Origin: Candidatus Dormiibacterota bacterium
GTDB lineage: Bacteria > Chloroflexota > Dormibacteria > Aeolococcales > Aeolococcaceae
Assembly (NCBI GenBank): GCA_003153125.1
Contig: PLWW01000123.1
Coordinates: 10,463-65,293, forward strand
Direction of reading: 5' to 3'
DNA: 54,831 nt
In this document: one piece after another, positions 1-54,831 of the stretch
Numbering within the stretch: the first letter of the stretch is position 1
Layout of the letters: every line of letters begins with the position of its first letter
Program-made: the position numbers and the translations under genes
Notes under the pieces: generated by a model
Told to the model about the DNA's origin: nothing
Database searches by the model: none
What the model saw: the letters and a program-made list of their open reading frames with translations, nothing else

Positions 1-26
1 ACGACGGCGAAGTCATATGCGCGCAT
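1..26 (-). CDS. rpsF: 5' end of a gene leaving the window, probably 30S ribosomal protein S6
   Basis: ATG at 26 after a strong SD (AGGAGG); reads MRAYDFAV, like the S6 N-terminus MRxYE; rpsF often lies near oriC. Only 8 codons are visible. Confidence 0.5.
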
Positions 27-293
27 GACTATCCTCCTGTGGCGGGCGCCGGGAGTATTCCCCAGCGGGCCCACCACCCAGGGTGCGCGTGGTGTCACGC
101 GAAACGCAACCGCTTCGAAGCGCGCATTGTCGCCTCGCGCCGCACACCTGTCGAAACCCTCGGCACCAGGCTGAGATTCGACTGATGCCACGCCACATTT
201 CTGTTCTTGATCAGCTGTCCTGAGGGCAGCATGCTGCGGTGTCGATCTGACGCCGCAGCGTCGCAGACGGGCTCGGTCGAAGGCGAGGAATCG

Positions 294-1343
294 ATGGATA
301 CTTGCCCAGTGCCCTACCGCGGCGATCGCTGGAGTCTCGCGGCTGTTGTCATGGTGGGAGTCGCGGCTGTTGTTGTCGTCGTTGTCGCCGTCGTGGCGGG
401 CGCGGGTGGCACGACGGTCGCCCCCGCGCCCGCACCGTCCACGCCACACACCCCGAGCCCGACTGCCATCCCAGCCCAGCCCCTGTTGGGCTTCGGGTTC
501 AGCGCGGTCGAGGACCCCTTGTCACATCAGGTGGTCGTCTTCGGGGGAGTGGACAGCTACGACACCACATGGCTGTGGGATGGCAAGCGGTGGTCGCTCG
601 CGCATCCCCGTCTCACCCCGCCCGGCCGGTTCGCGGCCGCGTCTGCGTATGACCCGCTCACCGGGCTCGTCATGCTCTACGGCGGACGGCTCGGCCCTGG
701 AGACGTCGTCGACGACACCTGGGCATGGGACGGCAGGACCTGGGCAGAGCTCGACAGCGGCACCGGGGCCCCGCCAGCAGGCGAGGGTTCGGTGATGGCG
801 TGGGACGGCGTACACAGGCAGATGGTCCTCGTCAACAGCGCTGGGCTTTCGGCCGGACAGACCTGGCTCTGGACCGGAGCGCGCTGGGCGCGCCAGCAGA
901 CGGGCGCTCTCCCCGTCGGCCTCTTTGTGGTGGGCATGGCGGTCGATCCCGCGACAAGCGCATTTCTCGCAGTCGGCTGTTGCGCTCCCGGCAACTCCGC
1001 GACGTCCACCTGGAGTTGGGACGGCGGTGCCTGGCACCAGGTCAGCACGCACGCCGACCCTCCAGCAGTGGTCGGTCTCGCTGCGGACCCCACCGGCGGC
1101 AGCCTCCTCCTCTGCAGTGATCCAACCACGGCGGCCACCGGCCGGCAGGTGTGGACGTGGGGCGGAAGCGACTGGATTCCACATGCGGGCGCGAGGGTTC
1201 CGGTGATCCCGGAGGCGGAGGTGACCGACGTCGACGAGGGACACGTCCTCCTTCTCGGCTCCCTCGTCCAGGCGTCGCAGGGATCCCCGCAACCCGTCCA
1301 CGTGTGGTCATGGAATGGCTCGGCCTGGAACCAACAGAGCTGA
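294..1343 (+). CDS. Membrane-anchored Kelch-like beta-propeller protein
   Basis: N-terminal hydrophobic helix, Pro/Thr linker, repeated (D)TWxWDGxxW blades. Start uncertain (207/294/351). Confidence 0.75.
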   Translation: MDTCPVPYRGDRWSLAAVVMVGVAAVVVVVVAVVAGAGGTTVAPAPAPSTPHTPSPTAIPAQPLLGFGFSAVEDPLSHQVVVFGGVDSYDTTWLWDGKRWSLAHPRLTPPGRFAAASAYDPLTGLVMLYGGRLGPGDVVDDTWAWDGRTWAELDSGTGAPPAGEGSVMAWDGVHRQMVLVNSAGLSAGQTWLWTGARWARQQTGALPVGLFVVGMAVDPATSAFLAVGCCAPGNSATSTWSWDGGAWHQVSTHADPPAVVGLAADPTGGSLLLCSDPTTAATGRQVWTWGGSDWIPHAGARVPVIPEAEVTDVDEGHVLLLGSLVQASQGSPQPVHVWSWNGSAWNQQS

Positions 1344-1470
1344 GCAGGCAGGGTTCTCCAACACCCATCGCCGTCCGCAGAGCGTGACCCGCTCAGGAGT
1401 GCTGCCACCCTCTCACGGGGCGGGTCCGCACCATCGACACTCCACCAAGCCGTCGGTATCGTGCCCGTTC

Positions 1471-3597
1471 ATGACAGCACGGACGCGGTGGCCGGTTCGG
1501 CTCGCCTGGGGAATCGGCTTGTCCAGCTTTGTTCTACTGGTCGCAAGTGTCGTCCTGCTGGCTCTCGACTGGAAAGCGATCGACTCGCCGCTGACGGCGC
1601 AGGCACTGTATTTTCTCCAAGCGCCCATCGTCGGCATCCTCGGCGTTCTCCTCGCCGCACGGCGGCCCCGGAACCCCGTTGGTTGGTTGCTGCTGGCGAT
1701 CGCCGCCATAGGCGCGATCTACCTCACCGCCGACTTCGCTGCCATGCGCGGGCTGCTGAGCGGCGCAGGTCCGCGCAGCTGGGTAGCGTGGGCCGCCTGG
1801 GTGTTCAACAACACCGGCACGGTTGGTGGGCTCCTTCTCGGCTTCGTGATCCTGTTCTTCCCCGACGGACGTCTGCTGCCCGGACGGCTCTGGCGGTTGA
1901 TCGCATGGATCGTGTTCGCCCTCATCGGCATCGCGATCAGCACGTCGATGATCGGCGTGGGGACGATCCAGCTGTCACCGCGGCTTCCCGGCGTGCCCAA
2001 CCCGCTGGGCCTGCGTGCTCTTGACAGACTCACCAACAACGGTGCCGGCTCGACCGTTGGGCTGCTGCTGTTGCTGCTGCTCGTCTTCGCAGCAGCGGTG
2101 GTGCGCTTCCGCCGTTCTCGGGGCGTGGAGCGGAGCCAGCTTCGCTGGTTCGCGTACGTGGCCGTCGCTGCGCTGGGACTTCTTGTCTCGGGCTTCGCGC
2201 TCCCGGGCGCTGGATCCGCGGGACCGAGCGACATGGCGTGGGCCGCAGGAAGTTTCGGCCTCTTTGTCATCGTTCCAGCCACGATCGGGCTGGCCATCAT
2301 GCGGCACGGCCTGTACGACATCGACATCTTCGTCAGCCGCACCCTTGTGTACGGCTCACTTGCCGTCTTCATCACCGCCGTGTACGTGGGCATCGCCGTG
2401 GGCATCGGTACCCTGGTCGGCAGCGGCGGCAAACCCAACCTGGGCCTCTCCATCCTGGCCACCGCGGTCGTGGCTGTGGGTTTCCAGCCGGTGCGCGAGC
2501 GGGTGCAGCGGGTCGCCAACCGGCTGGTGTACGGCAGGCGGGCCACGCCGTACGAGGTGCTCTCCCAGTTCTCCGAGCGGGTCGCCGAGTCCTACGCCAG
2601 TGAGGATGTGCTCCCGCGCATGGCCCGGGTCCTCGGCGAGGGCACCAACGCCGACCTCGCCGAGGTCTGGCTGCGGCATGACGAAGCCCTGCACCGGGCG
2701 GCGGTCTTCCCACTCGATGACGCCACACCCGCGGCCGTGCACCTCAACGGCACCGCCCTGGCCATCCCCGGCGCCGACCGCTCCGTGGTGGTCCGCCACC
2801 AGGGCGAGGTGCTCGGCGCCCTCACCGTCACCAAGCGCCGCGGCGAGCAGATCACCCCCATCGAGGTCAAGCTCATGGACGACCTCGCCCACCAGGCCGG
2901 CCTGGTCCTCAAGAACGTCGGCCTCAGCGCCGACCTCCAGGCTCGCCTGGTCGACCTGCGCGCCTCCCGGCAGCGCCTCGTCGCCGCCCAGGACGACGAG
3001 CGACGCCGTCTCGAGCGCAATCTCCACGACGGCGCCCAGCAGCACCTCGTCGCTCTCAAGGTCAAGCTCGGCCTCGCCGAGATGCTGGCCAGCCGCGACC
3101 CCGAGCGCGCCCGGGCCACCGTCGCCGAGCTCAAGCACGATGCCGACGAGGCCCTGGAGACCCTCCGCGACCTGGCCCGGGGTATCTACCCGCCCCTGCT
3201 CGCTGAGAAGGGGCTGGCCGCCGCCCTGCAGGCCCAGGCCCGCAAGGCGACGCTGCCGGTCACCATCGAGGCCGACGGCATCGGCCGCTATTCCCAGGAC
3301 ACCGAGGCCGCCCTGTACTTCTGCATCCTCGAGGCCCTCCAGAACATCCAGAAGTACGCCCAGGCCTCGAGCGCGGTGGTCCGCCTCCGCGAGGACGGCG
3401 ACCGGCTCAGCGTGGAGGTCGCCGACGACGGCCGCGGCTTCGACGTCGCCGCCACCAGCCGCGGCAACGGGCTCACCAACATGGAGGACCGCCTCGACGC
3501 CCTCGGCGGCACCCTGCACATCGCCTCCAGCCCCGGCAACGGGACCACCCTGCGCGCGATCCTCCTGTTTGCTCGAGCCGTCAGCACTCGGGCGTAG
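1471..3597 (+). CDS. Multi-TM sensor histidine kinase (GAF-like + HisKA_3 + HATPase)
   Basis: ERRRLERNLHDGAQQ H-box, EALQNIQKYA N-box, DDGRGF and GNGL G-boxes; many N-terminal TM helices. Confidence 0.9.
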   Translation: MTARTRWPVRLAWGIGLSSFVLLVASVVLLALDWKAIDSPLTAQALYFLQAPIVGILGVLLAARRPRNPVGWLLLAIAAIGAIYLTADFAAMRGLLSGAGPRSWVAWAAWVFNNTGTVGGLLLGFVILFFPDGRLLPGRLWRLIAWIVFALIGIAISTSMIGVGTIQLSPRLPGVPNPLGLRALDRLTNNGAGSTVGLLLLLLLVFAAAVVRFRRSRGVERSQLRWFAYVAVAALGLLVSGFALPGAGSAGPSDMAWAAGSFGLFVIVPATIGLAIMRHGLYDIDIFVSRTLVYGSLAVFITAVYVGIAVGIGTLVGSGGKPNLGLSILATAVVAVGFQPVRERVQRVANRLVYGRRATPYEVLSQFSERVAESYASEDVLPRMARVLGEGTNADLAEVWLRHDEALHRAAVFPLDDATPAAVHLNGTALAIPGADRSVVVRHQGEVLGALTVTKRRGEQITPIEVKLMDDLAHQAGLVLKNVGLSADLQARLVDLRASRQRLVAAQDDERRRLERNLHDGAQQHLVALKVKLGLAEMLASRDPERARATVAELKHDADEALETLRDLARGIYPPLLAEKGLAAALQAQARKATLPVTIEADGIGRYSQDTEAALYFCILEALQNIQKYAQASSAVVRLREDGDRLSVEVADDGRGFDVAATSRGNGLTNMEDRLDALGGTLHIASSPGNGTTLRAILLFARAVSTRA

Positions 3598-3690
3598 GCC
3601 CGACGACGCTGAACCTCGGCAGACTGAAGTTCATGACTGCCCGGCGGGGCCTTCAGGCGCCACGACCCTCGGACTGATCTGCCGGCGGCG

Positions 3691-4308
3691 CTACCGGCCA
3701 GGTCCGGCAGTGGAAAGAGCCAGCGCGGTCATGGTCTCGACCGCCTCTCGGTCCGAGAGTTCCTGCTCGACACACAGCGACCGCCACGTGGCGAACTTCA
3801 CCGCATGTCCGAGCACGGCCTTGAGCCGGCGGCGCCGCGCACCGCGTGCCGCGAACGGCTGCAGCAGGACATCACGAAGATGGGCGTCGGTCCCCTCATT
3901 GCTTTGCCGGACATCCTCGGGGAGAACCTCCCTGTCGCGGTCCACGTTGGTCAGCATCGCTTCTCCCCCCCGGTAGAAGCGGTAGAGGTCGGACAGGCCG
4001 AGCCGCAGCCGATCGGCCGGATCCACCGTCCGAGCCCATGACGCGACGTCTGGCTGGACCTGCTGCGCCAACCAGTGCTCTTTGCAGGCCGCGTACAGCT
4101 GCTCAACGTCGGGGAAGTGGCGGTACACCGTGAGACGCGTGACGCCCGCCTGCTGGGCGATGCCGGCCACCGTTGTCGCGGCGAGACCGATGGTCGCGTG
4201 GAGATGAACCGTGGCTTCGACGATTCGCCGGCGGGTCCTGCTGACCTGCTCGGCCCGGTCGCGCATCCGGTACGTCCGCTTATTGGCGATACGGCGCTGT
4301 TCACTCAA
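3691..4308 (-). CDS. TetR/AcrR family transcriptional regulator
   Basis: TTVAGIAQQAGVTRLTVYRHF HTH; TTG start at 4308 inferred; divergent from the cupin gene. Confidence 0.85.
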   Translation of the reverse strand: MSEQRRIANKRTYRMRDRAEQVSRTRRRIVEATVHLHATIGLAATTVAGIAQQAGVTRLTVYRHFPDVEQLYAACKEHWLAQQVQPDVASWARTVDPADRLRLGLSDLYRFYRGGEAMLTNVDRDREVLPEDVRQSNEGTDAHLRDVLLQPFAARGARRRRLKAVLGHAVKFATWRSLCVEQELSDREAVETMTALALSTAGPGR

Positions 4309-4311
4309 CTG

Positions 4312-4360
4312 TTGACATCCTCGCACCCGTGCCTCACTCTTTGGTGAACAGTATCGTTCA
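4312..4360 (+). promoter_or_regulatory. Sigma70-type promoter for the cupin gene with a candidate TetR operator
   Basis: TTGACA (4312)-17 nt-CACTCT (4335), followed by the inverted repeat TGAAC-N6-GTTCA (4345-4360). Confidence 0.5.
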
Positions 4361-4383
4361 TCCAAATACGCGAGGCCTCCTGC

Positions 4384-4902
4384 ATGAGCACCACCGAATC
4401 CCCGCCACTGACGATCGTCCAACCCGGCGCCGGTCGGAGGGGTGGCCTGGCACCCGGCATTGGCGTGGTGTTCAAGCTGGGCGCCGAGGACACGACGGGG
4501 GCTCTGTCCGTGGTCGAGCATCCCTTTGAGGTCGGCGCGTTGGTTCCGCCTCATCTGCACACCCGCGAGGATGAGTACTCGATCGTCCTCGAGGGCGAGA
4601 TCGGCTTCCGCTCCGGCGACCGCGAGGTCGTGCTGGGTCCGGGTGGCTACATCACCAAGCCACGCAATGAGATGCACGCGATGTGGAACGCGGGGTCCGA
4701 GCGCGCCCGCATGATCGAGATCATCAGCCCCGCAGGGTTCGAGCGATTCTTCGCCGAGCTTGCCGACCTCGTCGAGGGCGGGGCCTTCACGATGGAGGCG
4801 ATGGCAGGCATCGCGGAAGGGTACGGCCTGAGCTTCGGCAGCCCGGATTGGTTGCCCGGCGTGGTCGAGCGCTACGGTTTGAACGCGCCGCAGGGCGGCT
4901 GA
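4384..4902 (+). CDS. Cupin domain protein
   Basis: PPHLHTREDE...LEGE and PRNEMHAMWN cupin motifs. Confidence 0.88.
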   Translation: MSTTESPPLTIVQPGAGRRGGLAPGIGVVFKLGAEDTTGALSVVEHPFEVGALVPPHLHTREDEYSIVLEGEIGFRSGDREVVLGPGGYITKPRNEMHAMWNAGSERARMIEIISPAGFERFFAELADLVEGGAFTMEAMAGIAEGYGLSFGSPDWLPGVVERYGLNAPQGG

Positions 4903-5059
4903 CCCGCTCCTGCTACCTCACGCGGCAGCGCCCGACGCAACGCCGAACGCGCGCATCAGCTCCGCGGCCATGTTGGAACAGGAATTCAGCAGGCCTCCCG
5001 TTGTCGACGACGCAGCCATGCGGCGGTTGCGCGGCGTCGATCGCTGCTAGCGTTGCGGC

Positions 5060-5815
5060 ATGCTCGCGCTCACCCAGCCGCTGCGTCCGCACTGGCGCAT
5101 CGAGCAGGCCGACTGCCTCGCGTTCCTCGCGTCGCTGCCCGACCGCTCGGTCGACGTCATCACCACCGACCCGGCCTACAGCGGCATGAACCAGCACATG
5201 TCCTTCGGTCGCGGACGCATCGTCGGGCGCTACGCCGACTCTGACAACGACCGCTGGTTCACTGAGTTCCGCGACGACCCGGCCACCTTCGTCACCTTCC
5301 TGCGCGAGTGCCACCGCGTGCTCGCCGACGGCGGCCACATCTACGTCATGTTCGACAGCTTCTCGCTGCTCTCCCTCGGCCACCTCATGCGTGAGGTGTT
5401 CGCGGTCAAGAACGTGATCGTGTGGGACAAGGTCAACCTGGGCATGGGCCACTACTTCCGGCGCCGCCACGAGACGATCGTGTTCGCCACCAAGGGGCAC
5501 CGCCGCCTCTCCCGCCGCGACCTGCCTGACGTGTGGGCGATCAAGCGGATCCACCGCGCCCTGTACCCGACGCAGAAACCGGTGGCGCTCTTCACCAAGA
5601 TGCTGTCCGGCAGCGCCGAGCCGGGGATGACGGTGTGCGACCCGTTCGTGGGCAGCGGCTCCTCGGCGGTGGCGGCGCTGCTCGCCGGCTGCGCAGTGGC
5701 GGCCTCGGACGTCGACCCGCGTGCGGTCGACATCGCGCGCCGGCGGTGCCTGACGGTGAGTGCGGGCGGACCCGACCCGGGCGAGCGTGCGGCGCTCGTA
5801 GACTCCGCCCCGTGA
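5060..5815 (+). CDS. Beta-class N6A/N4C DNA methyltransferase (orphan)
   Basis: TDPAY (motif IV variant), YPTQKP, DPFVGSGSS (motif I) in beta order. Confidence 0.85.
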   Translation: MLALTQPLRPHWRIEQADCLAFLASLPDRSVDVITTDPAYSGMNQHMSFGRGRIVGRYADSDNDRWFTEFRDDPATFVTFLRECHRVLADGGHIYVMFDSFSLLSLGHLMREVFAVKNVIVWDKVNLGMGHYFRRRHETIVFATKGHRRLSRRDLPDVWAIKRIHRALYPTQKPVALFTKMLSGSAEPGMTVCDPFVGSGSSAVAALLAGCAVAASDVDPRAVDIARRRCLTVSAGGPDPGERAALVDSAP

Positions 5816-6969
5816 GCGTGGAACACAGCGCGGAGCAGCGCGAGATCGTTGCCCTGGTTCGGGATTTCGTGGAGCGCGAGATCCTCCCCGCCGTGCATCA
5901 GCTCGAGCATGACGACGAATACCCCACGCAGATCGTCGCCAAGATGAAGGAGCTCGGCTTCTTCGGCTTCGCCATCCCTGAGGAGTACGGCGGCACCGGG
6001 CTCGACTACGAGACCTACGCGATGTGTTGCGAGGAGATCGCCCGCGGCTGGATGTCGATCACGGGCGTCATCAACACGCACTTCATCGTCAGCTATCTCA
6101 TCGACACCTACGGCACCGCCGAGCAGAAGCAGCGGTTCCTCCCCGACATGGCGACCGGCGCCATGCACGGCGCCTTCTCGATGAGCGAGCCCAACTGCGG
6201 CAGTGACGTCCAGGCCATCGAGACGCGGGCGGTGCGCGACGGCGACGACTACGTCGTCAACGGCACCAAGATGTGGGCCACCAACGGTGAACACTCGACT
6301 GTTGTGGCGACGCTGGTGAAGACCGACCCGGGCGCCAAACCTGTCTGGAAGGGGATGTCATGCATCCTCGCGGAGAAGGTCTACGCCGGGTTTCGCTCCA
6401 CCAAGCGTATCGAGAAGCTGGGCTACAAGGGAGTGGAGACGACTGAGCTCGTCTTCGAGGACAACCGCCAGCCCGCCACCAACCTGCTCGGTGGCGTCGA
6501 GGGCCAGGGGTTCAAGCAGATGATGGCGGCCATCGAGGTGGGCCGCGTCAACGTCGCCGCCCGCGGTGTCGGTGTCGCCCAGCGCGCCTTCGAGCTGTCC
6601 ATCGAGTACGCGCAGCAGCGCCACGCCTTTGGCGTCCCCATCGCCAAGCACCAGGCCATTCAGCTGAAGCTCGCTGACATGGCCACCTCGATCACCGCAG
6701 CTCGGCTGATGACGCAGATGGCCGCCCGCAAGAAGGACGCCGGTGAGCGCGCCGACGTGGAATGCGGTATGGCCAAGCTCTTCGCCACCGAGACCTGCTT
6801 CGAGTGCGTCACGGAGGCGATGCGCATCCACGGGGGTTACGGCTTCTCGAAGGAGTACGAGGTGGAGCGGCTGTACCGCGACGCCCCGTTGCTGATCATC
6901 GGCGAGGGCACCAACGAGATCCAGAAGCTGATCATCGCCCGCGGCCTCCTGGAGCGCTACAAGGTCTGA
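5812..6969 (+). CDS. Acyl-CoA dehydrogenase
   Basis: SMSEPNCGSD, NGTKMWATNG, IHGGYGF, IGEGTNEIQ; GTG start overlaps the upstream TGA. Confidence 0.95.
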   Translation: MSVEHSAEQREIVALVRDFVEREILPAVHQLEHDDEYPTQIVAKMKELGFFGFAIPEEYGGTGLDYETYAMCCEEIARGWMSITGVINTHFIVSYLIDTYGTAEQKQRFLPDMATGAMHGAFSMSEPNCGSDVQAIETRAVRDGDDYVVNGTKMWATNGEHSTVVATLVKTDPGAKPVWKGMSCILAEKVYAGFRSTKRIEKLGYKGVETTELVFEDNRQPATNLLGGVEGQGFKQMMAAIEVGRVNVAARGVGVAQRAFELSIEYAQQRHAFGVPIAKHQAIQLKLADMATSITAARLMTQMAARKKDAGERADVECGMAKLFATETCFECVTEAMRIHGGYGFSKEYEVERLYRDAPLLIIGEGTNEIQKLIIARGLLERYKV

Positions 6970-6984
6970 AACACGCTGCATGGC

Positions 6985-7686
6985 TCAGGCGATGGAGAAT
7001 GTCTCCCCGTCCCCGTGTTGGATGCGCTCGCCGGGCGCGCCCAGAATCCACACCGAGCCTCGGCCCATGACCCGCCAGTTAGTCGGACCATCGACCATCG
7101 CTGTGTCCTCGTCGATGCCGATGACGTGCACGCCCGGTGGCGTGTGGTCGACGAACCACGTGGTGGCCCCGGGACGCCAGCGGTCGATCTGGTCGAAGTG
7201 AGGGAGCACCGCCATGCCGCGCGCCAGGCCGAAACCGGGAACCGACGGCTCGCCGCGGCGGCGGATGTCGGGAACGCTCTCTGCGAGCGCGATGGCTCCC
7301 GCGGAGCAGCCGGCGACGGCAGCCCCGCCCAGCCACGCCTCGCGGATGGCGTCACCGACACGGCTTCCCACCAACGTCCTCGCCAGGTAGGTGGGATCGC
7401 CCCCCGACATGTAGATCAGGCCCGCACCAGCGACCTGCGCCGCGATCGCGGCATCATCGGCGTGAGCGCGGTCGCGCACCATCAGGGCCGTCGCCTCGAT
7501 GTCCAGGCGCCGGTAATGGGTGCGTCCAAGTTCCACCCAGTAGGACGTTCGCTTGGCGCCCTCGAGCGCCGCCGCCGTGGGCAGGAACACGACACGCTGC
7601 TCACGACCCTTGAGAAGCGCGATGTCGACCGCCTCGGTCGCCGGCGTGAACTCACCGCTGCCGACCAGGCCGAGAGGACCGCTCAC
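6985..7686 (-). CDS. Peptidase S51 (cyanophycinase/peptidase E-like)
   Basis: FLPTAA, IYMSGGDP, GCSAGA nucleophile, PHFD, GIDEDT. Confidence 0.85.
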   Translation of the reverse strand: MSGPLGLVGSGEFTPATEAVDIALLKGREQRVVFLPTAAALEGAKRTSYWVELGRTHYRRLDIEATALMVRDRAHADDAAIAAQVAGAGLIYMSGGDPTYLARTLVGSRVGDAIREAWLGGAAVAGCSAGAIALAESVPDIRRRGEPSVPGFGLARGMAVLPHFDQIDRWRPGATTWFVDHTPPGVHVIGIDEDTAMVDGPTNWRVMGRGSVWILGAPGERIQHGDGETFSIA

Positions 7687-7759
7687 CGCCGCATTGTGCA
7701 CAGCGATACGGCGCAGTCGGATGGCGTGCCGGCCGCTGCTCAATGAGCCAGCGTGCCCG

Positions 7760-8626
7760 TCAACCAGTCAGGTCGAGGACTGGAACGTCCGGCCCAAGTC
7801 GTTGCCGCATCACCGTCACAGCGTCGGCGCTGCGGTCGACAAGGACGAAGCGGCGGCCGAGGCCCTGGGCGGCGACGCCGGTCGTCCCGCTGCCGGCGCA
7901 CCAGTCGACAACAAGGTCGTCGGCACGCGATGATGCGGCCACGATGCGACGCAGCACCCCCAGGGGTTTCTGCGTCGGGTACCCGGTGCGCTCGCGCGAG
8001 TTGGTCGGCACGATCGTGTGCCACCACACATCGGTGGGCGTCTTGCCACGCGCGGCGCGGTCGCTCGTCTGCAGCCGGGGCGCCATGTACGGGATGCGGT
8101 CGACGCCGGTGAGGTCGAAATGATGAGCCCCCGCACTGCGTGCGTACACGAGGATGACGTCGTGCTTGGCGGACCAGCGCCTCGTCGAGCGCGCCCCGTA
8201 GTCGTACGCCCAGATCACCTCGTTGAGGAAGCAGTCGCGCCCGAAGACCTCGTCAAGGAGCACCTTGCAGTAGTGCGATTCACGAGGGTCGACGTGCAGG
8301 TAGAAGGTGCCGTGCCGGGCGAGCACTCGTCGCGTCTGCTCACAGTGCGGACGCAGCCAGCTCAGGTAGTCGTCGAAGCTGTCGTCGAATCCCGCCGTGC
8401 CGGTGCGCTCGGTGCGGTAGGTGGCGCCGGCGAACCCGCGGCGCGTCGCCGCATCATCGCGGGTCGCGCGCACCCGCACGCCGTCGCGACGGTTTCCCGT
8501 GTTGAAGGGCGGGTCCGCGTACACGAGGCCCGCGCAACCGTCGGGGAGTCCGCCCAGGAGCGCCAGCGCGTCCCCGTGGACGATCAGGCCTGCTCCCGAC
8601 TCCGAAGGCAGCGCGGCAGCGAACAC
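7760..8626 (-). CDS. Beta-class DNA adenine methyltransferase (orphan)
   Basis: YADPPF, NEVIWAY, YPTQKP, DWCAGSGTT; GTG start at 8626 inferred. Confidence 0.88.
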   Translation of the reverse strand: MFAAALPSESGAGLIVHGDALALLGGLPDGCAGLVYADPPFNTGNRRDGVRVRATRDDAATRRGFAGATYRTERTGTAGFDDSFDDYLSWLRPHCEQTRRVLARHGTFYLHVDPRESHYCKVLLDEVFGRDCFLNEVIWAYDYGARSTRRWSAKHDVILVYARSAGAHHFDLTGVDRIPYMAPRLQTSDRAARGKTPTDVWWHTIVPTNSRERTGYPTQKPLGVLRRIVAASSRADDLVVDWCAGSGTTGVAAQGLGRRFVLVDRSADAVTVMRQRLGPDVPVLDLTG

Positions 8627-8731
8627 GGCTGCAGCGTACAGGAGGGCCAAGCCCCGCCCGGGACCGTCGCAGGCGGCGTCCACTAGAGTTGGCGGCGAAG
8701 GGGGGTCCGCCCCGACCAAGAGGGTGAGCCG

Positions 8732-9235
8732 ATGCAGTTCGGGCGCTACTACGAGGAGTTCGAGGTCGGGGCGACGTACAAGCACTGGCCGGGCAAGACG
8801 ATCACCGAGTTCGACGACCACATGTTCTGCCTGCTGACCATGAACCATCACCCTCTCCACACCGACGCTCACTACGCGGCGACGCAGACGCAGTTCAAGC
8901 GCAACGTGGTGGTGGGCAACCTGGTGTACAGCCTCGCGCTGGGGATGAGCGTCGCCGATGTCAGCGGCAAGGCGATTGCCAACCTCGAGGTCGAGAACCT
9001 CAAGCACGAGAACCCGACCTTCCACGGCGACACCATCTACGCCGAGACCACCGTGCTCGACAAGCGTGAGTCGTCGAGCAGGCCCGACCGGGGCATCGTC
9101 AGCGTGGAGACGCGCGCCTTCAACCAGCACGGCGAGCGCGTCTGCATCTTCAGGCGCAGCGTCATGGTTCCCAAGCGCGAAGCCGCCGGCGAGTTGCAGC
9201 CCGCCGACCTGCCGCCGCCCGTCAACGGCGCGTGA
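8732..9235 (+). CDS. MaoC family dehydratase
   Basis: GRYYEEFEVG, TMNHHPLHTD, PTFHGDTIYAET hot-dog fold motifs. Confidence 0.92.
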   Translation: MQFGRYYEEFEVGATYKHWPGKTITEFDDHMFCLLTMNHHPLHTDAHYAATQTQFKRNVVVGNLVYSLALGMSVADVSGKAIANLEVENLKHENPTFHGDTIYAETTVLDKRESSSRPDRGIVSVETRAFNQHGERVCIFRRSVMVPKREAAGELQPADLPPPVNGA

Positions 9236-10464
9236 CCGACGCCGCGACGGCGGCGCGCTACAACGTGCGCCCCCTCCTGCCGGGCCCGCAGGAAGCCCTC
9301 CGTGATGCGGTGCTCCGTCTCGGGCTTCCCGCTGACCGGCTCACCGCGCTTGCCACCCACGGTGCAGTCGAGGCACTGGCGGTGCAGGGACTGTCGCCGG
9401 ACCTGACACGCGTCCTCGAGCGCGCCCTCCGTGAGGGCGGCGGCACCGTCCTCAGCGACGCAGACGGACGCCGCGCCCTGCTCCTCGGCCCCCTGATGAC
9501 CATGAGCCGGCTGCCCGCGGTCCTCTCCCAGTGGAGCGCCGCCGCGGAATCGCTCGGCGGCGCCATCGGAGACGCCCTCATGGCTCGCGGCGCGCCGCCT
9601 CCACCGCTGCGCGCGGGCGACCACGTCCTCGACTTCGGCGCGCGCACGCTGGTCATGGGCATCCTCAACGTCACCCCGGACTCCTTTGCGGGCGACTCGA
9701 TCTCCAACGACGCCGGCGCAGTCGTCGACCGCGCCCGCGGCTTCGTCGCCGCGGGCGCGGATCTCCTTGACATCGGCGGGGAGAGCACGCGCCCCAACGC
9801 GTCACCTGTCGACGCCACCGAGGAACTGGCCCGCGTCCTGCCCGCGGTGCGCGCCGTCTGCGCCGCCGTCGATGTCCCGGTGAGCATCGACACCCGCAAG
9901 TCGGAGGTGGCGCTGGCCGCGATCGCGGCGGGGGCTGTGATCGTCAACGACATCTGGGGGCTGCGTGGTGACCCGGCCATGGCGCAGGTCCTCGGCGCGC
10001 ACCCGCATGTGGCCCTCGTCGCCATGCACAACCAACGGGGCACGGACTACGACGACCTCATGGAGGACATCTGCGCGTCGCTGCGCGAGTCCGTTCGTCT
10101 CGCCCAGGAACACGGCGTCGGCGCCGAGCGCATCGTCGTCGACCCGGGCTTCGGGTTTGGCAAGACCCCAGCGCAGAATCTCGAGCTGATGCGCCGCCTG
10201 CGCGAGCTCGGCGGCCTCGGCCGGCCAGTGCTCCTCGGCCCGTCGCGGAAGTCCACCGTCGGCGCCATCCTCGGCGGCGTCGACCCGCGCGACCGTGTCG
10301 AGGGCACCCTGGCCCTGGTCGCCCTGGCCATCGATGCTGGCGTGAGCATGGTTCGCGTCCACGACGTGGCGGCGGTGGTGCGCGCCGCGCGCGTCGCCGA
10401 CGCGGTCGTGCGAGGCACCCCGGCGGCCGTCGCGGTGCTGCCGCGGCCCGGACCGACCGGTTGA
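9232..10464 (+). CDS. folP: Dihydropteroate synthase with an N-terminal extension
   Basis: MGILNVTPDSF, DIGGESTRP, DPGFGFGK, SRKS, RVHDV. Confidence 0.95.
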   Translation: MTDAATAARYNVRPLLPGPQEALRDAVLRLGLPADRLTALATHGAVEALAVQGLSPDLTRVLERALREGGGTVLSDADGRRALLLGPLMTMSRLPAVLSQWSAAAESLGGAIGDALMARGAPPPPLRAGDHVLDFGARTLVMGILNVTPDSFAGDSISNDAGAVVDRARGFVAAGADLLDIGGESTRPNASPVDATEELARVLPAVRAVCAAVDVPVSIDTRKSEVALAAIAAGAVIVNDIWGLRGDPAMAQVLGAHPHVALVAMHNQRGTDYDDLMEDICASLRESVRLAQEHGVGAERIVVDPGFGFGKTPAQNLELMRRLRELGGLGRPVLLGPSRKSTVGAILGGVDPRDRVEGTLALVALAIDAGVSMVRVHDVAAVVRAARVADAVVRGTPAAVAVLPRPGPTG

Positions 10465-10913
10465 CCAACACCGACGGCCCAACGGACACCGACGTGGCCT
10501 GGGTTGCGCTTGGTTCCAACCTCGGTCACCGGGGGCAGGCGCTGGCCCTGCTCCGCCGCCTGCTGGCGCGCGACGGGATGACGGTCGAAGCGGCGTCGAG
10601 CGAGATCCTCACACGGCCCATCGGGGTCACCGGTCAGGGCGATTTCCACAACCAGCTCCTGCGCCTGCGGGCCCCCCAACCGTGGCCGCCGCAGCGATGG
10701 CTGCGCCACTGCCGCGACGCGGAGAGGGACGCAGGGCGGCGCGACAGCTACCACTGGGGGCCGCGCCGCGCCGACGTCGACCTCGTCCTCCTCGGCGAGG
10801 CCGGTGACCTCGAGGTGTCGAAGCCGGGGCTCACCGTGCCCCACCCGGAGATCGCCAACCGCCCCTTCATCACCCGGTTGCTGAACGAGATCCGCGCCCC
10901 GTCCGGCCTGTAG
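10461..10913 (+). CDS. folK: HPPK pyrophosphokinase
   Basis: ALGSNLG, WGPRRADVDL, LTVPHP; overlaps the folP stop. Confidence 0.93.
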   Translation: MTNTDGPTDTDVAWVALGSNLGHRGQALALLRRLLARDGMTVEAASSEILTRPIGVTGQGDFHNQLLRLRAPQPWPPQRWLRHCRDAERDAGRRDSYHWGPRRADVDLVLLGEAGDLEVSKPGLTVPHPEIANRPFITRLLNEIRAPSGL

Positions 10914-10927
10914 GCCGCGGCGGAGCC

Positions 10928-11587
10928 TCAGATGGGGAGGCGATCGGCCAGCTGCGGAACGATGCGAAGCGCCGCCTGCACCTGGCGGGTGATCAGGAGG
11001 AGGTCGGGGGTGCGCTCGAAGTCGATGAGCCAGGAGTGCTCGGCGGTGAATTTCTCCACAAGCGTCGTCCGCCCCAGGGCGGCGAGGCCGATGTGCACCG
11101 AGGGGCGGTCGTCGTCGGGAAATGCCTTGCCGATCAACGTCTGCACCGTCTCCACCCAAGTCCCGACCTCGCCCACGTCCTGCAGCTCATAGCCGCCGTC
11201 GCCGAGCACGAACTCCGCCTCCACCTCGACGAAGGGCTGCGGGGCGAGGTGCTGGTGCGGGCAGTCCTGGGCGTCCTCCTCGTCGTGGTACAGCTCGCAG
11301 TCGGCGCCGCTCCCGTAGCTGGCGACGTAGGTCATCAGCGCGTCCCACGCGAAATTGATGTGGACGTGATAACGAGACGGCGGCTCCGATGGAGAGAGGC
11401 GCACCGTGCACTCGAAGCGGCGCTCGCCGATCCCAGGCTCCACGTGATGGCGGACGTCCTCGATGCTCAGGCCCGAGGCGTCGATCGCCTCGAGCAGGTC
11501 CGATGCGAACTCCTCGTACGACGGGAAGGGGGGGCGGGCCTGGGGCGAGTCGCTCGGCGGCGGACCTGCTCCCTGGTGCTGCGACAC
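10928..11587 (-). CDS. Acidic hypothetical protein
   Basis: GC3-rich ORF directly after the upstream small gene; no recognised family. Confidence 0.7.
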   Translation of the reverse strand: MSQHQGAGPPPSDSPQARPPFPSYEEFASDLLEAIDASGLSIEDVRHHVEPGIGERRFECTVRLSPSEPPSRYHVHINFAWDALMTYVASYGSGADCELYHDEEDAQDCPHQHLAPQPFVEVEAEFVLGDGGYELQDVGEVGTWVETVQTLIGKAFPDDDRPSVHIGLAALGRTTLVEKFTAEHSWLIDFERTPDLLLITRQVQAALRIVPQLADRLPI

Positions 11588-11857
11588 CTACAGTCCCAGC
11601 CGCAGCCGGCGCATGTACCGAACACCCACAACCAGGACATCGAGAACGAATAGGACGACGGCGACGACGGCGATCCAGAACACCAGTGGCGCCTCGGCCC
11701 CGGGCGTGCGCCAGTCGTAGACCGCGAGGACCGCGGCCAGGAACAGGCCGGCAGCGACGACAGCCATGGCGGCAACGTTGACGGCCACCAGCGGATCCGG
11801 GACGAGCCGCCCGTCCGCGGAGGGTTCGCGGGAACGCAGCATCGGCGGTGTGGGCAT
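11588..11857 (-). CDS. Small two-TM membrane protein
   Basis: Two hydrophobic helices and a basic C-terminus; sits between the response regulator and the acidic protein. Confidence 0.65.
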   Translation of the reverse strand: MPTPPMLRSREPSADGRLVPDPLVAVNVAAMAVVAAGLFLAAVLAVYDWRTPGAEAPLVFWIAVVAVVLFVLDVLVVGVRYMRRLRLGL

Positions 11858-11867
11858 CGGCGTCAGT

Positions 11868-12605
11868 CTACCGACCGTTCTCCGGGTGCGTACTCGTGAA
11901 CCGGTAGCCGATGCCGGGCACCGCGAGGATGTAGCGCGGCTGACCCGGGTCGGGCTCGATCTTGCGACGGAGGTTGCGCACGTGGACGTCGATGACGCGG
12001 GTGGCGATGGGGTGCTCGTACCCCCACACCGACGACAGAATGCGGTCCCGCGAGAGCACCTGCCCGGCATTGCCTGCGAGGAAGGCGAGCAGGTCGAACT
12101 CCGTGTGCGTCAGCGCCACTTCGTCCGCTCCGCGCACCACGCGCCGTTCGGCGGTGTCCACCGTCAGCCCCCGGAAGGCGAGACGCCTGCCCATGCCGGG
12201 GCGCGGCGTTGCCTCACTCGCCTTGCGGAGGTGCGCTGCCATGCGGGCGAGCAGTTCGCGGGGCCGGAAGGGCTTGTTGACGAAGTCGTCGGCGCCGATT
12301 TCCAGGCTGAGCACGACGTCGATCTCGTCGTGCTTGGCGGAGAGGATCAGCACGGGAACGCGGTGGCCCGCGCGACGGATCTCGCGGCAGACGTCGAATC
12401 CGCTGACGTCGGGCAGCATGAGGTCGAGAAGAACGAGGTCGGGGTGCGCCTCATCGAATGCGGCGAGCACGCCGGCACCGCGGTCGAGCTCGGCCACCGC
12501 GTAGCCCTCTGCCTCGCAGGTCAGGCGGATCGCCTTGCGGACCAGCTCGTCGTCCTCGACGACCAGCACTGTGGGCTGACGAGCATCCAACGTATGATCC
12601 TTCAC
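11868..12605 (-). CDS. OmpR/PhoB family response regulator
   Basis: VVEDD, LLDLMLP, KPF, VIDVHVRNLRRKIE, VPGIGYRF. Confidence 0.95.
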   Translation of the reverse strand: MKDHTLDARQPTVLVVEDDELVRKAIRLTCEAEGYAVAELDRGAGVLAAFDEAHPDLVLLDLMLPDVSGFDVCREIRRAGHRVPVLILSAKHDEIDVVLSLEIGADDFVNKPFRPRELLARMAAHLRKASEATPRPGMGRRLAFRGLTVDTAERRVVRGADEVALTHTEFDLLAFLAGNAGQVLSRDRILSSVWGYEHPIATRVIDVHVRNLRRKIEPDPGQPRYILAVPGIGYRFTSTHPENGR

Positions 12606-12764
12606 AACTCTTGATCGCCTCCCGATTCTAGGGGCGTCGAGCTGATTTGCAGAGATCGCGGCGAACTGGCCGCAACGTTGGGCGGTTGATACTATACGGC
12701 CGATTTCGGGGTCGTCTGCCTCGCCTCTGGAGATCAGGACCGCCCGTTACAGGAGTCACCTCAA

Positions 12765-14081
12765 GTGCAGACCCAGGGTTCGCTGCAGGAGTCCGATCTC
12801 GCTTCGCTGCTGCAGACGATGCAGTCGGAGCGGGCCACCGGCACGCTCAGCCTGGAGGCGGGCGCAGAGAGCTGCTCCCTCTTCTTCCTGTTCGGTCACC
12901 TCTTTCACGCCACCGGCCCTGAGGGAGACGGCGAGGCCGTGGTGCTGCGCGCACTGTCCTGGACCGGCGGGAACTACCACTTCGATCCGCGCGCCAAGCT
13001 GCCCGCCGAGGAGACCATCAAGTCGTCGCCTGTGGAGTTGATCGCAGCCGCCGAGGACGCGGATCAGCCCGCCGCCGTGACCGCAGGCATCGCATCGGCC
13101 ACGCCGTCCTTCCACACCATCGAAGGCCAGGCTTCCGGTGTCGGCGACGGAGGCGGGGGCAGCACGCCCGAACCGTCGATCTGGAACCCCGTTGCGTCGG
13201 CGTCGGATCAGTCGCCAGACACCTCGGCAGCCTGGACAGCCCCGCAGCCCGAGCAGGCGCCGGAGCCGGCCACGATCGACTCCTGGAGCACTGGCAAGCC
13301 CGCGCCCGAGACCGCCCCCGCGTACGCCCCGGCTGAGTTCTCCCCGACGTACGCGCCTGTGACGCCGGCCCCCGTTGCCGCGCCGTCCCGGCAGTCCGGC
13401 ACGGAACGCACCAGGCCGGCGGCCTCCGGCGGCCCCGCCGGCGCCGCTCGGACAAGTTCCATGGGCAGCCTGCCCATCCCTTCCGGCCACGTGCAGTACG
13501 AGGGCCTGAAAAGCGCCTTCGTCGACTTCCCGCGCCTTCTGCGGACGCTCCGAGGCGACCGTCACACCGGTTTCATCAGGCTGAGCAGCGGTGCGGCAAC
13601 GGGCGTCCTCCTCTTCCGTGACGGCGAGGTTGTCGACGCCGAGGCCGGTGGTGACGATCCCTCGCACGGGGAGGAGGCCTTCGGCATCTTCCGCCGCCAG
13701 ATGGACACCGGCGAGGGGCTCCTCGACGTCGTCGACGTCGACGTCGACACGGTGACGTCGGTGGCGCGCCTGCTCACCGGTCCGCCGCTGTTCACCGGGC
13801 TCCTGGCCCGCTTTGTCAACTTCCCCGCCCTGCTCGAGTACCTCGCCGAGGAGAAGCTCGACGGTTCGGTGATCGTGGCGGGTGACGACCAGACGGGGGT
13901 CATCCTTCTCAAGCAGGGGGGCGTGCTGGCCGCCTACACGGCGCAGTCGCCTGCCCCGCAGACGAACACCGAGGCGGTGGCCGCCCTGGCATCGGAGCGC
14001 TCCGCTCACATCGAGGTGCGCGGTGACGACACGTCGCGCGAGGCCATCGACGCCGAGGCGCTACTGTCCCGGCCCTCCTAG
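12765..14081 (+). CDS. DUF4388/PATAN-like multi-domain protein
   Basis: QGSLQESDLASLLQ...TGTL...LFF..G.LFHA N-terminal domain, P/A/S-rich linker, two similar C-terminal repeats; SD AGGAG. Confidence 0.75.
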   Translation: MQTQGSLQESDLASLLQTMQSERATGTLSLEAGAESCSLFFLFGHLFHATGPEGDGEAVVLRALSWTGGNYHFDPRAKLPAEETIKSSPVELIAAAEDADQPAAVTAGIASATPSFHTIEGQASGVGDGGGGSTPEPSIWNPVASASDQSPDTSAAWTAPQPEQAPEPATIDSWSTGKPAPETAPAYAPAEFSPTYAPVTPAPVAAPSRQSGTERTRPAASGGPAGAARTSSMGSLPIPSGHVQYEGLKSAFVDFPRLLRTLRGDRHTGFIRLSSGAATGVLLFRDGEVVDAEAGGDDPSHGEEAFGIFRRQMDTGEGLLDVVDVDVDTVTSVARLLTGPPLFTGLLARFVNFPALLEYLAEEKLDGSVIVAGDDQTGVILLKQGGVLAAYTAQSPAPQTNTEAVAALASERSAHIEVRGDDTSREAIDAEALLSRPS

Positions 14082-15879
14082 CATCGGGACCACGTCCGTC
14101 CCGGCCCGCCCGGGACGGCTGCGCCAGGTTGTCCGGCTCTTCACGGGCGGACTGATCTCAGCGACGCTCGCCCTGATCCTCACCGCCTGCTTCTCCGCGC
14201 CCCCTCAGATCATCTCGCTCGAGCCCAATCGCGGCTCCACGTCCGTCGCAGCCGACGCGCCGGTGCGGGTGGTCTTCGACCGCCCGGTGACGCGCTCCAG
14301 CCTGGTCGGCCGGTTCACAGTCACGGCGACCTTCGGAGGGCAGAACGTCAGCCCGGCCATCCCCGGGTGCGACTTCACCACCGTGTTCGCGGCGAGCGCG
14401 AACGCGCCGTGCTGGATCCACTGGCTTGACCCGGAGCCGGGATTCGAGCTGATGCACCCGGCGGCGGTGTTCCGCGCGGCGACGCAATACCACTTCACCC
14501 TGGCCGGCGGGTTCTCCGATGCGCAGGGGGACCGCAACGGACTTGACCACCATTGGGATCTGGCCACGGCGGCGGCGCCGGCGCTGGCGGTGGCCACGCC
14601 CGGCGATCGTGCCACCGACACCGCCGTGGACGCGCGCCTGGCGGTGGCCTTCTCCGCGCCCATGGACGCGAGCACGACCGCAGCCGCGATCACCCTGACG
14701 CCGTCGATCAGCGGAACCAGGGTTGTGCGCAACTCGGTCGACCACAGCCGGTTCGTGATCCTGCCCGGCCAGCTGCTCCAGCCTGACGTCAGCTACACGA
14801 TCAGCGTCAGTCGCAAGGCGCGCGGCGACGACCAGCAGTTCATCGCCGCCGCTGCGGCCGTCCACTTCACGACGGGGTTCCGCATGGAGGCCGTCCATGC
14901 CGTGGTGCTCGCCGGGAAGCAGGGCGAGAACTCCACCGAGGTGCTCCTGCCGGCCCTCGCCCGGGGCGCCCCCGGCGAGCCGATCGCCGCCCCGGTGCTC
15001 CTCCAGGCGGAGCGTTGCTCGATCATCTCGGGCTGTGGGACCCTGCCCTTCGAGGCACCCCTCCAGACCTACTCCGCGGCCTCCACCGCTCCCGATGGAA
15101 CACACGTCGCCGTGGTCGTCAGCGACAACCTCACCTCGACCTCGTCGCTCGAGGTGATGGACACCGTGCGCGGCGCAGTCCTTGCGGACATCCCCAACGG
15201 AACCCTGCCGTCGTGGTCGCCCGACGGAACGCGGGTGGCGCTCGCGGCCGGCTCCGCGGTCGACCTTTTCGACGTGCGCTCCCAGAGCCTGTCCACCGTC
15301 GCCACCGCCTCGGCGTTGCGCACGGCGGCGCTGTGGGCGGGGAGCACCACGCTGGTGCTGAGCGCGGCCGCGGAGGCCGGGACACAATCGGCGGTGGAGT
15401 TCGTCGACCGGGCCCTGGGCGCGCGTTACGAGCTCCCCGGTGCGCCGGCGGCGTCGACGGCGGTGGCGGTGTCGCCGGCCGGCAGCCGCATCGCCCTGGC
15501 CACAGCCGACGGCGGGGTGGTGGTGACGCCGGCGCCGGGAGCACCGGGCAGCGCGCAGCGCCTGACCGGTCATCTGCAGGCTCTCGGGTTCGCCGGGGAG
15601 GGAGCGCTGGTCGCGGTCAGCAGGACCGGTGAGACCCTGCAGCTGGTGCGCATCAGCGTGGTCGGCGCCGACCACACCTCGGTGACCCTGGGCATCGGGA
15701 CGACCGACCTGCAGAGCGTTCGCGTGACCCAGGATGGGCGGCGGCTCGTCTGCCTCGCTGTCGATACGCTCGGTGTCCAGCAGGCGTACGTCGCCGACGC
15801 CGACGGGACCGGCGAGGTGGCCATGACCGGCTTCGCGGTGGGCGGCCTGGAGGCACAGGCGATCGACCTCTCGATATGA
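14023..15879 (+). CDS. Lipoprotein with two Big_5 Ig-like domains and a TolB-like propeller
   Basis: Lipobox LTAC; VVFDRPV and VAFSAPMD Ig motifs; WSPDG-type repeats. Start uncertain (GTG 14023). Confidence 0.75.
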   Translation: MTTRRARPSTPRRYCPGPPSIGTTSVPARPGRLRQVVRLFTGGLISATLALILTACFSAPPQIISLEPNRGSTSVAADAPVRVVFDRPVTRSSLVGRFTVTATFGGQNVSPAIPGCDFTTVFAASANAPCWIHWLDPEPGFELMHPAAVFRAATQYHFTLAGGFSDAQGDRNGLDHHWDLATAAAPALAVATPGDRATDTAVDARLAVAFSAPMDASTTAAAITLTPSISGTRVVRNSVDHSRFVILPGQLLQPDVSYTISVSRKARGDDQQFIAAAAAVHFTTGFRMEAVHAVVLAGKQGENSTEVLLPALARGAPGEPIAAPVLLQAERCSIISGCGTLPFEAPLQTYSAASTAPDGTHVAVVVSDNLTSTSSLEVMDTVRGAVLADIPNGTLPSWSPDGTRVALAAGSAVDLFDVRSQSLSTVATASALRTAALWAGSTTLVLSAAAEAGTQSAVEFVDRALGARYELPGAPAASTAVAVSPAGSRIALATADGGVVVTPAPGAPGSAQRLTGHLQALGFAGEGALVAVSRTGETLQLVRISVVGADHTSVTLGIGTTDLQSVRVTQDGRRLVCLAVDTLGVQQAYVADADGTGEVAMTGFAVGGLEAQAIDLSI

Positions 15880-15916
15880 CCGGCGCCGCCTCGTGCTTGA
15901 GTAGGCTGCAACGCAC

Positions 15917-17077
15917 GTGGCCATCCCCCTCCTCTTCCTCATCGCCGACACGGGCGGCGGGCACCGCGCCGGCGCCACCGCTGTCGCACGCCGGCTCGAG
16001 CTCGACTGCCCCGGGGAGTTCGACGTGCACATCGTTGACCCCACCGCCGTGGCCTCACCAACCCTGCTGAGCCGCACCGCCGACCTGTACTCACCGCTGA
16101 TCCATCACGCGCGATGGGTGTGGGCGGCGCTCTACCACGCCACCAACTCCGCCCCTGCCGTGGCCGTCATCCGCGCCTCGGCACTGCGCTCGCTGGGTCG
16201 CGCGCTGCGTCAGCTCCTGGCATCGTTGCGCCCCGCCGCTGTGGTGTCCTTCCATCCACTGCTCAACCACGTCAGCGCGGCCGTGGTCCGCGAGGACGGA
16301 GTGTCGCGGGTCCCCGTGATCACGGTGATCACCGACCTCGTCGACGTGCACGCGGGGTGGGCGTGCCGTGACATCGACGCGGTGGTGATCCCCTCCCCCG
16401 GTGGACTGGATCGATGCCGGAGGGCGGGGATACCCGCAGCCCGCTGCCACCAGCTGGGGCTGCCCGTCGACTCGGCCTTCGCTCGACCCTTCCCCGACGA
16501 CGCGGAGCGCAGCGCCCTGAGGCGCCGGCTGGGGCTCGACGAGGAGCGCTTCACCGTCCTGGTGTGCGGTGGTGCGGACGGCTCCGGGTCACTGCCGGTG
16601 CGCGCTCGCGCCATCGCCGGGTCCGGGCTCCCCATCGGGCTCGCGGTGATCTGCGGTCGCAACCGGCGCGCCCACACCCAGCTCGCGGGGCTGCGCGCCG
16701 CCGGTGGGAGAGCCGTGCCGGTCATGGGATTCGTCGACAACATGGCCGAGTGGATGCGCGCCGCCGACCTGGTGGTCACCAAGGCCGGCCCCGGCACGAT
16801 CAGCGAGGCGCTCTGCTCCGGGCTGCCCATGCTCCTCACCTGGTACATCCCCGGCCAGGAGCGGGGCAACCTCGAGTGGGTGGTCGACATCGGCGCCGGC
16901 CGCTACGTCCCGGGCGCTCGTGAACTGGTCGACGCCCTGGCCGAGCTCTCCCTCCCAGGGTCGCCCGGCCTCGCCGCGATGCGCTCCGCCGTGGCCGAGG
17001 TGGCGAGGCCCGACGCGACCAGACGGATCGCGGCACTCATCGCGGACATGGCGCGGACGGCGCCGGTGCAAGGATGA
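15917..17077 (+). CDS. MGDG synthase/UgtP-like diacylglycerol glycosyltransferase (GT28)
   Basis: DTGGGH, TVITD, VTKAGPGTISEA, PGQERGN. Confidence 0.88.
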   Translation: MAIPLLFLIADTGGGHRAGATAVARRLELDCPGEFDVHIVDPTAVASPTLLSRTADLYSPLIHHARWVWAALYHATNSAPAVAVIRASALRSLGRALRQLLASLRPAAVVSFHPLLNHVSAAVVREDGVSRVPVITVITDLVDVHAGWACRDIDAVVIPSPGGLDRCRRAGIPAARCHQLGLPVDSAFARPFPDDAERSALRRRLGLDEERFTVLVCGGADGSGSLPVRARAIAGSGLPIGLAVICGRNRRAHTQLAGLRAAGGRAVPVMGFVDNMAEWMRAADLVVTKAGPGTISEALCSGLPMLLTWYIPGQERGNLEWVVDIGAGRYVPGARELVDALAELSLPGSPGLAAMRSAVAEVARPDATRRIAALIADMARTAPVQG

Positions 17078-18240
17078 GCGCGCAACTCCTGCCCGTGCTG
17101 ACGACCGGCGCCTGCAGTGTCCAACGCCTGCGCATCTTCGCGTTCCGCAACTACGTCGAGCAGTCAGTGGAGTTCGGCAGCGGCCTGAACGTCGTCGGCG
17201 GCAGCAACGCCCAGGGCAAGACCAATCTGCTGGAGGCGGTGGCGACCCTTCTCCTGACGCGCTCTCCGCGTGCCGCCGGCTCGGCAGACGTGCTCGCCTG
17301 GGGCAGTGATGAGGCACTCCTCGAGGCACGCGTTCTCCGGCCCGCCGCGGACCGCACCATGGCCGTGCGCTTTCGCCGCGACCCGATGTCCGGCAGGGTG
17401 ACCCGGTCAGCGACCGTCGACGGCAGCCCACGCCGTGCCCGCGACCTGCTCGGCCTTTGCCCGGTGGTGCTCTTCTGGCCTGAGGACCTGCAACTGGTCA
17501 AGGCCGGCCCGGAGGGGCGACGGCGGCTCCTCGACATGGTTCTTGCTCAGCTCGACCAGCGGGCAGCGCTCGACCTGCTCCGCTTCCGCCACGTCCTCGA
17601 GCAGCGCAACGCACTGTTGCGCCAGGTCCGCGCGGGCACCACGCCCTCCGAGGCCCTGGACGGCTTCACGCGTGAGTTGGTCAGCAGTGGAGCCCGCATC
17701 CAGGTGGCGCGCGCCGAGTTGGTGCGCTCTCTCGCTCCCCACGCCCGTGCGGCCCTCGCCCAGATCGGGGGTGGCGAGGAGCTCGGCCTGCGCTACCTGC
17801 CGGACGGCGGCATGGACCCTGATGGTGACGCGGTCGCCGCCGAGACAGCCCTGGCCGCCACCCTCGCCCAGCGACGTCTGGAGGAGCTGGCGCGCGGAGC
17901 CACACTCGCGGGCCCGCATCGCGACGATCTCGAACTGCTGATCGGCGGCCGGCCGGCGCGCAGCGCGGCGTCGCAGGGTCAGCAGCGAAGCATCGTGCTG
18001 GCCCTCAAACTTGCCGAGGTGCGTCACATCGCCGTCCATGCCTCCGTGATGCCGGTCCTGCTCCTCGACGACGTGCTCAGCGAGCTCGACCCGCAGAGGC
18101 GACGCGATCTCATCGCCGGTCTCGCCGACGCCGGGCTGCAGACGCTGATCACGTCCAGCGAGCCGCTGCCCGGCGTGCTCCCACCGGGAACGCGCCGCTT
18201 CGAGGTCGCCAGCGGCCGCGTTGCCGTCGCGGAGAGCTGA
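17074..18240 (+). CDS. recF: DNA replication/repair protein RecF
   Basis: FRNY, GSNAQGKTN, GPHRDDL, SQGQQRS, LLLDDVLSELD. Confidence 0.96.
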   Translation: MSAQLLPVLTTGACSVQRLRIFAFRNYVEQSVEFGSGLNVVGGSNAQGKTNLLEAVATLLLTRSPRAAGSADVLAWGSDEALLEARVLRPAADRTMAVRFRRDPMSGRVTRSATVDGSPRRARDLLGLCPVVLFWPEDLQLVKAGPEGRRRLLDMVLAQLDQRAALDLLRFRHVLEQRNALLRQVRAGTTPSEALDGFTRELVSSGARIQVARAELVRSLAPHARAALAQIGGGEELGLRYLPDGGMDPDGDAVAAETALAATLAQRRLEELARGATLAGPHRDDLELLIGGRPARSAASQGQQRSIVLALKLAEVRHIAVHASVMPVLLLDDVLSELDPQRRRDLIAGLADAGLQTLITSSEPLPGVLPPGTRRFEVASGRVAVAES

Positions 18241-18527
18241 TGGAGCGCCTCTCCGAGCTCATCGACCCGGCCCTGCGCGGCCTCGGCGTGCGCGGCCGCG
18301 TCCGCGAGGTGCAGGTCCGGGACATCTTCAACGAGGTGGTGGGTCCGGCACTTGCGCCGATGTGCCGGGCGATCACCCTGGAGCGCGGCGTGCTGCTCGT
18401 GGGTGTTGCCAACACCTCGCTCAGCCACCAGCTCCATCTCGACTCGGTGCGCCTGGTCGCACTGCTCAACGAGCGACTCGGGGCAGCTGCGGTTCGCCGC
18501 CTGCGCTTCACCACCATGGACCCGTGA
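18240..18527 (+). CDS. DciA/DUF721 family protein
   Basis: About 95 aa, directly after recF; EVVGP..A...GVLLVGV...QL...LN..LG pattern. Confidence 0.8.
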   Translation: MERLSELIDPALRGLGVRGRVREVQVRDIFNEVVGPALAPMCRAITLERGVLLVGVANTSLSHQLHLDSVRLVALLNERLGAAAVRRLRFTTMDP

Positions 18528-18660
18528 ACGCCGACGCCCAGGTGCAGGCCGACCCGCGCCGTTGGAAGGCCCCTGCTTCGGCCTCGTCTTCCTGATGATC
18601 TTCGCCCTGCCCCGGCCGCAGACGTTGTACCGACCGCGGGGCGGCAGGGGCGGCCACTGA
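18524..18660 (+). pseudogene. Remnant of an internally deleted DHA2-type MFS transporter
   Basis: GTG-start NADAQVQADPRRWKA joined out of frame to CFGLVFLMIFALPR-stop; these resemble the two termini of such transporters. Confidence 0.45.
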
Positions 18661-18667
18661 GCGGTGC

Positions 18668-20587
18668 TCAGGCGGCGGGTGAGCCACCGGCGTGGGCGCC
18701 CTCGACAACCGGCTCGGTGGCTGCCTGTCCCTCGAACTGGGTCCGGTAGAGCTCGGCGTACAGCCCGTCGGCCGCGAGAAGCTGGCGGTGGGTGCCCTGC
18801 TCGACGACCCGTCCCTGGTCGATGACCACGATGGCGTCCGCATCGCGGACGGTGGAGAGGCGGTGGGCGATGACCAGCGAGGTGCGCCCGATCAGGGCAT
18901 GCCGCAAGGCCTCCTGCACCGCGGCCTCGGATTCGGAGTCGAGGTGGGCGGTGGCCTCGTCGAGGACGACGATGTCCGGCGCCTTGAGGAGCAGCCGGGC
19001 GATGGCGATGCGCTGCTTCTCGCCGCCGGAGAGACGGTAACCGCGGTCCCCGACAAGGGTGTCGAGGCCGTCCGGGAGGGAGGCCACGAGCGGCAGGATC
19101 TGGGCGGCGCGCAGGGCCTCGAACAGCTCGTCGTCGGTGGCGTCGGGCTTGGCATAGGCGAGGTTGGACCGGATCGTCTCGTGGAAGAGGTGGGCGTCCT
19201 GGGTCACCACGCCGACCGTCGCCCGCACCGACTCGAGGGTGGCGTCGCGGACATCGATGCCGTTGACGCGGACCGCGCCGGCGCGCACGTCGTAGAGGCG
19301 CGGGACGAGGTGGCTGAGCGTGGTCTTGCCCGCGCCCGACGGTCCCACCAAGGCCACCAGCTGGCCCGGCTTGGCGGTGAAGCTGATGTCGAAGAGCACC
19401 TGCTGGTTGTTGGTTCGCTCGAGCACGGCGACCGACTCCAACGAGGCCAGCGATACCTCCTCGGCGGAGGGATAGCGGAAGTCGACGTGGTCGAACTCGA
19501 TCGTTGCCGGTCCTCGCGGGATGGGGACGGCCTCGGGCTTCTCGGCGATCATCGGGGGCAGGTCGAGAACCTCGAAGACGCGGTCGAAGCTGACCAGCGC
19601 CGTGAGGACGTCGACCTGCACGTTGGAGAGGGCGGTGAGGGGGCCGTAGAGGCGGTTGAGATACGCGGTCAGCGCGACCACGGTTCCCACCTGGAGGGCC
19701 CCTGTGGCGGCCTGCGCGCCGCCGAGCCCGTACACGAGAGCCGTGGCCAGCGACGCCGTGAGCAGCAGGGAGGTCATGAAGACACGCGCGTACATGGCCT
19801 GGAGGACGCCGATGTCGCGGACTCGGCGCGCCTTGGCTGCGAAGCCACGCACCTCGTCCGCGGGGTGGCCGAACAACTTCACCAGCAATGCGCCGGAGAC
19901 GTTGAACCGCTCGGTCATCGTCGTGTTCATGCGTGCGTTGAGGTTGTAGGACTCACGCGTGATGCCGGCCAGCCGCTTGCCCACCCAGCGCGCCGGGAAC
20001 AGGAACACCGGCAGGAGGATGAGCGAGAGCAGGGTGATCTGCCAGGAGAGGAAGAACATCGCCACCAGGGTGATGCTCACCCCGATCACGTTGCCGACAA
20101 CCGACGCGAAGGTATCGGTGAACGCCTGCTGCGCGCCCATCACGTCGTTGTTGAGCCGCGAGATCAGGGCTCCCGTCTGGGTACGCGTGAAGAACGAGAT
20201 GGGCATCTCGTTGATGTGGGCGAACACCTTGGTGCGCATGTCAAAGATGAGGCCTTCACCGACTCGCGATGAGATCCAGCGCTGGGCGAGGCCGAGCAGT
20301 GCGTCGAAGATGGCCAGCCCGGCGACGACGCCGGCAAGAACGGCGACGAGGTTGACGTTGTGGCCGAGGACGCCATCGTCGATGATGGCGCGGTAGATGA
20401 GAGGGTTGACCGCGCCGACGAAGGCGTCGACGACGATCAGCGCCAGGAACACGACGAGCGCGCCGCGGTAAGGCCGGGCGAACGAGGCGATGCGCCGGTA
20501 GATGCCGGGGGGGAGAACATGCTGCTTGGTTGCCTCGTCGGCGCGTAGGGAGCGCAACAGGCCCCACCCGTTCATGTGCATGCCCAT
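18668..20587 (-). CDS. Fused ABC exporter (TMD + NBD)
   Basis: GPSGAGKT, LSGGEKQR, LDEATAHLD, IAHRLST; N-terminal TM domain. Confidence 0.95.
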   Translation of the reverse strand: MGMHMNGWGLLRSLRADEATKQHVLPPGIYRRIASFARPYRGALVVFLALIVVDAFVGAVNPLIYRAIIDDGVLGHNVNLVAVLAGVVAGLAIFDALLGLAQRWISSRVGEGLIFDMRTKVFAHINEMPISFFTRTQTGALISRLNNDVMGAQQAFTDTFASVVGNVIGVSITLVAMFFLSWQITLLSLILLPVFLFPARWVGKRLAGITRESYNLNARMNTTMTERFNVSGALLVKLFGHPADEVRGFAAKARRVRDIGVLQAMYARVFMTSLLLTASLATALVYGLGGAQAATGALQVGTVVALTAYLNRLYGPLTALSNVQVDVLTALVSFDRVFEVLDLPPMIAEKPEAVPIPRGPATIEFDHVDFRYPSAEEVSLASLESVAVLERTNNQQVLFDISFTAKPGQLVALVGPSGAGKTTLSHLVPRLYDVRAGAVRVNGIDVRDATLESVRATVGVVTQDAHLFHETIRSNLAYAKPDATDDELFEALRAAQILPLVASLPDGLDTLVGDRGYRLSGGEKQRIAIARLLLKAPDIVVLDEATAHLDSESEAAVQEALRHALIGRTSLVIAHRLSTVRDADAIVVIDQGRVVEQGTHRQLLAADGLYAELYRTQFEGQAATEPVVEGAHAGGSPAA

Positions 20588-20679
20588 CAGTTCTGCTCCG
20601 TGTCGCCTCGTTGAGCGTCGAGCATGACACCTCGACAGGAAACGTCCGTCGCCGCCAGCGGCGGTGGCGGCGGTCGGAA

Positions 20680-21645
20680 CTACCGCGCGATCGCGGCGAC
20701 GTGGGCCATGTCGATGACGATCTTGCCCAGCTTCTGGCCCGCAACGAAGCGCGCGTAGGCCTGGTCGGCCTGCTCCAGCCCATACGTGGCGGCCACCGGG
20801 ACATGCAGGCGTCCCGTGGCGAGGGCGGGGATGACCTCGGCCTCGACGCGGCGGGCACAGTCGGCCTTCTCCTCGAGGGGCCGGGCGCGCAGGGTCGACG
20901 CCATCAGGTGCCCGCGCCGTGCCATCAGGGTGCGCAGGTCGACCTCGGCGCGCGAACCGCCCCCGATGCCGATGACGACGATGCGCCCGCGGACGGCCAG
21001 CGCTTCCACGTTGGCCGCCAGGTTGGGTGCGCCGACCAGCTCGATGATGACGTCGAACGGACCGTGGGCGGCAGCGCCGTCCGGGCCGGTGACCACGTCG
21101 GCGCCGAGCTTGGCCACCTCGGCGCGCAGCTGCTCGGCGCGCACGGTCGCGCAGACGTGCGCTCCGGCGAGGTGAGCCAGCTGGACGGCGGCGACGCCCA
21201 CCCCACCGGCGGCACCGTTGACAAGGACATGTTCGCCGCTGCGAAGCCCGGCCTGGGTGAACAGAGCGTCGTGGGCAGTGGTGAACACCTCGGCAAAGCC
21301 GCCGGCCTCGATCCAGTCCACGGTGTCGGGGATGGCCATGAGAAGGCGTTCATGGACCGTCGCCAGCTCAGCCTGACCGCCGCCGCCGACCAGGGCCATG
21401 ACCCTGTCACCGACCCTGAACCGCGATGCTGCCGTCCCCAAGGCGATGACCTCGCCAGCCAGCTCCAGGCCGAGGATGTCAGGCGGGCTCCCCGGTGGCG
21501 CCGGGTAGAACCCCTTCAGCTGCATGAGGTCTGCGCCGTTCACGCCGGCGGCACGCACCTCGACGAGCACCTCGCCGGCGCCCGGCCGCGGGTCGCGGTG
21601 ATCGCGCACGACGAGGTTGTTGCCGACCGTGGTCACCGCACGCAC
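20680..21645 (-). CDS. NADPH:quinone oxidoreductase (zeta-crystallin/PIG3-like)
   Basis: AGVNGAD, LGLELAG, GAAGGVG, GKIVI. Confidence 0.9.
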   Translation of the reverse strand: MRAVTTVGNNLVVRDHRDPRPGAGEVLVEVRAAGVNGADLMQLKGFYPAPPGSPPDILGLELAGEVIALGTAASRFRVGDRVMALVGGGGQAELATVHERLLMAIPDTVDWIEAGGFAEVFTTAHDALFTQAGLRSGEHVLVNGAAGGVGVAAVQLAHLAGAHVCATVRAEQLRAEVAKLGADVVTGPDGAAAHGPFDVIIELVGAPNLAANVEALAVRGRIVVIGIGGGSRAEVDLRTLMARRGHLMASTLRARPLEEKADCARRVEAEVIPALATGRLHVPVAATYGLEQADQAYARFVAGQKLGKIVIDMAHVAAIAR

Positions 21646-21654
21646 GGTGTGTCC

Positions 21655-22773
21655 CTACGGGACTCGCACCGGCATGATGATGCAGAGGTAGTCGTCGCGC
21701 CCCGACGGCCGGATCACGCCTGGCTGCAGCGAGCCGTTGAAGCTGAGCTGCACCTCGTCGCAGTCGAGCACGCTCAGGGCGTCAAGAACATACCGCGCGT
21801 TGAAGGCGATCTGGACGTCGTCTCCCTTCACGTTGGCGCTGAGCGGCGCCTCGTCGTCGCCGACCTCGGCGGTCTGCGCCACCAGGGTCAGGGTGTTGTC
21901 GCCGACGCGCAGGCGCACCGGGTTGGCGGCGTCGCGGGCCAGCACCGAGGCCGTCTTGGCCTCCCGGAGCAGCGCTGCGGTGGGCAGTTTGACGGTGGTC
22001 GTCGACTCACCGGGGATGACCTGCGCGTAGTTGGGGTAATTGCCCTCGATGAGGCGGGACGAGATCTCCACGTCCTTGAGGCTGAAGAACACCTGGTTGC
22101 GCTGCTCGCTGAAGCTGATCGACACCGTGGCCCGCGTGGGGTTGACGGCCCGGGCCACCTCGCTCAGATGGCGCGACGGCACGATCACCGAACCGGTGAA
22201 GGGCTTCTCGCCGCGGACATTGACGTCAAGGGTCTTGACGGCCAGACGGTGCCGGTCGGTTGCAGCCAGGGTGAGGCGCTCGCCGTCGACCTGGAAGAGC
22301 ACACCGGTCAACACCGGTGACGCCTCGTCGGCGCTGGCCGCCATGGCGGTCTGGGACACCGCGTTGGCGAAGAGCGCGGCGTCGAGCTCGATGGCTGCCT
22401 CGGCATCGCGGCTGGGCAGCGGCGGGAACTCGACGGCGTCGATGCCATGGAGGTTGGTGCGGTGCACCCCGCAGCTGAGCTTGAGGACCTGCGTCGAGGG
22501 GTCGAGCTCCATGGTGCACGGGGCCTCGGCAAGGGATGCCACGTACTCGCTGAGCAGGCGCGCCGGGACGGTGGTACGCCCGTCCGTGGTCACCTCGGCA
22601 GGGACGGTGACGGACATGGTGAGGTCGAGGTTGGTGGCGGTCACGCGCAGGCCGGACTCGGTTGTCTCGAGCAGGACGTTGCCGAGCACGGGCAGCGTCG
22701 ACCGAGGTGAGACAGCGCGGGAGACGAGCGACAGTGCTGCACTGAGCATCGAGGGGGAGAGAGAGCACTTCAT
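21655..22773 (-). CDS. dnaN: DNA polymerase III beta clamp
   Basis: ATNLD, ATDRHRLA, SRLIEGNYPNY, IAFNARY, IMPVR. Confidence 0.97.
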   Translation of the reverse strand: MKCSLSPSMLSAALSLVSRAVSPRSTLPVLGNVLLETTESGLRVTATNLDLTMSVTVPAEVTTDGRTTVPARLLSEYVASLAEAPCTMELDPSTQVLKLSCGVHRTNLHGIDAVEFPPLPSRDAEAAIELDAALFANAVSQTAMAASADEASPVLTGVLFQVDGERLTLAATDRHRLAVKTLDVNVRGEKPFTGSVIVPSRHLSEVARAVNPTRATVSISFSEQRNQVFFSLKDVEISSRLIEGNYPNYAQVIPGESTTTVKLPTAALLREAKTASVLARDAANPVRLRVGDNTLTLVAQTAEVGDDEAPLSANVKGDDVQIAFNARYVLDALSVLDCDEVQLSFNGSLQPGVIRPSGRDDYLCIIMPVRVP

Positions 22774-23032
22774 GCTGCGGAGAACCTCACGGTGGACCCG
22801 GTTGTCACCAGCGTCCCTTAAGAGTGCGGACAGAGTCTTTGAAACAGTGGTAGTACCTAGTGGGGTCGATTTGGTGAACAAGTCACCAAACCACAGCCTC
22901 CACAAGGGAATTGACGCGGAACAAGCTGTGCGTTGAGAACCCCGGGATCAGTGTTGAGCCAGGACGCGTCGCTGGCCGCAGACGAGCACACAGGTTGCGC
23001 CGCACATATCCACAGGACTGTCCCGCCAATCA
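22774..23032. other. Replication origin oriC (dnaA-dnaN intergenic)
   Basis: Position between dnaA and dnaN, lower GC, degenerate DnaA boxes (ATATCCACA 23006, GGTGAACAA 22873) and a trio-like TAG/TAC run at 22845-22863. Confidence 0.75.
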
Positions 23033-24463
23033 TCAGTGCTGATGGAGGCGCTGGCGGATCTGGCGGAGGTCACCCTGCAGACGCACGTCCTCGAGGACCA
23101 GGTCGGTGATCTTCTCGATGGCGTGCAGCGCGGTTGTGTGGTCCCGTCCGCCGAACGCCGCGCCGATGACGGGCAGGGACGACTCGGTTTCCTCACGCAC
23201 GATGTACATGGCCACCTGGCGCGGGAAGACGATGTGCTTGTCGCGCCGCTTGCTTTTCATCTCCTCGACCGAGATGTTGAAAAACGCGGCCACCGTCTCC
23301 TGGATCAGGTCGATGCTGAGGGGAGTCCTGTCGCCGGCCGGGATGATATCCGCAAGGATCGTCTGCGCCGCCTCGACGGTCACCGCCCGGCCGTTGATCG
23401 AGGCGTGGGCGAGGACGCGGATCAGTGCCCCCTCGAGCTCGCGGATGTTGCGCTGGATCTTGTGGGCGATGAAGCTGCACACGTCGTCGGGTACGAGCGA
23501 GCTGTGCACGCCCAGCTTGGTGTTGAGGATGGCCAGGCGCGTTTCGAAGTCCGGGGGCTGGATGTCGGCCATGAGGCCGCCCTCGAAGCGGCTGCGCAGC
23601 CGGTCCTCGAGCGTGGGGATGTCCTTGGGTGGCCGGTCGCTGCTCACCACGATCTGCTTCTGGATCTCGTGGAGCGCGTTGAAGGTGTGGAAGAACTCCT
23701 CCTGGGTGCGGTCCTTGCCGGCCAGGAACTGGATGTCGTCGATCAGGAGCACGTCGACTGTGCGGTAGCGCGTGCGGAAGTCCGAGGTGCGGTTCTCCTG
23801 GATGGAGGCGATCATCTCGTTCATGAATTTCTCGGAGGTGATGTAGGCCACCTTGGGCGGGCGGCGGTGGCCGTCGCGGACGGCGTGCCCGATCGCCTGC
23901 ATGAGGTGGGTCTTGCCGAGGCCGACGCCTCCGTAGAGGAAGAGCGGGTTGTACGCCTTTCCGGGGGCGTCGGCGACGGCGCGGCAGGCGGCGTGCGCGA
24001 ACCGGCTGCTGTTGCCCACCACGAACGTCGAGAACATAAAGTTGGGATTGAGGCGCGTCGCGTTGCTGCCAGAAGTGGCAGATTCACCAACGATGCCGTA
24101 GGCGGGTTCGGGGGCGTCGGCGATGGGGGCGGGCTCGTCCGGGGGTGGGCCCGCCGCCGGGTCGACGGTGATGATCACCTCGCAGTCGCGAGAGATGAGG
24201 CCGCTGATCGTTTCGCGGATCACCGCCGCGTAGCGCTCGATCAACCAGTCGCGAGCCAGCCTCGTGGGCACACCGATCGTGAAGGTGTATCCGTCACTGT
24301 CGACGAGAACCGCGTTTGCCAGCCAGGTCTCGTAGCCGGGGCGGGCCAGTTGGAAACGCAGTTCCTCCTGTGCGGATTGCCAGATCTGGTGGGCCTCTGA
24401 GGGAATGGTGGTGTCTGCCGGCGCATTCACGTCAACGTCGCGGGGAATGCCCGTACCAGACAA
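23033..24463 (-). CDS. dnaA: Chromosomal replication initiator DnaA
   Basis: YNPLFLYGGVGLGKTHL, LLIDDIQF, RELEGA, GGRDHTT; TTG start after a GGGGAG SD inferred. Confidence 0.98.
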   Translation of the reverse strand: MSGTGIPRDVDVNAPADTTIPSEAHQIWQSAQEELRFQLARPGYETWLANAVLVDSDGYTFTIGVPTRLARDWLIERYAAVIRETISGLISRDCEVIITVDPAAGPPPDEPAPIADAPEPAYGIVGESATSGSNATRLNPNFMFSTFVVGNSSRFAHAACRAVADAPGKAYNPLFLYGGVGLGKTHLMQAIGHAVRDGHRRPPKVAYITSEKFMNEMIASIQENRTSDFRTRYRTVDVLLIDDIQFLAGKDRTQEEFFHTFNALHEIQKQIVVSSDRPPKDIPTLEDRLRSRFEGGLMADIQPPDFETRLAILNTKLGVHSSLVPDDVCSFIAHKIQRNIRELEGALIRVLAHASINGRAVTVEAAQTILADIIPAGDRTPLSIDLIQETVAAFFNISVEEMKSKRRDKHIVFPRQVAMYIVREETESSLPVIGAAFGGRDHTTALHAIEKITDLVLEDVRLQGDLRQIRQRLHQH

Positions 24464-24509
24464 ATCATCTCCCCCTTCTGGTTGGCCAGCCTGAGATCCG
24501 CGCCGCCAC

Positions 24510-24540
24510 TTCTGCACAGGTTGTGCACAAGAGTGGATAA
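24510..24540. promoter_or_regulatory. DnaA box cluster upstream of dnaA
   Basis: TTCTGCACA (24510), TTGTGCACA (24521), AGTGGATAA (24532; TTATCCACT on the minus strand). Confidence 0.7.
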
Positions 24541-24780
24541 ACGACGGGTTGGCGCACCGACGGAAACGATGGAGGGACGAAGTTGCGAAACGTCGCCCGC
24601 CGGGGCAGCGAGCAGTCTAGCAACGCGAAGGGGGCGTCACAATGGGCACAGGTCGCGGCCCGTTCAGCGACGCCGCTGCTATACTCCGCCGACCACTCCG
24701 ACGACCGGAGTCACCTGCCGCCACGTTCGGCGCGCCCACCTCACGCGGTCGTCGAACCTCCTCTCTGCGGAGTCACCGAC

Positions 24781-24927
24781 ATCAAGCGGACCTACCAGCC
24801 CAAGAAGAAGTACCGGCGCAAGACCCACGGGTTTCGCATCCGGATGTCGACACCCGGTGGACGCCAGGTGCTCAAGGCGCGGCGTCGCAAGGGACGCAAG
24901 CGCCTGACCCCAGCGCCTCCACGGTGA
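24781..24927 (+). CDS. rpmH: 50S ribosomal protein L34 (ATC start)
   Basis: (I)[41 protein letters not shown]; SD GGAG 8 nt upstream. Confidence 0.95.
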
Positions 24928-25319
24928 TCTCGCGACATCGCCTGCGTGGGCGACGTCGCTTTGCCGCCACCCGCGCCGGTGGGCTGCGCGCCTCCGCAGC
25001 CGGCGTCCGCGTCCACGTGGCCGGCAACGGCATGGACGTGGCGCGGGTGGGGTTCGCCCCCGTCGGTCTGCGCAGCTCGGTGCGGCGCAACCTGCTGCGC
25101 CGGCGGCTTCGCGAGGCGGTTCGCCCCCTGCTCGCCTCTCTGGCGGGCCACGACGCCGTCATCGTCGCCGGCTCGGAGGCCTCAGAGTTGTCGTTCGAAG
25201 CTCTCAGCGCCGCCGTCAGGACGTGCATCACCCGCGCCCTGCAGCGTCATGACAGTGTCGTTGCGCCCTCGACGCGGGACAATACGGTGATGGCCCACCT
25301 GCCGAGGTCGAACCGATGA
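24924..25319 (+). CDS. rnpA: Ribonuclease P protein component
   Basis: RVGF and [13 protein letters not shown] (RNR-like motif); follows rpmH. Confidence 0.88.
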
Positions 25320-25600
25320 CCCGCCTCAGCCTCCTGCTGATCCGGGTCTACCGCGTGACCGTCGGTCCGCTGTTCGGGATGATGAGCAGCTGCCGGTACG
25401 AGCCAACCTGCTCGCAGTACGGCTACGCGTCGATCGAACGCTTCGGTGCACGGCGGGGTTGGTGGCTGGCCCTGCGACGGATCAGCAGATGCCACCCCTT
25501 CCATGAGGGCGGAATCGACCTCGTTCCCGACCAGTACTTGTCGTGGCGAGAGGCGCGCCGCCGCCGCCGCGCACCGCTGTCCGAGGGTTCCGCCCGATGA
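25316..25600 (+). CDS. yidD: Membrane protein insertion efficiency factor
   Basis: CRYEPTCSQY and RISRCHPF. Confidence 0.95.
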   Translation: MTRLSLLLIRVYRVTVGPLFGMMSSCRYEPTCSQYGYASIERFGARRGWWLALRRISRCHPFHEGGIDLVPDQYLSWREARRRRRAPLSEGSAR

Positions 25601-26634
25601 TGGTCGGTTCGATCTTCGATGCCCTCGGCGTTCCCTTCCAGCTCTGCCTCGAGGGCCTCACCCACTTCTTCAACGCCATCGGCCCGCTGGCCACGGTGGG
25701 TTCCTTCGGCCTGGCGGTCATCGCCACCACGATCATCATCCGTGGCGCCCTGTTCCCCATCTTCGGCTGGCAGCTGAAGACCAGCCGCCGCATCCAGGCG
25801 GAGCAGCGTCTGATCGCCCCACAACTCGCTGAGCTGCGCAAAAAATACAAGAAGGAACCACAGAAGCTCAGCGAGGAGATGAAGAAGCTCTACGCGGAGC
25901 ACCAGGTGTCGCCCTTCAGCAGCCTGTCGGGCTGCCTTCCCGCCCTGGTGCAGGCACCGGTGCTGATCGGTCTCTACCGCGGCATCACCGCTGCCACGAG
26001 CAACCTGCCCAAGGGCACAGGCCTCGGCTTCCTGTGGATCACGAACGTGTCCGAGTCGGGAGTGAAGCAGTGCTGCACCGTGGCCGGGAAGACCGACTAC
26101 CTGCAGGTCCTCGCCCACCCGGCCGCGCTGATCCTGCCCCTGCTGGCGGCCATTCTCACCTTCGCGCAGTCGCGAATGATGATGCCGCCGCAGCGGCCGG
26201 ACATGACCGACCAGGAACGCACCATGGCCAACGTGACCAAGCAGATGTCGGTCCTCTTCCCGCTGATCATCTTCTGGCTGAGCCTCAACTTCCCGCAGGG
26301 CCTTGCGCTGTACTGGGTCACCGGCACGCTGTTCATGGTTCTCCAGCAGTACCACCTCGTCGGATGGGGATCGTTGAAGGTGCCAGAGTGGTTTCCCGGC
26401 GCCGGCCGGGTCACCGCTCTCTCCTACCCCAAGCAACCACCGCCACGGGCGCCAAGGGCCACGGCGTCGGCGGCCACCAACGGAGCCGTCGCGCCAGACG
26501 GCAACGGCCGCGCGCCGTCGCGCCGGCGGGGCAGCGGTCCTGCCGTCCCGGCTCCAGCGCCGCTCGTCGCGGGTGCGGTCAACGCCCCCCCGGCGCGACC
26601 CCCCAAGAAACGCACCAACAAGCGCCGTCGCTAG
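25597..26634 (+). CDS. yidC: YidC/Oxa1 membrane insertase
   Basis: GCLPALVQAP, FLWI, GLALYW; expected synteny. Confidence 0.95.
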   Translation: MMVGSIFDALGVPFQLCLEGLTHFFNAIGPLATVGSFGLAVIATTIIIRGALFPIFGWQLKTSRRIQAEQRLIAPQLAELRKKYKKEPQKLSEEMKKLYAEHQVSPFSSLSGCLPALVQAPVLIGLYRGITAATSNLPKGTGLGFLWITNVSESGVKQCCTVAGKTDYLQVLAHPAALILPLLAAILTFAQSRMMMPPQRPDMTDQERTMANVTKQMSVLFPLIIFWLSLNFPQGLALYWVTGTLFMVLQQYHLVGWGSLKVPEWFPGAGRVTALSYPKQPPPRAPRATASAATNGAVAPDGNGRAPSRRRGSGPAVPAPAPLVAGAVNAPPARPPKKRTNKRRR

Positions 26635-26658
26635 GCAGCGGAGGCTGAGGAGATCAAC

Positions 26659-27402
26659 GTGAACGACACCGAGCAGGCGCCGGCCCACTCCGCCGCGCCC
26701 GGCGTCGAGGGCACCGGCGTCACCGTCGACGAGGCCACGGCCACCGCCCTCGCCCAGCTCGGCGCGGAGCGTCACGAGGTCGTCGTCGACGTGATCTCCC
26801 GGGGTGGTGCGCGCCCGGCGCCGGGGGAGTACCTCTCGTCCAGTGCCGCCCGTGTTCGGGTGAGCCGTCTCGACGACCACACCGCTCGCGGCCGCGACCT
26901 GCTCGGCTCACTTCTCGAGGCCATGGAGATCCCGGCGCGCGTCTCGGTGCGTCGTGGCACCAGCCCTCGCGCGGGCGAGGCGGAGGCGCCACTGATCCTC
27001 GAGGTGTCCGGTGACGACCTCGGCCTGCTCATCGGCTGGCGCGGGGAGACGCTGCGGGCGCTCCAGACCACCCTCAACCTGATGATGGGCGACGACCACG
27101 CAGAGGGCCAGGGAGGTCGCCTCATCCTCGACGTCGAGCGCTACCGCGCACGCCGCGAGGACCAGGTCCGCGAGCTCGCCCAGCGGCTCGCGGAGCGCGT
27201 CAGGGTGAGCGGCGAGCGTTACACCCTCGACCCCATGCACGCCTACGAGCGCCGCATCATCCACCTGACCCTGCAGGACGACCCCGGGGTGCGCACCGAG
27301 AGCAGCGGCCAGGAGCCGGCGCGTCGCGTGGTCATCCATCCCACCGGCTCTTCCCAGGGTGGCCTGGCAGCCCGGCCGGAACGGGGGCGCGGGCGCTGGT
27401 AG
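26659..27402 (+). CDS. jag: Jag/KhpB (EloR) RNA-binding protein
   Basis: Jag_N region, KH (LIGWRGETLRALQ), R3H (ERRIIH). Confidence 0.92.
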   Translation: MNDTEQAPAHSAAPGVEGTGVTVDEATATALAQLGAERHEVVVDVISRGGARPAPGEYLSSSAARVRVSRLDDHTARGRDLLGSLLEAMEIPARVSVRRGTSPRAGEAEAPLILEVSGDDLGLLIGWRGETLRALQTTLNLMMGDDHAEGQGGRLILDVERYRARREDQVRELAQRLAERVRVSGERYTLDPMHAYERRIIHLTLQDDPGVRTESSGQEPARRVVIHPTGSSQGGLAARPERGRGRW

Positions 27403-27449
27403 CCACGGCCGCCGACCGCGGCCACGTCCGGACCATCCTGGACGGAGGA

Positions 27450-28685
27450 GTGCGCTTGCTCGCCGCCCCCATGCGTGAGCGCGCCTCGGTGAGCATCGCC
27501 TTCATGTTCGGCACCGGCTCACGCGTCGAGAAGCCCGACGAGTGCGGACTCGCCCACTTCATCGAGCACATGGTCTTCAAGGGTGGCGCGGCGTACCCCA
27601 CCGCGCGCCGGATCAGTGAGGCGATCGAGGGCGTTGGGGGCACCATCAACGCCTCCACGGACCGGGAGGCGACGATCTTCTGGGCCAAGGTCCCTGCCGA
27701 CCGTGTCGACGTCGCCGTGGCCGTTCTCGGCGACATGCTGCTCTCGCCATGCTTCCGCGAGGAGGACGTCGAGCGTGAGCGGCAGGTCGTGATCGAAGAG
27801 CTGCGCATGTACGAGGACAGCCCCCAGGACCACGTGCACACCCTCTTCGACGCCATCATGTGGCCGGACCACCCCCTCGGCTGGGACGTCGCCGGAACCG
27901 AGGCCACGGTCACGTCCTTCACGGCGGCGGACTGCCGCCGCCATCTGCGACGCCACTACCAAGGCCGCGACCTCGTCGTTTCCGTCGCCGGAGCTCTCGA
28001 CACCGACCGAGTGGCAGAACTGGTGACCGGCGCCCTGGCCGGCTGGCCCGTCCACGAAGGCTCTGCCGCCGTCCCTCTGCCCGCTGCGGATCCCACGGGC
28101 GCGGCGGTGAGCGTGCTCGACCGCCGCGCCGGACAGGCCAACATCGTGCTCGGCGCGCGCGCGCCCTCGTACCGCGATGAGCGCCGCTTCACCGCCGACA
28201 TCCTCAACGTCGTGCTCGGCGAGGGGATGTCGAGCCGGCTGTTCCTCGAACTGCGCGAGGAGCGCGCCCTCGCCTACGACGTGCATTCCTTTCTCACCAG
28301 GGTTGCCGACAGCGGGACCCTGGCCATCTCGCTCGGCTGCGAGCCCAAGCGCGCCCTGGTGGCAATCCGTGCCGCGGTCGACGAGCTGAGGCGGCTCGCC
28401 ACCGATCCTGTGCCGGCGGCAGAGCTGGAGAGGGCCAAGGAGTACGCACGCGGCCGACTCTCGGTCCAGCTGGAGAGCACATCGGCGCTGTGCAACCACC
28501 TCGGCCAGCAGGAGCTGCTGACCGGCGAGATCCTCCTCGCCGAGGACATCGCCGAGCGCCTTGTCGGCGTTGACGCCGAAGCGATCCGCTCCCTGGCGGC
28601 CGACATTCTCGGCGGCGGTCTGCGCGCCGCGGTGATCGGCCCCTTCCGCAAGCCCGACCCGTTCCTCGAGGCCCTCAACGCCTGA
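27450..28685 (+). CDS. M16 family zinc peptidase
   Basis: HFIEH inverted zinc motif, [12 protein letters not shown]. Homology appears to extend upstream to about 27396. Confidence 0.92.
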
Positions 28686-28761
28686 ACGCGACCCCGGCGG
28701 TGGCAGGGTGGCGGCGTTCGGATATGGTGGCCGTCGCGTCCATCCGCCTGTAGAGATCACC

Positions 28762-29223
28762 ATGCACACAGAGCGAACCCTGGTGCTGATCAAGCCCGAT
28801 GCGGTCCAGCGCGGGCTGATCGGCGAGATCATCACCCGCTTCGAGCGGCGCGGCCTCCACCCGGCCGCCATCAAGCTGATGACGGTCACCACCGAGCTTG
28901 CGGAGCGCCACTATGCCGAGCACCGCGAGCGGCCCTTCTTCCCCGGCCTGCTCGAGTTCATCACCTCGTCACCGGTGGTGGCGATGGCGTGGGAGGGCCC
29001 CGGCGCCGTGGCGCTCGTCCGCTCGATGATGGGCACCACCGACCCCGCCGGCTCCCCACCGGGCACCATCCGCGGTGACCTCGCGGTGAGCCTGGCGATG
29101 AACGTCATCCACGGCAGCGACTCGGTGGAGAGCGCCGCACGCGAGGTGTCCATCTTCTTCTCCGACGCTGAACTGGTCGACTGGGAGAACAGCGCCGCCG
29201 CCTGGGTCGTCGCCGAGGACTGA
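28762..29223 (+). CDS. ndk: Nucleoside diphosphate kinase
   Basis: [21 protein letters not shown]. Confidence 0.97.
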
Positions 29224-29243
29224 CCGCCCCTCGAGGCGGCCGT

Positions 29244-30008
29244 TCAGGCGCGAGCGGCGCCCGCGCGGTGACGCTGGCGCCGCCGCCGCCGCCACGACAG
29301 AAGGGCACCGCCCGGCAGCGCCAGGACGACTGCCGCTGCGGCCGGAGTGTCGAAGAGCAGGGCCGAGGGGTCGGTGACCAGCGTCGGCCCGCCGCCCAGC
29401 CCGAAGTGGGCGAAGGGCAGCACCCGCACGAATGCCTTGGCGAGGACGTTCTTGCGGGGAACGAGGCCGAAGCTTCTGGAGTCGCTGGACTTGTTGCGGT
29501 TGTCGCCCATCACGAAATACTCGCCGGCGGGGATGCTGATCGCCTCCGCAACCGACGATGCCGTGCCACCGGGGAGACAGCAGTAGTTCATCGTGTCCCA
29601 TGCCTCCGGGAGATACGGCTCCTTGACGCGCTGCCAGGGTCCGCCGCCGCCCGGCTTGATGAGCAGCGCCGTCGGCGTCTGCGCACCGTCGATCTCGAGC
29701 GTGTCGCCGGGAACGCCGATCACGCGCTTGATGAAATCCTTGGTGGGATCGGTCGGCGGGATGAGCACGACGATGTCCCCGCGCTGCGGATCCCCGAAGT
29801 AGTAGGAGATCTTGCTGGCGAGGAGAAGGTCGTTGTTCTGCAGGGTGCCGACCATGCTCTCGCCATCGACGCGCACCGTCTGGAGGGCGCTCCAGATGGC
29901 CACGTAGAGAACGAGCGCGATGATGACCACCTCGAGGACGTCACGGACGAGGCCGTGAGGGCGGCGCCCCCACCACGGCCTGGAGATCGGGGTGGGTTCT
30001 GGCTGCAC
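29244..30008 (-). CDS. lepB: Signal peptidase I
   Basis: GESM (Ser), FIKRVIG (Lys), GDNRNKSSDSR. Confidence 0.95.
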   Translation of the reverse strand: MQPEPTPISRPWWGRRPHGLVRDVLEVVIIALVLYVAIWSALQTVRVDGESMVGTLQNNDLLLASKISYYFGDPQRGDIVVLIPPTDPTKDFIKRVIGVPGDTLEIDGAQTPTALLIKPGGGGPWQRVKEPYLPEAWDTMNYCCLPGGTASSVAEAISIPAGEYFVMGDNRNKSSDSRSFGLVPRKNVLAKAFVRVLPFAHFGLGGGPTLVTDPSALLFDTPAAAAVVLALPGGALLSWRRRRRQRHRAGAARA

Positions 30009-30228
30009 GCGTCGTGATTATACGGAGGCCCCCCCGCGCCGCCCGCGCGGAACCGCAGCGACCCCGGCGGCGAGCCGCCGTGATGGCGCCGGCACGGTCA
30101 CCGCTGCAGTGATCGATGCAGCGGCGCCCCTCCCCAGGCGGGCGCTGACGTCGTGGTGTCCACGCTGCCACAATGGACAGCGGCTCCGCGGGAGCAGTGC
30201 GTCATCCAGACAACAGGCGAGGAACACG

Positions 30229-30858
30229 ATGGCTCTGCTGACACAAACGCCGTACAAGGCACGCGAGTTCGACCTCTCCGGCCTGGTCGGCATCTCCGAC
30301 AGGACGCTCGAGACCCACTTCGGTCTTTATGCCGGGTATGTCAAAAACACGAACACACTCAACGAGCAGCTCGTTGAGCTGACCCGGGCCGGCAAGGTGG
30401 GAAGCCTGTCGTACGCTGAGCTCACCCGCCGGCTCGGCTTCGAATACAACGGCATGGTGCTGCACGAGTGGTACTTCGGCAACATGACCAAGAACGGTAA
30501 CGGCGGCGAGATCTCCAGCTCCTCCGACCTCGGCCGCGCCCTCGGCGAGTCGTTCGGCGACCTCGAGACCTGGCGCAAGGACTTTGTCGGTGTGGGCGGC
30601 ATGCGCGGCGTCGGCTGGGCGGTCACCTATCTCGACCCAGCCACGGGCCGTCTCAGCAACCACTGGATCACCCTGCACGAGGATGGCAACATCGCCGGCT
30701 TCAAGCCGATCGTGGTGATGGATGTCTGGGAGCACGCCTTCCTGCTCGACTACAAGCCGGCGGAGCGCCCCAAGTACATCGAATCGTTCCTCGCCAACCT
30801 CGACGTCAGCGCCGCAGAGGCGAGACTGGCGGGGACGCTCGGCCGGCCGGTCGGCTGA
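30229..30858 (+). CDS. Fe/Mn superoxide dismutase
   Basis: Ligands TH, LHE, DVWEHA. Confidence 0.92.
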   Translation: MALLTQTPYKAREFDLSGLVGISDRTLETHFGLYAGYVKNTNTLNEQLVELTRAGKVGSLSYAELTRRLGFEYNGMVLHEWYFGNMTKNGNGGEISSSSDLGRALGESFGDLETWRKDFVGVGGMRGVGWAVTYLDPATGRLSNHWITLHEDGNIAGFKPIVVMDVWEHAFLLDYKPAERPKYIESFLANLDVSAAEARLAGTLGRPVG

Positions 30859-30871
30859 GCACTCACGCAGG

Positions 30872-31795
30872 TCAGAGCGGCGCGCCGCCCAGCTTGAGGT
30901 AGAGCGCATCGAGGTCCTCGTCGTCGTGGAATGCCACGACCACGCGGCCTCCCCTGCCCCTGCGTTCGACGTCCACCGGCAACCCGACGGCGGCCTCCAG
31001 GCCGCGCCGAAGCGCCTCGTCGTCGGGACTGAGGGGGGGCCGCGCAATGGCGGCGCGGGGTGACGGCGCACGTCCCTGCGCAGCCTGCACGGCGGTTTCC
31101 GTCTGGCGCACGGACCAGCCCTGTTCGATTGCTCGCCTCGCCATCAACTCCTGCCTCTCGTCGTCGCTCAGGCCGAGCAGGGCGCGAGCGTGGCCGGCGC
31201 TGAGCGTCCCCTGGGCGACGGCTCGCTGTATCGGGGCAGGGAGGGCGAGGAGTCGGATGGTGTTGGAGATGGCTGGACGGCTGCGTCCGAGGCGCAGGGC
31301 GATGGCCTCGTGCGACATCCCAAAGGTGTCGGCCATCCGCGAGTAGGCGGCCGCCTCCTCCATGGGGCTGAGGTCGGCGCGGGCGAGGTTCTCGGTGAGG
31401 GCGGTCTCGAGCGACTGCCGCGCCGACTCCGCCGCGGGGCGGACGATCGCCTGGATCAGGGGCAGGCCGGCGAGGCGCACCGCGCGAAGCCGTCGTTCGC
31501 CGGCCACGAGGCGGTACGGCGGCCCGGCACCCTCCACGACGATGGGATGCAGGAGCCCGTGGGTCCGGATGGATTCCCCCAGGGCGACAAGGGCGGCGGC
31601 GTCAAAATCACGGCGCGGTTGCTCCGGGTTGGGCTCCACAAGCGCGGGATCGACCTCGATCAGGGCGGCGACGTCGCCCGGGGGATGGGCGGGGCGCTCG
31701 GCGGCTGCGTCAGGAGCCGGGCCGAGCAGGGCGTCCAGGCCGCGGCCGAGGCCCCGGCGCCGTGGACCGCTGTACCCGGGGTGCTGTGTGGTCAC
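30872..31795 (-). CDS. parB: Chromosome partitioning protein ParB
   Basis: GLGRGL, NPEQPR, AGERRLRA, ENLARADL, HTH. Confidence 0.96.
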   Translation of the reverse strand: MTTQHPGYSGPRRRGLGRGLDALLGPAPDAAAERPAHPPGDVAALIEVDPALVEPNPEQPRRDFDAAALVALGESIRTHGLLHPIVVEGAGPPYRLVAGERRLRAVRLAGLPLIQAIVRPAAESARQSLETALTENLARADLSPMEEAAAYSRMADTFGMSHEAIALRLGRSRPAISNTIRLLALPAPIQRAVAQGTLSAGHARALLGLSDDERQELMARRAIEQGWSVRQTETAVQAAQGRAPSPRAAIARPPLSPDDEALRRGLEAAVGLPVDVERRGRGGRVVVAFHDDEDLDALYLKLGGAPL

Positions 31796-32601
31796 GTCGC
31801 CGCCCCCGCCGCGAGCGCGCTGCGCTGTCGCTCCCGTTCGGCCAGGCGCAGGTCGAGGTTGGCGGCCAGCTCCGCGTAGGCCAGCGCGCCTCGGCAGGTG
31901 GGGTCGTAGAGGTCCACGGGCAGGCCGTGGCTGGGGGCTTCGCTGAGGCGGACGTTGCGCGGGATGAGGGGAAGCAGGAGCTCGTCGGCGAACCTGGCCC
32001 TCACCTCGTCGACGACCTGGTGAGCCAGGGCGAGGCGACCGTCGAACAGCGTCATCACGATGCCCGCGATGCGCAGCTGGGGGTTGAGCTCACGGCGGAG
32101 CAGGCTGAGCGTGTGGGTCAGCAGGCCCAGGCCCTCGAGAGCGTAGAACTCGCACTGGATGGGCACGAGCAGCGCGCCGGCCGCGGTGGCGGCGTTGACG
32201 GTGAGCAACCCCAGGCTGGGCGGGCAGTCGATGAGGATGTAGTCGACGTTGTCGACGCCCTCGAGCGCATAGGCAAGACGGCGCTCGCGAACCGGAAGCT
32301 CGATCATCTCGATCTCGGCGCCGGCCAGGTTGAGGTCGGCCGGGACGAGCTCGAGGCCGGGCACCACCGTCTGGATGCGCGCCTCCGCGATGGGCCGGCC
32401 GGACACGATCACGTCGTAGCTGGTGCCATGCACAGCCGAGCGATCGACCCCCAGGCCCGAGGTGGCATTGGCCTGAGGATCGATGTCGATGATGAGCACC
32501 CTCCGCCCCTTCGCCGCCAGGGCGGAGCCGACGTTGATGGTGGTCGTCGTCTTGCCGACGCCCCCCTTCTGATTGGCAACGGCCAGGACATGCGGAGCCA
32601 C
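31792..32601 (-). CDS. parA: Chromosome partitioning ATPase ParA/Soj
   Basis: NQKGGVGKTTT, DPQANAT, DCPPSLG, LSEAPSHG. Confidence 0.97.
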   Translation of the reverse strand: MAPHVLAVANQKGGVGKTTTTINVGSALAAKGRRVLIIDIDPQANATSGLGVDRSAVHGTSYDVIVSGRPIAEARIQTVVPGLELVPADLNLAGAEIEMIELPVRERRLAYALEGVDNVDYILIDCPPSLGLLTVNAATAAGALLVPIQCEFYALEGLGLLTHTLSLLRRELNPQLRIAGIVMTLFDGRLALAHQVVDEVRARFADELLLPLIPRNVRLSEAPSHGLPVDLYDPTCRGALAYAELAANLDLRLAERERQRSALAAGAAT

Positions 32602-32670
32602 CGCCGGATTATCGGTTGCGGCGACGGCGTGACGCTGCCGCCTCGGGGGCCAGGAGGTTCGGCAGCGGAG

Positions 32671-32758
32671 TTATCCACCGTATCCCCAACCCGGAGGACT
32701 CGCCCTGGATGGCTCGCCGAGATCAAAATGGGGCTCCGGGAAGCCCACCTGTGGAAAA
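32671..32758. promoter_or_regulatory. DnaA-like boxes upstream of parA
   Basis: TTATCCACC (32671) and TGTGGAAAA (32750), each one mismatch from TTATCCACA. Confidence 0.55.
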
Positions 32759-32813
32759 CTCGTGGCGTCGGAGCGTTTGCAGGTGGCGCCGGTAGCGGAG
32801 GGGCAGGAGCACG

Positions 32814-32829
32814 CGTTCCACGTGGAACC
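32814..32829. other. parS centromere-like site
   Basis: Perfect palindrome core GTTCCACGTGGAAC matching the parS consensus GTTNCACGTGNAAC, about 210 bp upstream of parA. Confidence 0.85.
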
Positions 32830-32881
32830 GCGCGGTTCGGCGGCGCGCCGTGCGGTCGACGCCGGCTCGTACAATCCTCGG

Positions 32882-33529
32882 GTGCCCGCCTCCCGCGCTC
32901 ACCAGTGGCGTTTTGTGGTTGCCGCGCCCCCTCGCGAGGTCTTCGCGGTCATGGAGCAGATGATCGGCACGCCCCCATACCGGTTCGAGGTCTTGGGCGA
33001 GAACAGCGCGAGGATCGTCGAGTTCCAGCGCAACAGCCTGGTGGGGCACTGGCGCCGCGTCGACGGCGGCGGCCGCGGCGCCGGCCGCGAGCGCCAGCCA
33101 ACACGCAACCAGCGTTGGGTGACCTGCTCGGCGGTCGTGGAGGACGCCGGCACGGTCATCGAGATGGAGGCAAGCAAGGGCCGCGGCACACTGCCGCGCG
33201 CCCTCCAGTTGATAGGAGTTCTCAGCCGGGGAGCGCACGATCCGCGCACCATCTACCGAACCCGCCAGATCCCGCCGGGCCCGGTCAGCCTCGTGGCCTC
33301 CTGGGCCGGCATGGGTTATGCCCTCTACGACGCCCCTGAGCGAGCGGCGCCCCGCGGCACCGCGGTGTTCACCGCGACACGGATGGCAGCGATCCCGGGT
33401 GGCACCGCGGAGTTTGTCAAGGTGCGTCTCAGCGATGGCACCGAGGGCTACGTGGAGCGCGACCAGGTGGTGTCAGCCCCCGACCGGGCCACCCGCGAAG
33501 CAGGTCTCGAGGCGGCTCGCAACGTCTGA
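32882..33529 (+). CDS. Hypothetical protein with a C-terminal SH3b-like domain
   Basis: C-terminal FVKVRLSDGTEGYV; TACAAT 6 nt before GTG 32882. Confidence 0.65.
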   Translation: MPASRAHQWRFVVAAPPREVFAVMEQMIGTPPYRFEVLGENSARIVEFQRNSLVGHWRRVDGGGRGAGRERQPTRNQRWVTCSAVVEDAGTVIEMEASKGRGTLPRALQLIGVLSRGAHDPRTIYRTRQIPPGPVSLVASWAGMGYALYDAPERAAPRGTAVFTATRMAAIPGGTAEFVKVRLSDGTEGYVERDQVVSAPDRATREAGLEAARNV

Positions 33530-33531
33530 AC

Positions 33532-33571
33532 GCAGAGAAGCGGCGGACCCATGCTGGGTCCGCCGCTCTGC
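33532..33571. terminator. GC-rich hairpin, probable terminator
   Basis: AGCGGCGGACCCA-TGC-TGGGTCCGCCGCT stem with a GCAGAG/CTCTGC extension, right after the stop codon; no U tract. Confidence 0.65.
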
Positions 33572-34048
33572 GTCGAAGCGTCGGGGACATGCGAGACGGC
33601 CTGCGTCTCTCCAGTGCACGGGCGAGCCGCGCTACCTTGTGTCCGCCCCGGCGATCAGCCCGCCACCTCGTCGCGGGTCGGCTGAGTACTACCGGAACAA
33701 TCGGTCATGGGCAGGTCCCTCCTTTTTCCAGAGTGCCCCGTCGCCGTTCCGCGTGCGTGGGTTGAGGTTGCGGGCGACTGCGGGGCCGAGAAACGCGCCG
33801 TCAGTGTATCGAACCCCGGCGCCCCGCACCATCCCTCGACCCCGGCCACCCAATGGTTACCGCCATCGTTGGCCAGATCACTCGGCCGAGCGAGAGTTGC
33901 GGCGGCGTGTGGTCGGCTCGGTGAACGCGGCGCCAACGCGATGACGCAGCGGCTCAGCGCGGAGGCGATTCCACGCCCAGAACGCAAGGGGAATCGCCAT
34001 CTGCCACAAGCCTTTTCGCGTCGCAGCGTGGCACTTCGGCGCGCCCGG

Positions 34049-34780
34049 TCACGTGCTGTTGAGCGATCCCTGGATCACGGCCGAACCGGAGGGTGCGGTG
34101 CTGCCACCGACTGGTTCCGCGGTCGCGGCAACCGTCGAAAACCCGCTCAGGCTGCCGTGCATGACCGCGGTCCACGTACCGTCGGGCTGGCGGTCGAGGA
34201 AGGCGGCGGCAACCGCCGAGCCGGTGGGGCGAAGCAACCAGACCTCGTAGACGCTCGTCCCGGAGGCCACCGCCGCGGGCGCCGGCAACCCGGTCACGGT
34301 GAGCACCCCCTGCGCGTCGGCCGGCGTGTAGACGAGTTGCCCGTGCGCGTGCGGCGCCGCCGTGGTCCCGGCGATCGCCACCGTCGAGGACGCGGGCGGC
34401 CGATTGGCGAGTGACCACGAGCCGACGGCGACCAGCGCCACGACGGCCACCGCGGCGAGCGCGGTGAAGCCGCGTCCCACGGGCAACCCCGCCCACAGCC
34501 GTTGCCACCACGGCGCTTGGCGCGGCGCCGCCACCCCCCTGCCTGCCTGGGCCGCCTCGGCGTAGACGGCGCGCATCAGCCGGCCGCGCAATTCGGGCGA
34601 CGGCTGTAGCGGTTCGAGGGCGAGCGGCATGCGGGCCGCGGCGGCAAGGTAGGTCCCGGCGACGTGGCGACAGTCCGCGCCGTCGGCGAGGTGCTCCTGG
34701 AGGGGCTCCTGGTCGGCGAGGTCTAGGGAACCCACTGACAGGGCGGCAGCGAGCAGGTCGGCTTCTTCGCAGGAGATCAC
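34049..34780 (-). CDS. RskA-like anti-sigma factor
   Basis: ZAS-like N-terminus, PSPELRGRL, TM helix, VYEVW and TAEPVGGSTAP. Confidence 0.88.
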   Translation of the reverse strand: MISCEEADLLAAALSVGSLDLADQEPLQEHLADGADCRHVAGTYLAAAARMPLALEPLQPSPELRGRLMRAVYAEAAQAGRGVAAPRQAPWWQRLWAGLPVGRGFTALAAVAVVALVAVGSWSLANRPPASSTVAIAGTTAAPHAHGQLVYTPADAQGVLTVTGLPAPAAVASGTSVYEVWLLRPTGSAVAAAFLDRQPDGTWTAVMHGSLSGFSTVAATAEPVGGSTAPSGSAVIQGSLNST

Positions 34781-35379
34781 GCCATGCCCCCGGCGACGGG
34801 AAGCTCGAGCAACCCGCGGAGCTTGCGCAGCGCCAGCCGCGTCCGACCCTTGACCGTGCCAAGCGGCACCTGCATGAGGTCGCTGATCTCCGTCTGCGAG
34901 TACCCGCCGTAGTAGGCGAGCTCGATCGTCTCGCGCTGTTCGATCGAGAGCTCGCTCAGGGCGGTCTTCAGCTGTTCGCGCTCCAGGACCTCGACCACCT
35001 GGTCCCAGGTGTCGGAGACGGAGGTGACCGCGATCGGCGCGTGCTCGAGAGCCAGGTCCTGGCGGGGGCGCCCCGCGCGTCCGCGGAGCCGGTCGAGGGC
35101 ACGGTGATGCACGATCGAACACACCCACGTGCGCAGACTGCCGCGATCGCTGCGATAGGTCGAAGCACGCCTCCACACGCTCAAGAAGGCCTCCTGGACG
35201 ACGTCCTCGGCAGCGCCAGTGTCATTGAGGACACGGAACGCCAGGGTGTAGGCGAGGGCCGAGTAGCGGTCGTAGAGCATCTCGATCCCTTCGGGCTCGG
35301 CTCGCGCGAGGAGATCGAGCATCCTGTCGTCGGAGCCGATCACACCGTCCTGGCCGCCGTGGTCGCTCTTGCCTGGCAC
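34777..35379 (-). CDS. ECF sigma factor (SigK-like)
   Basis: AEDVVQEAF, IELAYYGGYSQTEI, PLGTVKGR; coupled to the anti-sigma gene. Confidence 0.93.
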   Translation of the reverse strand: MPGKSDHGGQDGVIGSDDRMLDLLARAEPEGIEMLYDRYSALAYTLAFRVLNDTGAAEDVVQEAFLSVWRRASTYRSDRGSLRTWVCSIVHHRALDRLRGRAGRPRQDLALEHAPIAVTSVSDTWDQVVEVLEREQLKTALSELSIEQRETIELAYYGGYSQTEISDLMQVPLGTVKGRTRLALRKLRGLLELPVAGGMA

Positions 35380-35421
35380 ACGCGCTCCCTCTTACGCGCG
35401 CCGACCGCGCGTGGATCACGC

Positions 35422-35796
35422 CTAGTAGATGCCGAGCTCCAGGCGGGCCTCGTCCGAGGCCATCGTGCGCGGATCCCAGGGGGGCGACCAGACAAGTTCC
35501 ACGTGCACGTCACGCACCCCGGGGAGACCGTTGCACACTGCGTGGGCCTGTCCCTGGATGAGGCTGCCCATGGGGCAGTAGGGGGTGGTGAGCGTCATGT
35601 TGATGCTGAGCAGGCCGTTGTCGTCGATCTCCGAGCCGTAGACAAGGCCCAGCGAGACGATGTCGATACCGATCTCCGGGTCGAACACCTCGCTCAGGGC
35701 GGCGAGGACCAGCTCGGGAGACGCCTTGGCGACCGCGGGCGCGGTGATCCCGCCCGGCGGCGCCGGCTCGGTGACGATGCTGTCCCGCTCGTTCAT
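35422..35796 (-). CDS. sufT: SufT/DUF59 Fe-S assembly protein
   Basis: DPEIGIDIVSLGLVY, TLTTPYCP, PPW. Confidence 0.9.
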   Translation of the reverse strand: MNERDSIVTEPAPPGGITAPAVAKASPELVLAALSEVFDPEIGIDIVSLGLVYGSEIDDNGLLSINMTLTTPYCPMGSLIQGQAHAVCNGLPGVRDVHVELVWSPPWDPRTMASDEARLELGIY

Positions 35797-36239
35797 ATCA
35801 GATCCTCCGGCGGCCCGAGTGCCTGAAGCAGCGCGTTGCACGGGAGCGTCGCACACTTGACCCGCACGGGATATGCGCGCACGCCCTGGAGCGCCTCGAG
35901 GTCACCGAGGTCGTCGGGGCTTCCGCCCTCCACGAGCATTGCCCGGAATCGGCCGGCCACGTCGCGGGCGCGCTCCCGGCTGAGGCCGCTGACCTCGTCG
36001 CAGAGCATGCTGCAGGCCGCCTGGCTGATCGAGCAGCCGGTACCCTCGAAGCCGATGGCGGCCACCTGCTCGCCGGCGAACCGCACCGAGATGTCGATCT
36101 GGTCGCCACACAGCGGGTTGTCGGCCTCGACGACAGCGTCCGCCGGGTCGACACGACCACGGTGACGGGGGTGGCGGTAGTGGTCGAGGATGATCTCGCG
36201 GTAGAGATCGTCGGCGACCGGCGTAAATCCGACCTGCAT
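35793..36239 (-). CDS. sufU: SufU sulfur transfer/scaffold protein
   Basis: LYREIILDHY, NPLCGD, GCSISQA, RVKCATL. Confidence 0.93.
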   Translation of the reverse strand: MQVGFTPVADDLYREIILDHYRHPRHRGRVDPADAVVEADNPLCGDQIDISVRFAGEQVAAIGFEGTGCSISQAACSMLCDEVSGLSRERARDVAGRFRAMLVEGGSPDDLGDLEALQGVRAYPVRVKCATLPCNALLQALGPPEDLI

Positions 36240-36250
36240 GGTCAGAATTA
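36224..36250. promoter_or_regulatory. Rrf2/IscR-type operator, copy 1
   Basis: TAAATCCGACC-N5-GGTCAGAATTA palindrome overlapping the sufU -10 box (TATAAT) and start codon. Confidence 0.75.
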
Positions 36251-36295
36251 TACCGCGGCGAGCCGAGCAACCCCGGGCGGGCGACAATTCTGGGG

Positions 36296-37504
36296 ATGCT
36301 CAGGCTCCGCCGTCCGCGCACGTCTCCGCTGTTCTGGCTGCTCAGCGGCCAGCTGATCATGTTCGCCGGGGTGGCCGCCATCTTCCCGATCGCGCCGTTG
36401 TACGTGCGCAGGCACGGCGGCGGATCGCTGGCCATCGCCCTGTTCATCGCCGGCCCGCTGATCGCCAACATGCTGGTGCAGGTTCCCGCAGGTCGTCTCA
36501 CCGACCGCGTCGGCCGCCGCCCCATGCTGCTGGGCTCGCGGGCGGCGTTCGGCGCTCTCTCCCTCGCCCTGTTCGCCGACGTCGGGCCCCTCTGGCTCCT
36601 GGCCACGTTGCGAACCCTCCAGGGAGTGTCCTCAGGCGCGTATGTGCCGGCGCTGCGTGCCGCGGTCGTCGACCTCAGCGGGCCCGAGAAGCGCGCAGAG
36701 GGGTTTGCCAAGCTGCAGGCGTGCGAGATGGTCGGCCTCCTGGTCGGCCCCTTCATCGGCGGCGCCGTGGCGCTCTGGCGCGACTCGGCCATCTTCGGCG
36801 TGGCCGGCGTGGCCGTCCTCTTCGGGCTGCTGGCCATGCGGCGCATCCCCGAGACGCGCGTTCTCCATGATGCCGATGAGAAGCCCGTGCGTTTCCGCTG
36901 GTGGCGCAACCCGGGTGTCCTGGTGCCGGCCCTCGGTGTCGCGGCGCTGGGAACGGTGTTCTCGATGTACGACGTCGTCTGGCCGCTCTACCTCTCGGCG
37001 CGCGGCAACAGCAGCCTCGTCATCGGCATCACCATCAGCCTGTTCGCCGTGCCCCTGCTGATTCTGGCGCGCCCCGGCGGCCGCTTGGCGGATCGGTCCA
37101 ACCGGCGCTGGCTGATGGTGGCATCGTTCGCCGTGAGCGGCGGGTGCGCCGCGCTGTACCCCGCGCTGCGATCACTCGGGTTGATCATCGCGCTCGGCAC
37201 GGTGGAGGCCTGCGCGTATGTGCTGATCGAGCCGACCATGTTCGCTGTGATCAGTGACAGCAGCAACGCGCAGGACCGCGGCCGGGCGATGGGCATCGGT
37301 GGCCTTTTTCAGTTCGGTGGCATGGCTTTCGGCGCGCTGGTGCTCGGAGCGCTGTATGGCGTCGGGGAGGGCATCTCCTTCTGGGGGGCCGCCGGGGTCC
37401 TGGTCGCCGCGGCCGTTCTCTGTGCCTTCGCACTCCCCCCGCGAGCGCCGCAACGGCCATCGGTACGCTCGGAGCGCCTGGCCATGAACCCACTGGAGTC
37501 GTGA
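36296..37504 (+). CDS. MFS transporter (DHA1-like)
   Basis: GRLTDRVGRR motif A and GRLADRSNRR; about 12 TM helices. Confidence 0.9.
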   Translation: MLRLRRPRTSPLFWLLSGQLIMFAGVAAIFPIAPLYVRRHGGGSLAIALFIAGPLIANMLVQVPAGRLTDRVGRRPMLLGSRAAFGALSLALFADVGPLWLLATLRTLQGVSSGAYVPALRAAVVDLSGPEKRAEGFAKLQACEMVGLLVGPFIGGAVALWRDSAIFGVAGVAVLFGLLAMRRIPETRVLHDADEKPVRFRWWRNPGVLVPALGVAALGTVFSMYDVVWPLYLSARGNSSLVIGITISLFAVPLLILARPGGRLADRSNRRWLMVASFAVSGGCAALYPALRSLGLIIALGTVEACAYVLIEPTMFAVISDSSNAQDRGRAMGIGGLFQFGGMAFGALVLGALYGVGEGISFWGAAGVLVAAAVLCAFALPPRAPQRPSVRSERLAMNPLES

Positions 37505-37612
37505 CGGTCCGACCACCCAGTCTTCGCCGTGCCCATGCTGTTCTTGCGGGTGGACGCGCCGGCGGATGCGCCGTCTACGGTGGACCGCAGCTGCGCAACG
37601 CCTGACTCATCC

Positions 37613-39082
37613 TCAGCGCCGCCAGACAACCGTGCCTCCCACAACGGTCGCCACCACCCCGCTGCCGTCGAGAACTGTGAGGTCGCACTGCAGTCCCTTT
37701 CGGAGCCGCCCGGTCAACCTCTCCATCCCCGCGGCGTACGCCACCCCGCGCGAGTAGGCACGGAGAGCGGCAGCGCGGGACAGGGCCAGCTCCGGGTACC
37801 ACCCGCTCCGACGGCGCCAGGTGGTGGCGGCGTCGATGCCGAGCAACGGTGCGGCGCTGTCGACGGGAGCGTCCGAGCCGAACGCGAGCACGGCACCCGC
37901 GCGAGCGAGCGCGCCCCACGCGTACGAGGCCTCGACGCGCCCGGGCCACAGCTTCTCAACCATCTCCCGGTCCGAAACGGCGTGGAGAGGCTGCATCGAG
38001 GCGATGACCCCGCTGGCAGCGAACCGCGGAACGTCGTCGCGGTGCACACACTGAGCGTGCTCGATTCGCGGTCGCCACAGACGCCATGCGCGACCGAAGG
38101 GCTGCAGCGCGTCAAGGGCGCGGCGGACTGCCGCATCGCCGATCGCGTGGAGGCACACGTTCAGCTCCGCCACCGCGCACCGTCGCACAAGTTCGACCAA
38201 CTCTCCCTGGGGGATGCCGGTCACACCACCGCCGTCGAGCATCTCCGCGGTCCGGCTGCCGAGGGAGCCGTCGAGGAAGCTCTTCACGCCCCAAACGCGC
38301 AGGCGCTCGTCGCCGTAGCCAGAGCGGACACCCATCGCAATGGCGGCCCCGAGCTCGGCCTGGGGGAAGTTCCACACCACCCGGATGGGCAGTCGGCCTG
38401 CGTCGTGCAGCCGCTGCAGAGCGCGGAACAGGCGCGCCGAATCCATGGTATGCACCGTGGTGAGCCCAAGCCGGGCAAGGTCGCGGAGCACCGCGGCAAC
38501 GTCGGCGGTGAAGGCGTCGTCCGGCGGCTCAGGCACCATCCGCTGTGCCAGAGCAGAAGCTGCCTCCCGCACCACACCGGAGGGTTCGCCACCGCTGTCA
38601 CGATCGACGACTCCGCCTGAAGGGTCCGCGATGTCCCGGCGGAAGCCCGCCGCGCCGAGCGCCGCGGTGTTGAGCCAGGCGGAATGGCCGTCCTTGCGAG
38701 TCAGCACGGCAGGTCGTCCACCGGTCACGCTGTCGAGTTCGTGGCGGGTCGGGAACCTCGGATCATCTGTCCAGAGATCGTTGAACCACCCCGAGCCGGA
38801 TATCCAGGCGTCGGCCGCCTGGCCGGCAGCGAACTGCTCCACCCGCCTCAGAGCCTCCTGGCGTGTTCGGGCACCCGACAGGTCGACGGCGCGGCGGGAT
38901 CGCGCCAGCCATTCGAGGTGGAGATGCGCGTCCCCCAGCCCAGCCAGGGCTCGCCCGGCGAGGTCGACGCGCCGTGAGCCACGGCCCGCCGCCTCACGCG
39001 CACCATTGCCGACCCCGAGGATGGCTCCGCTCGGGCCGCATGCCACTTCAGGCGTGCATCCAACAAACACAGTGTTGGTCAT
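37613..39082 (-). CDS. Amidohydrolase_3 (YtcJ-like)
   Basis: DAHLH, DGSLGSRTA, HAIGD, RIEHAQ, GSDAP. Confidence 0.9.
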   Translation of the reverse strand: MTNTVFVGCTPEVACGPSGAILGVGNGAREAAGRGSRRVDLAGRALAGLGDAHLHLEWLARSRRAVDLSGARTRQEALRRVEQFAAGQAADAWISGSGWFNDLWTDDPRFPTRHELDSVTGGRPAVLTRKDGHSAWLNTAALGAAGFRRDIADPSGGVVDRDSGGEPSGVVREAASALAQRMVPEPPDDAFTADVAAVLRDLARLGLTTVHTMDSARLFRALQRLHDAGRLPIRVVWNFPQAELGAAIAMGVRSGYGDERLRVWGVKSFLDGSLGSRTAEMLDGGGVTGIPQGELVELVRRCAVAELNVCLHAIGDAAVRRALDALQPFGRAWRLWRPRIEHAQCVHRDDVPRFAASGVIASMQPLHAVSDREMVEKLWPGRVEASYAWGALARAGAVLAFGSDAPVDSAAPLLGIDAATTWRRRSGWYPELALSRAAALRAYSRGVAYAAGMERLTGRLRKGLQCDLTVLDGSGVVATVVGGTVVWRR

Positions 39083-39101
39083 GTCAACGTGCCGGCTGGC
39101 C

Positions 39102-40346
39102 TTATCCGAAGATGCGGCGCACTTCCCCAAGGGCCGAGCCGAAGGCGTCGATCTCGTCGTGGGTGTTGTAGAGGTACACCGAGGCGCGCGCCGTCGCGGC
39201 CACGCCAAGCCGCTTCATGAGGGGCTGGCAGCAGTGATGGCCGGCGCGGACCGCCACACCCGATCGGTCGAGGATTGTGCCGACGTCGTGGGCGTGAACG
39301 CCGGCGACGTTGAAGCTCACGGCGCCACCGCGCCCGTCGAGGTCTTGGGGCCCATACACCTCGACGCCCTCCGTCTCCTCGAGTAGCGCGAGGAGGTGGG
39401 ACGTCAGCTCCTGCTCATGGGCGTGGATGCGGTCGAGGCCGATGGCGTCGAGGTAGTCGCAGGCGGCGGCGAGGCCCGCCGCGGCCCCGACGTCCGGCGT
39501 TCCAGCCTCGAACTTGTGGGGCACCGTGCTCCACGAGGATCGCTCCAGCGACACGCGCAGGATCATGCTGCCGCCACCGAGAAAGGGCGGCATGCGCTCG
39601 AGCAGCTCCGGGCGCGCCCAGAGCACGCCTGCCCCCATGGGCGCGCACATCTTGTGCCCGCTGAAGGCGAGGAAGTCGCAGCCGAGGTCGCGGACCGACA
39701 CGGGCATGTGCGGCACGCTCTGGGCGGCGTCGACGCACACGAGCACGTCTCGCGCGTGGGCGGCCTCGATGATCGAGCGCAGTGGCACCACGGTGCCGAG
39801 CACGTTGGACTGGTGGCCGACGCTGAGAAGGCGCGTCGGCGGGGCGAGCAGCTCGTCGAGGTTGGAGAGGTCGAGGCGGCCGTCGTTGTCGACGCGCAGA
39901 AACGCCAGCTCCAACCCGGCTCGTTCGGCGGCGAGCTGCCACGGAACAAGGTTGCTGTGATGCTCCATCTCGGTGAGCAGCACCCGGTCACCCGGGCTGA
40001 GGAGCTCACGCGCGAAGGACGAGGCGACCAGGTTGAGGGCCTCGGTGGTGTTGCGCACGAAGACGATTCCCTCGGCGGGCGCATCGATGAATCGTGCCAC
40101 GCGCTCGCGCGCGCCCTCGAAGATGTCGGTTGCCTCGTTGCCGAGCGTGTGCACGCCCCGATGCACGTTGGCGTTGTGCCCGGCGTAGTAGGCGTCGACG
40201 GCATCGAGGACCACCTGGGGCTTCTGCGACGTCGCCGCCGAGTCGAGGTACACCAGCGCATGTCCGTTGACGGAGCGCTCGAGGATGGGGAAGTCGGCGC
40301 GCAGCCGGGTGACGTCCAGCGGCGTCGTCGTGCTGGCTCCGCTCAT
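39102..40346 (-). CDS. sufS: Cysteine desulfurase SufS
   Basis: YLDSAATSQKP, FSGHK, RAGHHC. Confidence 0.96.
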   Translation of the reverse strand: MSGASTTTPLDVTRLRADFPILERSVNGHALVYLDSAATSQKPQVVLDAVDAYYAGHNANVHRGVHTLGNEATDIFEGARERVARFIDAPAEGIVFVRNTTEALNLVASSFARELLSPGDRVLLTEMEHHSNLVPWQLAAERAGLELAFLRVDNDGRLDLSNLDELLAPPTRLLSVGHQSNVLGTVVPLRSIIEAAHARDVLVCVDAAQSVPHMPVSVRDLGCDFLAFSGHKMCAPMGAGVLWARPELLERMPPFLGGGSMILRVSLERSSWSTVPHKFEAGTPDVGAAAGLAAACDYLDAIGLDRIHAHEQELTSHLLALLEETEGVEVYGPQDLDGRGGAVSFNVAGVHAHDVGTILDRSGVAVRAGHHCCQPLMKRLGVAATARASVYLYNTHDEIDAFGSALGEVRRIFG

Positions 40347-40681
40347 GCCAGCCCCTCGGTGTTGAGCGCCACCCGGATGACGCCGTCACTGGTGTCGATA
40401 TGGTGCACGTGCACCGGTTCCACCGCCGGCAGCGACCGCGGCTCGCCGGTGCGCAGGTCGAACGCGGAGCCGTGCAGCGGGCACTCGATGAGGCAGCGAG
40501 CAGTGTCGAGGTCGCCGTCGCTCAGCGACGCCTCGGCGTGGGTGCAGGTGTCGTCGATGCAGAAGAATTCCCCATCGACATTGAAGATTGCCAGCGCCAC
40601 GTCGCCGACCTCGACTCGAGCCGCGTGCCCGGGCGGCACCTGTTCGACGCGCCCCACCTCAACCCAGCTGGCCACCCTCAT
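40343..40681 (-). CDS. Rieske-type ferredoxin
   Basis: CTH...CPLH. Confidence 0.93.
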   Translation of the reverse strand: MRVASWVEVGRVEQVPPGHAARVEVGDVALAIFNVDGEFFCIDDTCTHAEASLSDGDLDTARCLIECPLHGSAFDLRTGEPRSLPAVEPVHVHHIDTSDGVIRVALNTEGLA

Positions 40682-42024
40682 GCGTCGACGACCGCGATGC
40701 CCGCCTGGGCGTTGCCCTCGAGCTCCTTCTCGAGGAGCTCGCCGATCAGCGCGGCGACGCCGGGATGCGGACAGTCGGCCAGCGCGTCGTCGAGGAAGCC
40801 GTGGACGATGAGGCGGTCGGCGTCCTCGGCGGTGACGCCGCGGGCCATCAGGTAGAAGCGGTGGTCGTCGTCGATGTGGCCGGCGGTGGCGCCGTGACCG
40901 CAGCGCACGTCGTTGGCGCGGATCTCGAGGCGGGGCACGGAGTCGGCGGTGGCCCCGTGGCTCAGCAGCAGGTTGCGGTTCTGCACGTAGGCATCGGTCT
41001 GCTGGGCGATGCGCTCGACATCGATGAGGCCGCTGTAGACGCTGCGGGCGTGGTCGCGGACGGCCACCTTGAGCTTCAGCCGGCTCGTTGTCTGAGGGGC
41101 GCGATGGGCCTGCAGCGACTGATGGTCGAGGTGCTGGGCGCCGTCCCCGAAGACCACGCCGGAGATGTTCGCCTCAGCTCCGGGCCCGTCGAGCATGACC
41201 TCCCAGTAAGCCTTCTGCAGACGCGACCCCAGCGTTGCTCCGAACATGCGCAGGCGCGCGTTCTGAGCGAGCACGGTGCGGTGGAGCGCGACGTGCCACA
41301 CCCCCTCGCCCCACTGCTGCAGGACGCAGTGATCGAGGCGCGCGTCGCGGCCCGCCACCACGATCGTCAGCGCGTCGCTGAACATCTCGTTGAGCCCGGC
41401 AGCGGACAGGTAATCGTCGACGAGCGTCAGCGACGAGTTGTCCTCGAGCAGGACCACGGTCGCGGGGAACGCGGCGCCGCGATGCCCGGCGGCGCTGTGC
41501 GCCACCCAGACGGGCACGGCGGCGTGCACCGACCGAGGGACGTAGATGAATGCGCCACCGCTCCACATGGCGTTCCAGAGCGCCACGAACGGTGACTCGG
41601 CGACGCCCACGGCGCTGAGCGCGCGCTCGACCAGCTCCGGGTGAAGCCTGGCGGCCTCGTCGAGCGAGCTGAGCACGACCCCGGCGGCGGTGAGCTCATC
41701 GCTCTGCTCGATGCGCGTCACCGGGGCGGCGTCGAGCAGCAGTGCCGCGTCCGCGGCGCCCTGGTCGCGGCGCTGCCTGATGGCGTTGACGAGCGGCTCG
41801 TCGATGCCATCGGACGGCTGGAAGCCGCTCAGCTGGAGCTTGGCGATGTCGGTGCGCCGCCAGTCCTCATCGCGCTGGGAGGACGGCATGGGCATGGTGC
41901 TGAACGCGTCCCACGCCGCCTGGCGACGGTCGCGGAGCCAGCCATGTGCGGTCGCGATGCGCTCCTCCACCGCCAGCGCGAACGCCGGGGCCGCCGGCGT
42001 CGCCGGTGGGGACCCGGTGATCAC
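40678..42024 (-). CDS. sufD: Fe-S assembly protein SufD
   Basis: [27 protein letters not shown]. Confidence 0.93.
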
Positions 42025-43417
42025 CCGACCGACCCCTCCATGGAGAGGGCGAGAAGACGGTTGAGCTCGACTGCGTACTCCATCGGCAGTTCCTTGACGA
42101 AGGGCTCGAAGAAGCCGTTGACGATCAGGGCCGTCGCCTCCTGCTCGTCGATGCCGCGTGAGGTCAGGTAGAAGATCTGGTCCTCGCCGACCTTGCTCAC
42201 CGACGCCTCGTGGCCGACGGTGACGTCGGGACTGTTCACGTCCATGTACGGGTAGGTGTCGCTTTGCGACTCCTCGTCGAGGAGAAGTGCATCGCAGCGC
42301 ACGTTGATGCGCACGTCATGGGCCTTGGGATACACCTTGATGTGGCCGCGGTACGAGGTGCGCCCGGTGCCCTTGCTGATCGACCGCGACACGATGTTGC
42401 TCGTGGTGTGAGCGGCCACGTGGATGCACTTGGCGCCGGCGTCCTGGTGCTGGCCGGGACCGGCGAATGCCGCGCTGAGCACCTCGCCATGGGCGCCCTC
42501 GCCCATCAGGTAGATGGCGGGGTACTTCATGGTCACCTTGGAGCCGAGGTTGCCGTCGACCCACTCGACGGTGGCGTTCTCGTGGGCGATGGCTCGCTTG
42601 GTGACCAGGTTGTAGACGTTGTCCGACCAGTTCTGGATGGTCGTGTAGCGGATCTTGGCGCCCTTGTGGGCGATCAGCTCCACCACCGCGGAGTGCAGCG
42701 AGTCGCTCGAGTAGTTGGGTGCCGTGCAGCCCTCGATGTAATGGACCGAGGAGCCCTCCTCGGCGATGATCAGGGTCCGCTCGAACTGGCCCATGTTGTC
42801 GCTGTTGATGCGGAAATACGCCTGCAGGGGAACCTCGACCTTGACGCCGGCCGGCACGTAGACGAACGATCCGCCCGACCACACCGCCGAATTGAGCGCC
42901 GCGAACTTGTTGTCGTTGGGCGGGATCACGGTGCCGAAGTATTTGCGGAAGATCTCCGGGTGATCGCGAAGGCCGGTGTCGCAGTCGCAGAAGATCACGC
43001 CGAGCTTCTCGAGGTCCTCGCGGATGTTGTGGTACACGACCTCGGAGTCGTACTGGGCCGAGACTCCTGCCAGGAACTTGCGCTCCGCCTCGGGGATGCC
43101 GAGACGATCGAACGTGTTCTTGATCGACTCGGGCACGTCGTCCCAGGACCGTGACTGCTCGCCCGCGGGCTTGACGTAGTAGTAGATGTCGTCGAAGTCG
43201 ATGCCGGAGAGGTCGGCACCCCACGTCGGCATGGGCCGCTTCACGTAGTGCTCGTAGGCCTTGAGGCGGAACTTGAGCATCCACGCCGGCTCGCTCTTGT
43301 GGTCCGAGATGGCCGCAACCACCTCGGGCGAGAGGCCCTTCTCGGTGCGGAACACCGAGATGTCGACGTCGTGGAAGCCGTACTCGTAATCCTTGCTCAG
43401 CTCGTGCGCCTGGACGG

Positions 43418-43421
<4 letters not shown>
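42021..43421 (-). CDS. sufB: Fe-S assembly protein SufB
   Basis: [31 protein letters not shown]. Confidence 0.97.
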
Positions 43422-44228
<807 letters not shown>

Positions 44229-44236
<8 letters not shown>

Positions 44237-44696
44237 GTGATGCCTCCGGGTGTGGGTCGGAGGGGGCCATCGCCGCGAGCAGCGACTGGTCGTGGATCAA
44301 CTCGGCAAGGGTGGTCTGGCGCAGCACGGCGTCGATGCTCTCCTTGAGGCGCAGCCACAGCCCCCGGGAGGCGCACTCGCCGTCGCGGCCGCAGCTGCCG
44401 GCGACGTAGTCGGAGGACACGCATTCCACCGGGGACACCTCGCCCTCGACTGTGTGCACCACCTCGAGCACGGAGATCAGCTCGGGGGCGCGGGCCAGGG
44501 TGTACCCGCCGTGCACCCCGCGGGTGCTCTCGACGAGGCCGCCACGGCGGAGCTGACCGGCGAGCTGCTCCAGGTAGGCGAGCGGGAGGTGCTCGACGCG
44601 CGCCACCTCAGCGATGCTCAGGGGCCCGGTGCCGTAGGCTCGGGCGAACTCCGTCATCATCCGCAGGCCGTAATGGGCCTTGGAGCTGACCCGCAT
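44229..44696 (-). CDS. Rrf2 family regulator (IscR/SufR-like)
   Basis: YLEQL, STRGVHGGY, three Cys (VEC, GSC, GEC). Alternative leaderless start at 44777. Confidence 0.92.
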
Positions 44697-44761
44697 CGAG
44701 AAGGACGTGCTGTGATCGGTTCGCTGGCCCGTCTCGGAGGACCGTGGGCGTGCTGCGTGGC

Positions 44762-44788
44762 TAATTCCGACCGTCATGGTCAGAATTA
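44762..44788. promoter_or_regulatory. Rrf2/IscR-type operator, copy 2
   Basis: TAATTCCGACC-N5-GGTCAGAATTA overlapping the TATAAT of the rrf2-suf operon. Confidence 0.75.
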
Positions 44789-44845
44789 TACGCCGACGCT
44801 CAGGAGCGGGATCATCCGACATACTCGAATGAGGTCTGCCGCCAC

Positions 44846-45886
44846 GTGAGCGTACCCGCCGTCGACCTCGCCCCCGCCGCCCCCGCCGTCCTGCCGGTCG
44901 ATGGGGCGTCGACGGGCAGCCGCAGGCGGCGTGTGATGGTCGCTCGGATCACCCGCGTCGCCTCCGTCGTGGTCAGCGCTGGGGCGCTGCTGATCCTGCT
45001 GCGGCGCGTCGACCTCCCCTCAGCCCTGCACACCGCCGCCGCCGAGCCGTGGCCGCTCCTGGGCGCCACCGTCGCCCTCAACGCCGTGGCCACGTGGCTG
45101 CGGGCGGGACGCTCGCAGATCGTGCTCAACACCCTCGGCCATCGCGTCAACCGGGTGAGGATGGTCGGCACCCAGCTCGCCGGCCAGACACTCAGCTGGG
45201 TCAGTCCCGTGGCCGCCGGCGACTTCGTGCGACCGTACCTCTGGCGCAGCCGTGACGGTGTGCCCCTGACCCCGGGGATCGTCACCGTGCTCTACGAGCG
45301 CATCTTCAGCTTCGGTCAGCTGGCCGTGGTCGGCTCGGCGTGTATCGCCCCGTTCGCGTTCGGCGGGGGCCTCCTCGCCGTGGCCGCCGCCGCCGGTGCC
45401 TGCCTGCTGGCCGCGCCCTGGCTGCTCGCCCGACTCATCGGCGCCGGCACCGACGCGGACCAGGCCGCTGTGTCGTCGGGCTGGCGTGATCGCCTCGTCC
45501 ACGCCGCCGGGCAGCTCTGGCGGCTGGCCGGCGACGGCCGCCTCAGCCTCCGCTTCACCGGGCTGACCATCGCCGTTGTCACCGTCAGCGCGCTGCAGAT
45601 CGAGCTCCTCGCCTCGGGGATCGGCATCGCCCTGCCGCTGTGGATCGCCGCCGCGGCGTTCGCTCTCTCCCAGGTCATCGGCAGCGCCTCCAGCCTTCCC
45701 TTCGGCATCGGACCCGCGGACGCCGTCGTCGTGGCGCTGCTTGTGCACGCCGGCACCGGCCCGGCCGGAGCCCTTGCCATCACCCTGCTGTCCAGGCTGA
45801 CGGTCACCGTGCCGCTCGGCCTCGCCGGGGCTCTCGCCTACATGCGGCTGGGCCGCCCCCCAGGGACCGAGGTCACCGCCCCGTGA
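44846..45886 (+). CDS. LPG_synthase_TM / flippase-like membrane protein
   Basis: GDFVRPY, YERIF, LPFGIGPAD, SRL motifs; multiple TM helices. Confidence 0.82.
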   Translation: MSVPAVDLAPAAPAVLPVDGASTGSRRRRVMVARITRVASVVVSAGALLILLRRVDLPSALHTAAAEPWPLLGATVALNAVATWLRAGRSQIVLNTLGHRVNRVRMVGTQLAGQTLSWVSPVAAGDFVRPYLWRSRDGVPLTPGIVTVLYERIFSFGQLAVVGSACIAPFAFGGGLLAVAAAAGACLLAAPWLLARLIGAGTDADQAAVSSGWRDRLVHAAGQLWRLAGDGRLSLRFTGLTIAVVTVSALQIELLASGIGIALPLWIAAAAFALSQVIGSASSLPFGIGPADAVVVALLVHAGTGPAGALAITLLSRLTVTVPLGLAGALAYMRLGRPPGTEVTAP

Positions 45887-46857
45887 GGCGACCCGAGCAT
45901 GTGGCCAGGGTCGTGGTGGTCGGCGGCGCGGGCTTCATCGGCACCCACGTCGTCGAGCGCCTGGCGGCCGCCGGGTGGGCGATCCTCGTCGTGGACGACA
46001 GCTCTCACCCCTGTGGCGTCCCTCTCCCCGGCTCAGTCGACCTGCTCTTGGCCGGCGGCGGCAGCGACGAGGCGCGCGCTGCGATGGAGCGATTCCGGCC
46101 CGCCGCCCTTGTTCACCTCGCCGCCAAGGGCGGCGTCAACCGCGCCCTCCGCGACCCGGGCGGCCACGTCGCCGACGTGCTCTCCCAATCGGTGGGGTGC
46201 TTCGCGTCCGCGGCCGCGGCCGGCTGCTCGTCGATCGTCATCGCGTCCTCGGGGGGAGCCGTGTACGGGGACCCGCGCGTCCTCCCCGCCAGCGAGCGAC
46301 TCAGGCCAGCTCCCCGGTCCGCATACGGTGCCGAGAAGCTCTGCGAGGAGACCTATCTCGCCACCGTCGCCCAGCGCGGGGTGCGCACCATGGCGCTCCG
46401 CTACGGCAACGTCTACGGGCCGCGCCAGGATGGAACGGGCGAGGCTGGGGTTGTGGCGATCACCGCGACCCGGCTCCTGGAAGGGCTCGCGCCGGTGGTT
46501 TTCGGCGACGGCCTCCAGACCCGCGACTTCGTCTACGTCGAGGACGTCGCCGAGGCCACGGTGGCCGCGCTGGGCAGCAGGCGCAGCGGCCCCGTGAACG
46601 TCGGCACGGGCAGAGAGACCAGCGTCCGCGATATCGTCAACGGCTTGGTCCAGCTCACAGGCTCCACCGCCGGCATCGAGTACCGGGCGGCACGCGATGG
46701 AGAGGTGCGCCGCGCCGCGCTCGACGCGTCGCGGGCACAGCGGTGGCTGGGCTGGCGCGCGCAGACCAAGCTGATCGATGGGCTGGCACGCACGGCGGCA
46801 TTCTTCGCCGCTCGCGGTCCGGCCGCTGCAACCAACGTTTCCGGGGGGACCACCTGA
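45883..46857 (+). CDS. NAD-dependent epimerase (GalE-like SDR)
   Basis: GGAGFIG, SSGGAVYG, YGAEK, GLQTRDFVYV. Confidence 0.9.
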   Translation: MRRPEHVARVVVVGGAGFIGTHVVERLAAAGWAILVVDDSSHPCGVPLPGSVDLLLAGGGSDEARAAMERFRPAALVHLAAKGGVNRALRDPGGHVADVLSQSVGCFASAAAAGCSSIVIASSGGAVYGDPRVLPASERLRPAPRSAYGAEKLCEETYLATVAQRGVRTMALRYGNVYGPRQDGTGEAGVVAITATRLLEGLAPVVFGDGLQTRDFVYVEDVAEATVAALGSRRSGPVNVGTGRETSVRDIVNGLVQLTGSTAGIEYRAARDGEVRRAALDASRAQRWLGWRAQTKLIDGLARTAAFFAARGPAAATNVSGGTT

Positions 46858-46858
46858 C

Positions 46859-48112
46859 ATGCGGATCATCGTTCTCGGCGCCGATGGTTACCTCGGCTGG
46901 CCCACCGCGTTGCACCTCTCGGCGAAGGGGCACGACGTGATCGCGGTCGACAACCTGGTGCGGCGGCGCTGGGACCGCCGCTGCGGCACCAACAGCCTGG
47001 TGCCGATCACGTCGATGGAACGGCGAATCGCCCGCTGGACGGAGTTGAGCGGCCGGCCCATCGCGTGGCACAAGCTCGACCTCTGCGACGCCGACGCCGT
47101 CACCGCCCTTGTGGAGGAGACGTCGCCGGACGCCGTCGTGCATTTCGCCGAGCAGCGATCGGCGCCGTACTCGATGATCAGCCGCGGCCACGCGGTCGAG
47201 ACGCAGGTCAACAACGTGGTCGGCACCCTCAACCTGCTGTTCGCGATCCGCGACCACGCCCCCAACTGCCACCTCATCAAGCTGGGCACGATGGGGGAGT
47301 ACGGTACCCCGAACATCGACATCGAAGAGGGGTTCATCGAGATCACGCACAACGGGCGCAGCGACCGGCTGCCCTTTCCCAAGGTGCCGGGATCGATGTA
47401 CCACCTCAGCAAGGTGCACGACAGCCACAACATCCACTTCACCTGCCGGATCTGGGGTTTGCGCGCCACCGACCTCAACCAGGGGGTGGTGTACGGGGCC
47501 CAGACCAAGGAGACCACGCTGCACCGCGACCTCGCGACCCGTTTCGACTACGACGGGATCTGGGGCACCGTTCTCAATCGCTTTTGCGCGCAGGCGGCCA
47601 TCGGCCTCCCCCTGACCGTGCACGGCAAGGGCGGCCAGACGAGAGGGTTCCTCGACATCCGCGACACGGTCGCGTGCATCGAGCTCGCCGCCCTCAACCC
47701 GCCGGCGGCCGGGGAGTTCCGGGTGTTCAACCAGTTCACCGAGCAGTTCAGCATCCTCGACCTTGCCGCGCGCGTCCAGGAAGCGCGTGCCGCCCACGGC
47801 CTCGAGACCGACATTGTCCACCAGCCCAACCCGCGCGTCGAGCTGGACACCCACTACTACAACGCCAAGCACCAGCACCTGCTCGACCTCGGCCTCCACC
47901 CGCATGCCCTCGCGGACACGCTCATCGAGGACGTGATCCACGTGGTGCAGCGCCACAAGTCGCGGGTGCGCCCCCACACCCTCGCAGCCACGGTCGACTG
48001 GCGCACGGGTGGCGACGTCTACCACGCACCCGCCGCCACCAGCGTCGCACCCCGCGAGATCGTCGGCGAGGTCACCGCGCGGGTGCCGGTGGGGGCTGCC
48101 GCGGCGCGCTGA
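46859..48112 (+). CDS. sqdB: UDP-sulfoquinovose synthase
   Basis: DGYLGWPTAL, HFAEQRSAPYSM, KLGTMGEYG, YHLSKVHDS, TDLNQGVVYG, FRVFNQFTE. Confidence 0.95.
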   Translation: MRIIVLGADGYLGWPTALHLSAKGHDVIAVDNLVRRRWDRRCGTNSLVPITSMERRIARWTELSGRPIAWHKLDLCDADAVTALVEETSPDAVVHFAEQRSAPYSMISRGHAVETQVNNVVGTLNLLFAIRDHAPNCHLIKLGTMGEYGTPNIDIEEGFIEITHNGRSDRLPFPKVPGSMYHLSKVHDSHNIHFTCRIWGLRATDLNQGVVYGAQTKETTLHRDLATRFDYDGIWGTVLNRFCAQAAIGLPLTVHGKGGQTRGFLDIRDTVACIELAALNPPAAGEFRVFNQFTEQFSILDLAARVQEARAAHGLETDIVHQPNPRVELDTHYYNAKHQHLLDLGLHPHALADTLIEDVIHVVQRHKSRVRPHTLAATVDWRTGGDVYHAPAATSVAPREIVGEVTARVPVGAAAAR

Positions 48113-48835
48113 TCACCGCCGCGCCGGCAGCGACCTCCGCATCGTCCAGCGGAAGACGATCAGCTCCTTGATGGCACGCGCGATGGCGCGGGGGCGTGCC
48201 CCCGACCGCCGTCCCGCACGCCGTGCGTGGTGGGGGACGGCGTGCTGGGCGATCCGCCACCCGGCGTGGCGTGCCTTGTAGTACAGCTCGGTGTTGATGA
48301 GGGCGCTGTGGGCGTGGAGCTCCATCGAGTCCAGCACCTCACGGCGCATCACCTTCATGGCGCAGTCGATGTCGCGGTACGGCAACCGGTAGAGCACCAG
48401 CACCAGGGTGTTGAACACCCAGCTGACCACCGACCGCATGGCGGCGTCCTGGCGCTCCTCGCGCCATCCCCCGACGAGATCCGCGCCGGCCAGCAGAGGC
48501 ACGAGGATGGCGAAGTCGGCGACCTCGAACTGGCCGTCGGCGTCTGTGAACGCCACGTAAGTGAGGCGGGCGGCCCGCAGGCCGTCACCGACAGCGGCGC
48601 CGTAACCGCTCTTGCGCTCGTGACGCACGATGCGCAGGTCGACGCCGAGGTCGGCCGCAAGCGAGGTGGCCAGCTTCCCACTGCCGTCGGTGCTGCCGTC
48701 GTCGACGATCACCACCTCGAAGCGCTCGGCGAGGGTGGGCAGGGTTGCCGCCAGGTGTGGCAGCAACCAGGTGACGTTCTCGGCCTCGTTGTGGACGGGG
48801 AGGACCAGGCTGAGCTCGGGCAGGCGTGTGGTCAT
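48113..48835 (-). CDS. GT2 polyprenol-phosphate glycosyltransferase (DPM1/ArnC-like)
   Basis: LPVHNE, VDDGSTD, GYGAA, DADGQF, DIDCAMK. Confidence 0.9.
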   Translation of the reverse strand: MTTRLPELSLVLPVHNEAENVTWLLPHLAATLPTLAERFEVVIVDDGSTDGSGKLATSLAADLGVDLRIVRHERKSGYGAAVGDGLRAARLTYVAFTDADGQFEVADFAILVPLLAGADLVGGWREERQDAAMRSVVSWVFNTLVLVLYRLPYRDIDCAMKVMRREVLDSMELHAHSALINTELYYKARHAGWRIAQHAVPHHARRAGRRSGARPRAIARAIKELIVFRWTMRRSLPARR

Positions 48836-48845
48836 GGCGCGCTGA

Positions 48846-50036
48846 TCATCCGGAGATGGCGATGGCCGTGGTGAGGCCGAAGATGGAGAGCGAGATCGCG
48901 CCGGCGACGTAGGCGGCCGCGGCGACGACGATCCCGCGCCTCCGCCTGGCCCCTCGCGCCACGCCCCACACCAGCAGCAGGAGCGGACCCGCCGCCGCCA
49001 CGAGCAGGTAGCGTCCCTGCGGCTGGAACACGACCACGACGGCGTTGGCCAGCGAGAGCGCCAGCGCGCCGGCGGCGGCGAGCGCGTACGCGACCACCGC
49101 CGTCTGCCGTCCGCGCGGCCAGCCCGGCCACGCGCGCACGAGGAGAACGACGCCGACGACCAGGCCGGCGAGGAGTGCCGCCGCGAAGAACGCCATCAGG
49201 GCGCGCCCCGCAGGCGGCAGGATCAACGGCGACCCCTGGTAGCGCTCCGGTGTCAACAGCCCGTACATCGTCTGGGAGAGGAACACCCGCAGCTGCGCCA
49301 GGTTGCGCAGCCGGCTGGGAGGGACGCCGAGCGGCGTCAGCGGGGGCAGGAGGCGGTGGAAGGCGACCAGGTTGCGTGCGTACCACCAGCCCGAGATGGC
49401 GGCCACGGGCACCGCCACGGGCACGAGATGACCCGGCAACAGGTGACCACGCCAGTGCCAGAGGGCCACGGCGCCGAGCACGATGATCAGCGGGAGGTCG
49501 GTCTCCTTGGAGATCAGTCCCACGCCGACGCTCACCCCGATCAGCCAGAGGAGGCCGCGCCTGGGCAGGTCGGCGAGCGCCACCTGGGTGGTCACCAGCA
49601 GCAGCAGGGCGCCCGCCGCGGCCGCCAGGCTGTCGTCGGTGATCGACGCCGACACGAACTGAAAGCCGGGCAGCAGCGCCAGGGCTGCCGCCGTGCTCAC
49701 CGCCAGCCAGGGCCGGCGCGGCGCCAGCAGCCACACGATGCGCGCCACCAGGAGGACGGCGAGGACGCCGAGGAGGATCGACAGGAAGCGCAGGGCCACC
49801 GGGGGTGCCTGGATGCGCAGCAGGGCGGCCGCCATCAGGTAGTAGAGCGGAGGCTGCTGCCTCTCCGGGACCAGCGCCCCGGGAAGCGAGGCGTGGCCGG
49901 CGATCAGCTGCGCATAGGTGAGGTGCGAGTGTTCGTCGGCTGAGCTTCCGACGGGGATGCTCAGCGCGTACGTGACGGCAAAGACGGCGAAGACGGCCAT
50001 GGCCGCGACCAGGGCCAGAGCCGGGGCACGCCTCAC
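48846..50036 (-). CDS. GT-C fold membrane glycosyltransferase (ArnT/PMT_2/DUF2142-like)
   Basis: DEHSH after TM1, QQPPLYY, WWYARN, QGRYL; many TM helices. Confidence 0.8.
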   Translation of the reverse strand: MRRAPALALVAAMAVFAVFAVTYALSIPVGSSADEHSHLTYAQLIAGHASLPGALVPERQQPPLYYLMAAALLRIQAPPVALRFLSILLGVLAVLLVARIVWLLAPRRPWLAVSTAAALALLPGFQFVSASITDDSLAAAAGALLLLVTTQVALADLPRRGLLWLIGVSVGVGLISKETDLPLIIVLGAVALWHWRGHLLPGHLVPVAVPVAAISGWWYARNLVAFHRLLPPLTPLGVPPSRLRNLAQLRVFLSQTMYGLLTPERYQGSPLILPPAGRALMAFFAAALLAGLVVGVVLLVRAWPGWPRGRQTAVVAYALAAAGALALSLANAVVVVFQPQGRYLLVAAAGPLLLLVWGVARGARRRRGIVVAAAAYVAGAISLSIFGLTTAIAISG

Positions 50037-51238
50037 CCGCCGGCTGCTGTCAGGGCGCGCCGCTTCGGTGGCTTGCCCGCAGACGCCGTCGCTGTGTCGA
50101 TGGCCTCGACCAGGTGGTCGATGGCATCATCGACGTCGGTCGCGAGGGTGCCACGCCCCATGCTGAGGCGGAGCAGCGCGGTCCTGCCCGGGTCCTCGCC
50201 CATCGCCGCGAGCACGTGTGACGGCCGCGCGGCGCCGCTGGCGCAGGCCGATCCGCCCGACACCTCGACGCCGGCGCCGTCGAGGGCAGCGACCAGCGCC
50301 TCGGCGGAGGCGTCATCGACGAGCAGCGCGCTCATGTTGGGAAGCCGCTGCGCCGCCCGTGCCGCCACCCGCACGTGCGCCGCCCGCTCGAGGACGGCCG
50401 CCTCGAGGCAGTCGCGGAGCGCGCCCAACCGCGTCGCCTCGTCCTCCCGCTCGCCCTCGACCAATTCGGCGGCGACCGCGAAGCCGGCGATCGCGGCCAC
50501 GTTCTCGGTGCCACTGCGGCGCTCCCGCTCCTGGCCACCCCCATCCATCTGCGCGGTGAGGTGCGTGCCCCAGCGCGCGTACAGCACTCCACAGCCCTTG
50601 GGGCCGTAGCACTTGTGGGCGGAGAGGCTGAGCAGGTCGACGCCGAGCGCCCGGGGATCCACCGCGAGGCGACCCAGCGCCTGGACGGCGTCGGTGTGCA
50701 CCAGCGTGCGCGGGTTGGCCAGGCGCACAAGCCGGGCGGCGTCGGCGACGTCCTGGACGGCGCCGACCTCGTTGTTGGCGAGCATCATCGACACCAGCGT
50801 GGTGTCATCGCGCACAGCGGCGGCGACGCGCTCCGGGTCGACGCGCCCGGCGGCGTCGCAGCCCACCACGGTCACCTCGGCCTCGCCCCGCGCGGCCAGC
50901 GCCGCCGCGGTGCCGAGAACTGCCTCATGCTCGACGGCGCTGACGACCACGTGGCGGCCGCGCTCGCCACCCCACCTCTGCAGCGCGCCGCGCACGGCGA
51001 GGTTGTCGGCCTCGGTGCCGCCGCTGGTGAACGTGAGCTCACGTGGCGCGCAGCCGAGGACGGCGGCGAGCCGGTCACGGGCGTCGTCGATGGCGGCCCG
51101 CGCGCGCCGCCCGCGATCGTGCGCCGAGGACGGGTTTCCCCAGTGCTCGCGGAGGAACGGAAGCATCGCCTCGACCACCTCGGGTGCGGGTGGCGTCGTG
51201 GCCGCGTGGTCGAGGTAGATGCGCCGGGCCGAGATCAG
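50033..51238 (-). CDS. IscS/NifS-type cysteine desulfurase
   Basis: YLDHAATTP, GNPSS, LSAHKCYGPKG, SGGSAC; start uncertain (CTG overlapping the upstream stop). Confidence 0.92.
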   Translation of the reverse strand: MISARRIYLDHAATTPPAPEVVEAMLPFLREHWGNPSSAHDRGRRARAAIDDARDRLAAVLGCAPRELTFTSGGTEADNLAVRGALQRWGGERGRHVVVSAVEHEAVLGTAAALAARGEAEVTVVGCDAAGRVDPERVAAAVRDDTTLVSMMLANNEVGAVQDVADAARLVRLANPRTLVHTDAVQALGRLAVDPRALGVDLLSLSAHKCYGPKGCGVLYARWGTHLTAQMDGGGQERERRSGTENVAAIAGFAVAAELVEGEREDEATRLGALRDCLEAAVLERAAHVRVAARAAQRLPNMSALLVDDASAEALVAALDGAGVEVSGGSACASGAARPSHVLAAMGEDPGRTALLRLSMGRGTLATDVDDAIDHLVEAIDTATASAGKPPKRRALTAAGG

Positions 51239-52317
51239 CTCATCCCCAGGGAGCCCCAGAGCTCGAGCTTGTTGCGGACCGCCTCGATGACTGCGGCGGT
51301 GAACTCGTCGGTGAAGGAGTGGCCGCCGAGGTCGGCGGTGCGCGTTCCGGCCCGCACCGTCTCGAAAGTGGCCTCGTACATGGCGCGCGACGCCAGCTTG
51401 CACCGAGGGTCGACTGAAAAGCTGAGCAGGGAGGCGGCGGCGAGGATCATGGCCATGGGGTTGGCGATGTTCTTCCCGAGTAGAGCCGGGGCGGTGCCGT
51501 GGGGGGCCTCGGCCATCACCACGTGCGGCCTTGTCGAGTCCTCCGTGAAGCCGAGCAGAAGTGACTCGGCGCCGGCGATGCTGCCGAAGAGCTGCAGGAC
51601 GAAATCGCTGAGGCAGTCGCCGTCACGATTCAGCGCCGGGATGACCAGGGCGTCGCCGCCGTGGGTGAGGAGCAGAGCGTAGGTGGCGTCGATCAACTGG
51701 GGCTCGTAGGCCACGTCGGGATAGCGCTGCGCGGCGGCGTCCATCTCCTCCTTGAGCATCCCCTCGTACACGGGCGACACGGTGAACTTGGGGCCGCCGA
51801 AGACGCGCGCGTGGGTGCGGCGCGCGTGCGCAAAGGCGAACTCCGACACCGCCCGGCACGTCGACCGTGAGATGTGCTCGGTGCGGAATGCGACCTCGTC
51901 GTCGCCGGACCCCTCGCGCCACTCCGTGGCGTTGTAGGAGTCGTCGACGGCCATGCGGACCACGCTGATGGGCGCGCTCACGCCGGCGACCGACGGAACC
52001 CCGGGGATGCGACGCCCGGTGCGCAGGATCACTTTGCCGCCGACCCGCTTGCGCAGCAGTGCGTTGGGGCTGCCCACGTCGCCGGCTTGCTCAGGGGTCA
52101 CCGTGGCCGCCTTCAGCCCGTAGCCACAGGCCACCATGGCGTCGGCCGCGTCGAGCACCACGGCGTTGGCGGTGGCCCGGCGGTTCTCGAGGGAGAGGTC
52201 GAAATGACGCAGCTCGAGGTCCGCGCCGATCACCTCGGGAGCGATCACCCGCAGGGCCTCCTCGAGGAGCTCCTGCCCGGTCTGGTCGCCGCCGAGCACG
52301 GCGATAGTCGTGGTCAT
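51235..52317 (-). CDS. Isocitrate/isopropylmalate dehydrogenase family protein
   Basis: GDQTGQE, NRDGDCLSD, EAPHGTAP, NPMAMILA, TADLGG. Confidence 0.9.
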   Translation of the reverse strand: MTTTIAVLGGDQTGQELLEEALRVIAPEVIGADLELRHFDLSLENRRATANAVVLDAADAMVACGYGLKAATVTPEQAGDVGSPNALLRKRVGGKVILRTGRRIPGVPSVAGVSAPISVVRMAVDDSYNATEWREGSGDDEVAFRTEHISRSTCRAVSEFAFAHARRTHARVFGGPKFTVSPVYEGMLKEEMDAAAQRYPDVAYEPQLIDATYALLLTHGGDALVIPALNRDGDCLSDFVLQLFGSIAGAESLLLGFTEDSTRPHVVMAEAPHGTAPALLGKNIANPMAMILAAASLLSFSVDPRCKLASRAMYEATFETVRAGTRTADLGGHSFTDEFTAAVIEAVRNKLELWGSLGMS

Positions 52318-52403
52318 CGCGCCACAGCGTAGCCGCGTTCCCACGCTTCACGCAGCGCGGCGACGACCGCTGCGCAACGCGCGCGGCTGCCTATGATCCG
52401 CGC

Positions 52404-52937
52404 GTGCCGTCCCCCTCGCCGACCACCACCGCAGAAGAGCGCCGGCCGGCGGCGATCCTCGCCATCTACAGCTGGGACATGGTCCTCGCCCTGCTCGCCC
52501 TGCTCGGTGCCCTCGCGGCCTTCGGCGGGCAGGCCACGGTGGGGAGCAGGACGGTCAGCGTGAGCCTCGGCGAGCAGGTGCTCGCCGCCGTCGAGTCGGC
52601 GTCGTTCGCGGGGCTGCTGATCATCCTCGCGACGCTGCTGACACGGCGGCGGCGCTGGGTGCGGCGCGCTCAGATCGTCACCCTGGCGACTGCGATCGCG
52701 CTCGGGGCGGTGTCGCTGCTGCTCGCCGCCGTCGTCCCCGGCCAGGGCCTCCAGGCGAGTGCTCTGACCGCGCTCCTCGTTCTCGTGGTCGACGCCGCGG
52801 CGATCCTGGCGCTGACCGGGCAGAAGGTGATCGGCTGGTACGAGCAGGACGGCGCCATGCCCCGTTACATCAGCGGGACGATCGCCTTCTGGGCGATCAC
52901 CAGCGCGGTGCTCATCGTGCTCCAGACCCTGCGCTGA
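52404..52937 (+). CDS. Hypothetical membrane protein (about 5 TM)
   Basis: Hydrophobic helices; TATGAT 6 nt before GTG. Confidence 0.7.
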   Translation: MPSPSPTTTAEERRPAAILAIYSWDMVLALLALLGALAAFGGQATVGSRTVSVSLGEQVLAAVESASFAGLLIILATLLTRRRRWVRRAQIVTLATAIALGAVSLLLAAVVPGQGLQASALTALLVLVVDAAAILALTGQKVIGWYEQDGAMPRYISGTIAFWAITSAVLIVLQTLR

Positions 52938-52946
52938 GGCGCTGGC

Positions 52947-53324
52947 TCAGATCATCGAGAGCAGGTCGCCGACCACGGCGACCAGGGCGTCCTCGTCCAG
53001 TGGCTTGGCGAGGACCGCGGCGGCGCCAAGCTGCAGCGCACGCTCCTTGGTCCGGACGTCCCCGGGCGGGGTGAGGATGACCACGCCCGCGCGGGGATGG
53101 TCGGGTGAGAAGCGGACCGCCTGGAAGTACTCGAGGCCGTCGACGTCGAGCGTGGTGTCGAGGAGGAGCAGGTCGGGCGGGTTGTCGTCCATCTGCTGGC
53201 GCAGCTCGCGCATCTGACGGACCCATTTGACCTCGTGGCCGGCCTCGATCAGCCGGCTCACCACCGGGGCGGCGACCGACGCCTGGTCTTCCGCGAGCAG
53301 GATCCGCGCGGGCATCCCCATCAC
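52947..53324 (-). CDS. Single-domain response regulator
   Basis: ILLAED, LLLLD, ILT, AKP receiver motifs. Confidence 0.85.
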   Translation of the reverse strand: MMGMPARILLAEDQASVAAPVVSRLIEAGHEVKWVRQMRELRQQMDDNPPDLLLLDTTLDVDGLEYFQAVRFSPDHPRAGVVILTPPGDVRTKERALQLGAAAVLAKPLDEDALVAVVGDLLSMI

Positions 53325-53479
53325 CTGCGGATGGTACCGAGCGGGACCTCTGCCCGGCTGCCGGTCCGGCCGTGCGGGGCGCCCCCGTCGAACGCGTACA
53401 CTGACCTGGATGCCCAGCACCGAGGCCAGGGTCGCCGCCGACATGACGACATGACGGCGGCGCCACGGCCAGCTGCCTG

Positions 53480-54088
53480 ATGCGCGGACCGCGTCTCCTG
53501 CAGCGCCTCCTCGGCGGCGGGGAGAAGGCGCGACGTCTCCCCAGAGAGGAGCGGCCCCACCTCGTCGACGCTCACACCCGCACCTTCTGGAGCCGCGGGG
53601 CGCTGTCCCCGGCGACCCTGGTGGAGAGCGACGAGGCCACGCCCGCGGCGGCGCGCGGGGGACGCGCCGCGACACTCGTCGCCGACCACCAGCGCGGCGC
53701 CACCGGCGCGGCGCTGCCGCGCGCCAACCCCGCCTTCAGCGAAGCGGTGTTCGTGGAGTTGATGCGCGCCCGCCAGTATCGGCGCGCGTTCTCCCTGCTC
53801 AGCCCCGAGTGCCAGCAGAGCTGGGGCTCGCTGCAGGCGTTCATCGATGCGCAGCGCATCGGTGCTCTCGCGCAGCTGCGCGGCGTGCAGGTGGACAGCG
53901 TGCGCCGGCTCGACAACTGGCGCGACCCGGACTCCGGAATGGTCCACGAGCACGCCGCTGAGCTTGATGTGCGCTACCAGATCGGCGACGCCACGCGCAC
54001 CATCAGCGTGCCACGCACAGTCCACCTCGTCGCCTTCGCGGGGGGGTGGCGATCGCTCTGTTACCCGACTGCGACGGGGTCGCACTGA
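53480..54088 (+). CDS. Hypothetical protein (possible NTF2-like C-terminus)
   Basis: YRRAFSLLSPE...GGWR pattern; GC3-rich frame. Confidence 0.6.
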   Translation: MRGPRLLQRLLGGGEKARRLPREERPHLVDAHTRTFWSRGALSPATLVESDEATPAAARGGRAATLVADHQRGATGAALPRANPAFSEAVFVELMRARQYRRAFSLLSPECQQSWGSLQAFIDAQRIGALAQLRGVQVDSVRRLDNWRDPDSGMVHEHAAELDVRYQIGDATRTISVPRTVHLVAFAGGWRSLCYPTATGSH

Positions 54089-54140
54089 GCTGCGTCCGCA
54101 TTGACCGGCGCGCCGCTTGAGCGTGCGTACAATGCAGCCG

Positions 54141-54560
54141 ATGGAGAACGCAGCGCTTCCGCAACGTGTCGGCGTCTCCGGCGACGCCGCCATTCCCCGG
54201 TATATGCCGGGGCCGCTCGAACGCACCGTCCTCGAGCTGCGCCGCATCGATCGGCACGCGGTCTGGCGCCGTCCGAGGGTGGGGCGCACCCGGTTGCTCC
54301 TGCGTGAGTCCGACGCGCTGATCGACCTCATCGAGCGCTGCCGTGAGCGCGAGGATCGGCTCCTGCCCACGCAGCTGTGGAGCGCTGTGGTGCGCTTCGT
54401 CGGAGCCCTCGACGGAGACCTCCGCGACGAGCTTGGCATCAACCGCGAGCCCGGCCATGTCGCCGACGTTGTCTTCGCCAGCCAGAGAAAGCTCCTCGAG
54501 CGCGCCCGCATGGAGCGCACCTCAGCGACCGGACGGATCATCCCGCTCTTTCGCGGCTAG
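54141..54560 (+). CDS. Hypothetical helical protein
   Basis: TACAAT 7 nt before ATG; GC3-rich frame. Confidence 0.6.
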   Translation: MENAALPQRVGVSGDAAIPRYMPGPLERTVLELRRIDRHAVWRRPRVGRTRLLLRESDALIDLIERCREREDRLLPTQLWSAVVRFVGALDGDLRDELGINREPGHVADVVFASQRKLLERARMERTSATGRIIPLFRG

Positions 54561-54605
54561 CGAGGGCGTGGCGGCGCCGGCCACGGCCTGCTGCGGGGCT
54601 GAGCA

Positions 54606-54831
54606 TTGACCTGGGACATCGCCGTCGCCGGCACGGTCCACGTCGACGACATCGTCACGCCGGCCGGCGCGGCCACGGGCCTGCTGGGTGGCTCCGCCGT
54701 GTATTTCGCGCTCGCGGCAGCTCGATCGGCCACCGTCCACATCAACGGCATCGTGGGCACGGACCACGCGGCCGCATTCCTCGAGCTGCTGGGTGGACCG
54801 CGGGTGACCACGGAGGGCATGGTGGTCAGCG
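54606..54831 (+). CDS. PfkB family carbohydrate kinase (5' part, runs off the window)
   Basis: TTG start; IAVAGTVHVDDIVTP...LGGSAVYFALAA...GIVGTD. Confidence 0.8.
   Translation, partial: MTWDIAVAGTVHVDDIVTPAGAATGLLGGSAVYFALAAARSATVHINGIVGTDHAAAFLELLGGPRVTTEGMVVS

Follow-up and report, generated by a model that had tools for sequence, protein, structure and literature searches.

In a soil bacterium of the Dormibacteria group, the gene of UDP-sulfoquinovose synthase (sqdB) is grouped with genes of lipid-carrier glycosylation and stands without the usual sulfolipid synthase. The cluster probably encodes a three-component lipid-carrier system, in which sulfoquinovose, or its 4-epimer, travels by a polyprenyl-phosphate route to an acceptor outside the cytoplasm, and it suggests an undescribed way to place sulfoquinovose on the cell surface; no published description of such a system was found in the literature. 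Protein identity or fold class, conserved linkage, joint presence and absence of the genes, and domain fusions form the observed basis of this reading; from them we infer which sugar the GT2 takes as donor, which lipid carries it, how it is flipped across the membrane, what accepts it, and what the epimerase does.

Within the window (the whole analysed stretch of 54,831 nucleotides), the five genes reported in a preliminary description of this DNA are real, with small corrections, as judged from Pfam and NCBIfam matches and from codon-usage gene calls. Together with a NifS-like neighbour they are arranged as follows:

44846-45886, plus strand: LPG_synthase_TM protein, flippase-like, 346 aa (PF03706, 100 bits against a cut-off of 33.4)
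45901-46857, plus strand: GalE-like SDR of the UDP-hexose 4-epimerase type, 318 aa (PF01370, 142 bits)
46859-48112, plus strand: UDP-sulfoquinovose synthase SqdB, 417 aa (534 bits against Arabidopsis SQD1, 1qrr)
48113-48835, minus strand: soluble GT2 of the polyprenyl-phosphate glycosyltransferase type, 240 aa (PF00535, 82 bits)
48846-50036, minus strand: compact GT-C of the PMT_2 type, 396 aa (PF13231, 33.9 bits against a cut-off of 26.1; PF02366, 27.6 against 22.7)
50033-51178, minus strand: NifS-type cysteine desulfurase-like gene (PF00266, 230 bits; TIGR03402, 393 bits against a cut-off of 531)

The ATG of sqdB, at 46859, lies one base past the epimerase stop. The GT-C gene had been described as abutting sqdB; the actual neighbour is the GT2 gene, with the two stop codons touching (TGA/TCA at 48110-48115). 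Position 50036 belongs to the start codon of the GT-C gene, which overlaps the stop of the NifS-like gene by 4 bases.

Judged by its sequence, SqdB is an orthodox member of its family. The alignment with SQD1 is gapless over residues 3-385, the positions aligned with the catalytic T145, Y182, H183, and K186 are conserved, and the NF041015 model gives 489 bits (cut-off 575). The genome has no other strong copy.

The GT2 is nearest to ArnC, GtrB, and DPMS both by sequence and by fold, which bears out its first assignment to the polyprenyl-phosphate type. The best NCBIfam families are ArnC (70.6 bits), PpgS (54 bits), and AglJ (50 bits), all under their cut-offs, and the closest solved sequences are ArnC (E 5.6e-16), followed by DPMS and GtrB. 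In a Foldseek search with the predicted model (pLDDT 91.5), ranks 1-19 among the matches listed are all ArnC (TMq up to 0.81), GtrB, or DPMS, and GpgS and MpgS form a second tier (TMq 0.63-0.70). No transmembrane segment was found in the protein, which ends in a basic, amphipathic, and conserved helix (residues 215-233). We propose that this GT2 is a polyprenyl-phosphate-sulfosugar synthase. Its homologs also occur in fusions: a natural GT2-GT-C protein of 767 aa is present at one locus (L018), and the 20 longer homologs include 12 with a PMT or PMT_2 domain, one with LPG_synthase_TM, and one with GtrA.

The membrane partner was read from the outset as having a GT-C fold, and its confident predicted model (pLDDT 91.2, pTM 0.92) agrees: nearly all Foldseek matches listed are GT-C enzymes (Pmt4, AglB/OST, ArnT, AftB, Emb, ALG9, PimE), with ArnT at TMq 0.59-0.61. 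Residues D34 and E35, after the first transmembrane segment, are invariant in 38 sequences. Outside Dormibacteria the family, which is small (46 proteins at E<=1e-10), hardly occurs. To our knowledge, every characterised GT-C uses a polyprenyl-linked donor, and the protein is proposed to be the transferase acting outside the membrane. As it has no large extracytoplasmic domain, our guess for the acceptor is a membrane-anchored glycan or lipid.

For the LPG_synthase_TM protein, with about 8 hydrophobic segments, the 'flippase-like domain' model TIGR00374 gives 39.1 bits (cut-off 43.2) and bifunc_MprF gives 28.7 bits; comparison with solved structures, by sequence or profile, returned no match. 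This protein is the proposed flippase for the lipid-linked sugar. The epimerase has short UDP-glucose 4-epimerases as its nearest solved relatives (4zrm, 188 bits; 7ys8; 2p5u).

In the proposed mechanism, SqdB would convert UDP-glucose and sulfite into UDP-sulfoquinovose in the cytoplasm. The GalE-like enzyme may form the 4-epimer, UDP-6-sulfo-fucose, or may balance UDP-Glc and UDP-Gal. The ArnC/DPMS-type GT2 would then load the sulfosugar onto polyprenyl phosphate at the inner face of the membrane, the MprF-type protein would bring the lipid-linked sugar to the outer face, and the GT-C would pass it on to the envelope acceptor. The phosphate-free anionic surface envisaged in the preliminary description is a plausible, hypothetical consequence.

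Linkage in relatives, which had been put forward as a check, was followed in a survey of 150 genomes of the same class (related genomes, not independent samples). SqdB is present in 77 of them, and in 55 of these 77 the GT2 lies within 6 kb of it. Every genome whose GT2 reaches 48% identity or more has SqdB (60/60); among the 36 SqdB-less genomes with a match listed, the highest identity is 44%, and two congeners (G013 and G126) have neither SqdB nor the GT2. All 19 Dormibacteria-type loci have a GT2 homolog near SqdB. Of the 16 loci with Pfam annotation, 14 have the LPG_synthase_TM gene (beside SqdB or the GT2), 14 the epimerase, and 12 a GT-C-type gene, with no GT-C found nearby in the other 4; gene order and strand are shuffled among these loci. 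Since the same gene set recurs in relatives with order and orientation shuffled, the five-gene arrangement is more than chance.

In the GT2 tree, the 24 GT2s of SqdB-positive genomes all group in a single clade (SH-aLRT 99), to which none of the 20 paralogs of SqdB-less genomes belongs. The paralogs adjoin a second GT2 in 17 of the 20 loci, where tblastn with the cluster's proteins as queries gave no flippase-like or GT-C homologs, and weak SDR matches (25-27% identity) at 4. In the order of G162, of actinobacterial type, SqdB is accompanied by an unrelated GT2 with an N-terminal extension (355 aa, AglJ/PpgS type, sharing about 30% identity with that of the window). Of 121 genomes, 42 encode this protein at an identity of at least 63%; SqdB is present in every one of the 42, and on the same contig in 40; the pattern is an independent replicate of the GT2-SqdB co-occurrence. 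In other phyla, SqdB lies beside PMT_2, YfhO, or GtrA genes.

The linkage is broken in family f2, in which a GT2 is near sqdB in 0 of 14 genomes; in G143 both are on a single contig, separated by 677 kb. A closer view of two f2 genomes (G143 and G033) shows the GT2 still together with the epimerase and, in G143, with a PMT_2 gene too. The flippase-like/epimerase/GT2/GT-C set is apart from sqdB in G025, and in G083, with three sqdB copies (two beside GT4 genes), the corresponding set with PMT_2 is elsewhere. In the four genomes examined with an unlinked sqdB, the epimerase adjoins the GT2 in three and is ~7 kb from it in the fourth, and does not lie beside SqdB.

Neither SqdX nor SqdD is encoded in the window, as first noted, with GT4 and GT8 families absent from the 63 ORFs scanned (18 + 45). 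The suggested search of the whole genome, a draft 86% complete, found no SqdX- or SqdD-like gene either. With a GT4 profile built from four SqdB-adjacent GT4s (A1), the best match there is partial, at 121 bits, and adjoins an inositol-1-phosphate synthase gene; class genomes with a strong GT4 score 233-599 bits. Queries for GT8 and GT21 returned nothing in this genome. A strong SqdX-like GT4 is also present in 11 of the 77 SqdB-positive class genomes. The window additionally has a GT28 gene, for a glycosyltransferase of the lipid type, that the preliminary description did not mention (15917-17077; MGDG_synth and GT28 C-terminal domain).

The sulfosugar route suggested in the preliminary description is thus supported by the sqdX/sqdD search, the linkage, and the enzyme types; the 14 f2 genomes with sqdB and GT2 unlinked and the few relatives that have an SqdX-like GT4 too limit this support. 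Among other explanations, the flippase-like/epimerase/GT2/GT-C set could carry an ordinary hexose, e.g. galactose supplied by the GalE-like enzyme, with SqdB feeding a different, unrecognised transferase. The kinship of the epimerase with common UDP-glucose 4-epimerases and the separation of the set from sqdB in f2, G025, and G083 fit this. Epimerase homologs at least 48% identical occur in 71 of the 150 class genomes; 68 of the 71 are SqdB-positive, and the 3 SqdB-less genomes retain a homolog 54-56% identical. A flippase-like/GalE-like pair also occurs without SqdB (G000, contig C6, and SqdB-less genomes), so the pair is not specific to sulfoquinovose. We nevertheless regard the hexose explanation as unlikely: the GT2 clade occurs only with SqdB, unlinked cases included, in the class and again in the unrelated lineage, both proteins are missing in the two congeners, and the genome search yielded no other candidate enzyme for using UDP-sulfoquinovose. 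Slightly lower still stands transfer of sulfoquinovose to a glycerolipid such as SQDG by a non-canonical synthase (the GT2 acting on diacylglycerol, or the GT28), the lipid being flipped by the MprF-type protein. SQDG is the usual fate of the bacterial SqdB product, lipid translocation is known for domains of the MprF type, and at locus L070 SqdB has, at a distance of 45 bp, an MGDG_synth-like gene with 31% identity to the GT28 gene of the window. However, such GT28 genes are present in 145 of 151 class genomes whether or not SqdB is, the nearest sequences and folds of the GT2 are polyprenyl-phosphate transferases rather than diacylglycerol glycosyltransferases, and SQDG synthesis gives no role to the GT-C partner, sometimes fused to the GT2.

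It is very improbable that the GT2 makes a small sulfonated solute, e.g. sulfoquinovosyl-glycerate, in the manner of GpgS/MpgS: its lack of a transmembrane segment, the second fold tier, and a 33-bit match to NCBIfam GpgS would agree, but ArnC, DPMS, and GtrB outrank GpgS, and the conserved linkage, the fusions to GT-C, flippase-like, and GtrA domains, and the conserved C-terminal helix point to the membrane. A purely historical adjacency, to which the wider synteny (suf, NifS, and Iso_dh genes) of the close relatives L004-L006 could be ascribed, has the least probability and is already disfavoured, given that the gene set is kept through shuffled orders, that its genes are present or absent together, and that the pattern is seen again, with a different GT2, in a second phylum-level lineage.

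The lipid-carrier reading has its closest parallel in the ArnC/ArnE-ArnF/ArnT system (undecaprenyl-phosphate aminoarabinose, lipid A), which has the same logic of nucleotide-sugar tailoring, a GT2 loading polyprenyl phosphate, a flippase, and a GT-C outside the membrane; the GT2 finds its best match in ArnC, both by sequence and by fold, and the GT-C has ArnT as one of its best fold matches. The cluster differs in its sugar source (SqdB, not Arn enzymes), in a GT2 without the C-terminal transmembrane helices of ArnC, in a candidate flippase of the MprF/LPG_synthase_TM family instead of the small EmrE-like ArnE/F type, and in a 396-aa GT-C with no periplasmic domain, and it meets no equivalog cut-off. 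Mycobacterial PpgS (Rv3631), with Rv3632 and Rv3779, serves the 4-epimerase-fed galactosamine modification of arabinogalactan. It likewise combines a short GT2 of about 240 aa without transmembrane segments, an associated membrane protein, a GT-C, and a GalE-type epimerase preparing the donor, which in the cluster would be a sulfonated 6-deoxyhexose. On the NCBIfam PpgS model, actinobacterial SqdB-linked GT2s reach 79-99 bits, like the window's GT2 far below the cut-off of 370.

The three-component systems GtrA/GtrB/Gtr* and CsbB/GtcA/YfhO, which carry Glc or GlcNAc, divide the work into the same three roles. GtrB ranks among the top fold matches of the GT2, a GtrA fusion occurs in one GT2 homolog, and in other phyla SqdB stands beside GtrA (L081) or YfhO (L078); here, however, the candidate flippase belongs to the MprF type and the GT-C to the PMT_2, DUF2142, or DUF2079 type. 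The SQDG pathway shares the SqdB enzyme, and SqdB-adjacent GT4 genes exist in the Chloroflexi-labelled loci L020, L025, and L028 and in G083, whereas the cluster's linked transferases are of polyprenyl-phosphate GT2 and GT-C types. The sulfonated-sugar glycan of Sulfolobus is Agl3-dependent. Sulfoquinovose and its 4-epimer can serve as glycan building blocks, as is seen in other archaeal glycans with sulfonated sugars, the MeSQ-Hex repeats of Haloferax and the 6-C-sulfo-fucose of Thermoplasma (PMC11407970; PMC8241124). The archaeal systems differ in that their N-glycans are moved by AglB, of which family (STT3/AglB) no gene was found in the window's genome, and the cluster's SqdB is of the plant/bacterial SQD1 type.

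Whether the NifS-type gene belongs to the system is uncertain, as the three closest loci, L004-L006, are the only ones that keep it adjacent to the cluster. At 5 loci of other phyla, SqdB has immediately upstream of it either a gene of the TIGR01976 family (confirmed at 2 loci) or one of Aminotran_5; TIGR01976 is a cysteine desulfurase-like family different from that of the gene at 50033-51178.

The window belongs to contig C8 of G000, a draft metagenome-assembled genome with 130 contigs, 3.02 Mb in all and a completeness of 86%. The gene map around sqdB, which combines Pfam and NCBIfam matches with the calls of a gene finder trained on the window's codon usage, is as follows.

44229-44696/44822, minus strand: Rrf2 regulator, the first gene of the suf operon
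44846-45886, plus strand: LPG_synthase_TM gene ("flippase-like")
45901-46857, plus strand: GalE-like SDR (the epimerase)
46859-48112, plus strand: SqdB
48113-48835, minus strand: GT2
48846-50036, minus strand: GT-C
50033-51178, minus strand: NifS-like gene (NifS-type desulfurase), overlapping the start of the GT-C gene
51235-52317, minus strand: Iso_dh gene

The epimerase stop codon is separated by one base from the ATG of sqdB. The preliminary description had the flippase-like gene, the epimerase and sqdB converging on the GT-C and GT2 genes; all five are present, but sqdB is abutted by GT2 (their stop codons touch) and not by GT-C. A search of 44000-52500 for promoters and terminators gave no match. 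Contigs labelled as metatranscriptomic (three runs, two studies) partially cover all five genes at 92-99% identity; as assembled contigs of relatives, with DNA carry-over possible, they were rejected as proof of transcription.

The nearest relatives of SqdB are labelled as Candidatus Dormibacterota/Dormibacteria MAGs. The protein aligns without gaps over positions 3-385 with Arabidopsis SQD1 (1qrr; 534 bits, E 2.5e-159), and T, Y, H and K are kept at the positions aligned with SQD1 T145, Y182, H183 and K186, which, after the SQD1 structure papers, we take to be the catalytic Thr, the Tyr-x-x-x-Lys pair and the adjacent His. The score against the NCBIfam equivalog NF041015 is 489 bits over model positions 1-372, below the 575-bit cut-off; this model appears narrow, since just one of 14 control genomes passes. 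In respect to sulfur supply, searches of G000 (86% complete) for PAPS/APS reductase (PF01507), sulfite reductase (PF01077) and cysteine dioxygenase (PF05995) gave no match. The absence of PF01507 may be a draft gap, as 23 of the 35 genomes in the window's taxonomic family have a match. In five loci of other phyla (L053, L054, L064, L077 and L082) SqdB directly follows an Aminotran_5 gene and has an N-terminally extended GT2 downstream; the upstream genes of L053 and L077, the two checked, score above the TIGR01976 cut-off and are cysteine desulfurase-like. Such desulfurase-like enzymes, the NifS-type gene of the window included, might provide the sulfur donor for SqdB.

The GT2 protein (240 aa) is nearest by sequence to ArnC, DPMS and GtrB (ArnC at E 5.6e-16 in phmmer). 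Among the Foldseek matches listed for its model (pLDDT 91.5), ranks 1-19 (two of them unlisted) are all ArnC, GtrB or DPMS, with a TMq of 0.60-0.81; the next tier consists of glucosyl-3-phosphoglycerate synthases (TMq 0.63-0.70). The acidic residues of the DXD-type motifs, D45, D46, D98 and D100, are invariant across 18 sequences, an alignment from which candidate rows of L097, L100 and L111 were left out, one of them for running over a stop codon. No transmembrane segment was found in GT2; in place of C-terminal transmembrane helices of the ArnC/GtrB type it has only a C-terminal helix at residues 215-233. Polyprenyl-phosphate GT2 members devoid of transmembrane segments exist, for example DPM1 and PpgS. 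The sequence and the predicted GT-A fold, nearest to the solved members, are of the polyprenyl-phosphate glycosyltransferase type, and transfer of a sulfosugar to polyprenyl phosphate is the best reading of what this enzyme would do. In locus L018, GT2 is naturally fused in frame to a PMT_2-type GT-C (767 aa), and the 20 longer GT2 homologs in the protein collection include 12 fusions with PMT/PMT_2, one with LPG_synthase_TM and one with GtrA. From these natural fusions it may be argued that GT2 and GT-C are in physical contact.

The GT-C protein is a membrane protein of 396 aa, for which a sequence search found no solved relative; it exceeds the PF13231 cut-off. In the case of its model (pLDDT 91.2, pTM 0.92), all eight Foldseek matches at E<=0.001 are GT-C enzymes, as are nearly all the lower ones listed, and the matches comprise Pmt4, AglB/OST, ArnT, AftB, Emb, ALG9 and PimE. 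Residues D34 and E35, directly behind the first transmembrane helix (3-26), are invariant across 38 sequences. The model predicts a multi-transmembrane GT-C fold (PMT_2 / GT39-GT83-like), with conserved acidic residues in the first extracytoplasmic loop. The protein is compact, has no extracytoplasmic domain and is similar in size to the small members PimE and ALG3, a likeness that hints faintly at a membrane-bound acceptor.

The flippase-like protein is a member of LPG_synthase_TM (PF03706 at 100 bits, cut-off 33.4) and falls below the cut-off of TIGR00374 (39.1 against 43.2). Neither the protein nor its 17-sequence profile gave a meaningful match to solved structures, and its flipping role is for this reason put forward as an inference. 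A single-sequence search, which overlooks divergent copies seen by Pfam in the loci, detected homologs in 23 of 150 class genomes; the PF03706 family search gave 3-9 copies in many genomes among the matches listed, with 237 further matches outside the listing. G000 itself has six PF03706 matches, one of which (152 bits) forms a second flippase-like/GalE-like pair on contig C6 (L114:7549-9503) with no GT2 nearby. Such pairs recur in many class genomes, including SqdB-less ones.

The epimerase is nearest to short UDP-glucose 4-epimerases. Homologs at least 48% identical occur in 71 of the 150 class genomes, of which 68 are SqdB-positive; the other three (G125, G137 and G146) belong to one genus. 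In four genomes examined with sqdB unlinked from GT2, the epimerase adjoins GT2 in three and is ~7 kb away in the fourth, and since it stays near GT2 there, a role between SqdB and GT2 is mildly favoured.

A scan of SqdB loci, with one genome per species, yielded 80 loci. A GT2 homolog is found near SqdB in all 19 loci of the Dormibacteria type, some of which are labelled Chloroflexota and single ones Micrarchaeaceae or Eisenbacteria. Sixteen were annotated with Pfam; L017, L019 and L040 were omitted as near-duplicates of L016 and L037, and tblastn finds the same genes in them. Of the annotated loci, 14 contain the flippase-like gene, 14 the epimerase and 12 a GT-C-type gene (PMT_2, DUF2142, DUF2079 or a 74%-identical homolog, the two DUF families being of the GT-C clan), and gene order and orientation vary among them. 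The loci labelled Micrarchaeaceae archaeon and Eisenbacteria (L010 and L011) carry the Dormibacteria-type cluster with SqdB at 70-71% identity, and their labels are probably binning or naming errors.

The class survey covered 150 other genomes of Dormibacteria (one per species, SqdB threshold E<=1e-50, identity thresholds set by us). SqdB is present in 77; of these, 55 have a GT2 homolog no more than 6 kb from it, 20 have one elsewhere, and for two none is listed. The co-occurrence across relatives that the preliminary description proposed to check is borne out for GT2, and in the annotated loci largely for GT-C. SqdB is present in all 60 class genomes whose GT2 shares at least 48% identity with that of the window; in SqdB-less genomes GT2 identity is at most 44% among the matches listed (36 genomes), with another 29 weaker matches outside the listing. 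Within the window's own genus both SqdB and GT2 are missing in two of four genomes. The tallies include unpublished genomes, both SqdB-positive (G029, G045, G063, G089, G090, G138 and G148) and others (G079, G100, G101, G122 and G124); by subtraction of these, 51 of 70 are linked and 54 of 54 GT2 genomes have SqdB. No P value is attached to the class counts because related genomes are not independent. In a quick maximum-likelihood GT2 tree (IQ-TREE, 67 rows), the 24 GT2s of SqdB-positive genomes, 20 of them linked to sqdB and 4 unlinked, group in a single clade (SH-aLRT 99), from which the 20 paralogs of SqdB-less genomes stand apart as a group of their own. The paralog adjoins a second GT2 in 17 of its 20 loci, where tblastn of the cluster proteins found no flippase-like or GT-C homolog and weak SDR matches (25-27% identity) in four. 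GT2, the flippase candidate and GT-C are co-located and co-inherited, as the parts of a three-component lipid-carrier glycosylation system would be.

Outside Dormibacteria, genes within 900 bp of SqdB were scanned in 56 of 61 loci. The neighbours are a PF00535 GT2 in 20 loci, PMT_2 in 6, GT4 in 4, a GT21-like gene in 2, and YfhO, GtrA, GT8 and MGDG_synth in one locus each. Fifteen of the 20 GT2s have an N-terminal extension before the GT2 domain, with DUF2304 detected in three. Four were typed with NCBIfam (one of them beside GtrA, locus L081), the best models being AglJ, PpgS and dolichyl-phosphate hexose transferase; for one of the four the best solved relative is DPMS. A second survey comprised 121 genomes (including the unpublished G221) of the actinobacterial-type order to which the genome of locus L041 belongs. 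SqdB at 59% identity or above is present in 44. A 355-aa GT2 (at least 63% identity) occurs in 42, every one of them SqdB-positive; both genes are on one contig in 40 of the 42 and are at most 4 kb apart in 29. None of the 67 genomes of this order without an SqdB match has the 355-aa GT2 above 43%. As this GT2 is only ~30% identical to that of the window and differs in architecture, the SqdB-GT2 association arose or persisted separately in the two lineages. In three loci labelled delta proteobacterium (L030, L031 and L035) SqdB lies between ordinary polysaccharide-type GT2 genes of ~320 aa, a hint that sulfoquinovose may be part of a polysaccharide repeat unit put together in the cytoplasm.

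In the proposed pathway, UDP-sulfoquinovose, possibly 4-epimerised, would be transferred by GT2 to polyprenyl phosphate, the lipid-linked sugar would be flipped across the membrane, and GT-C would use it outside. A sulfolipid synthase was also searched for, as proposed in the preliminary description. GT4 genes that adjoin SqdB in Chloroflexi-labelled loci and in G083, a class genome with three sqdB copies, served as SqdX stand-ins; in tblastn against G000 they gave at most 82 bits at ~30% identity. With A1, a profile built from four of these SqdB-adjacent GT4s, 17 class genomes score 233-599 bits and the remainder at most 147. The best match in G000 scores 121 bits, covers the model in part and adjoins an inositol-1-phosphate synthase gene; SqdB-bearing congeners reach 130-135 bits. 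Eleven of the 17 strong genomes are SqdB-positive and six SqdB-less, so the strong GT4s are not all SqdX. Queries with GT8 (SqdD-like) and GT21 gave no match in G000, and at 86% completeness neither sqdX nor sqdD was found in this genome. One glycosyltransferase of the window is additional to those of the preliminary description:

15917-17077: MGDG_synth plus GT28 C-terminal glycosyltransferase, likely a glycolipid synthase

This gene would be a candidate for a rival explanation, a non-canonical glycerolipid synthase making SQDG. It is found in 145 of 151 class genomes regardless of SqdB and is therefore not tied to it, which leaves the role of an alternative SQDG synthase unsupported by its distribution.

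In another rival, the system carries a neutral hexose and SqdB is a bystander. The following observations count against the lipid-carrier reading, and all but the last also speak for this rival. Flippase-like/GalE-like pairs occur without SqdB. In family f2 of Dormibacteria (14 genomes) sqdB is apart from GT2; two of these genomes, G143 and G033, were examined in detail, and in both GT2 and the epimerase have remained together, joined in G143 by a PMT_2 gene. In G083 two of the three sqdB copies are flanked by GT4 genes (loci L088, L089, L090 and L091 are from this genome), one of them SqdX-like (174-196 bits against the Chloroflexi-labelled ones); the third copy is near polysaccharide genes, and the flippase-like/epimerase/GT2/PMT_2 set is on another contig. 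A nearby GT-C gene is also missing from 4 of the 16 annotated loci. Against a bystander SqdB stands the restriction of the close GT2 to SqdB-bearing genomes, in 60 of 60 cases in the class and 42 of 42 in the order of L041. A soluble sulfonated solute and a chance association were the other rivals considered. Archaeal-type N-glycosylation with sulfoquinovose finds no counterpart in G000, where a search for the STT3/AglB oligosaccharyltransferase (PF02516) gave no match. The lipid-carrier reading in its broad form we consider about as likely as not: at least two unrelated soil lineages (Dormibacteria and the actinobacterial-type order) would load sulfoquinovose or 6-sulfo-fucose onto polyprenyl phosphate, and outside the membrane the sugar would go into an anionic envelope component that is sulfonated and free of phosphate.

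The usual view places sulfoquinovose in photosynthetic membranes, as SQDG, and in a small number of archaeal N-glycans. Passages of two papers (PMC11407970, PMC8241124) describe 6-C-sulfo-fucose, the 4-epimer of sulfoquinovose, as a natural sugar of Thermoplasma N-glycans, and sulfoquinovose in glycans of Sulfolobus and Haloferax. In its working logic the cluster resembles the Arn, Gtr, CsbB/GtcA/YfhO and mycobacterial PpgS systems, although none of their equivalog thresholds is reached. In a full-text literature search, with subscription journals outside its scope, no paper turned up that describes bacteria using sulfoquinovose through a lipid carrier or in connection with a GT-C. The soil lineages surveyed here are non-photosynthetic, and in them SqdB is linked to machinery of the polyprenyl-phosphate GT2 and GT-C types. 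If the reading is true, theirs would be the first sulfosugar carried on polyprenyl phosphate, and sulfoquinovose would have a destination in bacteria besides SQDG; the three-component glycosylation scheme would gain a new donor, and soil would contain a pool of sulfoquinovose that originates outside photosynthetic membranes. Phyla that are poorly known and mostly uncultured may then have a new anionic component in their envelope, and sulfoglycolytic soil bacteria a microbial supply of sulfoquinovose.

Elsewhere in the window, two N6/N4 DNA methylase genes lie near each other on opposite strands (5060-5815 and 7760-8683), with no restriction enzyme recognised near them by Pfam. The chromosomal origin region falls within 18000-33000, with rnpA, yidD, yidC, KH/R3H protein, recF-like and DciA genes in addition to the following.

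21655-22689, minus strand: dnaN
23033-24430, minus strand: dnaA
30872-32601, minus strand: parA/parB
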